DNA of 64,000 bases from Balanoglossus misakiensis. Its lineage: Eukaryota > Animalia > Hemichordata. The DNA is taken from contig CM082591.2 of NCBI GenBank assembly GCA_040954595.2, positions 186,001 to 250,000 on the forward strand, written 5' to 3'. Positions 1 to 64,000 of this stretch are shown here, piece after piece (position 1 is the first letter of the stretch; each line of letters opens with the position of its first letter). Position numbers and translations under genes: made by a program. The notes below the pieces were generated by a model that was given only the letters and a program-made list of their open reading frames with translations, was not told the origin of the DNA and ran no database searches.

Positions 1-3000
1 AAATATGTATTCTTTCTCATAAAATTTTCATAGCACAATAGTAAATATGAGTAGATAACAAATGACAGGGAAGCTCACAACATTTATGAAAATATGTCAT
101 TACATTAGATACCATGAATTCTTTTGAAAGTTGTCTTTCTTCTGAGTTTACCTTCATTCACAATGCTATCAAACATTTTACCATTTGCTGCGCTTGGGGT
201 GAATATCTTTCCAAGACAACTTATGAAGCCATTGTTTAATATTCCAACAGCAACAGAAAATATGACAAACATTGTACAGCGACAACTGTGAGTCAAGTGT
301 GTTATCAAACAATTGCATGCTGAACAGTTTACTCCCCTGGCAAGAAGAACGCTAATTATGTTTTAGGTTGGGCATGGCGAAAGAGTTCGGAGTGATTCCT
401 GTTTAGATAGTGTGATATCCTTATGCAAATACTCAAGGAGTCAATACCATCGTCACCACGCTAAGCTAAGGTGTGAACCAATTTGCATATTATAAAGTGG
501 TCAAGTGTCACCCAGGAAAGGGTACTTAGAAAGTAGATGATATCTAACAAAACTTCGCTTGCATTTCACAATAATTTGGATTTGGATTTCAAGAATCAGG
601 TACCTTTATAAAATGACACCAAGTATGGAAATATTGACATCATATGTGTCACACTTCATCATGACACTCTTAAAAGTAAAGATCAATTTCCAATCTGCCT
701 GTCATCTAAGAAGTGCTTCAAAGATTATAGCATTAAGACTTATTGATGAATTATATCTGTTGACAAATTCAGTTTGATAGCACGGGATGTTCATGATGGT
801 TGAGGAAAAATCAAACACGAAACCTTGATGTGTCCTATATCCATATAACATTTCTGTATTGTATCATAACACGTGATCGGAAATCTAATATCTAGTGAAA
901 TCAGTGCCATAAAGTCACCGTCATGAAGCTGATTTCTTGGTCTGATCTTCATGTGACCTTCTCACGATCTTGAATGTAATCTAGCTGGAGTCTGCAGTGT
1001 TGAAACTGGCAGAAGAGATAGAGAAAGAAAACAAGAGATCAAGTTTCACTGTCTGTAAATAAGAAATGGTCTTTCACATTTTAGTTCATCGAAGCATGAA
1101 AGAATTATTCTGTTTCCACACGGCCTTTCATAGTGAAGGACAAAAACATTTACATTTAAATTGGAATCTCAGCAATTAAATGCAATATCGGAACAACCCT
1201 ATCTGTAATTGCCTTATCACGCCCAAACAGAATGTCTCTTAGTCGCTTCATATCCCCAAGTGGATCCCACGGAAATGACAAAAATTTTCCCAGAGCTACG
1301 CTTCCCAAATACTTTGATCCTCTGTTCATTAAACTCAGAACAAGTGTCTTTAGTGAGAGAATGACCTGCCAGATTATTATCACCACAAATGCCCACCTGA
1401 AATCTCAAAGTAATTACCTGTAATGGCCGACAATAGTTTGAAAATCTCAGCTGATAAGATTTTCACGAAGTGAAGTCGAGTAGATAAAGTTTTTAAAGCT
1501 TTTGTTCAGTGTACATGTACAACGTAATTATGTACCGGTAGGTATGTATATGTATGTAATCGAGCTACTCTGACATTATATAGTGACGAGTCCTTCTTGA
1601 AATTATAAAATACTATTATAATATTGTCATTTGTTATAGAAATTCTACTCATACCCAGCAAGTAAAAGATATACTTCGCATTGTATTTAAAATACAACGT
1701 ATCAACAAGGCTATTAAACCTCTGAGGCCCGAGGGTATCTCTGCTTCATTGTCAAGTTGAAACTTACATTGGCATTCATGCATGCATGCATGACTTGAAT
1801 GAATAATGTCAAAGTTGCAATGACAAGTTTGCGAACTGTGTCAATTTGATTCAATGGCAAAAGTTTTCAGCAAAGAATGGGAAATCAGAACCAGTCATTT
1901 TTTTAATTGAAGCTGAGCATGTAATTTTTAGGTTATACACCAGGGCTCGGCCACTCAAAAGAAGACTGCATTAAATAACGTGAGTAAGATGTGACATCAC
2001 CTCCTGGCCATCAAACCATTGCTGTTATCACATGATAGCACAATCAAATTGATAAAACGACAGTGTTTGGCTGAGCTGGCCAGGCAAAATTTTACAATCT
2101 CGTAAAAGGGATTGCCGAAGAGTCAATTTAATTGTAATCTCCTTTAAAACCAATTGATCGGCAAAGCCAATGATATTAACAATTTAGTGAATTATATGTA
2201 CATGGTTATTGATGATTTCTAATGCAATATACGGTATATAATGTTAGTAATTGAAATAATGTGCGTTCTTCACAAATGTATCTTAATCAAAATACAGCGC
2301 TGAATACACATTGTAAAACGTCTAGCTGATGCGTTTCATCACATTCAACAACCATTTCATATGTGTGTGCTAAGAAACTCACACAAAACTCATTTTGGTG
2401 TGTTCTAACTAAGTGACTTTTTTGTGCTTACGTGAAATATTTGAACTATAGCTACATAAAGTACCATTTAAAATGAAATTATGTCCTCTGTGTTAAATAA
2501 TTTATTCTGGTTATTAACAGAAACTATGAACTAATTTTACGTTCAAAAATTTAATTTGAACTTTCCACTTTTGTCATTCAAGAGCGTCGCTTTTCTGAAG
2601 TAAACCCATTATTCAATGTACTTGCTGTAATAGACTGTTGGACACTTAGCATGCAATTTCCACCGTTCTCATTTTAATACTTATCAATTTGAACCACAAC
2701 GTTTGTTTTATTGACCTTACGCCTACGTCGTTCGAATGTTACAGAGCAAGCGTTAATGGACTTAGGTGAATTCGAAGTTATAGATGTATGGCGTTTATAA
2801 AAATGTTCAACAACATCAACAATATCTCAATGAAAGTGGCAAATGTTCTCTTATTCATAGCACAATACATTATTATCTGTGTATGGAATCGTGTTCCATC
2901 AGAAAACAAGCAAACATGTTGCAAATTACAGGAAAGACCAACCGTTTGTGAAATTCAGTTCAGAAAGCATTCCTTTGCTATACCCGGGGAGGGGGGGATG

Positions 3001-3137
3001 GGTTATGGCGGGGTATGTGAAACATGCGAACTTGAAGACGGGATGGGATGCCAATGTTTTATGAATGAATTGAGTCTACAACTCACTCAAAACTTCTCTG
3101 TATTTTAATTGTTTCAGATCACAGAATAACCAAGACT

Positions 3138-4537
3138 ATGAATAGGCTGATTGTCATCACATTTGCTTTCCTTGCAACTCTTTATGTCACATGTTTCATT
3201 GATGTGACAGCAGCATACGATGACACAGAATCGTAAGTATTTTATATTTTATGTATTTTTTAAAACGTCGCCATGTGAGCTTTAGATCTGATGTTAACAT
3301 TATTACTAGTTTTCTTTGCATACCTCTGTCAGAGAGAAAACACACTTGTTTAATCAATTTTCTTTGATTGACAGGGATGATTTAGAAATCCCACCAAATT
3401 ATTGGTCACAACAACTGGCAGAACTCACAGAACTTGTTAAGCTTGGAGAGCAAGTCCTTGCCGAAAAGTTTGCCAAAGAAATGTAAGTAATTATATTCCT
3501 TGTCACCTACAAACATCTAATCTTAAGCAGAATGGACCTTTTTTGTTAAGGTGGTAATTAGAAATATGAAAGTGGTGCCTTCTACATTGGAATTCCTACA
3601 GAAATGTACTGTAGTTCAGATTTACATAAAAAATGGCAGTGACGCCGATCCCTTTACCCGTAGTAAATTTCAAGACAGTGACGATTGTTTTTGCTGATTT
3701 ATGCACACCAACGTGAATGGTGCAACAATCTTCAAGTTGTCTTAACCATGTGTAACCTTTTACATTTGTTTTCTAATGCCGGAAGGTGTTGAAAATTGAC
3801 AATATTACATTACAGTAAACCTTCTTCATAGGACATCTTATAAAGATTTCACGGATAGTGCAAGTTGTGGAAAACACTATCCTTATATTGGATTGGCAGC
3901 TGTATTAGTGGAGAACCCAGGTGTTCAACTAAGAGGAAATGTGATATTTTGAAAAAGATGACATACAATAAGGATTGTATGATATACAGAACAACTTACG
4001 TGCAATAAGGGTTTTCAACACTCGTAAAATTGTGGTTTAAATTTTTCTCTGGGGCGTGCATTATGCATGTGTCTATTGATGTAAATCAATACAGTAAACC
4101 TACCGTCAAATCCAATAATGGGTTCATTGACTTTCAGCCTGACAAACTCCACCACCTGACGACATCTTTCTTATCTGTGCATTTCCCGCCAAATCGAAAT
4201 CTTTAATGTGCAATTAATATTAATATGTCTGACGTCCCTTGCTATTTGTAGACCGACTAGTTCTCAGAAATGTAAGAATTCAACAATATAATATTGTATT
4301 TTCTGGTTTTGGATGGTACATAGCAGAGTATACTGCTCATTCATTTTATCTCATGATGACAATGTTGCTTTTAGGGATGAACAGAAACGCGGACGAGGTT
4401 GTAGCTCCGCTGCAGTGTGTAGTATGACCAAAGCAACTCGACAACGAGTAAAAGGTTACCATCAGAGGCCGCCACTGTTTAGCGGCGTCGGAAACCCAGG
4501 ACGAAAGCGACGGGGCGTAGAAAGTGACCTGGCGTAG
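3138..4537 (+). CDS. Calcitonin-type neuropeptide precursor, isoform A (CT1 exon), 121 aa
   Basis: Exons 3138-3232, 3375-3482 and 4375-4537; both introns are GT-AG and phase 2. Signal peptide MNRLIVITFAFLATLYVTCFIDVTAA, then an acidic propeptide, then KR|GRGCSSAAVCSMTKATRQRVKGYHQRPPLFSGVGNP-G-RKRR. The Cys-x5-Cys ring and C-terminal Pro-Gly-basic site (Pro-amide) are the calcitonin-family hallmarks. Confidence 0.9.
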
Positions 4538-4842
4538 TGATTTTTTAAGTAGTTGCAGACTAGCGTGAGTAGGCACAAATCGTTCATGCACTTCTGTAAA
4601 TGATAACAACCATGCCTAATTTTGTGCACACTTTTCTTTCGTTATCTTGCACAACACGCACACCAATCAGGAAAGCCTCCAAGCGTGGAAGAGGAACCTG
4701 TGGGGGGTTCGCTGGCTGCGCTCCACTACATGCTAGTCGGCTATCAGCCTATAAGACTAACAAAAACGAAGGTGTATTCGGTGCAACCAGTCCTGGAAGA
4801 AAGAGACGAGCAACAGAAAATGTTGCTGACACACAAGCGTAA
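3138..4842 (+). CDS. Calcitonin-type neuropeptide precursor, isoform B (CT2 exon), 124 aa
   Basis: Exons 3138-3232, 3375-3482 and 4671-4842 (phase-2 acceptor caccaatcag|G). Encodes KR|GRGTCGGFAGCAPLHASRLSAYKTNKNEGVFGATSP-G-RKRR. The C-x5-C ring and FGxxxP-amide end resemble echinoderm calcitonin-type peptides. Confidence 0.9.
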
Positions 4843-5212
4843 AAAAATTGAGAAGGGAGTGAGTATCAATAACGCATGCGCAAACCGCTTTGTTCAAGCG
4901 GTTCATTTCTATGACAAGACAGGCTTTTGAGTTTTGAGACCTTCAGTCGTATATCTGCACAGGGCGCCCTCTATACACACAGCACAGCAAATCTCACTCT
5001 TTTGGTTGCAAGGACTCTTCACATTAATCAACCCATACTGAAAATAATCACAACAGTATATTTATCCACCCAGCATCCATTCACCTTCATGTACATCATC
5101 CAGCCTGTCACGTGACAAGAATCATATAGTTTATGTTCATGTTAACTCACATTGTATTAATTGGTAAATTGCATTATGTTAATTAGTCAACAATTTATTC
5201 ACATTACGACAG

Positions 5213-6223
5213 AGGATCTCAAATCTGTAGAAAGCCTGCCATCGATGTAAATTGTGTCTCTTCTCAGCGCAACATCCTTCTCTCTTTTTGGCTGCAAATT
5301 ATCTCTGCTGACTTTTCTCTGATCTTATAATCTGATCTAAATCTCTATCTAATCTTATCGTCTGCTTCCATCTTCTAACTTATTCTTGATAATTATTTCT
5401 GTAGTTCCTACCCTACATGTACTTCCTTAACCTAGACTAGTTATGTAGGCTTGTAGAATGAAACTTTTCAGTGTCCACGTCTGGAGTGCTACCTACAGAA
5501 ATACGGTATCGTATTGCATGTATTTATTCTCCACTAATAATCTTCTCTTTCTGTGAGTTAACTCAGTTTCCTTCATGTTGTCTTGGTGACTGTTGTCGTA
5601 GTCATATGTGCGTGTTTGATCGATACTACCTCAGGTCTATCCCACAAATTGGATAAATAGGATATTCTGATTGCTTAAATTCTGATTGAATTCTTATTTG
5701 TATAATGCTATAAAAGATCTATTTCCCTACAGTTGTTTGACTCTTCAAACAAGCACAGTTCACGACTTTGTGTGCCGTGTGCGTGAACGCATGCACAGTT
5801 TTATTCGGTGTAAAAGCACTCACTTTCGTTTTCCTATCTTTTCTCTTGTTTGGCTGCAGGTAAATGGTGCATCAATTTATTTTAATCACACCATAAACCA
5901 CCAAGAATTCTTTACACAGAGGCGCACCAGAGAGGACAACCAACAAACAAACAAACAAACCCTATAAACCTCAAGTGATCTTGCACAAATTTTGTATTCA
6001 CTCCCTGGATTTTAAATGTGGCATGGCTTTATTTTCTCACTTAAAATAAATTTACATGACAACGGTAAATGAAACTTGTTTAATTCATGTTTTGGAGAAA
6101 AAACACTGAACCACAAGTCAGCGTCGAGAAAAGTTGTAATTCTTTCTGTTTTAGTTTTGAAATGGAATGTATTTCACGGACTTATATTATACAAGAATAA
6201 ACATGCTTCTTTATTTAAATAAA
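5213..6223 (+). other. Probable shared non-coding terminal exon (3' UTR) of the calcitonin-type gene
   Basis: GTGAGT donors follow both peptide exons (4565 and 4859). Candidate acceptor acattacgacag at 5212. AATAAA at 6045, 6196 and 6218. Confidence 0.5.
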
Positions 6224-7291
6224 CTGATCTATGTTGAATAGCAAAATGTGTGAATATTGCGATTGTGGTTAAACTCAACAAGGAAACTGTTTCAAACCTT
6301 TATATCTATATATGTCTGTCTGCCTGTCTGTCTGTTGTCATTAGTGGAAATCAAAGTAGTTGCTTACGGGCCTGATGGTTTAGCATGTGTAACAATTTAG
6401 TCTAGCTACTGTGCTTGAGACGCCATCAACACTGGGCTCTTAAGTCGCATAATGTTATTTGATAACCTTATGGTCAAATACTTATGTGCAAAAACCACAA
6501 AAGAAAAGAAAACATCATATTTGTACTGGTTTGTACATTTGACCGTGAACCACTGCGTTATTGCAGATTGTCAAACTCTATGAACAAGATCATAGCAACA
6601 TAGAATTGTTTGCTTGTTTGCATCTGCTATTGTTACCTTGTTAACCAGTTTTCAATTAAAAGTAACCAGCACAAACAACCATCACATCAGAACCACGTGT
6701 TCTTTCTCTCGTCTAACAATTCATAGACATCGGCCAGTCACACTGAGTCAAGCTTTGGCCAATGTATGGAACCCACATCGAGTATATTCATGACCACGAC
6801 ATCCTGACGGATTTGATTTCGTACCTTTATCCACGGAAGCAGTGATGCATGAATTAATCTGAAAGCAGTCCAGGGGCTGATTGATACAGAGATTAGGACT
6901 GCTTGGAAGTTGGCGTTGGCTACACGACTATGTCTCCTGCAAATACACATTTGTTTCGTGCCCCAGAGGGACAATGAATAGATAGATGAATGCCAACGTA
7001 CGCCTTCTAGTCTTTGCACATAATCTCACGAGGGATAGTCCAATAAAACTTTAATCCTGTGGTATCAGATATTCAGAGACTGCATACTATGCCATGTACC
7101 GGTATATCCCCATCGGGTATTGGCAAAATTGGTCACTTTTGTATTGGTTGAATAGTTAGGCAACAAAAGGCTCAAAATTCTTCAGAGGAGTTTGGGAGTT
7201 GGAAGTCAACTTGGGAGGAAAGGGAGACAAAGGAATACCAGTCAATAGAATAGAGACTATTTCACAAATGTGAAAAGTACATGTAAGGTGC

Positions 7292-7297
7292 TTTATT
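7292..7297 (-). terminator. Candidate polyadenylation signal (AATAAA) for SCUBE
   Basis: TTTATT on the + strand about 1.8 kb past the SCUBE stop, at the end of an AT-rich UTR-like stretch. Confidence 0.35.
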
Positions 7298-9096
7298 ACA
7301 ATACACTTGTTGTACAGACTTTGTGCATGACTTCACGTCATCATCTTAGGTACATAAAAAGGATAATTTGCATAACAAGGTTACGCAGGTCAAATTCTAA
7401 GAAATTCGCTTCCTTGGAAATGTGTCACTACTTTTGAATCTGATAACAAATTTGATTAAACATGAAATGTGACAAATTTAACCTTAAAGGGCAAAGACAT
7501 AATCCTGTGGTGAAAATACAGATTTAGAAAATGCCGGTAAAACATGATTTTATAACATTTCAATACAGAGAAGATTGGAATATGTCAAGATGGTTGTCTC
7601 CAATGTTCAATCGGTATTAAATAGTTAGTATCTCTATTATTCTCAAAAATACAGGAACTATATTTGAAGCGAACACGATTAATTAACAAAGACAATGACA
7701 TTGGTAGCAATAATGCGCTATATTGTACGTACAAAGTCCACATTAAGAAAATATATAATAAAAATACTCTGCGTGATAAAACAAATACATGTTTACTTAA
7801 GTTAATGTACAAAGTTTGCAATAAATCTGTCCAATACTAAGAGTTTAAAACTGACCATCTACCAAAAACAGGCAGTCGCATCAGTGCAATAAGGTCGCAT
7901 CTGCATATTTTCATATTTTTACAGGAGAGACAAAAGTGCTATGTAAATATTAAATGGGCAAGTTATTCCATTGCAAAATGTGGTCTTTTAGGTTACCAGG
8001 TCTTCATATTTATGTTTTCTGTTTGCAAACATGTACATCCATTACTCAAAAGTCATTTTTGGCAATCCTGTAAAATATTTGACAAGTGCAGATACCACCT
8101 TATAGCTCCGATACGATAGAACACAGTAATAGAATATACTGAAGCAAGTATGTTTTACTTTCAGGTGGCAACAGGACATCAAAATAAAAATACCACTATT
8201 ATAGATGAAAACTACTTTTGTAAATTGCATAGCATAACATTGTAAAATATATATCTGGTGAGATTCTAAATGTTACGGAGTGACTAGAATACAATAAAGC
8301 TGACAACTAGGTAATTTGCAAAGTATTCTGTTTACTTCATAGCCTGCAAAATTTACTCTTGAACGCAAATAGATAAACTTTACACTTTATACAATTCATG
8401 ACAAGTCAAAACCTTGCCTCAGACACATGAACTACTGACCATGGCGACCGTCCATCGCAATATACACTGGAGTGATTCTTTTAATATCAATATCAGTTAA
8501 TTTTCTCACCGTATTCAAAAATAAAAATTTCATAAAATAGCAGGATGAATTCTATTCTACAACTTAAGAAACAAAAAGCTTGATTTGTTCATGTCAGAAA
8601 CAAACCTCAAAAACACTTGTAGTAACCTTTAATATCTGGACTTTTCTGACTGATGTCAACAAGATTTTGCATGTCAAAGAAAATTACAGCTTTATCCCAA
8701 TCAACAAATCATATCATGAATATAAGATTAGACTTTTGTCAGATATATTTGGGCGAGAAAGACTCTCACTAGTAAAATTATTCCCTCATTCCTGAAACGT
8801 AAATATCAGGGTCCCTTGTCGGCAGATGCTCCTACTGACTCGGTTCAAGGTAAACCCATTTGACAGAAGCTTTTTAAGATCAGAATGTTGTTAAAACAAT
8901 ACACATTCTGAAAATTCATAATCATATAATCTTCAAAAAGGACCGCACCTTTTGTTGAGTTGTATAGCTCAGTCGTAGGAAAATACACTGACACTCAAAA
9001 GTCAACAACAATCTTCATTTTACCATCACGTCCATTTTTTTAAAGATAACTTTGGATTCAATGTTAAAAAATATATTCTTGAATAGACTCAATATA

Positions 9097-12000
9097 TCAT
9101 AAAGGCCTAAGGAATCTGGAAACTTTAGAACGAAGAAGTTTAATGAAAGATTTTGGAAACATTGACCTAGAATCTTCTTGGGTGTAACGAAAGTAATGTT
9201 CCGGAAATGCAATTACGTCAAACAGTGCTGCTACAAGTACCTTGTCCTAGAAAAAAAAAATTGATTTTTAATTACTCTCTCGTGCTATCAATACAACATC
9301 TCAAGTCCCATCAAGTTGACCAGATTGTCCGTAATTAAGGCATGCAAATTGTTTTGACATATGCCACCAGTCTGAGAGTGCCACATATTTCAAATCTGTT
9401 GATGTAACAGGATGTTTAAAATCAATAACGGAAATGAAACAAAATAAGAAATACCTTAAGAATCTCTTGATGATGATCAGATTCATACAGACGACCATCA
9501 CGTACAATGTCAGAAATAAGATCTTGATAATTCTCTACAAAAAAGTGAAATTTTTGTCATGGTTGGTAGTCATGTCAAAATATTGAACAACCAAAGCAAA
9601 ATCTGTGCGACTTCCAGTGGATCAGAAAATATACACAAGAGTTGAACTTAATATGACCAGATAAGCACAGAACGGATACCCATGTTGTGGGGGAAAAAAT
9701 TGAGAAACTTGCAAATTAGTAATTGCCTCATTTGACTATTCTGATTGAGATCTCGGTTGATCACAGATGTATAATTGCAAAAGTTAACCAAAATGTAAAT
9801 TAGCAATTTCTTGACAAGTAGTTCTTCTGATACGTACCATCATAAGTCACGTATGGAATCTGAAAACCTTTTGCACTAATTCCACTGTTAGTTTTAAATC
9901 GAATCCACAATCTGCGCGAGCTGGCAGTGAAGGCTATGGGCACACTGTATGTCCGACATGTCTCGTATGTTGTCACAGAGTATGGACTAGCTGTTGGTAT
10001 GAACCCATCAGAAAACTGGTTAGAAAATCAAGATCGCAAGTTCTATCAAATTATCTTTGTTTCATTCTTTATATCTCTGGACACTTGCCCATTCATATAC
10101 ATCATACACATAATTGTTTTGAAATGTGTGTGACATCAGGTGTTGCATAAATACATTCACCTCGCATCACACCAAGTCAGATACACTTACAAGATTTTCG
10201 CATAACAAGTTGATCACCACAAGGATCATCTGGGTCATTGGCCAGAAATATTTCAGGAACTACAACTAGAATTCTTCGTCCTTTTGGCGGAACGATACTC
10301 CATTCACATTCAATATTGGATGGATAGTCACCGGGGTAGTTCGGACTCTCAATGAATCCTGTATAGTCATCTATGAGCCCACCACAGGTTCTATCTGTCA
10401 AAGCAGTAAACAGATATGATGGACATCAGTACACCAATATCAAGAAATGTTTTTCTTTCTGTATGTTTTCCTTTATCCTTATTAAAATACGACGTGTTCT
10501 CACGATTTTTTGCTCCTGGTGATAGATTCGGTCTTTTTATCCAGTGTTATGCGCTTTTTTCATAGAGTTTGTTTTGGTCTCTGAGAATATCATTTTAACA
10601 ACCTTTGCAGGCAGTAGGTTCAGACGCGCCGGGTTCGTCCGTCGTAGTGCCCCCTGGACATCGCACACAAAAATTCTGCGTAAAATCTGGTTGATAAGTG
10701 CCTATTGGACATTCTTGACATGAATGTGTTGAAATGTTGTAATAACTGCCTGGTACACATCGTTCTAAGAAAGAAAAGGAAGATAATTTATAAAGTTAGA
10801 AGAAAACGTAGACAGTTGAACAATGAATCATTACACTTACAAATCTATCATGTTGTCTTATTTAAATGGCTTCAAAAACTCCCATAGTTACCCTATAATT
10901 TAATTAGCACTGCAGCAATATACCAATTTTATTCAAGTTTGGTCAGCCTTTGGAAATATCGGTGTGCAGATAGCCACCGACACATATCTAGGTGGAATAG
11001 TATGTCCATTGATCAGCCACTACGTATGAGAACATACCTCTAACAGTACAATCTGCAAAATTAGCGCCCCCAACGGTCGTGGTAGTTAAACCTGGACCAC
11101 ATGGAAAACACGATGTCCTGCCTGGCTCAGGTTGATAGGTTCCCAATGCACACAATGTGCATGGTCTGAAACTGTCAGCAGAATGTTCACCAGGTCGGCA
11201 CTGACCTGTTGAAACAAAATATGATAGCTACACCCGTTAAAGTTGCTTTACCCAATCTTTGAAAGGTGAAATTCATGAACTCATCCAAATGTTCTCACCA
11301 AAATGCAATAACCGATGACCTGTGACAGTTTCAAAGACCAGAGACATACAAAGCAGCTTTTGTGTTCGGCTTGCACAGAATGAAAATATATATATCCAGA
11401 CAGAAAATACAGTCACTGATCGACTTGCTACTAGCTGTTATGATGATGTGGTAATCACACTTACTACCACATTCCGATATGTTCCGTGCTCCTAGAATTC
11501 CATTGCTACCATCAGGACATTTGTTACAGGATAGTTGCCCTTCTTTATCCTGGTACGTGCCCGCAGGACAGGGTACACATATATTCTCGGCAATGTCGTA
11601 CGAAGTACCAACACTACATGCCACTGATTAGAAAAAGAACAAAACTTTGGTGTTATGAACTAGTGACAATGTCCAATCTGATTGTCCCCGTATGTCGTTT
11701 GTGCATTGACAAATAGTTGTCTGGTGCTAGGGATCTCATAAACGGTTAGCGTTCATGACTTGTGTTCTGTAAATTATTGAAATGTCCAGATGCATTTCCA
11801 TTTATTGCATTTCTTTAAACATAATGTGTTGAATTATGAGTGCAATGAGTCTCCTGTAATCAACTTCTAGTCTCTGTGTAGAATCCTTTTTCTTAACCAA
11901 CAAACATGGCGAACACCAGGGCAATGTTTACTCAACCAACATGCCTTTGTCTACCAATGATTGAACTTCTATTTCAAGCTTTTTTTCCAAAGTGGCGCAC

Positions 12001-15000
12001 GATATGGTGCCACTTTTACTGGGGTAGCCTGTTGTGTATCAATTTAATGCCTCCCACATTAGAAAAATTTGTATTATGAAGGGTTCAAAACTGCATTTTT
12101 GTGGACTCAAAATAAATATTTAGTCCTCAAAGTTTTCAAGTCCCCCCCTTTCAGTCCCTAAATTATTTCAAATCCCCCCCTTACATACCCTCAATTGTTT
12201 TCAAATCCCCCCCCTCAATTCTCTCCCCCCCCCCTCCCTCCAGAGGTGTTTGTGAATGCAGCCTTATCCTGTGATAAATTCATAGCCATGATACAATTTA
12301 ACGGACACAATGCTTTATATGAAGAAACATAAGAAGGCGATACAAAAGCTCGGGGTAAACGTGTTGCACTGACCTGCGTTAACAGATCCCGTGAGGAGTA
12401 CGGTGCCCAGAGTGCTAACACATTCCCAAACTCTCGTGGCCTCTTTTTGCAAATTCATCGACCAAAACTTTTTTTCAATAAGATGGTTTAAAACCAGGGT
12501 TTTCAAGGGCCTTGTCAAAACTACCTGCACAGGAAACCATGATGGCCAACATGCAGCTAAAGGATGAGGCAATTGCGAAGGGATAAAAAAAACAGTCAAT
12601 ATTTTTTTAGAGAATACAGCATACCAATTTTGTACACTGCTGGCTACCAACACTCTCACTCATCAATATCATGTCAATGCATGTCATTTTCAAAATTCAT
12701 TTTCACTCCTTTTCCATGGCATTTTTTCTAGGAAAGTTTCACACACGATAAATTCATCTTCACTCCTTTTTCATGGCATTTTTTCTAGGAAAGTTTCACA
12801 CACGATAACAGTAAGTATTCTGCAGACGCACGGAGACATGACATGACCTCAAACAACAGTTGCTACATTTTTTACTTGTTGCAATTTGTCCGTGTTACTA
12901 CGGCTATGATGCTATTTATAGGACGCGTCTAAAAATAACTGGTGCACTGAATGAAATGTACAACGCGTACTGTTTGAAATGTATTCAGGGCTTTTCAGAA
13001 ATGACAGTAGAATTAACGTGTTCTCTCGAACCGGGGATCAACCTTACTGTTGAAAATAACCTCCTTATCCTGTGATAAATTCATAGCCATGATACAATTT
13101 AACGGACACAATGCTTTATATGTAGAAACATAAGAAGGCGATACAAAAGCTCGGGGTAAACGTGTTGCACTGACCTGCGTTAACAGATCCCGTGAGGAGT
13201 ACGGTGCCCAGAGTGCTAACACATTCCCAAACTCTCGTGGCCTCTTTTTGCAAATTGATCGACCAAACCTGACCAAAACTTTTTTTCAATAAGATTGTTT
13301 AAAACCAGGGTTTTCAAGGGCCTTGTCAAACTACCTGCACAAATATTTTTTAGAGAAACGACAGTAGAGTTAACGTCTGTTCTCTCTAGTCTAGAATATA
13401 TCCGTTCGTAGTCGCATTCACCCTACTACGTGAATGCGACTACGAACGGATAGATTCTAGACTAGTTCTCTCGAACCCGGGATCAACCTTACTGTTTAAA
13501 ATAACCTCCTTATCCTGTGATAAATTCATAGCCATGATTAGTCTAGAATCTATCCGTTCGTAGTCGCATTCACGTAGTAGGGTGAATACGACTACGAACG
13601 GATAGATTCTAGACTAAGCCATGATACAATTTAACGGACACAATGCTTTATATGAAGAAACAACGCCAACCTAAATAATATCGGACTGTCGACAGAGATC
13701 TGATCGGACGATAAATGCCTAAATGAACACTGTATAGCTCTGAAATCACAGCAAAAGAAGGCGATACAAAAGCTCGGGGTAAACGTGTTGCACTGACCTG
13801 CGTTAACAGATCCCGTGAGGAGTACGGTGCCCAGAGTGAACACATTCCCAAACTCTCGTGGCCTCTTTTTGCAAATTCTATCTAACGCGGCGGTCGGAAC
13901 TCGCCGGAATACACGCGTTTAGAAGAAAATATCGGCTCACATCGAACTGCTCAGGTAAACACATCTTAAATCTAGCGATCGGTAACCCGGGGCTGGCTAT
14001 CTGATAGGGATAAAAGAGGACTAATCGGGAAAAATTGCACAGAATCGAATATTCTCGTCCATCTTCCCACGCGGCCACGCCAATTCTCCTCATCAATATT
14101 CATGATATTAAATATATGATAGAGACGCTAATCACATGACCCAGAACGCACTTGTGATTGGTTTATCACTCACTACGGGCGAGATGGAGGAAACCCCACC
14201 ATCCCAGATTATCAGACAAATAACGTAACGGTTACCATGGCATCACCACCACCACATCAATGTTTATATTCTTCTACCTGTGAAAAAAATTTATCAAGGC
14301 ACTGTATTTAAATAACAAAAAAACGAACGGGGAACCTACCGCATTTATCGTCAGAAAACACCTGACCAAGTTTGCAGAAAAACTGTTCCTCGGATGATTT
14401 CAACGACTTTCGGGTTACTTCGTATTCCCCTCCAGAAAATCTGATCAGAAACTGTTTCTTGTTAATGGATCTTCTCAGTGCATTCATGGTCCTTTTTAAA
14501 CGTCGCCTTGTCAGTTTCCTGACACATTTCACATCACAGGCATCTAAACCAAATGATGACTATTTTAATGTCTTATCATAGTGTAATAAATTTGGTTTTA
14601 ATGAATAAACATTTCTGAATAACTTGTGTGAAATCCGTCTTTACTTTCACTCTTACCTACTAGCAGCGCGGTAGCGCCCTTTTAAAAATCCTCTACTCGA
14701 AAGTGGAAGTGACGTAAGTGGTACAGACAGGAATGACAGACAGGTAGACAGACATATGATAATTTACCTGTAGGCGCATCAGCAATCATTTGAATTTCAA
14801 ATTCTGCTGTTACCATGGCACTTGACCTTTTCTTGGCTCTGCGGTTTCGCCGTCGCGTTCCACACTTTAAAGTCACAAAATTTATTTGACACATATCAGA
14901 ACACGGATGTTGCCTTTGCTCTGAAATTAAGCACAGAAAACTTTAACAGCGTGTAACTCTAATCTCCACTCACTGTGTCGTTTTCATCAAATTGCCATAT

Positions 15001-18000
15001 TTTTAGGATGCATTTACTGTTATACATGCTTTATACTCCTAAGATACTGTAATATCACTATGACGATACATTTGAAACAAAGTGAAAGTTTGAAACATAA
15101 ATATGACCTCACCTGATAGTTGTTTAGACAGTACGTCATGAAACCTTTCGTTGCTTCGTTTTCTCAAACGACACTTGTCAGCGGAGAAGGAAAATCTGGC
15201 GATTCTTTTAAAAGATGGTGCATCTACGTCCTCTAGGAAGAGAAACCCGCGAAATATTTAGATACATACATGCAATTCAATGGAAAGCTAAACACGTAAA
15301 ATTCTATTTTATTTGCATTCTTTGAGAAAATTCATTGGTATCATACCATCATCACCACTGCATGTACTGCAGCAATTTGAGAACAAAATCACTTTACAAC
15401 GAAAGATGGTCACGTGACATACCCGAGCAGGAGGGCATTGAAGAGTTGGTTGATTCGTGTGGCCAAACAAAACCTGTGGTGTCTCCACAACTGTAACTAA
15501 ACGTGTCCTCCGATTCGGCAACAAAGTGAGCGTTGTATTCGCAGGACAAACTGCAGCTATCGACGTTGTCAATCTTGTTGCAAGTCAAAAGTGCCTTGGC
15601 GGGCTGTTTTAATGGCAAACACGTCGAAGATTCTGAAATTATAAATATACAAGTCATGAAACTCACTTTACATGTTCAGACACCTTACATGACAGAAAGA
15701 GTTTGTCAATCATATAAAATACACTTTGTTCTCTAATAAAACCGATAATTGCTTCTTATATGATATTTGTTTCCTTACAACACACTCCGCAATTGCAGTA
15801 TTACAACCGTTTGGGATTAACATGATCAAAATCAATCCATAGAAGTCCCTGACCGACGAGACATGGTTTGTCTAGGGATGTAGAAACGTAAATAGGTGTG
15901 TGGGTGTACCACTTACCAACACAATCTTTTCCATTCGCGTGTAATTTAAATCCCTGATTACATTGGCACTGATAACTGCCTGGTAGGTTTATACATCTAT
16001 GTTGACATCCGCCATTACCGATCGAACACTCATCCCGGTCTAACAGATACAATAGTGGAAAGAGAAACACATTATAGGCTGGTACTAAAATGGCTCTTCG
16101 TGGCTTACATCTACCAGGAATATTAAACACTTCCTTGAAATCAAATTTTCTTGGAAAAGGTGACAGGCTTATCAAATATATACATAAACAAGAATATTTC
16201 GACGTCATATATTCCATGTTGCGTTAGGAAAGGAAGAAATTCTTCGAAGGAAGACAAACATCAAATTAAAGATCACAAACTAGGCCAGGTACATAAAATA
16301 CACATCTATACGATTAACATCAATGTTATTCAGATCTAACCAACTTAATAATTCTATAATTAGTGTACTGCTAACTTCCTGACCCCATTTAGAAAACTAA
16401 TCAACTATTAATTATGTACGAAACATTATTACCTCCACAGTGTGTGATACCATATTCTTGATAACCCTTATCACAAAAACATTGGAAGCTACCAGGTGCA
16501 TTGATGCACGTGTGATCACACGTGCCATTGATGGCACACTCGTCTATATCTGAAAAAAAAAGACAAAAAGTTCAGATTATGACGTGCGTTGACGTATTCG
16601 ACAAACAAATCGTGATTTGTGATATTTCGCATTTTGAACGAAAGGTTGTTGTTATTTCACGTAATTTCACAACGAATCCACATCGTTGACACTACAATAC
16701 AATGTAAAGAAATAAATCACATTACGAAATAGCGATACGCGATCTTGTAGTGACTTCGCGTTGGTGATGACCTAAAAACGACGCAAACAATAAAGAGTGC
16801 AAATGGTTTTTCTAATCAAATGTTAATTTGTTTACCTCTACATGTCTGTCCGTCTGGCAATAGTTTGAAACCATGAGGACAACCACATTCAAAGCTACCA
16901 AGTGTATTTTTACATTCTACTTCACAGCCACCATTATTTATTGCACATTCATCAATATCTGTAGAGTAAGTGGATTCAACGTAGGATTAGATCCATGCTT
17001 GGCTGAAACAACGATTACAGCGCCACCAGTGTTCGTTTAAACAAATTAATCTGGAAAAATGATTCGAAAACCACATGTCTTCTCGCTGGAGACAACGGAT
17101 GAGAGTACAGACATTGTGAAAAACTGTTTTTAACAACGATACCTTTACATGTCCGTCCATCAGGTTGAAGAAGATATCCGGGCGGACAGCTGCACTTCAC
17201 TCCCGTGTCCGTGTCACGGCATACACGATCACAACCACCGTTGTTTATCCCACAGGTTTCTAGTGAAACACCACAAAACAAAACAATGACACTCAGGAGG
17301 AGACTCCTGTTTCAGATGAATAAAATCAGAATTTCATTTTCATTTACGTTGCAATCTTAGTGTCTTTTCAGGTGCTAGACATCACTTGAAATAATCTTTG
17401 TCACGGTCCAATATCGACATGATCGATTATCATGCATTGGTTTTTCAACTCTGCGTCACGTCCACGTGACTCGGTGTAGAATAGTTCGACCTTCTACTTC
17501 GGCATATCTCAGTGTATTTTATAAAAACAAGTGCATTATACGTGCAAGCGTGAGCATTTTACAAAGATTATTGGCGACCTTTATCAAAAATTTAGGAGGG
17601 GCACGCCTTGCTTTACACTATTTTTTATCGTACATCATTTAGTTTGTAAACGTTTGTGGCCTATATAGATGAGAGAGTGCAGAAAACGGGGTCGCCAACT
17701 TTCTTTGACTGAAGAGCTTGCGGTAGTAATAATGTCAAGGTTGGAAGTACCTTTACCTATACAAGTTTTCCCGTCTGTATGCAGATTATATTTAGATAGA
17801 CATGTACAGATTGGTCCAATTGCCATATCTGTACATTGATGCTGGCAGCCTCCGTTGCCATGGGTACACGTCGCTGTGAAAAAAAACCCAGAGTGAACGT
17901 TCCAAAAATTATGGCTTTCCCGAAAATTCAACAAAATCATTTTGCACTATTCAGTTTTATTGTGGGATTTTTAAATTGTTTTCATTGTTGGCCAAACATG

Positions 18001-21000
18001 TACGTAACTAGTTTCGCTACAGGCAAATCAATATCTATAAATCATTGTTAAACTTACGTGCGCAGTCCTTCATATTACTTGACAATAGAAAACCGTAGCG
18101 ACATCCACACACAGAATCACCATCTGGTGTATCCACACAAAAATGTGAACATCCTAAATTAGGATTTTTACATCCCGGATCCACTGTAATGCATAATAAT
18201 ATATACCTTTAACTTTTGTCGATTTTATGCTTACGGCGGCTAGTTATACTTTGCGAAACAACGAAACAGCGAAACGAAACAGCGAAACGACGAAACCATT
18301 ATTAAAATAGGGGCCAGTCATCAAGACGGTGGCGTATGATTTTTTTTAAAGTTTCCAAATAAGTTCCTGGTGTGCGGCCTGGTACTAGTGGTTGCGCGCC
18401 AAAAAAGAATCCCGCCCCAAAAGGTCAATGTACGAGTATATTCACAGGGCTAAGGATTAGTTGAAACAAAGCAGTAGTGTCCGTAAGCTTTCGAGGGTCA
18501 AACACTGATGGGGGGTAAGAGTAGTAGTTATATATAGAAACACATGTAACTCACACAACACAGTATCATTGTCGAAATTTCTTTATTATCTTAATTGCAA
18601 TTCATGCCTCCCCGCCTTGTGGTATTTAAGGAAATAGTGACAGTTGCTGCCGCATTTTGAGGTTTCGATCTTTTGTGGTTTCGTTGTGCGCGCGCGTATA
18701 TTCACTGTGTATATGTAGCAGTTTGGCATGAATCGTTTGCGCGCACACGACGTCGACTCTACCGTACCACTACATAGTACCAGGCCGCAGACCAGGAACT
18801 GGCGACCCGCCGTTTGTTTCCAACGCCAAATTTGATTCTAATGTTGAATTTCCGAGAAAACAATTTATCTGACCTGTAGTTTTCTTGGCTCGCTTACGTT
18901 TTAATTTGGAAACTTTTAAAAAAATCATACGCCACCGTCTTGATGACTGGCCCCTATTTTAATAATGGTTTCGTCGTTTCGCTGTTTCGTTGTTTCGCAA
19001 AGTATAACTAGCCGCTTACGGCCAACAAGCGACCTAGCGGCCGATCCCTCCCTCCCTCCCTCCCAATATCTACGTGTGTTTTTTATCTATGACATGCAGA
19101 GAACATGACACATACGCAGACAAAACACAGACAAACAAAGATAGAATCGGTCAATACTCACACGAACACGTTTGTCCATCTTCATTTAAATAATGTCCAT
19201 CTGGACAGGTACATTTGTAACTACCCATTGTATTAATGCAATCGTATTGACAAGCATGTACTCGGGATGTACACTCGTCCTTATCTAAGAAGAAAAATAC
19301 AAACTGTTAAATAAACTAACAGTTGTCTACAGTGGATGTGGTGGACGGATTTTGTTCAGTACAGAAATCATATTCACTTGACCACTGTGTAATTTGTGTG
19401 AATCTAATATTTTCTTACCAATGCAGTTCCTTTCATTGAGGTGAAGTTGAAATCCTACTTTGCATTCACAATGGAAACTACCTTCTGTATTTCTACAATG
19501 ATGAACACAACCTCCGTTGTTGACTTGGCATTCGTCAATATCTGAAGAAGAACAATACATGGTAAGAGAAAGTATCGCAATAGATATGCTGCAATGTGCA
19601 CAGAATCGAGTTTTTCCTGAGAAGGAGAGAAAATCGAGAAATGTCGATACAAGCAAATCCACCAAATAGCCAAACATGTTGCAACTAATTTCACTTCAAG
19701 TGTAGTATAGTATTGTCATACTGCCAGGAAAATACTCATTCAGAAAAATTGTCAGAGTCAAAATTGCAGCCACGCATTGACTGATATTCCGCCATGACTT
19801 CCTTCAACGTTCTCTGAATCTATTCATCCAGTGAGGACCAGGTCATTGACACTTGATGCCTGCACCCAGTCACAACAAAAAGACAATATACGGATACAAT
19901 CATTATTACTCAGACAGGTACGAGTGTATTTTGACGTTTTTGTTTTAAATATCAGTGTGGCTCTCTGCTTTATTGCATGACCACAATCAGATAACTGTGT
20001 GAGTGTACTTCAAAAATTCCCTGTTAAGGAAATGGGAGGAAGGGGTAAGATGAGCATACAAACTATTCATGCTTTGTATTGCACACAGCAGTAAGTGTAC
20101 TTATGTTATGCAATGTCAGTTACTTTAGTAGTGAGTGACCTGTGTATATGCAACGCCAGTATTAACACATTCTTACACAATTGAATAGGCTACAAAATCT
20201 CAACTTTGTATTGAGTTTTATTAGAACCACTCAAAGTGAAAGTATTGGAGAAGTAAGGGGAAATTGTACTTTGGATACAGCATGCTTATAGTACTGCAAT
20301 ATAGAAGTGTGTCGAGCAAAGGAAACGAAATTAAAGGTCTGGGAATCAGGGGTTTTAGTTCAGGTTAGAGAGGATGTCAGGCTTTGCGAAAAGAGATTGA
20401 TGGATGATGTTATTTCCTTATAAGTTTTGGCGACTGCCAGTTGATGCGCATGCCTACGACTTCAAGTTCATGGCGTGTTTGAGAGGAGCCAAGTGGTTTA
20501 GGGGGGGGGGTTAACTGAAACTGTTTTCCCGAGATCAGTTGTTTCCACGAGCAATACAATACTGAGGTGTAAAATTGTCTTCATAAACAGAGTGAATTTC
20601 TCACCTGAACAGACTCTACCGTTCCCATGGTAACCATTGAGGCACGAGCAACGAAACGACTTTGGCGTGTTTTGACAGACAGCGTGGACGTGACAATCGT
20701 GAGTATTTAGTGCGCATTCGTCCACATCTGCAAAAAACAACCAACCAATGATAAAAAGAGGATAAATGGGTTATTTACATTTCACATTCTTCCCAGTTCA
20801 TCAGAAGCCCATGGGATAATTACTTTCAACTTCTTAAAATAAATGCGCTTAAATGCCGAGGTGGATAGTTGACCGTACTCGTAGCAAATCTTGTCTCTTT
20901 CAAAGTGCGTCTATTCTAATTCCGATGCCAGGACAATACGCAGTGTTATAGCAAATCTACACATCTGCCAAGGGTTGTTAATTGGTGAAGACTTTAACAT

Positions 21001-24000
21001 CGAATTATTGCTGGCTGTAAATGTCATAAAGTATTTTGATCCCTTCCGCGAGAAATCGTCAAACTGAAATATGTTTGAAGTATGATCATGCGCAGATTGT
21101 CGTACAATGAAATGTTACGTAACATATATTATTTACAGTTTCCAAGAATGTTGAATTTCGAATTGTCGTCTGTGTTTGATCGGAAAGTTTACCATTTTAA
21201 GAATCTCAAGTCATATTTACGTTTAATTGGAAAGGGGCTCTCCCTCCTCGTACAAAGAACGCGCGGAAAATGACGGTTCAACAACTTTCTTCTTGCAGCT
21301 TACACACATTGAAACAATGACATAAATCTTTGGGAAGTGTTTTTCAAACAAGCTGCCTCCCTCTTTTAAATATTTGTTCAGACGACATAAGGGGCACGCT
21401 GTTTTGTACTTTCCCTGCCTTGAGGAAGCTTTGACGTATTACATATCGTAATTGGAATGAATGTCTCCAAGCAGACAAAACCATGCGAAACAAAGCCGTC
21501 ACCTCGTGAATTCTCTCTAAGGTTAGGTTAAGGCGACGTTAAAAAATAACAAACAAACTGTTCTCTTAGCAGGTGTGCGAGTTATATTGTAATGGTTGTA
21601 GACAATCAACGGGTGGCAACATACCGCAAACACATTTACTGGCCACCACTGAAACGTTCAATAATTGAATCCGTTTCCGAAAAGACACACCACCATACGA
21701 GCAAGAAAAAAGGAAACGGTGGCGGCCAAGGCAGGTGGTCGTCTTCTCCATACAATATCACACGTGCTTAGTAGTAGTCTAGACATGTTGGCAACATCTA
21801 CCTATGGTGCACTAGCAAGACATCCGGCATGAACTCCCAAACTTCATTGGCCCTGCGCTGAGAAGACTAAACGTTCTCATGACATCGTTGGCCTTTGCTT
21901 GTACTAACAATTGTCCACTATTGAATTCACGATTTATTTGCCTCTCTTGTTACATATCAATGGTGAATTTTTCACAAGATGATGAATCCACCAGAGCTCA
22001 GACTTCTGTCTGCATTTACAATGTTGTCTGCATACTGTTCAATCGTTATCAAATAATTGACTTTTAAATAAAACCTCTAAAGAATTGATCACAAATTTGT
22101 ATCGTCTGAGAAATGTAGGCATTGCAATTTTCGCCAAGGATGAAGAAATATCGGTGGAGATGGGAAATACCTCTTAAATTGTAAATACCTTTATTTGGCT
22201 CATAAATACCACGACAACAAACGCCCAGTCCTTTTTAACTAAGGTATAACGGTCGCCGTCTAGTCTGCTCTGAGATCACATCCACAAAGAACGTGCTTGC
22301 ATGAACCTATACGATCACGTTGTCTTTTCGTTAACAGCATAAAATTTATGCGTTATGTGACCAATCAAACGAGTCGACTTTTCTCAGATGTTTTATGCCA
22401 TGAAGCAATGACGCACACTAACATATCACTCTTCACACCCTTAAAGTATTCAACACAACATATGCTGAAAAGCGTCTACACAGAGACACAAAGGGGAACG
22501 CGAAATTTGAGACACGCGCAACATGATGACAAACCAAGAAAAGTATTCTGAAGAAACGCGTTATTAATCCCATTTTGTTTTAGTTTTCATTGTTGAGATA
22601 TCGATTATGTAGACACATGAAGATGTACACATAGACACGGAAACATAACAAAAGCTCACATTGTTTCCCACGTGGGCTGATTAATATGAGCAAGAACAAT
22701 GATTTTATAATCTCATCGAGCATCTTTGCAGAGAAAACCTCAGTTGTCATATCCTGTGAAGAGCAGAAAGAAAATCTCGTATTGCAAGAAAAGTATAAAT
22801 ACTGTACTTACATGCGAATTTTATTTACAGTATAAATATGTCTATCCTGTCTGAATCAAATGCAACTCTTCGGCAAGACTTTGATTTTGGCACTGTTCCA
22901 GGAAACGTTACACAACTGGCAGTTTTGAAAAGTTGTTTACAAAATTCAGCTATGTGATAACCTTGCCGTCAATACCAAGACGAGTAGCGTGATATTTATA
23001 ATCATTACAATATAACACCAAACCAAACCTTTAACTGGAATGGTAAGCACCGCTCGAAAGTTTTGAACTTTTACAGGAAATGCCGCTGAAATATTACAAG
23101 ATCCGTCCATTCCATTCCCCATCCTGGTTTTCACCAGGGAATAATGTCCCGGAAAGCCCTTCCTCAAATAATAACAGGTTTAATTGCCTGATTAAATTAG
23201 TATTTCTATAACACAAAGAATATTTACACTATAAGACCTAAGGAGAGAGTATCACGTTTATGTCCCATGACATCGACGGGATTTACCGCCAGTATGATAG
23301 CTATATTGCATTTCGGCGTTCTGCTGTGAAACACAAGTAAATGCTGTTTTCTCCATCCCACAGAGAAACCATCCCGGTAGAATTCAGAAATGCGGATTAC
23401 GTCATCGAATTCCGTAAACTGAGAACTACATGAAATGATTGTATGGGATGGAATGTTTTACTAAAAGATACGAATAGAAGTTAAACTGGCCAATAGCTAA
23501 CAATCGCGAATAGTAGCTAACAATCGCGAATAGTAGCTAGTGCTCGCAAATCTTTGTTTTAATGTTCTAGTTCTCTACACAATAGCAATGATCACAACAA
23601 TTTCAAGTTGTACATTATATATTGGAAGTTTGATAAGTTATGAATTGCCACCACAACTGTGGTTGGTTCCGAAGCTGAATACTATCTCCTTCTAGGTTTT
23701 AGTTCGAGCCGACAAACAAAAAGAGATAAAACGTATCGTGTCAACAAAGCATCGAAGTAAGGTTCCTTTCCACGTACTGGTCAATTTAGCAACCCTAGTA
23801 GGTATACAGTTTAAAAATAACCATTTGTTTCCTAATGATGGTGCTGAATGTTATCTCAGAGAAAACAAATACCACGGATTGAAAGAATAGAGATGGTTAT
23901 CAATGCTACCCTTTGGCCATTTCTAGCCTATTTGTCTACTTTATGTGTTTAAGCTTTTACATTTTCCTTCTGTTCCCACGGATGTCTCGCTTTTTCTCAC

Positions 24001-27000
24001 AGACAAAAGATTTTTGGGTATCATTGTCAACTCTGTGCGCGTGCTGGTGTTATGATTTAAATCATAGCACCATTTATCATAAATCGTATGATTCATATGA
24101 ATGAAGCTATAGGATTCGTCAGTTATGTGCTTGTCTGACTGTATCGCAAGTTCCACATGATTTCCTTTAAGCTGTGCGGCTGCTTGTTGGACTTTCTTGA
24201 GGTTATGTAACAGCCAGTGTCTACTCAAGGATGGCCGAATGATTGTTATAGGAGACGAGACTCCAGGCAAAACCATGTGCTTATTTATATTTCCAAGTGT
24301 TACAAGAACTTTACGCTTTAAATAATTACACGGTAATGAAACAATTATGGTACCAGCTGTGTTTCAATTCAAATCATTAAATCTAATTATTTAGTCTCAG
24401 CATAGCAAATTTCGCCATCTGCGCATTCCTGAATCTAGAACTCGGCCTGGGATGCAATGTCTTGGTTTCCCAGCCAACATTTTACTGGCAATTGTGACAA
24501 CACAGCACAGAGCATAGCACAACGCAATAACCATACATGCGAATATAGTCACAAACTAAGACCAGTTTTAAAACACGTCAAAACTAGCTAGTGTCATGTG
24601 TATAACTCTATTTATGGTTCAGTTGAGTTTGCCAGTGGACCCACTGGCCCTACACGGCCTGCCAAGGTCTGTATTTGATGGCAGTAAAATACCATAGGCG
24701 ATTCATAAACCACGAACGCGAATTCCTGACTTAATAATCATTCACTCTTTTACTTTCTTGTTTTAATGATGAAAACTATAATATCCTTGCCATACCAAAT
24801 CTGTTCTCTCGGGCTTACTGATCGCCACGATTTCGTAAGCTAAGATGAATTTATGATGTAAAGGTTACCCACCAAAGTTCTACAACTGTCTAGCTGCTCA
24901 ATGTGGAACAAATGCAGACTTAAACAACGCGGTTGCGTAAGGTTGACTGGACATTGTGTCTGGGACGAAAAAAGAAAGTATCTGAAAGGATGATGCGTCA
25001 CTAGAATTGAACAGTTTTTTATTGTGTTCTACGCATACCTAGACGCATTCTGACACATGGAGTTACGAATAACTTAGAATTGAATCAGCTGTTGGAATGT
25101 GATACGCCATACCGCCTAAGGGTCACTACAAATAAAACAATGTTTGTAAATTCGAACTAAACTTGTCGAATATTTTTTTTAGACAAAACCCGCATGGGAT
25201 TCAATTATTTTCCTTTTACCGCTGAACTACACCGGAAGTTTCCAGGGAATCGCTTTCCACACGGAATGATAGTCAAAGACTGACTAAAGGTGCTCATATT
25301 TAGTTTAGTTACTATTACAACCTGATGCCAATCAGTAAAGCATTGGTTAATAACGTTGCAATGAAAATCATTGGGATATGGGGCTGTGACTTGCATATAC
25401 GCGGGTTGCGCGAATTCGAAACACTACTCCAAGTCGGTGACAGTTGACCTCAAATGCAGGAAATGTTGACCTTTTAGATTTGAACAGAATGTTCGAATTG
25501 ATAACTAATTGGCAGAAGTAGTATACAATTTAAAAGTAGCTCACCCGATTAAGCGGGTTAATAGCCTAGCTACAGCTGCTGGAATTTTCCAATTTGAATG
25601 ACTGTCTGGATCTGTTAACCTAACTGCTGAACCAGTACATCACACTGAGAAGAAAATGCCAGTATTTTCATATTGCGCTGTATGTTATGAAACAGAAGAC
25701 ATGAAAAGCTGGTGGAAATATTAAATCTGGAATCGGGGGTTCACTCACCGGGATGCATTATGCAATCTTTGGGGAGAAGTCGAGTATCTACGCCCGACTT
25801 GCGTTTATGTGAAGGAATTCAGATCCATAATCATGGCTAGCGTTTACTATGGTACACATTTGTCGGTCTCTGAGACCAAGGGTCCCAAGTCACCAAATAG
25901 TCGGTCCAGAATAACGCAGAAGATGCATATGTCGGTAATTTCAAGGTGTTGATGGTCCCCTATATTGCATTACATTATCCATAGTATCTGCGTACAGCTG
26001 GCTCGGCTCGTGGCACATGTCACACTTAACCTTGTATAAGTGGTAATACAGCGCCACTGTTTTGCAAACACGTTGATGTTGAAAAACAAACTTCCGTCTG
26101 GTCGAAAAGTACGATAACAGTGTTCTAAAGTACGAATCGTCTAAATATACAAGCATGGCTTCACCACAGTGACATTCACATGAGTTTTTCTTACCCGTCG
26201 GTGGGTTTACACTCATGATTTTTGCCAATCGCAGCAGATGTACTATTGTGTGATACGGTTTAATTATTAAGGTGGAACTCATTGCATGTTATATGCACAA
26301 GTGGTACGTAGTTCAATTTCATAATTTGGCAGAAATGCATAAGGTGTATTGAGGTGATCACTAAGTGATGACATGGACACAATAAGTGATGACTTGGACA
26401 CAATAAGTGATGAAATGGCAACAATTGCCATGTTTACTCACTTTACGTTTGTGAAACTGAGCGAATAGGACCTTACTTGCAGCACTACAGAAATACCACC
26501 GTATGATATTGACTTTCTCAATAACTGCACACATCCTTTCTTTCGTCAAAACTACTGGTCCTTCGTTGACCGACTGGTCCTTATATCATTCATACTATTT
26601 GAACATGTTTAGCGATCCCATGGGGCCTCAACTAACTACTGTTATCACAGATTGTAGAGCTGACACTGTAATTTACAAAAGTACTATAGTGCGACCCATA
26701 GCTTCACACATGTTACAAGGCCCACGCATGGACGTCGACAAATCCGCTTGTGTTTGCCAGGAGTAAATAACACTTAGTGCCGTTAATGGCATCCTTGGTA
26801 AAACATAAAGACAGCGTGTCTTTTATCTGTAAACAGTGTCAAGTGTTTTACGACAGCATGCGGGCATTATAGGTCGACCGACAACGAGTATGGTTATAAC
26901 AGTCGACGCAATTATATGATTAAATAAATTTACCGTATGATACCAATTTTACCTTATTTAAATTAGTATACAAAATTAGTATACAATACTATCTATAACG

Positions 27001-30000
27001 CCTGTTCTACTTTCACATAGCTTACACTAAATAGACGACCGCCAAAGGCATGGTCGTTTTGAAAACCTAGAGGCAGACCGTTTCACCATCTTTAATGTGG
27101 CAGACAACCCAAACGCCCCTGCCGTGTTAAACACACTCTTAGAATGTGAGGCGTGGGGCAAACATTCGGGCAACCACCAATGGCTCTCTCCATAAGTGTG
27201 CTCTCAGCAAAGCCTTCAAATTTTAATACACTTGCACTATTTACAGTGTTAGAATTTGAGAGCGCATTGTTTAGAGAGGGATGCCCTGGAGAGTGGCCCT
27301 AAATCAACAGTGCATGAAACCCGCTCTAACATCGAAACGGCCTGACTCAACAACGGGCCTTTTTGTCGCTTAATCTCCGCCACCTCATGAAAGTGGTCGT
27401 CCTTAAAGAAATGAATGAACCTCTTAGATATGTCTAGGACCTACCTTCACCGTTGGTCCGCACCAATAATAAACAAACCAGACAGACGTGGAAAGCTAAA
27501 CAAACAGTGCAGTTCATGGTGACTGGTATATTCTGTTAAGGAGAGTCCGCGTTGCCGAGCCAGAAGTGATTTCTGCGCTGTGAGATCTGAGTAACTCGTA
27601 TTTTCCATACAAACATCCTACGTGTCAACTTGGACGGTTTGACGGGCCTTACATTCTCCCAATCTGTTACCGAATGGTGTACCAGATTGTATTACAGTGG
27701 GCGGACTGACAGACTTCAAATTAAAGAACCAACGGCTGTCTGATCTGAATGTCACACTTTTCTGACCTCTCTTCACAAACGAAATCCAGTTCGGCAGCTG
27801 AAGGCTCGCCATCAAAAGCCTCGGCTGCGATTCCAATGTTCTCAACAGCGGGACATGGTCGCCTAATAGAAGGGGGTGGGCTATATCACAAAAGGCATAA
27901 CATGTAGTCAGACGCTCAGACAGTGACTAAATATAAACGGGACCACTGTTTGCACTACAGTTCTTCACATGGAGATTCCAAATGTTTTTTGACGTCTTGC
28001 CGGCTCTCCCCACAACAAGTGCAGTGGTTTGTTCACAAAAGGAAGCCTGACTGGCTCTATCTGTAGTAACACTCCTTAGGTCGCTTGTCACTAATTCCTG
28101 TGGTCCGCGGTGTCGGTGCGGTGCACTTCCACGACACAGTCAACAGGTCTTGCAATCAACCGTCTATTCTGTTCCCATCAAAGCACTTGGTCAATCAAAG
28201 ACAATTCATAAACTACCTATTTGTAATAAAAAGACTAGATTTGAGCCAACCCAAACAGCGGCACTCATCAAAGACCGACGGTCACATTGCTGGGTCTTTT
28301 CCAGCTTAAAAGTCAATAGAAAGTTTACCTAACGGTTGGCAGTGCTCGCTTCCCACTAACGTAGATAAAACATTCTTATTGAAAAGAATGGAACCAACAG
28401 AGTTCTAGTGGTTGCTAGGATTATTTCACTGTTTGAATCTCTCCCAATGTCTACTTTCAGGCGACACGCAACAAGTGAAGTAAAATCAGTTTGATATTCA
28501 TGTCCATGGCGCTGGGGAGCCCACTGGAGCTATTCTGCAAAAACCAGTCCCATTGGCGAGCCCGGTATTGCGATAGGAAATCAACGGCGCGTGACAAACC
28601 TTTGTGGTTTTACAAATACATACAAATTGGTGCTAACAATTTCTCCACCTACTAACAGAATAGATGAATTATATTGACAAAGCCAGTTACAGTCTGCCTA
28701 GTCGACTAATTGCTGTCTGACAATGGTATGTATTACACCGTGCAGCCACGGTCAACCAATGTAATATTCAAGCAGTGCGCTGAATTGCGCACCAGTCTAG
28801 CATGAGACAGGACTGTGACTGCATGTCTGTAACTCAGACTACGAAGTCTGATCCGCCACAAAACTCACTGGAACCCGAATAATGTCGGCCATAATTAACT
28901 CCTAGTCGTATACTATGGTAACATCAGTGGACGGACGTTGGCAGAGTTGGTTAATTGTATTTTTTTTCATCGTTACCAAAGTTGTGATTGTATTCCGCGA
29001 ACGATGTAATATATTTATGTTTCTTCAGTATTTGATTGAATTTCCATAACCCAAATCAGACAAAAAGTGAACTGTTTGAATTTGAGCAACTTTGCAACTT
29101 GAACTGACAAATATCCACAAAAGGAAATATTGCATACATATTGATGTCTACAGTGTCTATAGCCTCTATCGAATTTTCTTTGAGGCGACCACTTCCTCAG
29201 AATCAACGTTTGTATATGGCGGATTATACTGTATGTCTCAAAGTTCACTTACTTCCTCCATTGTTCTTCTGTTGACGATGTCAGTTTGAAATAGGCCATG
29301 CCACTTTTGCTTTACTCTGTTTATTTTCTTACCCGGATGACCTTTGACGCCCGCTAAGCATACCAACCTTTCGACGCGAAAACGCATCAATACTGAGAGA
29401 AACATCAGCGCTGTACCTTTTATTCCCAATCATTATTAAACGCTCTCAAGAGAAGTCGACAAGATCCGGGTCCCAATTCCCAATATATGTTTCAGTAAAG
29501 GCCATACAGCAGTTTACATGGTTTTCATTTGTCATGTGCCAAATTTAAGCTCTAAAGATATGCTCTTGTGTTACACAGCTTAACGTTGGATTATCTCTGC
29601 TATCCGCAACAAATGGAACGCACGAAAACAGAGGCTAAGGGTACACTGCAGTACTCCACGCTTATCAGTATTTAGATTGCGTGTATTAGCCAAGTACTTG
29701 AACTTGCGGTTAAAATTATCAAATTCTGGAGTGGTAACACACATCAGGCAGAAGTCAAGTACGATCACTAAACACATCACTGATGTATCCTCCACCGAGG
29801 CCAATCCTAGTTTGATCTGCGCGACTTTCATTGTTGACAGAATGAACACAAAATTTTGAGCGATTATACCTAATTTATGAAGTTCTATGGAGGCGGCCAA
29901 TATTATGGTTGCAACCAATTATTTACTTTTCTGTGTCTGAAATTCTTCCATAACCTATTTACAATTACAACAACATCTCATATTCTGACTCAGCATGTGA

Positions 30001-33000
30001 CCCAGAGTAAAACAGAGTCCGTTCGTCCACAAACACAGACAAAATCTTGTCGTTGGAGGCGCTCTCCACTGTAATGGTTTCTCCGTATTTTTTTCTCTCA
30101 TCTACATTGTACAATTTGCATTGGGTATGCGAACCATGCCTTCCATAACTAACCTTATCTTTTGACACGACTGTTTATAATAGAGTAAATTGCCATTAAA
30201 TTGTCTACTGAAACACACCATACACTTCACAACGACAGCGCTCTATATGACCAAAACGGATGCCGAATGACACAAGATCTCACTGGTTGCAACAATGACG
30301 TCACGTGTTCTGAACTAATTGGAAATCGTAACATGAAGTGTCCATACCAATTGGCAGAGAATGACGTGGCCGGGTTAAAAAATAAACGCAATGGGGTTTA
30401 AATACAACGATGTGTCTGTTATTTATACGGAGGTTAAATTGATAGACAGCTTGGAGAGATAATAAACAAATTAAAGAGCGGATTTGTCCGCCACCGCTTT
30501 CATTGTTAGCGCTGTCACGTGATTAACTTCATGTGGTTAGTTACCTGGCTGACTGTAAAGATTTCTAAACAAACACCAAACATCATAGATCAAAATGCCG
30601 CAATCACCAATTTTAGCTCGACTTTCCCTTGAGATCTGTCCCTTCTAGTAGATAGACTATTATAAATCGCACATTTTCCGATTCGACGATGGCCACATTC
30701 ACCGTTATTGGACAATTTCGTCTTATCATTCACAACTTTCAGGAAGAAGAACCTGAGCGAGCATTGACGGGTATGTATCAGTGAAGTTTTAAACCAAGTA
30801 AACAGTGTTCAGAAGCAGTACTGAAAGCGACCAGGATCATTGGAATGATTAAAAGAAGTTTTACCCTTCGAACCAAGGACGTCATAGTACGCCTTTACAA
30901 ACAATTTGTCAGACCCCATTTGGAATATGCGTCCCAAGCCTGGGCTCCATGGCTCAAAAAAGATATTGCTGCCCTGGAAAAAGTTCAGCGTCGCGTTACT
31001 AAGCTAGTAACAGAGTGCCGTGGAAAAAGTTACCCTGAGAGAATGCATATATTAGGGCTTACAACCCTTGAAACCCGCCGTGTAAGAGGTGATATGATAG
31101 AGGTTTTTAAAATTTTGAACAACGTAGATCGCTGCTCAGTTACCTTGATGAGAAGTTTGTGCTCAACAACTAGAGGTCATGACTACAAGCTCCAAAAGCT
31201 GCCATCCAGACTAGACATTCGCAAATATTCATTTCCTGTTCGTGTTGTGAACGAGTGGAACGCTTTACCGGACTTTGTGATTATGTCAAAGGATACAAAC
31301 AATTTCAAGAACAATATTGACATTTATTTTCAAGCAACTGATAGGATTTGAGGGACCTTATTATCTTAGATATTTGTCCCTTATGAACTGAACTGAACTG
31401 AACTGAACTGAATCAGTGAATTGCCGTGGAGGGGGGGGGGAATTGGGAGCAGCGAAAGAGAAAATTGTAGCCATGCAATGGATGAAAAGGCTGGTGTGAT
31501 TGAAAGGAAGAAAATCTTGTGGCAGGCGAGGGATAGTGATGCGTTTCAATAAAGAAACATTTGAAATTGTGTGGTGCTGGTTTCGTTTCCGTTGCATGTG
31601 TATATACGTCAACACTTTTAAAACCAGTTTGCTAAAATTATTTTAAAAAATACGCTTACCTGTGTCTGGTATAAGTGTTATATTGGCCTTACATAACCCA
31701 GATCCTGTACGGTAATTTCCCGATGGTACACGATTAAAACCAGCATATATATCATAGTCCATTTCCCCAAATACAGGAACTTGTCCTTTTAAAGTATACA
31801 GGAATTGGCTGTTAATAAAACCTTTGATAGAGTTGTGATTGTTCCAACCAATTCTTTCATCACTGACTTCCAAAACCAGTCTGCTGCCGTCGTCAACTAG
31901 ATCATCCACAATTTTCATTAGCAAACCACCGTTAATTGTCGCTCCCATGTATCCTGGCAGACCGTTACTATAGATACGCATTTGTCGGTTGAAAATTTGA
32001 GTCTCCGCCATATTGCTTGTGTGACCTTCATCGCCTCCAAAACCGTCTCCGCTGACAGAGTCCGAAATATCAAGTGTCCACAGCCTCGGTGGTTCTTCAT
32101 AGTCCAAGATAAATTTGGCGGTCTTAAAAGGTCCTGAGAAATCTATTTTAATAACAGCTTGACTGTCACATTTTGAGTTCCCGTCTGTCTGAGGTGGTAC
32201 AATGATGTCGATGTATGGACTGTTGCCATTGACTGTGCCCTGTAGAAGATCGATCATAATAGACTCGCCAGAACCAACCGCACCATTGCCAAGGCCACAA
32301 ACTGAAAAATGAATTATCATAGGTTACTTACAAATCATCCTTTCGGTAAGACATCATTACGTACAGTCAAATAATATTACCATTTTAAAGGTAGAGCGCC
32401 ACCTAGAGAGCTTTCTCTTCTCCTGTGATTATATAACTAATAAGTTGAGTAAGAAACCCGAAAAATAAAAACAATTACAGGTAGACTAGGTTTCTGATTG
32501 AATAAACTTGTTGAAAACTCACTTCAATGGGCCTAAGTTGCACAAAATGTACGCTCGTTCCATATAGCAGTACAACGCTATTATTGCAAACAAGATTTTA
32601 ATGATGGGCAGTATTATTTTTACATCATTGACAATTGTGTAATTGTTAAAACAATGGTAACATTGAATCTTTTATCGGTAAGGTCACGGTGTTGGACAGA
32701 AATCGCGAGGCGTGTAGGTTTGACGTCGACTATGCATAATTATCCCTTCAATGGAAAACTTAGTGAGTGGTTTTATCTGTGTTTATGCTTACACTTCACA
32801 CTAATTCAAAAGGTATTCAACAAACGCATTTCAAAACAAACACTGTTTTCTTAAAGCTTAAAGGAGTGTGTTAGCGATTTCGCCGTTAATCCCCACCCCA
32901 GGCGCCCATCCGTAAACCAAACCACAAAGACAGCAGTAACAGAAATAACACAGCAGACAAGTCTAATGTGCAGTAATTTGGCTAGTACTTCAGTAAGATA

Positions 33001-36000
33001 ACAGTTGCACTTGTTTTAGAAATCCATTCCATGGGTGAAGTAAGGGATATCCAGCGGGCATTTATCGGCGGCATTTTCAGAAGATGTTTACAGCTTTGGT
33101 GATAAATACTAAAATGGTGAACGCATTGTAATATGAAATGGTATTTGTGGGTGACCATCACTTCTACTGATATTTTGAAATCTAAGTGTTTAGCGTGACA
33201 TCGTCGGGAACTTGTCCACCATCAAACAAAGTGTGATCACAAATGGAGAGACCCGCCTCTCGATTGATTACAACAGATCCAACCATGCATGCAAGAGTCT
33301 ATCTCTACGTTTGATTTCATCAGAACGGATCAAATAGTCTGGTGTAAACTTTTAAGTTGTTTTTCGTGAACATGCTTACAAAATGTAGTCTTTTTTCAAG
33401 CAACTACTTTCTATTCGTAATAAATTTCTAAAGCCATCGGACGGCGACTCAAAGGTCATAGAATGTCGCCCTGAGTAACACATCAGACCTTAGGGGGCGG
33501 CTCTCTGTGAAGGTGAAAAGAATTGTTGATATCACTGGATTTCTATTACAGGGTACATGCCACTTGATCGCCACAAGACAATTCCGGGAGGGTTTCTTCT
33601 TGAAAATATGCAAAGAGATAGTTTGTTGTTTTTTCCAATTAAAAGAGCGAGTTACAGTTAGTTATTTTTCAGATTGCGTCAAAACGCCTTAGGATGTGTG
33701 ATCACAAGATTGCGCTTCGGACATCCTTGCACACGTGTTCACTTCAAGTCAATGAGAAAGATTTTCAGAAAAAAATTTACATGTCTTTCTCTTTTTCAGT
33801 AAGTTCATATATCATATTTCACAGGTGATGGGACAATAGTAATAGAGAACAAAACATTGTTTGATGATAGTTTTGTGCGAAATAAAGTAAATGAGGTTTA
33901 TGACACTCGTTTTTAGACAAGTTCCAGCCAAAGTCAATGAACTACGTTCTGTGTGTTTGTTTGTTATTTATATGTCTTTCGGTTAATCTCGGACCCAGCT
34001 TCCCGACCAAAAAAAGATCGACCTTTGAAAATCTGACTGGCAGACTTTTCGCTGCCGTCAGACACTAAATTTTGACTTCTTTGTTTTACGTTGTTGTACG
34101 TGTGTGCATTATCCACGACTGGTACAGTTGCATTTTCAATTTCCCCGGAATCACAGATTCTATAACGTTAAACCAATTACACTTCAAAAGTTCCAATCCA
34201 TTGTGCAGAAGGTCGTTCACTTAATTTCTGCTACGTCGACCGGTCAATAGATAAAAGCATGACCGAGTCTTTAACCAGCAGGTCACCGCAAACTTTCACT
34301 CATTACATTTTATCTTTGACCCAATGCACTCTCCCTTCACCCCGATACCAGCGTGCAAAAAGCAAACAAAACTGTTAGACTAGGTCTCTTTTTTGACAGA
34401 CGGCGGTTTTTTGGCGACCCTTTCAATCTGTCAACGTAGGCACTTTCCGACCAAGATCGGTCAACTGAAGTAACACTTGTACTCAAAGCGATACTCAAAA
34501 AACACATGCCAATTCTCGCGGGAAAACGTTCCGAAGGATGTGTTAACATTACAGCCTAGCTGTATTAACGCGACCATCATCACTGCACCACTTGTGTGCC
34601 GATTCCCTGACAAATTTTTTCGATGATCGTCAAATAAACAGTCGTAAGACGGTCTATTCGATGTTGTAAATGCATTCCTCATACTTTGACCCTCGCTTGT
34701 CTGTGTGTGTTTAGAGTTTTGCCGCCTCTATTCACAGAGATGCGACATGTGGCGAACAGAGCATACTGGTCACTCGTGAAAAGCCAACAGCCCCGGACAA
34801 CTCACTTCAACACATGTTCTTCGCCAAAGATTGCCACTCGGCAAGTTTGTTTGATGAACTTAGCTTAATAAGTACGAAGCCTTATTGCATGGCAAGCATG
34901 CATGTATCAGCTCCCAGGAAAGCAACGGCTATTTCAGTTATTTAAGAATATAGTTCGACGCCATGTCACTCAAATACACACAATTGATTATTCTTGCATG
35001 TATGATGAATCTGGCCACTGCATTCACGCATTTCTTTCGACTGAAGGCGAGGTCAGACCCATAATTTAATGAACACATTTGCTGGTATAGTGCTCAGGCC
35101 GATGTATCATGTTTTTTTTCTAAAGACAGGGTTAGTTCATTTTCAGAAGTATTGTTCCCTCTTTGATTTCCTTTTTTATGAGGTCGACGTCTAAACGAGA
35201 AAGTCGACAAAGGAAGTGTAAGCGATATCGTACTCTAGCAGTCGGCCGAAAGTTCGCTCTGGTTATGCTCATTGCCTGCAAGGACTTCGGGGAATTTCCG
35301 GGCGGTGTCAAATCGAGTGGGGGAAAAACTTGTCTCGTGTTTGTACATTTCCAACGTTTACTTTCAGTCCGATTTTCCAGTACAAAGAGATCATCTTCAG
35401 TTCAAAAGGCGACAAACGGCACCACGCTAAGAGCGCCAGGGATTGTACTTAGCCGTTTCGCTATTCTTGGTTTTATCATTCTAACGATCACCAACGTAAC
35501 CGTACGTGAGAACAAAGGCCACTTTTTTCACTTTCGCCAAGAAAGTCCATTGTTTGTTGAATGACAACAATTAGCGGGGAAGGCTTAATTCCCAGCACAA
35601 ACATCGTTAAAATCCTTAGAAACACAGATTAGTGGGAACGGCATCACATTTTTCGGACATCAGTGACGGAAATGCCGAGAATTTTTCAATGGAGCATAAA
35701 AAAGTCAAACGAGGCGGAGAAAAGGGGATTAAAATGGTGCCAAGTTTGAGAAGCGTTTCCCCACAACTGAATCTAGACATCAGCGATAAAAGAATATCAA
35801 GTGTGTTAATGATGCTTGCTGTACATAAACACTTAAAACGGTGTATTTGTTTAAAATTCACTTCACGGAGCGAGTGTTTGTGCTAGTGGGACTCTACATG
35901 TGCGTTATGACACCAGCGACAAGTTATACACAAGTAAACATGGTACACATAACAGATAACAGCACAAACAAAGGCGATACAGACATAGAGTTACTTACTT

Positions 36001-36041
36001 GTTAATAGAATCAGCAACACCACAACACGACAGTTTTCCAT
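9097..36041 (-). CDS. SCUBE: Signal peptide, CUB and EGF-like domain protein (SCUBE), about 1179 aa, 22 exons, with an extra N-terminal domain
   Basis: Exons on the minus strand: 36041-35999 (signal), 32301-31660 (extra domain). Nine EGF exons: 20727-20605, 19541-19419, 19284-19162, 18183-18058, 17873-17757, 17259-17143, 16958-16836, 16549-16433, 16039-15917. Spacer: 15632-15423, 15232-15113, 14920-14768 ([10 protein letters not shown] basic site), 14543-14340. Cys-rich repeats: 11623-11465, 11205-11038, 10764-10603. CUB: 10394-10191, 9990-9838. Tail: 9534-9455, 9246-9097. The end [20 protein letters not shown] is nearly identical to the vertebrate SCUBE C-terminus. All junctions are GT-AG and in frame (3540 nt). 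Confidence 0.93.
12693..12806. repeat. 57-bp direct tandem duplication
   Basis: aaattcat(t/c)ttcactccttt...aaagtttcacacacgat occurs twice. Confidence 0.85.
13387..13464. mobile_element. 78-bp hairpin (foldback) non-autonomous DNA element, copy 1
   Basis: 35-bp inverted arms TAGTCTAGAAT...ATTCTAGACTA around an 8-nt loop. TSD GTTCTCTC at 13379-13386 and 13465-13472. The empty site is visible in the sister repeat near 13020. Confidence 0.9.
13539..13616. mobile_element. 78-bp hairpin element, copy 2 (opposite orientation)
   Basis: Same arms with the loop reversed (GTAGTAGG versus CCTACTAC). TSD AGCCATGAT at 13530-13538 and 13617-13625. Empty sites are present in the other two repeat copies. 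Confidence 0.9.
18238..19013. mobile_element. MITE with ~110-120 bp terminal inverted repeats and a 9-bp TSD (Mutator- or Merlin-like)
   Basis: TIR GGCTAGTTATACTTTGCGAAACAACGAAACAGCG...TTTCCAAAT is mirrored at about 18905-19013. Flanking duplication GCTTACGGC at 18229-18237 and 19014-19022. A second internal inverted repeat lies at 18362-18387 / 18775-18800. Confidence 0.88.
30786..31411 (+). mobile_element. 5'-truncated non-LTR retrotransposon (CR1/L2-group LINE), C-terminal ORF2 fragment
   Basis: ORF 30845-31351 contains [20 protein letters not shown]...LEKVQRR...[11 protein letters not shown]...TRGH...[13 protein letters not shown], typical of the CR1-group ORF2 tail. Short 3' UTR with an AGGGAC/GTCCCT stem, an (AACTG)n tail, and TSD ATCAGTGAA (30777-30785, 31412-31420). 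Antisense within SCUBE intron 2. Confidence 0.92.
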
Positions 36042-38006
36042 TATAAATGCTGGACAGATTGGTCGACTCTGTATGGCACCGTCACACTGAAGAGACTACT
36101 AGTAAAGGCGCTACTCCAGCCGTTCTCCTGGTCGAGACCTGCGCCTGCTCGGTCCTGTTTATTTACAAAAGACACGATTGTATAGCATTGAATATTTATC
36201 GCCTTGCTATCTCCACTGCCACGGGATTAAAGCTTGGTCCCTCTGTCTCTAAAACTATAGTTTTTTTTTCAGTGAGTGTTCTTGTTTCGTTTGTCTGGTA
36301 ACCAAACCGCCATTATAGACCACTTCAGGGTGTTTTGTCAGCAGTTACAGAACACATCTGTCATTAACTCGAGTCGCCGACAGTGCAAAAGCGGTGATAC
36401 CGGATGGTAATACAAACCGCTTAGTTGCCTTATCTATATTCCAATCTTTTCATTGCAAAATGTGTTACTAGTAATTGTTGAACATACCGTATATTCCAGA
36501 TTTGAATGGGTACGGATGATTTGGTACTCCTTTCTAATATGGTTTTGTCGCTGTCACGGTCTTCTCTGAAAGTAAATTTGAAAATTGCAGTTTTAAGTAG
36601 TTTGGATTTTTATACAGAGGACTAAGATAGTAATTGATACGACCAGTGGCTGGCACGGCTACGCTTAAATGGTTTACCTATATAAAATTGGTCTACAACC
36701 CTTACTTTGTCATGATTTTATGTCTAGATTTATTACTCTAGATTCCAGCCTGGCTAGAATATTTCTTTTACAAAATAATGATGTCGCCTTTCAAATCGTT
36801 CCTTAATTTTGGAGCGAGCCAACAAGGCGTCCCATGCTCCAAGGTATAACTACATTCCCAGGCAGCGGTCGAAATTAAACCTCTTTCTCAGGAATCGTCA
36901 CGCCGTGGGTCAAAGTTCAAAATTCAATATATTGCTACTGTTGATGTGGGGTCATTCCCAAACGCTTTGAGGCGAGCCTAATTTACGATTTACCCCAATT
37001 TTCTGCTTCTCTCACTCGATTGTTTATTACGTTCTAACATCTTGTTTATTTAAAGTTGAGGCTTGCTGGAAGACAGACCGCTGAAAGCATTCCAGTGGAT
37101 TGTTTAATGACCCCAGCTGCAATAATTCTCTCTACTCGACAACATAGTTACTTCAAGCCATTTGATATCCTTCTCCATCTTCTAGCTGTTTCAGTAACGT
37201 TTATTTATTTTCTGAATTTGATATTTTGATTGCTGACTAATTGAGACGCTTTTGAGTCGAATTTAAACAAATACTTTTAAGTTAACTGTTCAGAGTTTGA
37301 CAGCTGTATGCATGTCCACTGTTATTCATGTTTACAACAAAACGTGACAACAATGTAGTCATTCTCTTATATCTTAATCCTTGAATCACTAGTATTATTC
37401 TTCACAGTTACTTAAGATTATTTTAACTTTATAAAAAAGTTCCAACTGTAAACATACAATCCAATGTGGACTTCTATAGCAATAGAGCACACCCGAACAC
37501 TCAAAGCGACGATCGCCAAAGCTTATAACTTGTGTCTCACGTCCGGCAGACCAATGAAGAAGATGGATCTGGGTTAGGGATAGTTTGTTATCAGTTTCGC
37601 CGTTGGTGGCGCTATGCATGTACCTAGCAGTAATTTGAAATGGATTGGACAAACATCTTGTATTGCTTTGAACACTGGAATAAACATGGAGACAATGATG
37701 TCGCATTATGGCAGTAAGTTTAATCAGTAACAATTAAATGTTAAGAAAATGCGATTAATTTTTAGAGAAAAAAATATACAACTGAAATATATTGCCACAT
37801 TATTACTCATAACGCTTATATACATATGTATGTGAATTCAAAATTCCTTGTCATCGAAATATTATTTATATGATGTTACGGTAGAAATAACCCAGGAGCA
37901 AACAATGGAGTTCTTTTTACAACCACAAAAATATTTAATCAAAACCATTAACTTCTGGTGAAAAAAATCTTACAATAAAAATAATTCAATAGTTTTTTAC
38001 CCTGCT

Positions 38007-38140
38007 TGGTCGAGAGGACACTCGTACAGCGTCCATGACAGTCCTGGTCGAGAGGAAATTCGTACAGAGTCCATGACAGTCCTGGTCGAGAGGAAATTCG
38101 TACAGCGTCCATGACAGTCCTGGTCGAGAGGACATTTCTA
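38007..38140. repeat. 38-bp minisatellite, about 3.5 copies
   Basis: Unit tggtcgagagga(c/a)a(c/t)tcgtacagcgtccatgacagtcc starts at 38007, 38045, 38083 and 38121. Confidence 0.9.
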
Positions 38141-39189
38141 CAATGTCCGCGTGTCCTCAGTCTCGACTCATAGTCCACCAGACAACGCAGAGAATCTTGC
38201 AGGGCCAGTCAGTCAGACCTCAAAGTCCCAAGGCGTAGCACAACAGTCATGTCAGTTCAAAATGACATGCTCTCTCACCAATGCAGTAACTAGAAGTGTT
38301 CCACGTGGATTTTGAGAGCACGCATTTATACCAGTAACCACCTGGCCAAATAATATTATAATGACCTAATTGAAATGCAAGGCCTTTTGTCATGCAAAAG
38401 GTAATAACTACTCTCGACCAAGCAACCAAGCGTACACAACTAAAAACGGCGTGTCGTAACAATAACACATATAAGGATCTTTCCATTAAAAAAAGGAATG
38501 ACGATTTAAAAATCTCATACACGTTACTTCATATTTTCTAATGTTGGCATCATCGTAGTCGATTTTTTTTCTATTCTACTATTCTAGACTGAGTTTCTTC
38601 ATTGCGAATGCAACATTCCACAGTTGAAGTAATCTTTACAGCGAAGTCAAACGTTGATACCAATAACGAATGCATTGTTTAATGCATCGATAGCCTAGTA
38701 TCTGGCCTAGATACTAAACTATGATTTAGATATAGAGTATGTGAAGATGTGGAGCTATGTCATACTTGTATTTAAGATTTCATGTTCCCTGCAAACAAAA
38801 CACGAGATGGTGGAAACATTTCCATCACCTTTGTGTTACAGTTGGATATTGCTCAAATTTTGTATCTCACATTATTGGCTTCCAATCTTGTCTAAAACTG
38901 TTCTTATACACCCAAAGCGAATCTCGCGAACGCGCAAGGTTTCATGGGAAATCCGGAAGTGCCACTTTCAGAGCATTTTCTTCCAAGGTTTACGTGTAGC
39001 AAACTTGAGAAGAAAAGGCCACACGAATCTGCAGCTGTCTGTTTTCTGATTGTAGTCACTGATAACTATGCATCTCTCCGTGTAATAATGAGTGTGAAGC
39101 AGCGGTCTTTAGCTTGAAGCAGGGAGGTGGATTAGTGGTTGTGTGTTATCGCTGCCCGCACGTGGGTTTTCCATGAAGGGAGTTTATGC

Positions 39190-40214
39190 CTAATGAAGAA
39201 GACGGAACACGCTGGCAAATTCACTGCGAGATATGAAGTCGTCATCTGAAAGAGATAATGTATTATTTAAAACTTTGATATACATGATGGTGGTTTGATA
39301 TTACCAATCAAGCTGTCTCTATAGAGTAATTTTAAAGGGCGATTTCACAATAAGAGAGTCAAAATAATTAAAATTCGCGATGATTTATAATGTTGTTTTA
39401 TGGAGCGCCGGAATGGTCAACCACTTGGTCGGCGGAAAGAACAAGACTCTCATCGTCTAGACGACTTAAAATGAAAATATTTCATCTTTAATATTACTAG
39501 TTCTAATTTCTAAAATTGCTTTTCTTGCAGTGAGGCACCACTGTCTCAATCTCACAAACGACTATTAAACAAACATAATTAGACATTTTCCCTCACACAA
39601 CCAACATCGATGTTCCTTTTGAATGGGCTACTATACACTTTAACATCATTATGCTCAGCTGAATTGGTCATGAATCATCTGTTAATTTTGTTTTCGAGTG
39701 CGACAGTTCTTTATCGTAAAAGTCGTAAAGTAGGAATAACACAAATTGATTTTTATGTTTGCCAAAGTCTTCGCGCACCTGCAGGATTTTCTCCATGTTC
39801 TAAATTCTTTCTCCGCCAAACAGCTATAACCTATTTTTGAACATAACTTCCTCAACCGTTCTAGTCTAATATACCAATGCGTAGAATGAAATTAGGTGAG
39901 TATTTACACCTTGATTTCTTATACTCATTGATGTCGAGATCCAAAACACCGAGACGTGTCATTGAATAATGAAAAAAAAACAGCGCCAAGCGTTGATATC
40001 GCATTAACCCGCCACACAAGCCGGCATCTCAATTACAAGACAAACGATCGTCGGCGCTTCGTGGTTAAATAACTTTCATTCGAATTTAAGAATAAAGTTC
40101 ATCTTCATTCAAAACGGCAGGTTATTGAATGTCACTTACAGGGACAGAAAGAGACAGACAGGCTAACAGACCGATTGGCGAAACAAAAAGAGTTACAGAT
40201 TATCTGTATGTCCG

Positions 40215-40255
<41 letters not shown>

Positions 40256-42533
40256 AGGGGGGCTTTCGTTGCCTTGCGAGTCGATATTGTGTCGGAAGTT
40301 TGGGAATGACACAAAACAAGAGACAAAGTCAATAAGGCTGCATCGATTCAACTCAAATGGCGCGTAAGTGAAAGCTAATCTGCGATGGAGTCGCTTCCCT
40401 TGAGAAATGCGACGATAATATTAAGTGGACATGAACAGTATTAAATTAACCCAATTTTCCTTTCGAAGCTGCCTACGCGCTGCATAATGAAGGCTTGTAT
40501 GACTAACATCTCACATCTTCCGGTTTCACGATAATCCTTCCTACACGATGTTTCCAAAGTGATATGCAAATTAATTCCTACGAGGGAATAGTCCACCGAA
40601 ACTCAAACTTGTAATAACAGAGTACACATTGCATCTGAAAATATGCTGATTGTACATATTTAAATGTGGCGTCGGTCAGCGCAAAGCATCATGCAATGCC
40701 CCTGAAATAGAACATTTTCTCGGCGAAAAGGAGACCAGTTTAGTTTTCACGGAAACTTTTTGAAAAATAGTTGGTTGGCTAATGTTTAATCGCCTAATCA
40801 CTCACAAGCCTTCCCACTCGTCTGCTTCCTACTCAGTATTCATCAGCACTCCACTAACTTTCAGACCCTACTCACTTAATTCACAATGTATCTTGGTGCA
40901 GATAACACAACACTCAGTGAGACGATAATTTATCGGAGGGAATTGATGAATTGCTGTTTGTGAAGGCTGGTTTTCTGCTCGAGATAAACGTTTCTTTCCG
41001 ATACACGAGAACGTTTCTGCCCCTTTCTTACAAGGAAAATGTTATTGGATCTCGACGTTGGGTCGACATTGCACTTAATTATGATTACTATATTCACGTT
41101 ATGAAATTAAAGTTAGGATGCTGTTATTTATTCTGTTCATTCACTTCACACTAGTCTTAGTCCGATTCCCAAATCACTAGATCAATAATTGTATTACAGT
41201 TCTCGTGCGTTTCCATTTCATGTTTTCGTGTATGTAAAATAAGCGTCTTCAGTTAAGGCTATTACGAATTATACTTATAACCTCGACCAATAAATGTAAT
41301 TTCAAGTTGCAGAGAAAACGAAATATTTCACGTGTTCGTTGCTACATGTTGAAGATGAACATTGAATACACATGTATTAAACGAACCACTTTCCATCATC
41401 GTCAGGTAATAGACACACAATCTACAATAAAAAACGTATCCCCACAATTAACAGGTAGTTTAAATAATTGACCAGAAGATTACTACTCTGGGTTGCGCAG
41501 GTGAACGGTGGCTAGTCTGAATTGTAAGAGGAGATTTGTAGTTAATTTGGAACATTGATCACGCGACGATTGTACATTAATGACGTAGACATTGATTTGG
41601 GGATCGATGACTGATGTTGTATGCAGTGCACGGTTAACTCTCGTGGTGATAATGCACAATGCAAGGAACGTGAAGTATCTTCTCAAACTGATGCACCAAG
41701 GGTCAAAGACCGAAGATTACACCTGAGGACCAACATGTCCTTCATGGAATGACTCCATGATAATACAATATTCTCCACAATGTCAAGGCAAATATCCTTG
41801 TCAGAATTATCCCCGAACTCCGCGTCTCTGACAACACTGTCAGTATCTGTACGCTTTGCCAGCAGTGAACATGCAGGTACACTTTCTTTTTCAACACCTC
41901 TAACCCTTATTTTGCAAGGAATCTCTTATGGCCACCTTTCATTGGCAGTCAGAGTAGTAGTTAGAAATATACGTTATATTTGTCTGAACCACTTAATTAA
42001 TGAGACTGTCACAGGTGTAGTCGGTAATCTTAAAGGATGTTTCCTACGCTCTGATAAATTCATTGACATTTACTTGGAGTCACCTATTAAAACGAATGTA
42101 AGCAAAAAAACATGACATAAACTATGCGTACTTGTAACGGCAAAATCAGAAAGGAAACATACTTACTGTTTAAATCATAAACGTCGAAAAGCTTATTAAG
42201 AACGTCTCCCATCCTTTCTGACTGTATATCCAATCCTTCTATGTCTCGAAGTTGTCTCTGTTGTATGCTTGGCAGTCTTCCAATTACGGCAGTTGTTTCT
42301 GGTTCACGTTTGGTTTTCCTAAATATATCTATATTATAGTGGACATTATCGTTATTTTTAAGGGCTTTGTTGCTCTCCGCAGTCTGTTTGCTTTGTCTCA
42401 GTGGACATAATAAGCAACTGTAGTTAACAGAGTTCGTTAGAGGTGCGCCTTGCACCCAGACCATGGTATCAAACACCACGTAGACGAATATAAGAAGACA
42501 GATCTGCCTCGGTGCGCTACCCACTCCTATCAT
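39190..42533 (-). CDS. Uncharacterised secreted prohormone-like protein with a single C-terminal EF-hand, 140 aa
   Basis: Coding exons 42533-42167 (upstream acceptor cttgcag at 42564; donor gtaagt; phase 1) and 39245-39190 (acceptor tctctttcag). Hydrophobic signal ...ICLLIFVYVVFDTMVWVQG|AP, basic sites RKTKR and RQLR. Splicing rebuilds the helix-loop-helix LNKLFDVY-DLNNDDFISRSE-FASVFRLLH*. Confidence 0.8.
40218..40262. repeat. (GA)n microsatellite plus G-run
   Basis: Read directly from the sequence. Confidence 0.85.
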
Positions 42534-45500
42534 CTCTTCTCGTTGTCAGCGATGTGCAACCTCCTGCAAGACACAGAGAAAGAATGTTCAGCAGAGAAGC
42601 GATGTTAGAAAAGTGAAGGCGTCACCAAAGTGATTATCCCTTAACTTCGTCAGTTCGTTTATAACATTACTTATTCTAGCGGTGCACGCTCCTTACGTAA
42701 GTTCCTGTCCAGCGTCTCCTCCTCTTTAATAATTTCCACGTGGTGTTGTCTATCTCTGCCTTTCTAGCTTTACGTTTCAATTCACTATAGTAAAATTTAT
42801 GATGACAGGAGCTTTGTATCTCCATAACTAGATCGAGGTGCTTGAAAATTTAACCCAGATACAGATATGCCTTGTGATGAGTCCCGCTTCCGTGTCGGCA
42901 AGTCCTCTGCTTAAAGTCCTGAATATGTTTTGAGGAAATGGAAATAAAACGACCATCACGTTTGTGGTGAGTAAATGGAATCGGTGTGACTTTGAACATT
43001 TACATCGTCAAAGCATTTTGCTAATTCCGACTTACTCTTATATACTCTTGTTTATCAACTAAAATGAGGAATCAAACTGATAGAAGTATTTTCATGCATG
43101 TCGTGGTTGGCGACAGATATTAGAAGATCAATTCACCAATTGTTCCATTTTTCTCTCCGTAAAAACTTCGATGAAAGTAACTCTGCAAAATAATTGTTAC
43201 GGGAATACTACTCCCTTTATGGCATGGCTTTTGTTGTGCAGTTTGCAACTTTGATATTAAGAAAAAAAATGTAATTATTTGTGGCTACCTCATGTAAGAC
43301 ATCATTCCGTCGTCTGCAAAGTAATTGCAGAGAGAACGCCAACAGCTTTTAACGAATAAATGTATCACAGTGTTTCTAAGTGCCACTTCCTGTAGGTAGC
43401 CCTAGGCCTGATAGGCGTCGCTGCTAATATGATCATAATCATATTTTTATGACACGATTGTAATCCCACAATTACATCAACAGTGGGAAGATTGTTCAGT
43501 GCGCCGCATTCTCTAATAGTGTCTGGCGGTCTGTTTTCTGATCTGGCGATAATCTTTGACATTTTAATATACAATAGTGTGAGCCCCTTTCACCATCCGA
43601 CGTTTACCGTCAAAATGAAAAAAAAACACCTCATCACTTCGACATGTCAACAGATTTCTCGCCACAATTTTGAACCAGCTACAAATATGAGTGTACTTTC
43701 GGCCATTATGACAAAAACATTCAACGCCCCGCAAATAATGGTATAATTAACCAACCATACTAATCAAATCATTTTATTTTTATTCGCTTTCTGATAGGAA
43801 ATTGCAGCGCGACTCAAAAATTCAATATAATTGCGACTTTCTTGGTGGCCTACAGTACACGAGATTTTATCGCTCAACTAGGTACTCATTTTCACTTAAG
43901 ATGGCGAGAATGAATGAAAATTAACGAAATCAATATTTAATTGGATTAGACCAGATGTTAAGTAGGTAAGAATTATCACGTCATGAGGCATGATGGGAAA
44001 AAAACGAATAAATAGTAGGCAGGACAGACATTTTAAATACTAACTCGACAAAAAGAACGGAGGACAAATAAGCCTTTGAATACTAGTATACAATTCTTTT
44101 CGTACATATTGTTATCGCTGTCAGAGATTTTTGCGATGACCAGTCTCACAAAATTGTCGCAAAGACCCCCCCCCCCCCAATAGTTTTTGTGACGATGTGT
44201 ATTTATTTTATGGGGAAGCGTATCCTGTTAGGGTGCTTCTACACCTCTCAAGATTAAGCCAAAATTTGCCTGAGTGTAAAAGGAGTGTGATTCAGCTAAG
44301 CCTCCAAATTACCGTTCTGAGTCAAAGCCGCTGTCACCGTCACTGTCCTTCGTCATTTAGATGGAGCAACATCATATCGTACTTGTAGACGTAGGCCTGA
44401 AACCTTGACAACATCAAGGCTTAAATTTTTTACTTACTAATGATATGAGGATGAAAGATATGTAACCCACGCTCCGAGAGTACGTCAAACACAGGTGTGC
44501 GTGAGACCGCACGCATCAATTATCATATAATGGTTAAGTTGAGAACTTCCCATACTTGACACATCACTTAACAATGTGACAAGGACTCGGTTTTATCACG
44601 ACTAATGCTAATTTGGTTTTAAGTTAGTAAGCATTGTCAGATCAATAACGTACAAAGATCCGCCATGTTGATTTAAGGTTTTGCAAGATCACGGTCATTT
44701 TAAACCCACAAATAAAATTAGTATGTCAGTCTGTCTGTCTAAACCTAAATACACAAGTTTGGACCTACGTTGGTCCTAGTTGATAGTTTAGGCCAATGTC
44801 AGTTACTCTGAATATACCTAAAGCACGTGCGTTTTACCAAAGCACTGGTCGCCAATTGGTTAGAGTAAAACCCACATTTAATATAGTTCACTGTATGCAT
44901 ATTTGTATGATGTATAATTTGCTTTGTCGGCAAAGAAGGTCAATCTGATATTTTTATATTGCAAGCATCTCTGACGTAATGTGACAAAACGGGAATGTAG
45001 GTGACGTCATTCATGAACTGAATACTATCGTTTACAATCAGGTTAAACGTTTAAAATTGAGGTTGCTAATTATATGTCTTTGTGTCATTTACATTCAGTT
45101 TTTCATTTGAAATATTTTTGTAGGAAACCGTTTAAACATTTGCATTTGTTACATGCAACGATTTTTCATTAAATTAATAGTAACAAAATCTAAATTACAT
45201 ATGTTTAATATAGGGCTATTTATAGAATTAGGGCTTGCTTGACAAACCATACGTTGAGTGTAAGATTGGGCCAAGACTCTCAGCTTTGGTAAAATATGAC
45301 CCTCTCCATCTAGTTATCTATCTCTGCCTATGTCCCTCCCGCTGTCGGTTCGTCTGTCTCGGGCTCTGTGTCATTTTCTATGTCTCTGTCCGTCCGTCCG
45401 TCCCCAGGCTGTCTGTCTATCTTAAGCCTTTGTGAGGAAATATGCCACGCTATGCGGTAGTCACACTTAACCAAGCACGTGATGACGTTATAACGGCTTC

Positions 45501-46688
45501 TTTGCTTTTCCAGAAGAGGTCCAATTTGCGAGAAAACCAACCACAGTCACTTAATATCTATAAATACTTTACGACAACGTAATAAGTTCAAACAATTAAC
45601 CTTCGTGGTGAACGTTTACACGGCATGTAATTTTATCAAATAATATCTACGGTCTGCTACAAAAATGACAAGTTTGTACTTTCTTTGAACATGTAAGAAG
45701 AACGTGACCGTGATATCGGTTACAAAAATCAATACATAGATCGGCTTTGCATTTGGTTAGAGATTATTCTCCACTTTCGATTAGAATGTGTCCTTTGAGT
45801 CTTACTACGTCCGTGATGAGAAACACCAAAACAGGCACTGCCCCCAGTGGGGATGTGTACAACACACCAGGTTCATGAGACTTAGAAAATAGGAAATAGA
45901 ACATATATATGCATCTTACTTAGTTTGTATTATTGAAAGCTTGCTATAGACACAATTTCAAAGAGATTGTACCATTACCATGTTAATTATCTTCATGTTT
46001 CCATATTTAATTAAGCTTTCAAATGTGGCACTAAATGTTGAAACTTGCCTACCAGCATGTACCGTCAATGTACTGGTGCATATTCGAAATATATTAAAAG
46101 CAGCATTTTCAACCAAGCCCTTCCGCAACTATTGAAAACAGTAGCAATACAGGCATGTCAAAGAAACCGTTATGGCTTACCTTGAATAATAAGGAAATCT
46201 TGCGATGTTAGGTTATGGAATATCATGGAGATCCGCGCTATATCATGGGCAGGACCTTAAACATAAGTTCTGACCCATACACGTGCTTTGCCATTTGCGC
46301 TTGCGCGGCCCAGAGTACCGCTTTAGTCTATTTCAATGACCAGTTTTAATCAGGTCGATTTGAGGCCATTCTGGCATAATGCATGTTGGAACTTTAAATG
46401 CAATACTTTATGTACACGTTCTACAGTTGGAATGGATAACGTCTTCAGTTTAAACCTTATATTTCTTTGTGTTTGCATAGTGACATCTAATCATACCACT
46501 CCGAGTGAACCCATTGAAACATTTCACAACCGATGATGTTGTTCGTCTGTAGACCATATCAGAAATCAAGCTTACTAAAGTTACAGCCTGTATGTCTAAT
46601 AGGGGAAATTTCTCTTTCAATATTGAATGTTATTTTCATATATGCTTTTGCCCGTCTATTTGTCGTCTGTTACCAAAGCCAAATGTCT

Positions 46689-46749
46689 CACTCTCTCTCT
46701 TTCTGTCTGTCTGTCTGTCTGTCTGTCTGCCTCTCTCTCTCTCTCTCTG
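46689..46749. repeat. Compound (CT)n/(CTGT)n microsatellite
   Basis: Read directly from the sequence. Confidence 0.85.
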
Positions 46750-47660
46750 TACTTCATCAATCTAACAGGGCACACTAAATCTAATAAGATACGCTGTTGG
46801 GAGGCACAAATTGATTTTAGACATATCTGACTAATTGGTATAATCTGCTTATTAATTAAGAAAAATTACTTATCATGCGCAAACAATTCATTATCATGTT
46901 AAACGACACATACACAGTACAGAGTCTAATTTTGGATACTGCTAATGGAAAGCGTGAGTAGTGACTTATTGTAGATTCACTCTTGATATCAACAGCCGGG
47001 AAGCCTATCGTCTGTAGCAAAGTATCTCGTAAAAGCAAGGGATCATTAAGGGATCAACTTGGCTTGAAATATTCTACACATCGTGACAATTCTCTACAAA
47101 ATGCCAATCGGCGTGCTTAAATGGTTTATGGTGTACCAAATACATTAAGCTTTTAAGGAAATATCGAAACACGTGAAAACAAGTGTGACTTGTAAAAGAT
47201 TACGGGGGGGGGGGGGTAAGTTGTCAATCGTACATTATATTTACTTATAGATTCGTACAAGATGAAGTCGGGTGATACACCCACCTTCCTGTCATCCATC
47301 TATCCTTCTCTTATACGCACACAAGCTCACGTACGTACGTAAATACATAAACCATGGTATAGACTGATCACCGTGCAATATTGTTGGTATAAAGATCGTG
47401 CAGTCTTAATTACGTCATTGAGACATGCATTGTTCCAGTTCAACCAGAGTTCATTTCTCACGCTTATGGCCGAAAGCGCCCTCTATAGCGTATATAATAG
47501 TAGCCTGCAGCACCGTTCGAAAATGACTAGCATTTGTGCAATGCGATACTTCTAGTGAAGATTTTTAAATTAGAGAAATTGGTTTTATAATTCATATCAC
47601 CTGGGTTATGTGCAGCATTTAATCAAGCGTATTTATTAATGTGTGCATACCCGCGCGCGT

Positions 47661-47729
47661 GCACACACACACACACAGAGATAGAGAGATACCGACAGAC
47701 AGACAGACAGACAGATAAATAGATAGATA
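47661..47729. repeat. Compound (CA)n/(GACA)n/(GATA)n microsatellite
   Basis: Read directly from the sequence. Confidence 0.8.
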
Positions 47730-50700
47730 TGCGAAAGGTTTACTGGCAGAAAAATCTATCGGTCATAAGTGTAAATAGGTAATTTTGTCGGTAGATTATT
47801 ACAGCCACGTCTTTTGTGCACGCGTCGCCAGTCGTCTGTCATGTTGGGTTAGTTTGCAGGCAAGTGGAGTAGTCAAGCAGAGACCTATACCGATCTCCCC
47901 GCGCTGAATTAATCAACCTTCGACTGGCAAGCAGTTAATCAAAGTCCCTGGGGTGTTTTCTCTTTGCGTCGACAAGCGCGATGTTTGAAGATATCAGATC
48001 ACGTGATGTGGTCGTCTATCACAAATAAGCTTATGTGACAAATAACGTCCCTGTTCATTCTGTAACATTATGCATTACAATTTAAGTAAAATTGCACCGA
48101 TTGATCGAAATTTTTCCTATTTTGTGATATTTTTACATTTTATTGCATTTCTTCATTTGTTAATGGAAAACTTCCAATCATAAAAATGAAATTGGTCACG
48201 GAACTTCGTCGTTTTCCAAATGTTACTGTTACGAGCTAATTGTTGAGCTGGATCGTTCTTAAAACCTCAACACATTTTGTCAACTATTAGTCAGTAAAAC
48301 ATGATCAACTAAAATGCGCGAGTATTTTCTAATTTAATAGATGATACATTTGGAAGAAAGGTGAAACGTGGTGACATTTTGTGAAGCATAAATCATTGTT
48401 TGACTGTGGTAAATTAGGCTGTTCTCTCTGTCGCCAAACTTGTCTCCCATGTAGCAAATGGAATTATTCCAACGGCTGAACGGCGTCTGAAAAATGTATT
48501 ATCATCAAAGTATGCATGCTTTCTAGAGTAATTTGATTATTGGCAAATCATCAGATTACCACGGCGATCTGCCTTGAGTTCACGTTATTACAATTTCTAA
48601 AAGACTGGTTTTCTGTCCTCAGTGAGAAGGGGCGGCAGACAGACGGAGAGAAACTGACAGACATGCACCGGGGCAGAAACAGCGAGGAAGAGAAACGCAA
48701 ACAAAGATAGGAAGAAAAACTCGCGATTTACTGAACTGTGACGAGATCTATCATTATCCAAGCTATAACCAGTGCACAAAGAAATGGTTTTATCGATTAA
48801 TATTGTTTGTTTTAAGATGACGAGAAATCACAACATTCAGGGTACAGCCAACGAAATGGACGTGAATTGCATAGCAATACACCGATACAACCGTTGGTGC
48901 GTGAGAACGTATAACAAATGATTGACAATAAACTTATTTATAAACTTGAAAGTAATTGGACAAAAAAAACTACCTGCGATGTTCCTTTACAACTCGAAGG
49001 CAGGTAGAATCTATTTTCGTGACAGGGCCTTTACAACATTATTGTATGTTTGTGGGTTTTTTTAAGTTAACTTCATGTGCAGGAAGTGTGTCATAAAGGT
49101 ATTTAAAGATAATGTAATTTTATGCTAGCGACGTCATTTTGTGTCCGCGAATCTATTTCAGTATGAATTCTACCGTTCAGTTTGTTTCAAAACAGGAAAT
49201 TAAAAGATTTGATGTCTTGCAAATATCATGAAATTACGTCAACGAGTTTCTAATAAGGCTAATGTGTGTTAGTATTCTTAATGATCACGTGACAACAAAT
49301 CGCTAGCGCTATGTTCGAACAATTTGAAATATCTCCACCTTTGATAACCTTCTTAGGTAGTTCGTCAGATTACAGTGTACTTGCCCCTGTATTAGACTTT
49401 AAATTCACTGACACGTCACGTGACATATCCAAGAAACCGTTTCATGCAAACTGAGTCGTCTATCTACTGTTGGGGAATTCACCGGAAAGAAAATATATTC
49501 AAATTAATAAGGTTTTACTTCAGTGAAAGATCGCCTGATAGGATTAACTGGCTGTCTTTATGATCCATTTGCAAGCAGTATGGCGTCATACACAGTGAAA
49601 TGAAGACAGTGGCACTGGAAAATTAGATTTTTCACTCACTTGTTTTTCGCCGTTTCTTTTTCTTTTCTTTTTTTTGAGGAGGGGGCTATAGGTTTTGGAA
49701 AGGGAAGTCTTGCTTCGGCTATCGCACAAAACTGTACACTTGATATTTTTAGATTTCCAAACCCGTCAATCGGGAATGAAACGCTAAGGTTTGCATTATT
49801 GTATTGGTATTAACGTCATATCCGTTTGTGGAGTTGCAGGGAACGTTAAATGCAATTTTATGTAGCCTACTTGTATTGGCGGTCTTGTGTGGGACACGTC
49901 AACAGGCTAGAATATACCTGCATGAAATTGCCGATGCGTGGCAAATAAATTAATACATAAATCAGACGGTTTGTCAATTATTTGCACAAAGACGTAAAGG
50001 ACAGAGATCAATACAGTTCTTGGATCAAAGCAGGCTAGTAATATTGCAGCACAACACAGCACATTACTCGAAGGAAGATGCATTATATATTAGGGATTGA
50101 CGAGATTGCCATATTACATATAAGTGCTTGTTTGGGAGCGCCTTGTATTAAAACAAAACTTGTTTCCTTGAAATGTGTTTCACAATGTTACACTTTGCAA
50201 TTTATGATCTTAATAATCATTGATCTGGCAGATAACATCTTTACTACATGTGTACCTATTGGAAAAATCTTAGAAAGAGGTCAAACAAGCACGTTCTCTG
50301 AAATGAAGTGGAAAACAAACTGATATATTGTCATGCTTTGAAACAAACGGCAACTGCTTAAATTTTACCCTGAATTGCAAAACACGCAATCTCACAGGAA
50401 AACCGGAGACAACCTGGGAATAGGAATACTTGTCTGCTTAAAGATCTCTGTGTAAATAGAGAATTCGTTCGATATGCTGCTAATGGTGTTTGTTCTGATG
50501 TGGTGCGCACACATAAACGTCATTTTAGTCGGGCATTGGCAGTGCAACCTTAAAGTATCCTGCACCACGAATCTCCTCAAACATCATATGAAGACCTTGC
50601 ATGGTTTTTAACATATCCCGGAAAGGTATTATTGAAACTCAGGCCTACTTACTCAAAAGGAATTCAATAATTACAAATTTTGTTTAAAGTGAGATTGCAA

Positions 50701-53700
50701 AGACACACTTTAGTGGTTGATAAGGAAATTAATCGATGAGGAAATTAAACTTATAGCGAAGATTAGTGTTAGTCAATTCCCATAATATCACATTAACAGA
50801 TAATGTATTTTCATCATAACTTTTTAGAGTCAACATCACTTGCGTCTATGACCTAGAACTTGTATATGTGACTAATTTGCCATTGCTTGAGCACGTGATT
50901 GACACAAAGATACATAGGATTAATTTAATGGGCGTTAAGATGGACTTTGATAAACTCAAACATTGATTCTGTCATAGCTGAGTAGATAAGGCGCTTGACA
51001 TGACAAAATAACAATCTAATGTAGCCCTTGAACTTTCCGAGAAAATGACGCGTTCTACTCATATGAGTGATCCATCACCTTAGACAATCTTAGAATTTCA
51101 GATACTTTTCACAGCAGACCAATATCAAAATATGTCTAACAGGTCCCTTCACATTTCTTACACACCCCATTAAACAAAATACCAGAGTCAATATCAGCCC
51201 GGACAATAAATTTATACATTTATGAGACTTAATGTTTGCTTGTTAAAGGGAGGTTCAAGCTTCGAGAAGTGAATGCATAGAAATGCGACAGGTATATGCT
51301 TACCTATAGATTAAACCGAATAGTCGTCAGGAAAGTCGCTCCAATGAAGAGCAGAAAATCACCAACGCTTGCATAGATGTCCGTTTTGAAGAATTACAAG
51401 CATGAGGAATAAAATGTGTTTGTGTAATTTATGCAGTCAAGACTCCTGAGTGCCCCAATGCTTCTCACCCTACACTCAAGTTAATTAAAACTTCTACTGT
51501 GCCTTCAACACACTCATACCACAGTTCACATTTTAAAATCACGTGATTGGGGGAAAATCGATGTCACCCAGGATTGGTGTCTGCCTTCAATGACGTCATA
51601 CGCAATTTTGTGCGTCATTGCAAATAACTAGGTCCAGAGAGAGAGAAGGGGGGGGGGGGATAGGGGGAGCCTTGGAGGGAGCCAAAGACAGAGAATTTGG
51701 GGATACAAAAAGATCTATAGATTATTCATATTCGAAATTTGGCGCATGGAGAGCTCTTTTGGTTTAGAGAATACAACATGAGCACAACTTGGCTATGCTA
51801 TTCTCGTTAGTAGGTCTATTGAAGAATTGTGTAGAGGCTCATTCATCAAAGGAAAACACTTTGATGTGTATGAAGTAATGTGCTGAAGTTTTACCTCCAA
51901 CACTTGGCTTTTCTGTTCACATGATCACTAGAGCAATCATTGACCACTTCAACTGAACACATACGTCAAGATGTTCATATCACGAATAACACGACTGTAG
52001 TAGGACTTCTGAGTCAACTTCCCACCAAAGAACAGAACAATTTCATTTTCGATGTTTTACATTTTTTTCTTGGAAATACTGGGATCATTTTGTGGTCATT
52101 GTGCTTGCGTCAAAGTAGAATGCACGTGCTGTGCCATTACATTCAAGGACACCATCGTTGCGTATATTTTTAAAATGTCCGGTCTACAGCAAAGGGATTT
52201 ATACTTCCCGTTATTTCAATGTCTCAGTAATTTCCATTTACGTATATTTTCTAGAACCGTGCGGAGCAGAGATGATTGCATCTTAAAGCATGCGAAGGAA
52301 ACGCGCGTTTATCAAAAAATAATATGGTAATCAGGGACCGATAACAAAAGGGTACAATCTTGTGGGACTTACCTAATTGCTGAGCGGGGTCATGACATTT
52401 TGTTGGCGAGCCACTACGAGAACATTTCTGATTATTTCATTCTTCTAAAACAGCCAATTCGTGCGTTGCTACAAAAGAAGACCGGAATATTTGATAAATG
52501 AAATCACCAAGAATTCAAAGTCAATAAATCGGAAAAATGTTTCCTTTGGAGGCTAATTATGTTTCGTTTATGGCAAACATTTCTTTGGAACGCTGCTTTT
52601 CCAAAGGTATTAGCATTGACTCTCATGAATGGTTGTACTTTTACCGGGAATTAGTAGAGATCACGGAAACTACAAAACCAGATGTAATCTCTCTCTCTTC
52701 CTCCCCTTCCTCTCCCCATTTCTCTCTCTTTCCCCTCTCTATCACTCTCTCTCAGAATGGTATCATTTTTCACAACCTTGGCTATACCAATTAAATCCAG
52801 AGGGCATTTTATTTTTCTGTCCCTTGGGTAAATTCTACGGAACGTAAATGGATTTGACATTGCCGTTATTAAGAGAGACTGCTTTCATGATATCGTCTTT
52901 AATTAAGTTCAAAGAGTCGAATTTTATTTGCTCACCTCAAGTCTTATATTAACAAATAAATTTGGCTTATGGAAACTGTTTTTACATCTTGACAGCAATA
53001 CTGACTGAAAGTAGTAATATATTCCATATGCTAGCAGAAAATTCTGCTGTTTTTTTATTATCGTGATCGTTCAATTGAATAGGTCGGAAAGTTAACAGTT
53101 TGCTTAAAGGGGGATGTGGTTGGTGACTGCGCATGCGTGACGGTTTACCTGAGAAGAGTACAGGTCATTCCTCGCTGAGAGAAATATTGCAACAATTAAA
53201 TAGAGCCTGAAGGAGGACAACTTGTGGGGCAGGTAGAGACACAAGTGTGAAATATGGATTTGGAGGAATACTGAAATAAATGCTGTCATCACACAATTTT
53301 CTTTTTATGGCAAATTGTGGGCCACTTTTCAATAAGGTTTCTACCTCTGACGTCATCTATTATTTGCTGTCCCGTATTTCCAGTGAGTCAAAGGATGCTT
53401 CAGTCTACCTCTGACATTTCTAGATGAACAAGGACAATTACTTTGCTGTTTATTCTCATTTGCCTGCAAACTTTTCGCCATTTTTTCAAATATTTGAAGA
53501 GAAAACGGAAGTGCCGTCGATTCTTTGAGTTCAACTTCCTACAGGCGTTATAACATTCATCGTTTGCGCTAACCAAGATTACATTTAATAGCGATATAGT
53601 ATACCACATTAAAAGGGCGCAACCAGATTTGTTTGGATTTCTACAATGTCATTTGAAGAATAAGTGTGTGCTACATGAACTTGAGAGTCCTCTCACAAGA

Positions 53701-54552
53701 TTGCAAATATTTTATAAGAAGATTCAACCATGGAAAATATACTATTTCGGAATGCAAAACTTAATTCTAGCTACGTGGAAAAGAGTGTTATTTCTATATA
53801 GCGGATGTTTTGTTAAGACAACAAATATTTATAGAAAGTCTTAATTTCCTTTGAATGGCATTTCATTTCAGTGTTACAGCTGCTGGGCCATATACAAGTG
53901 AGTATGTGGAGAGTGGCGAACACAGTTGTCATCCCGAGTGCTAGTTTAGTAGGTAGAGGATGGTTTCTGGTAATATTTCTAATTAGGACCAATAAACAAG
54001 CTGCTATTTTAGCAACACCTGTGATAGACAACAAATAAGAGTGTCGACGTCACTTTCAACCACTGCATCACATTTTTTTCATTGTTATTTTTATTTTGTA
54101 TGTAACATTACATCAAGAAACGTAAAACTATTTACACAAGTAACAACCTGTTGCCAGCACCACTAGGCCAAACACATGATCTTCCTCCTCATTTTATTAT
54201 GAATGTGAAACAAACATTAATACTGTGAATGGTTAAATTGAATTCTCATGAAAAGAGGTTTGACTCAAAAGGGACCTTTTTGCTCTCTTTGAAATTATTT
54301 TGGCTGTTTTGATATGGGGAATTAATTATTTACATAAAATAGATGGCCAATAGAATTTGAATCCCAACCTGGGCACACACATGGCAAGAAAGTCATTCAA
54401 TGCAATTTCTTCTAAACAATCATGCTGCATGTTTCGATCAGCTGAACGAACAAACCCCTTTCACAAGCAACAAAATTAGCCAAAATAATGCCCCAAAAGA
54501 ATCTTTCTTCCTTCAAAAGCAACATATTTCACAAGGAGTGAAGTCTTTAAAA

Positions 54553-57500
54553 TCAAAGCAACCCTAATCTCATAGGATTCTCAATATTCTTCTTAAAAGT
54601 TTGTAAAAATTGTGATGATAGTTGGTCATCTATAACTCTTCCATCACTGCACAATGTAACAGACATTAATGTCTGTGGTTTGTCATCTTCTCCCAAGACA
54701 AGACGAGATCTTCCAACAGCTAGGATACATGACTGAGGTGGATTAATTATTGCAGTGAATTCCTGGATTCCAAACATTCCTAAGTTGGATATTCTGGGAA
54801 TGGAAAGAAAAAGGACAAGTAGCTAATGTCAGGGATTTTAATAAATTTGAAAGTTATTATTAACAAAAAACTGATTCATACTGGATATACAAGCTCTGTT
54901 CAAACTAATTGATGGATTTTAACATTCTTTTGGGGGAGTTACAAAAATGTAGATTTGTGGACTTACGTGAAAGAGCCTCCCTGGAATTCATGGGGTTGCA
55001 GTTTTCCATCTCTGGCTCTGTTTGCCAGGTCCTGGGAATAATCAGACAATAATTTCATCATGGTTCAGATTGGAGAATCAAAGTGGTTGAAAAATCATTG
55101 GAATCTCATTTATAAATTCATTTCAAAACTGTTCTTACAAGACGAGTAAATGTTTTATAAAAAGAACACTCATAATGAATTACCTGGATATCACTGGCTA
55201 TTTCAGTAAGACCTTTATTATTGGCATTTTTCACAATTGGTGTAATTAGTCCATTGGGTGTTGCCACAGCAACAGATACATCAATGTTTTCCATCAGTCT
55301 GACAGAGTCACCTGTCCACAGAGCATTCACTCTGGGAACATTCTGCAAAAAAAAGAATTTTCCTTTAATTCTTTCGCCCCAAGATTCCTGCTATAAACAA
55401 CTTTGATTTGCATGTATCAAGATTCGTGGTACCATGTGTTATTCATTGACTCTGATTGGAATGTTGGAATAGTGTTTCTAGAGAGTTTTCACTGTAAAAT
55501 ATTATTCTAAAAAGATGATGAGCAAGTGAAGTCTTACCTTTAATGCCACTGCGATGGCTTTGATTAAAAAGTCATTGACAGAGATTTTGATATTATCTTC
55601 TTTGATCAGTTTCTTTCGGAGTTGTAAAACATCATCCATTCTACAATCAATTGTGGCGTAGGAGTGTGGAGTAGTTTGCTGTGTTGACAAGAGATCATTA
55701 GTCACCCACATATTCAAAGGAATACAGGGATTTTCTAATTCTGTAGAAGCGAAGACACGGACAAGGCACGAACAAAATAACACCTGAAAGTGTTGCTCGT
55801 TTACTCCATGCTTTTTAGCAATTATGAAGCGTTCAATACAAAGCTGTTCTTCACAGTCGAGTTTCAATTTCTGGGAATTCTTTCCTTATAAGCAGGTGTC
55901 ATAATTGCTGTAGGCGTTTTATTCACAAGTCTGTGTCACGTCGTTATTTTGCAGAACATCTCCAAAACTCTAGCATTCACTAACCCCTACAACTACAAAC
56001 ATCTTAGCCAAATATAGACAGTCTAACATGCTGTACTAAATCACCCCTCCATCATAGTAATCTGATTAAAATGAATCTCTCAAGAATGAAAAGATGACAT
56101 CTATTAAAAGTGTCATCATTTTGACCAGACTTGCTAATTAAGTTGATTATAAGTTTCAATAATACCTAGTAGATCAGAAATCACACAATCTCACAGGTTT
56201 TCTCAGGAGGTTATAGAAGATGGAATGTTTTGAGATAACTATTCAGGCTGAACAAATTATCTTTACAATGAAATATACCTTGGGGATACATTTACTGCAA
56301 AATGAAGCTTGTTCACATCTTTCCAATATTTGCTATATAATTAATGTTATCAGTAGTCACATTGAGGATTTAGACCACTTTGGTGAGTGGTGGTCAGTTT
56401 GGACATTAAAATAATATTAGCCCATCTTACTGGTGAAAATGTGAATTGTTGGTGTTTGTATTTCACTCAAACCTTTCACCCCCAGCCTTAACTGGACTGA
56501 ACCATGGTGGTGAGAGAGAGAGAGAGGGGGGGGGGGGGTTAATGAAAATGAGACATCCATCTATCATATTGATTGTACTGAAGTAAAGAGATCATAAATT
56601 GTTTCATCTCTATATCTCTCAATCAATCCACTGTGAAATAAAGTGTCACTATTGGATTTATTAAATGGTACGAAGCGAGAATGATATCATTAAACATGAA
56701 GATGGCTTTAGAGAAACATTATCATTTTAATTAAACCTTATTGCCTATATGTGTGATGTATTAGCATCATTATAAGCTTACCTTTGATTCTAATAATCTC
56801 TTAGCAATGACTTTTCTCATATTGGTCAGTTCAATATCAGTGTATGCAGCCTGCAGGGCACAAAAAACATTTCCATTAGAATGTTAGAATTAAATGTCTA
56901 ACTTACAACGGGGAAGAATACAGAGTAAGTTTATTCCCACTCCCCATACCTGTTCATAACAATGCTCAACAATGGTGCAAGCACTCCTGTATTTGTAAAT
57001 TGACACAAATCCAATTTTACTGCAAATTCACTTTACCTCTGACTTTGGTGTTACGACGACTCTGGGTATTGCTTTAGGTTGCACTGGAGTTACTTTTGTT
57101 ACATCAGGTGTTGGTGGTCTTTCTGTTACATGCAGTGGTACATCTGATCTCAGAGAATCCTTCTTGCCGGCCAGTGCATGAATTACATCACTATATCAGC
57201 AAAAAAAATAAAAGCTAATCAGCATATTTTCAGTGTCTGCCTTCTGCAGCCTTTGAAATGTTCAAACATTTTAATAAAAATACATATTGAAAATTGTCAT
57301 TTATAATTTATAATAAGAGTAATATTGAAACATAAGATCTTTTTTATTCCAATCACGCAGATACCTACCCTTTCAGAATTCTAGCATTCGGTCCTGTTGG
57401 TATAATTGCTTCTGGGTTTAGGTTATGTTGTTCTATCAAATTCCTGACCGCCGGTGAGAGCAGACCACTGTATAAAAGTACAATGTCAAAGTCTTACAAT

Positions 57501-59960
57501 CACTGAAAGAATTAACTCAATATTACAATTCCAAATGGTGAGTTCATATAAATATAACAAACTCTTCCCATTTGCTGAATATATTTGATTAAAATAGTTG
57601 CATGTTTCTCTGACTTTCTGACCTAATAGAGTCAAGTGCTAAACAGTGTTACAGCTATCTTAACAGCCAAGAACAGCCACATACCTGGGTTTTCCTACAA
57701 CATGTCTCACACTAGAAAATGTTGTTGTTTCTGACACATCACTGGCACTAGGGGGCGCTACTACCTCCCTTCCTTCTGCCACTGGTATTTGCACATCTTT
57801 GTAATCCTCACCTTCTTCTACCATTAATGCTATTAGTTTACCAATAGGTACATTTGGTGTACCTTCAGGAATCTGTCAAAAATATTTTCAAAAGTTTAGT
57901 TGGTTAGAGCATCAGACTCATGATTGAAGGATCATGAGTTTGAGCCCTGGCATGCCAGTGGTGTTGTGTCCTTTGGCAAGGCACATTACTTCTCATTGCT
58001 TGGAATATTTAGGTCCAATTACCAAGGAAAAAACTGTAAAGTGCATTGACATGTATTATCCAATGCGCTATATTAGAAATCAATATTATTATTATTACCA
58101 GAATTTTGGCAAGAGTTCCTTCCTCTTCAATTTCCATGGTAACAGTGGCTTTGTCAGTTTCTATTTCACACAACGCATCACCAGCCTGTACTTTATCTCC
58201 TGTATCATGCAAGAATAAAACCTCACATTAAAGGAAGAATTTATCAATTCTGCACTGGCGTGCAAACGTGAAATGTGATGTTTAACTTATAGCCATGGAC
58301 ATCAGAACTGACCTTCTTTTTTGAGCCAGGTCACAATACGCCCTTCCTCCATTGTAGGTGACAAAGATGGCATAGATATCTGTATGGCTGGCACATGACC
58401 ACCTACAACAAAAATTATATGAACAATCCAACTTAATCAAAAACAATAAGTTTCGAATCATAAGCCTCTTCCAACAAGTTGCTCCAAATTTTCACAGGAG
58501 TAGACACATGCAAGGAATCGAAAATAAAATCAGATCTTCTTATCAATACTGAACCAAATGCAGACTAAGTTGAATTTTTTAAAACTTCAGACTAGACTAG
58601 CTTTAATACTTCTCTCAAGTAACAAGATGTTTTCATGGTCACCAACCTATAGGTTCAGCTGCAGCAGGTGACACAGATGGCATATCAGTTGTAGGCTGTG
58701 TCTGTGATGAAGCTGATACACTACTGGTTGCCCCTGGCAACTCTACATCCTTGTAATCCTCGCCTTCATCCACCATCAATGCTATCAATGTACCAATCTG
58801 TACATTAGTTGTTCCCTCAGCAACCTGTACACGAGATGAAAACATACACAGAAGGAATGACTAACTGTTTATACAAATACGAAACAGGTTTTCTGTACAC
58901 AGTGATTTTTTTATGTTGTTGCTCAAGGAAATATTCTCGTCTTGCTGTGCAAGAAACACTTGATGTTATTTTACCAAAATCTTAGCAAGAATTCCTTCTT
59001 CCTCAAGTTCCATGGTAACTGTTGCTTTGTCTGTTTCAACTTCACAAAGTGCATCACCAGGTTGGATTGGATCACCTAGTAATGAAAGAGATGCAAATAC
59101 ATCGTCATCAACTGATGGTTTCTACATGGGACAATAAAAATAATAAAGGATTTGTAAAATAGATGACTAAAGATTGAAGTTCAGTGCCTCAATAATAAAA
59201 ACAGCACCAATGACTTTATTGAGCCTGAGGTGTCTTGTAACAAAGCTAATTTTGAAACCCTGTACCACAATATGTGCAACTGCATCAGTATAACAGATAA
59301 TGACAAACTAACCTTCTTTTTTCAGCCATTTGACAATCTTGCCATCTTGCATTGTTGGTGACAGAGCTGGCATATCAATGTTAGTTCCCTTCACACCTTG
59401 GTAGAAATGAAATAAAGTAGTTTAATAAAGAATTAGTGCAATGGTCATTATGGACGACATATCCAAGATCTAATTTACTTGGTAATTTGTTACCTGGTTA
59501 ATGCATTGTGCTGTGTCAAAGATAAATGTCAGTCTACCCAAAGATACACATCTGGAAGTTACACTGCCCAACTATATAACGTTGTGCATACACCTAAACA
59601 CTTGGGTTACACGGCAAACCAACCAACGCCAATCATACCTGCAGCAATGCCACACGTCTTGCTGCGGGTCTGTAGACCACCACTCCCCCAGCCGTACAAC
59701 CTAGGGAGGGGAGTACTGTGGGGGGGGGGGGGCTATGACATAGGACCTGCAGCAGCATACGTCAAGCTGGATCCATTCCAGGGTTACGTTATTCTCTCAG
59801 TCTGACTTAATATTTCAGTCAGATGTCGTTTCGTCTTACCTAGCACTCTTGACGATATAAGGAGTGTCCTCTCTGAACCAACGGTGGGAGGTCGAATCCG
59901 CGAACGGACGAAATTCCTCAACGTAGGGGAGAACCGTCGGAAGACCAAAGCAGACGCCAT
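54553..59960 (-). CDS. PDHX: Pyruvate dehydrogenase protein X / E3-binding protein, mitochondrial, about 596 aa, 14 exons, two lipoyl domains
   Basis: Exons 59960-59840 (Arg-rich transit peptide), 59396-59313, 59075-58975, 58824-58647, 58402-58313, 58199-58099, 57872-57685, 57467-57369 (E3-binding [14 protein letters not shown]...[10 protein letters not shown]), 57190-57037, 56850-56782, 55678-55538, 55342-55184, 55031-54967, 54793-54553. Two MPxLSPTM...ETDKA lipoyl domains. The catalytic DHRxxDG motif is replaced by DGRVIDD, which indicates non-catalytic PDHX rather than DLAT. Confidence 0.92.
57893..58000 (+). mobile_element. Degenerate tRNA-derived SINE fragment in PDHX intron 6
   Basis: A-box-like TAGTTGGTTAGAGC and B-box-like GAGTTTGAGCCC, followed by GTGTTGTGTCCTTTGGCAAGGCACATTAC, which resembles the conserved Deu/Nin-type SINE core. 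Confidence 0.65.
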
Positions 59961-60097
59961 TTTGTAATATAAAAGAGCGCATGCGTTAAAGAAAATCCAG
60001 CGCCCTCGCTGGCGAGACGTGAAGGGGTGAAAGGGCACTGGGGTCATGACCTGCTGCAATGTACACAACATACAACGTTGAAGGATAGGGCGCGATC
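59956..60097. promoter_or_regulatory. Bidirectional promoter shared by PDHX and APIP
   Basis: Only 137 bp separate the divergent ATGs, and the stretch is locally CpG-rich. YY1-like CAAAATGGCG overlaps the PDHX ATG; NRF1-like GCGCATGCG at 59977-59985. Confidence 0.7.
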
Positions 60098-61902
60098 ATG
60101 GACTCGAAATACGGCGAGGTAAGTCTGATATACTAGTATACAGTGACCATAACTATCAAGGCCTGTGAGATTGGATACTATGGCACTCAACCCTGCTGCC
60201 TGGAAAACCTCCTGCATCATTCATCAGTCCATTCTGAGGTACTACCTTCATGGATCAACTGAGCCCCCCCCCCCCCCCCCCCCCCGATTCTTTACTTTCA
60301 CCATGCAAGAGATTGATGATAACCACTGTTACTGTCATCATGGAAACGGTTGCCTGAATGCCGTGATCAGTACAAGTACATAGCAACAGCTTGGATGCAT
60401 CGTGGAAACCGTTTCTATGGATATGTGTATTGCCTAACAAATTGATCACTGTACCAGAATTGGAAATTAATTAATTCATTCATGTCTCTTTATCAGACTC
60501 AAATCAGCAGTACATATTTTGCAGAATTTTTTTTTTTGATTGACAGGAACACCCAAGGAATCTCATCCCAGAATTATGTAGACAGTTTTACAACCTAGGA
60601 TGGGCCACAGGTACTGGAGGCGGAATAAGCATTAAATGTGGGTAAGTGTTGACACCCTCTTTATGTATACTGCCTGGTTCACAAGAAAACTTTTTCAATG
60701 ATCCAAGACCCCTAACTTGTGTTAAAAATTGTGTATAACAAAGGTTCTTATTTGATTATCTACCCAGGAAAGAAATCTATGTAGCGCCTTCTGGAGTTCA
60801 AAAAGAACGAATCAAACCTGAGGATATGTTTATTATTGACGCTGAAGAATTGGTGGAGGTCAGTGGTCCACCTGCAAACAAGAAACTGAAGAAGAGTGCC
60901 TGTACTCCATTGTTTATGAATGCTTATACTCTGAGAGGTATGTATGTCTTTTTTATGGAAATTATTGGCCTTTAGCATTTGCAAATAGGCTGAGGGGCAA
61001 TCTGAATGTGGGGAATGTATGTGGGAAGATTGGTCGGAACAGTGGGTGACTGTGCTTAGCTGTTATACACTTCTAGTTACTTGAGATGAGACATTGTGAG
61101 CTCTTGAAAAAAACTCCCTCCTGCTATGTTGACCTGTTCACAGATGCTGGGGCTGTCATGCATTCTCATTCAAAGTTCGCAAATTTAGTGACACAGTTGC
61201 ATCCTGGGCCAGAGTTTACGATTACCAACCAAGAAATGCTGAAAGGAATTCGTAATGACAAGACTGAAAGCTACTATAAGTAAGTTTTATTAAGTGTGAT
61301 CAAATGTAATGTTTGTCCTGAATCGGTCCTTTTTATATATTCTTGAAATTTGAAAGGTCTTCAAAACTGAGTGAGCCAACTATCGTGGATAATGATGATG
61401 ATGATATTCTTTTAACAGAAACACTGATGTGTTAAAAATACCCATCATTGAAAACACAGAATATGAAGAGGAACTCACCGTAAGTATATATCAAAAGCAA
61501 TCAGTGAGTTTTGTTTAAAAAATGACACTGCAGTGAGTGTATTACAAAGTTCTTACACACAAATTCTCGTTAATTCAAACCATCCAGGAAAGAATGAAAC
61601 AAGCCATGGAAGATTACCCAGAATGCCCAGCAGTGTTGGTACGAAGACATGGTTTGTACGTTTGGGGTCCGACATGGCAAAAGGCAAAAGCAATGTAAGT
61701 GTGGCACAGCATATGGTGTAATATTTTCGGAAATTTCAACCAGTTGTATAATACTGGTATGTGATAGTTACAATAATCTTCCTCTCTATTTCTTGTATCT
61801 TTCAGGTGTGAGTGTCTGGATTATCTCTTTGAACTTACAGTTGAGATGACGAAACTTGGATTGAAACATGAATCTGCATCTAAAAATGGAGCGGACAAAT
61901 AG
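60098..61902 (+). CDS. APIP: Methylthioribulose-1-phosphate dehydratase (APIP/MtnB), about 228 aa, 7 exons
   Basis: Exons 60098-60118, 60547-60641, 60768-60937, 61144-61279, 61419-61479, 61588-61694, 61806-61902. Motifs [48 protein letters not shown] (zinc ligands) and [12 protein letters not shown]. Confidence 0.95.
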
Positions 61903-63120
61903 CAATCCGATTTAAGAGTGGGTCTGGGACTTCCATTTTAAAGTATTAAAATACTATCATGACTGACATCACTTTCTAAGTTAGAAGTGCATTTCAATGA
62001 TGGGACTGTGCAAAGAGTTAGGGCATTTAGCTGGTGGTTAAAGGAAAAACTTAATCCGTTTAAATTCACAGAGGACTAAGGTGTCTGGAAATTTGTTGTG
62101 ATTCAATTGTAAGTTTGATTTTATTGCTCGTTGACTTTCCTTGTTATGAAAACATTGTTTAAAACAATAAAGTAATACAGGTGTCATAATGATTGTCTAG
62201 TTTCCAGCCTTAATTAATTTTCTACTGTCATGAGTCTAAGCTCAGTTTATTACGCCCTCTAGCGGCATACATATATTTCTTGACCCTCAAGAAGGTGCGT
62301 GACTTCAGTCCCGCGCGACCAAAATGCTAAAAATAACTCAGCTGTGATGTGCCCTCTACGACTGTTTTCTAATTGAAATTGTACACTTGTTTGAAATAAA
62401 CTTGTTTTCTCTCCCTGTATTTCTTTCAGAACTCTGTGGTTGCTTCATGTCTACTCACAAAGTGTGTTTATATATGTACACCACACAACTACACATTGAT
62501 CATGCAATCACACAGATAACATTACTTATTGAACGTTTATTGCAAAAGAAATGTTCATGTAATAGAAATTTAAATCACATCAAAAAATTACATTTGCAAT
62601 GTTTATAAAATGACACTGGTTATTTGCCTTGCTTTCAGAAGTATTTCTAGTTCTAATGTCATGGACAATTATGCCTGAATCAGCAATAAATTCGTATGAG
62701 CTGAATACGATTGAACCAAAACTAATGTTTCATCTTGCATAGAAATTATTGATACAAAGTGCTATAAGACCTGACTGCATTGTATTGGACATCAATTATA
62801 CAAGGAATAGCCATAGCAAGACAGCTTTTCTGATTTGGTTCACGTCTACGGTGGGGACAAGGAACAACAAAATACATTGATGTTAATCACCAACTAATTC
62901 AGTAGTTCAAGGTGGAGGTATTCACTGGAAATGCAGGACTACATGGTTGATCATTGTTACGAACTTATAAAAATACTGAACACTGTTTCTACTCAAACTC
63001 AGTTCAGCCAAAAGAGTCAAGCACAAGCAAGATTTGCATATTCCAAACGGCAACAAAAAAGAAAATATTACATCAAGGATAGTTAGACCTGCTATGCAGA
63101 GAGAATAAAGTTGAAGCTTT

Positions 63121-63880
63121 TTATATGGCTGTTGCAAATCCCACTCTGTTGTTACCACGGTCGAATTCCGTGTAGAATTTTCCAATGAAAACATCACCCA
63201 GAATCCAGAGAGGACCATGAGGGGCCGGAATGTCAATTCCCATGAAACCACTCAAACAGATGGATACACCAGCCTGACTTTCCTGTAATAATTAAAAAGA
63301 ATGTCAGGAAGATCTTTGTGGGTGACGTGCATGCAGCGGACTGAACGTCCTCCATTTTGATAATGTATTCTGTTTGCTTTGAATTTTTTTTTTTAAATCT
63401 TGCTCAGCTGTTCAGTCAAAATGACTGTTGTGATGGTAGTAGTACTAAGGAGTGGGAGAGATGGGGAGAGTGGAACAAATTTTCAAACTTACCTTGAGGA
63501 TGTAATCTTTGCCCTCAAGTGTGAATGGTTTTCCATTCAAAACAAACGAGAGTTTTGGAAGACTGTCAATCTTGTTGCAATCAACAATGTACTGTTAAAA
63601 TAAATAAAAGAAACAACAATGAATAATTCATCTTTAAATGTGCCTCAGAAAGAGATATTTCTTGAAATTCTGTGTACTATTTTACTACAAACAAGTTATT
63701 ACAATTTTTCTTTAAAATGTCCCTGAACTGACCTCTCCAGCAACCAATGGTTTGGCTCCGATAGCTGCATTGAGGGCTTCAACTTCCTTGGTCGGTCCAG
63801 CAATGAGTGAAGTACCAGTGTCCGCAATCGCTTTGCATCCACCACTACAGAAAGCAGATGGCTGGCTATTCAGCTGGATG
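63121..63880 (-). CDS. CTSD: Cathepsin D-like lysosomal aspartic protease, last three exons (gene continues beyond the window)
   Basis: Exons 63880-63733 ([19 protein letters not shown], second catalytic DTG), 63591-63493, and 63282-63121 ([42 protein letters not shown]). Confidence 0.9.
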
Positions 63881-64000
63881 CTGAAAGAAAATATCCAACA
63901 CCATTGTGAGTTAGGCGACACATAGTTGGTAGTACCACAAGGATTCACATGTGGCCAATTAAGGTTGACACTACAGCATCTTCTTGTTGCAATGATAAAT

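Follow-up and report, generated by a model that had tools for sequence, protein, structure and literature searches.

Predicted choice between two stop-containing peptide exons in a calcitonin-type gene of the acorn worm Balanoglossus misakiensis

Introduction

The textbook example of a single gene that yields two hormones through RNA processing is CT/CGRP, and a review of invertebrate deuterostomes (PMC6283891) treats such complexity as acquired by vertebrates. In the vertebrate gene, CALCA, the signal and propeptide exons are shared and each mRNA carries one peptide, the exons being joined as 1-4 or as 1-2-3-5-6 (PMC4772807). A locus of the acorn worm Balanoglossus misakiensis raises the question of whether a comparable choice between peptides is made in a hemichordate, by what device, and whether such a choice would share its origin with that of CALCA. 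Two tandem exons of this locus, here called CT1 and CT2, each encode a calcitonin-like peptide and a stop codon of their own, with a splice donor shortly after the stop, and the original prediction, made from the DNA alone, was of a CT/CGRP-like splicing switch in an invertebrate. The analysis described here covers the whole 64,000-nucleotide stretch of DNA that contains the locus (the window), and all positions are counted from its first letter.

Gene layout and the two peptide exons

All exons of the predicted gene lie on the plus strand. By analogy with the sea-cucumber gene, whose first exon is non-coding, a non-coding exon 1 is tentatively placed here too, which would end at the donor GTGAGT at 1980..1985, GTRAGT occurring only twice on this strand upstream of 3118 (at 288 and 1980). 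Exon 2 (3118..3232) contains the ATG at 3138, contributes 95 coding nucleotides up to a phase-2 donor (GTAAGT, 3233) and encodes the hydrophobic core expected of a signal peptide, as judged by hydropathy only rather than by a dedicated predictor; its product is 74% identical to residues 1-31 of the Ptychodera flava precursor. Exon 3 (3375..3482) is 108 nt long, begins and ends in phase 2 and is followed by the donor GTAAGT at 3483; it encodes an acidic propeptide with 66% identity to P. flava and 84% to Glandiceps talaboti in tblastn comparisons. The CT1 peptide exon (4375..4564) follows the acceptor TTTTAG/G and encodes a predicted mature peptide at 4391-4498 and a stop at 4535-4537, with 27 nt of 3'UTR before the donor GTGAGT at 4565. 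The CT2 peptide exon (4671..4858, acceptor AATCAG/G) repeats this order, with a predicted mature peptide at 4687-4794, a stop at 4840-4842 and 16 nt of 3'UTR before the donor GTGAGT at 4859. A common non-coding last exon is predicted at 5213..6240, its 3' end being approximate, with AATAAA at 6045, 6196 and 6218, and this prediction agrees with the non-coding last exon of the sea-cucumber gene. The acceptor of the last exon is a tandem one (CAGAG at 5211-5214), either AG of which is usable with the protein unaffected.

The acceptors at 4375, 4671 and 5213, both stops and both GTGAGT donors named in the original prediction are all present, and its expectation that either peptide exon would join exon 3 in frame is borne out by splice arithmetic. 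Because the upstream coding parts come to 95 and 108 nt, both peptide exons join in phase 2, the resulting precursors having 121 aa via CT1 and 124 aa via CT2, with one peptide each. Within 3100-5300 the plus strand has GTRAGT at four sites only, each of them a predicted donor (3233, 3483, 4565 and 4859), and the chance of finding this hexamer at most 30 nt from both stops is about 3.5e-4.

Both predicted mature peptides have 36 aa up to a proline and contain a C-x5-C pair (cysteines 4 and 10 in the CT1 peptide, 5 and 11 in the CT2 peptide), followed by Pro-Gly-RKRR. The cysteine pair and PGRKRR are each invariant in all eight aligned cassettes of the window and its acorn-worm relatives, and a dibasic KR lies upstream. 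A C-terminal Pro-Gly before a basic site, together with an upstream dibasic site, is described as a feature of calcitonin-type precursors (PMC6002491, PMC6283891, PMC4772807). A strict form of the cassette motif has two matches in the six frames of the 64 kb, both at CT1 and CT2, as befits the two tandem exons of one design that had been claimed; among 200 Markov simulations, one match arose in a single run and two matches in none. No third cassette was found in the window by motif scan and tblastn. The CT1 and CT2 cassettes have the same acceptor phase, and are 38% identical as protein, with 123 of 242 aligned DNA columns in agreement. None of six distinct CT-type queries, drawn from the cassettes and five precursors, matched the calcitonin family in Pfam, which short divergent invertebrate peptides can escape, and the Saccoglossus kowalevskii orthologue likewise went without a score. 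A PDB sequence search gave no calcitonin match either, and because of these two results it is the motif and the precursor layout that carry the family assignment, on which the locus is judged to be a calcitonin-type neuropeptide gene.

Acorn-worm orthologues and their isoforms

A protein search with the CT1 exon confirmed one of 12 candidates, isoform X2 of P. flava (122 aa), with the end of which CT1 shares 83% identity over 53 aa, and CT2 is 72% identical to the end of P. flava X1 (126 aa). When P. flava X2 was used as query, covering lengths of 67-214 aa, four of seven candidates were accepted, namely X2 itself, P. flava X1 and G. talaboti X3 and X5; G. talaboti X4 was added as a cluster member. 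HMMER with the CT2 exon gave three matches, one of which is S. kowalevskii X1 (63% identity), while the other two, unrelated repeat proteins of one type, one of them named Flavobacterium, were dropped. A word search with CT2 among longer proteins confirmed none of 15 candidates and was of limited sensitivity, having missed P. flava X1 within its range, and a metagenome scan with CT1 confirmed none of 595 pattern matches. The P. flava RefSeq models (XP_070546530.1/XP_070546650.1), the CT1-type single-peptide isoforms X3, X4 and X5 of G. talaboti LOC144448357, and the CT2-type, single-peptide X1 of S. kowalevskii LOC100372673 are all labelled 'uncharacterized protein'.

P. flava X1 and X2 are identical over their first 69 residues, diverge at the residue that matches the junction at 3482, and terminate at stops matching those of the window, X1 containing CT2 only and X2 CT1 only; two accessions exist for each. 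All six related records (P. flava X1 and X2, G. talaboti X3-X5 and S. kowalevskii X1) hold one peptide per record; this set leaves out X1 and X2 of G. talaboti and the one or more remaining isoforms of S. kowalevskii, among which a fused form may exist. The XP_ records come from automated modelling and, as protein records, are silent on which exons form the 3'UTR; RefSeq model variants usually rest on aligned RNA. The claim that each mRNA should yield only one peptide thus finds support in single-peptide isoform models of three acorn worms, which use the same junction.

Because the identities of the two cassettes to P. flava (83% and 72%) are about equal to or higher than those of the common exons (74% and 66%), both cassettes look functional. 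It is scarcely credible that one of them is a silent duplicate in a gene that makes one peptide only, as both keep an open frame, both cysteines, Pro-Gly-RKRR and a full donor, each has a conserved counterpart modelled as a P. flava isoform, and two calcitonin-type peptides have been reported for S. kowalevskii (PMC6002491 supplement, PMC6283891). In a tree of the eight cassettes, built with no outgroup, the CT1-type (five rows) stands apart from the CT2-type (three rows) with support of 99/95, S. kowalevskii X1 forming a long branch. This split and the two peptides reported for S. kowalevskii are the reasons why the CT1/CT2 duplication probably predates the three sampled acorn-worm families, which we take P. 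flava, G. talaboti and S. kowalevskii to represent. One of the S. kowalevskii peptides reportedly goes back to Rowe et al. 2014. Window exon 3 is nearer to Glandiceps and window CT1 nearer to Ptychodera. In S. kowalevskii, CalC is expressed in neurons of the proboscis and the ventral cord, in data that do not distinguish isoforms (PMC10508912). A published description of either/or calcitonin splicing in hemichordates was not found, though Rowe et al. 2014 or PMC12638048, whose Fig. 13 marks species with spliced precursors, may have it; the feature is real and conserved, present in RefSeq as unnamed models, and apparently undescribed for hemichordates.

In the G. talaboti locus LOC144448357, which has at least five isoforms, a single precursor comes with three or more distinct CT1-type endings. 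X4 and X5, at 94% identity, may represent an assembly duplicate, and X3 is 70-72% identical to X4 and X5. As read from these predicted proteins, the endings suggest an expanded choose-one array of hormone exons.

One peptide per message

In the mechanism proposed here, a choice would be made between the acceptors at 4375 and 4671, the chosen peptide exon would then join the non-coding exon at 5213, and joining of CT1 to CT2 would be disfavoured. A convertase would cut at KR and RKRR and, with amidation at Pro-Gly and the formation of one disulfide, CT1 or CT2 would be released. The arrangement could have originated by tandem duplication of a stop-containing peptide exon upstream of a non-coding exon, which would give an either/or output at once. 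It is likely that exon 3 is spliced to CT1 or CT2 and that each mRNA would yield one amidated peptide of 36 residues; an output of one peptide per mRNA, taken by itself, is highly probable, and strict exclusivity of the exons, with CT1-CT2 joining disfavoured, may be held with modest confidence.

A message that contains the CT1 stop would yield only one peptide, the exception being use of the weak donor at 4534. None of the 13 poly(A) hexamers tested occurs in 4538-4670 or 4859-5212, the first AATAAA being at 6045. With the introns behind both stops free of these hexamers, it is likely that CT1 and CT2 alike depend on the exon at 5213.

The inter-cassette intron (4565..4670, plus strand) is 106 nt long and contains a pyrimidine tract, a 98-nt gap between AGs and eight CAC triplets. 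The A of its sole branch-like motif, CCTAAT, stands at 4619, which puts 55 nt between it and the CT1 donor and 51 nt between it and the AG; the mammalian donor-to-branch limit is roughly 50 nt, against which the 55-nt distance is borderline. AG gaps of at least 98 nt precede 26 of the 3361 YAG sites in the window, and eight or more CAC triplets occur in three of 1206 segments of 106 nt, the inter-cassette intron included, each of these two statistics having been chosen after looking at the intron. CAC clusters are bound by RBPMS-type proteins. The stop would lie 27 nt before the last junction in a message with CT1 only, 16 nt in one with CT2 only and 215 nt after double inclusion, and the vertebrate rule for nonsense-mediated decay (NMD) sets its boundary at a stop 50-55 nt before the last junction. 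We know of no demonstration of junction-dependent NMD in hemichordates. CT1-CT2 joining would be disfavoured because the likely branch point lies only 55 nt from the donor and because the product, with its 215-nt stop distance, would by the vertebrate rule be exposed to NMD. Mutual exclusivity of exons is known to be enforced by steric interference and by NMD, and the inter-cassette intron resembles the steric exclusion of tropomyosin-type pairs, albeit at a borderline distance (PMC4165533, PMC2991248). The 27-nt distance between CT1 stop and donor is likely inherited, and not due to selection for exclusivity, since the sea-cucumber CT2 exon has it too.

The main alternative is that the choice is either/or at the protein level only and that splicing follows the echinoderm pattern, with the CT2 exon always included, the CT1 exon optional, and the CT1 message carrying CT2 as 3'UTR, which would alter the third step, the avoidance of CT1-CT2 joining, and leave the one-peptide output in place. 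Double inclusion gives the same 121-aa protein as CT1 alone, so that protein records cannot separate this arrangement from exclusive exons, and the two accessions of P. flava X2 could differ by inclusion of CT2. However, X1 has a second accession as well, which points to a UTR difference shared by X1 and X2, and constant inclusion of CT2 would have to accommodate a stop 215 nt before the last junction, a branch-like site 55 nt from the donor with an unusually long AG-free zone, and the at least three CT1-type endings of G. talaboti, which are easier to obtain by choose-one splicing. On this evidence CT2 is possibly, though doubtfully, a constant part of the message.

Two candidate control systems for the choice between the acceptors at 4375 and 4671 were considered and rejected. 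Control by RNA structure of the docking/selector kind was dismissed as the inverted repeats are short and at chance level, and the region 4540-4700 folds with z = 0.18. Control by Rbfox was dismissed as no site lies at CALCA-like positions, the nearest TGCATG being at 4064 (-311 from the CT1 acceptor); a GCATG lies at 4874, after CT2, and both motifs are frequent, the plus strand of the window having 34 TGCATG and 68 GCATG.

A latent fusion donor and the echinoderm genes

A latent weak phase-2 donor, GGC/GTAGTG (4534..4539, plus strand), overlaps the CT1 stop, and both its existence and the in-frame fusion that it permits had been correctly foreseen. Its use would shorten the CT1 exon to 159 nt, take its stop out of the message and link CT1 with CT2 in one in-frame ORF of 177 aa, a two-peptide precursor like that of sea cucumbers. 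By eye, this donor is no more than about a codon away from where the CT1 exon ends in sea cucumber, a position that fits such a product, and G. talaboti X1 and X2, which could encode it, lie outside the six records. Yet the donor is without the +4 to +6 consensus, whereas the other four donors are full GTRAGT, the position of the CT1 stop is kept in P. flava and G. talaboti, and none of the six retrieved records is fused, the P. flava X2 query having returned no fused form although 177 aa is inside its 67-214 aa range. A fused precursor is very unlikely to be the product of the gene.

The gene of the sea cucumber Apostichopus japonicus, as given in supplement file 3 of PMC6586643, has six exons with a non-coding last exon, and coding parts of 83, 84 and 150 nt that put every coding junction in phase 2. 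In its CT2 exon, 27 nt lie between the stop and the donor to the non-coding exon. The echinoderm part of the exon-phase comparison that the original prediction called for thus comes out in agreement, the sea-cucumber coding junctions all being in phase 2 as in the window. In sea cucumber and brittle star, the transcripts described contain CT1 and CT2 or CT2 only, and never CT1 only (PMC5627052, PMC12638048, PMC6586643), which matches the optional inclusion of CT1 in a two-peptide precursor that had been given as established for sea cucumbers.

The six-exon, phase-2 scaffold with a non-coding last exon is common to the window, where exon 1 is tentative, and the sea-cucumber gene. The two genes differ in that the sea-cucumber CT1 exon is stop-free and reads into CT2, whereas window CT1 has the stop at 4535-4537, and in that the intron between the peptide exons spans about 2 kb in sea cucumber, as against the 106 nt of the window. 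In a comparison by eye, 10 residues separate the amidation glycine from the end of the CT1 exon in sea cucumber and 11 separate it from the stop and latent donor in the window, and AjCT2 is like window CT2 around the cysteine ring, the sea-cucumber sequences standing outside the tree.

Both window cassettes end in GCG-TAR, which suggests that the stop came first and that the echinoderm CT1 donor arose at that stop. We infer that the peptide-exon duplication is at least as old as the sampled acorn-worm families, and it may be common to echinoderms. Whether a two-exon gene already existed in the ancestor of echinoderms and hemichordates, with one donor shift separating the two modes, seems to us evenly balanced. 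PMC12638048 leaves open whether echinoderms inherited their two-peptide gene or acquired it on two occasions; the scaffold match in a hemichordate favours an ancestral two-peptide gene, with loss in starfish, sea urchins and crinoids.

Neighbouring genes

Several other features are found in the window. On the minus strand at 11331-20770, possibly reaching to 32323, lies a gene of many exons, several of which encode calcium-binding EGF domains and one an Ephrin_rec_like domain; by domain order we take this gene to be SCUBE-like. In humans SCUBE2 is found close to ADM and CALCA on 11p15, and SCUBE1 close to ADM2 on 22q13, and the linkage of the SCUBE-like gene with the calcitonin-type gene may be an ancient synteny. 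Exons of a 2-oxoacid dehydrogenase acyltransferase are found at 55118-60095 (minus strand), their best PDB match being pyruvate dehydrogenase protein X (E 2.7e-12, versus 3.4e-9 for E2); human PDHX lies on 11p. At 31643-32323 (minus strand), an open frame of 226 codons has the look of a real coding exon and no Pfam family, and is possibly part of the SCUBE-like gene or of a neighbour; an Atlas search with the exon 31646-32323 gave a single match (0.80), which was uninformative. The open frame at 42087-42545 (minus strand), with no Pfam family above the cut-off, may be the first exon of a further secreted precursor, as suggested by a stretch like a signal peptide and a furin-like site, RKTKR. 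A further open frame at 30785-31351 (plus strand), with no Pfam match, resembles the C-terminal end of a LINE retrotransposon protein.

Comparison with vertebrate and arthropod calcitonin genes

The window gene is like CALCA in that the pre-pro exons are common to both products and one peptide is encoded per mRNA, as indicated by splice arithmetic and the isoform models of the relatives, and it is in this output that the CT/CGRP-like label of the original prediction holds; the peptide exons of CALCA also join in phase 2, which speaks for homology. The label does not extend to the mechanism. The calcitonin exon of CALCA, exon 4, is terminal and has its own poly(A) site (PMC3647115), whereas no poly(A) signal follows CT1, which has the full donor at 4565 instead. 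CALCA exon 4 is repressed by Rbfox sites at -34 and +45 (PMC2777236), and no Rbfox motif lies at comparable positions in the window. Both window peptides end in the Pro-amide motif, as calcitonin does and unlike CGRP, which is without it (PMC6002491).

These differences bear on the question of ancestry. The two switches would be homologous if a single duplication had taken place in the deuterostome ancestor, been retained in acorn worms, echinoderms and CALCA, and been lost in amphioxus and tunicates, which would account for the six-exon layout with two peptide exons found here, in sea cucumber and in most vertebrate CGRP genes (PMC6283891). Such homology is unlikely: in Ciona a gene of four exons encodes one peptide, amphioxus has three genes in tandem, and the model of PMC6283891 begins with a single chordate gene, vertebrate complexity being acquired later. 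The alternative polyadenylation of CALCA at exon 4 is absent here, its Rbfox sites are without positional counterpart, the nearest TGCATG lying 311 nt upstream, both window peptides have the Pro-amide of calcitonin and not of CGRP, and, as the additional duplication in G. talaboti shows, such an event readily repeats itself. An either/or switch older than the vertebrates, carried by a six-exon gene with two stop-containing peptide exons in the deuterostome ancestor, is improbable to the same degree. Under it, acorn worms would have kept the gene near-unchanged, echinoderms would have turned the CT1 stop into a phase-2 donor, vertebrates would have gained a poly(A) site in exon 4, and amphioxus and tunicates would have lost or split the gene. 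Because the Ciona and amphioxus genes are single-peptide and G. talaboti shows more exon duplications, convergence with CALCA is more likely than common ancestry, and of the two origins that the original prediction had offered, ancestral or convergent, it is the second that gains support and the first that is less supported. The acorn-worm duplication is probably independent of the CT/CGRP duplication.

A parallel to the convergent switch favoured here comes from arthropods, in which either/or calcitonin splicing has already been published, so that the novelty claimed for its occurrence in an invertebrate falls away. The termite (Zootermopsis) gene has six exons and gives calcitonin A or B transcripts (Veenstra 2014, PMC4237046), and calcitonin A/B splicing is also described for cockroach and decapods (bioRxiv 10.1101/2021.07.28.454216). 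The arthropod A/B gene is like that of the window in its six exons, its alternative calcitonin peptides and its common non-coding last exon, and both A and B types have the disulfide and Pro-amide predicted for the window peptides. The arthropod messages differ beyond the peptide exon, mRNA1 being without exon 5 and mRNA2 without exons 3 and 4, and the B form holds three peptides, whereas each window cassette holds one. The expression of the arthropod forms is biased by tissue, A being neural and B of the gut (PMC4237046, bioRxiv 10.1101/2021.07.28.454216). The comparison indicates that acorn worms reach a CALCA-like output by another device, namely stop-containing cassettes with a common 3'UTR exon. 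Together with arthropod A/B splicing, it suggests that calcitonin genes are predisposed to evolve peptide switches, because their peptide exon holds the stop and a non-coding exon then follows. As predicted from its sequence, the acorn-worm switch would be CALCA-like in output and arthropod calcitonin A/B-like in mechanism.
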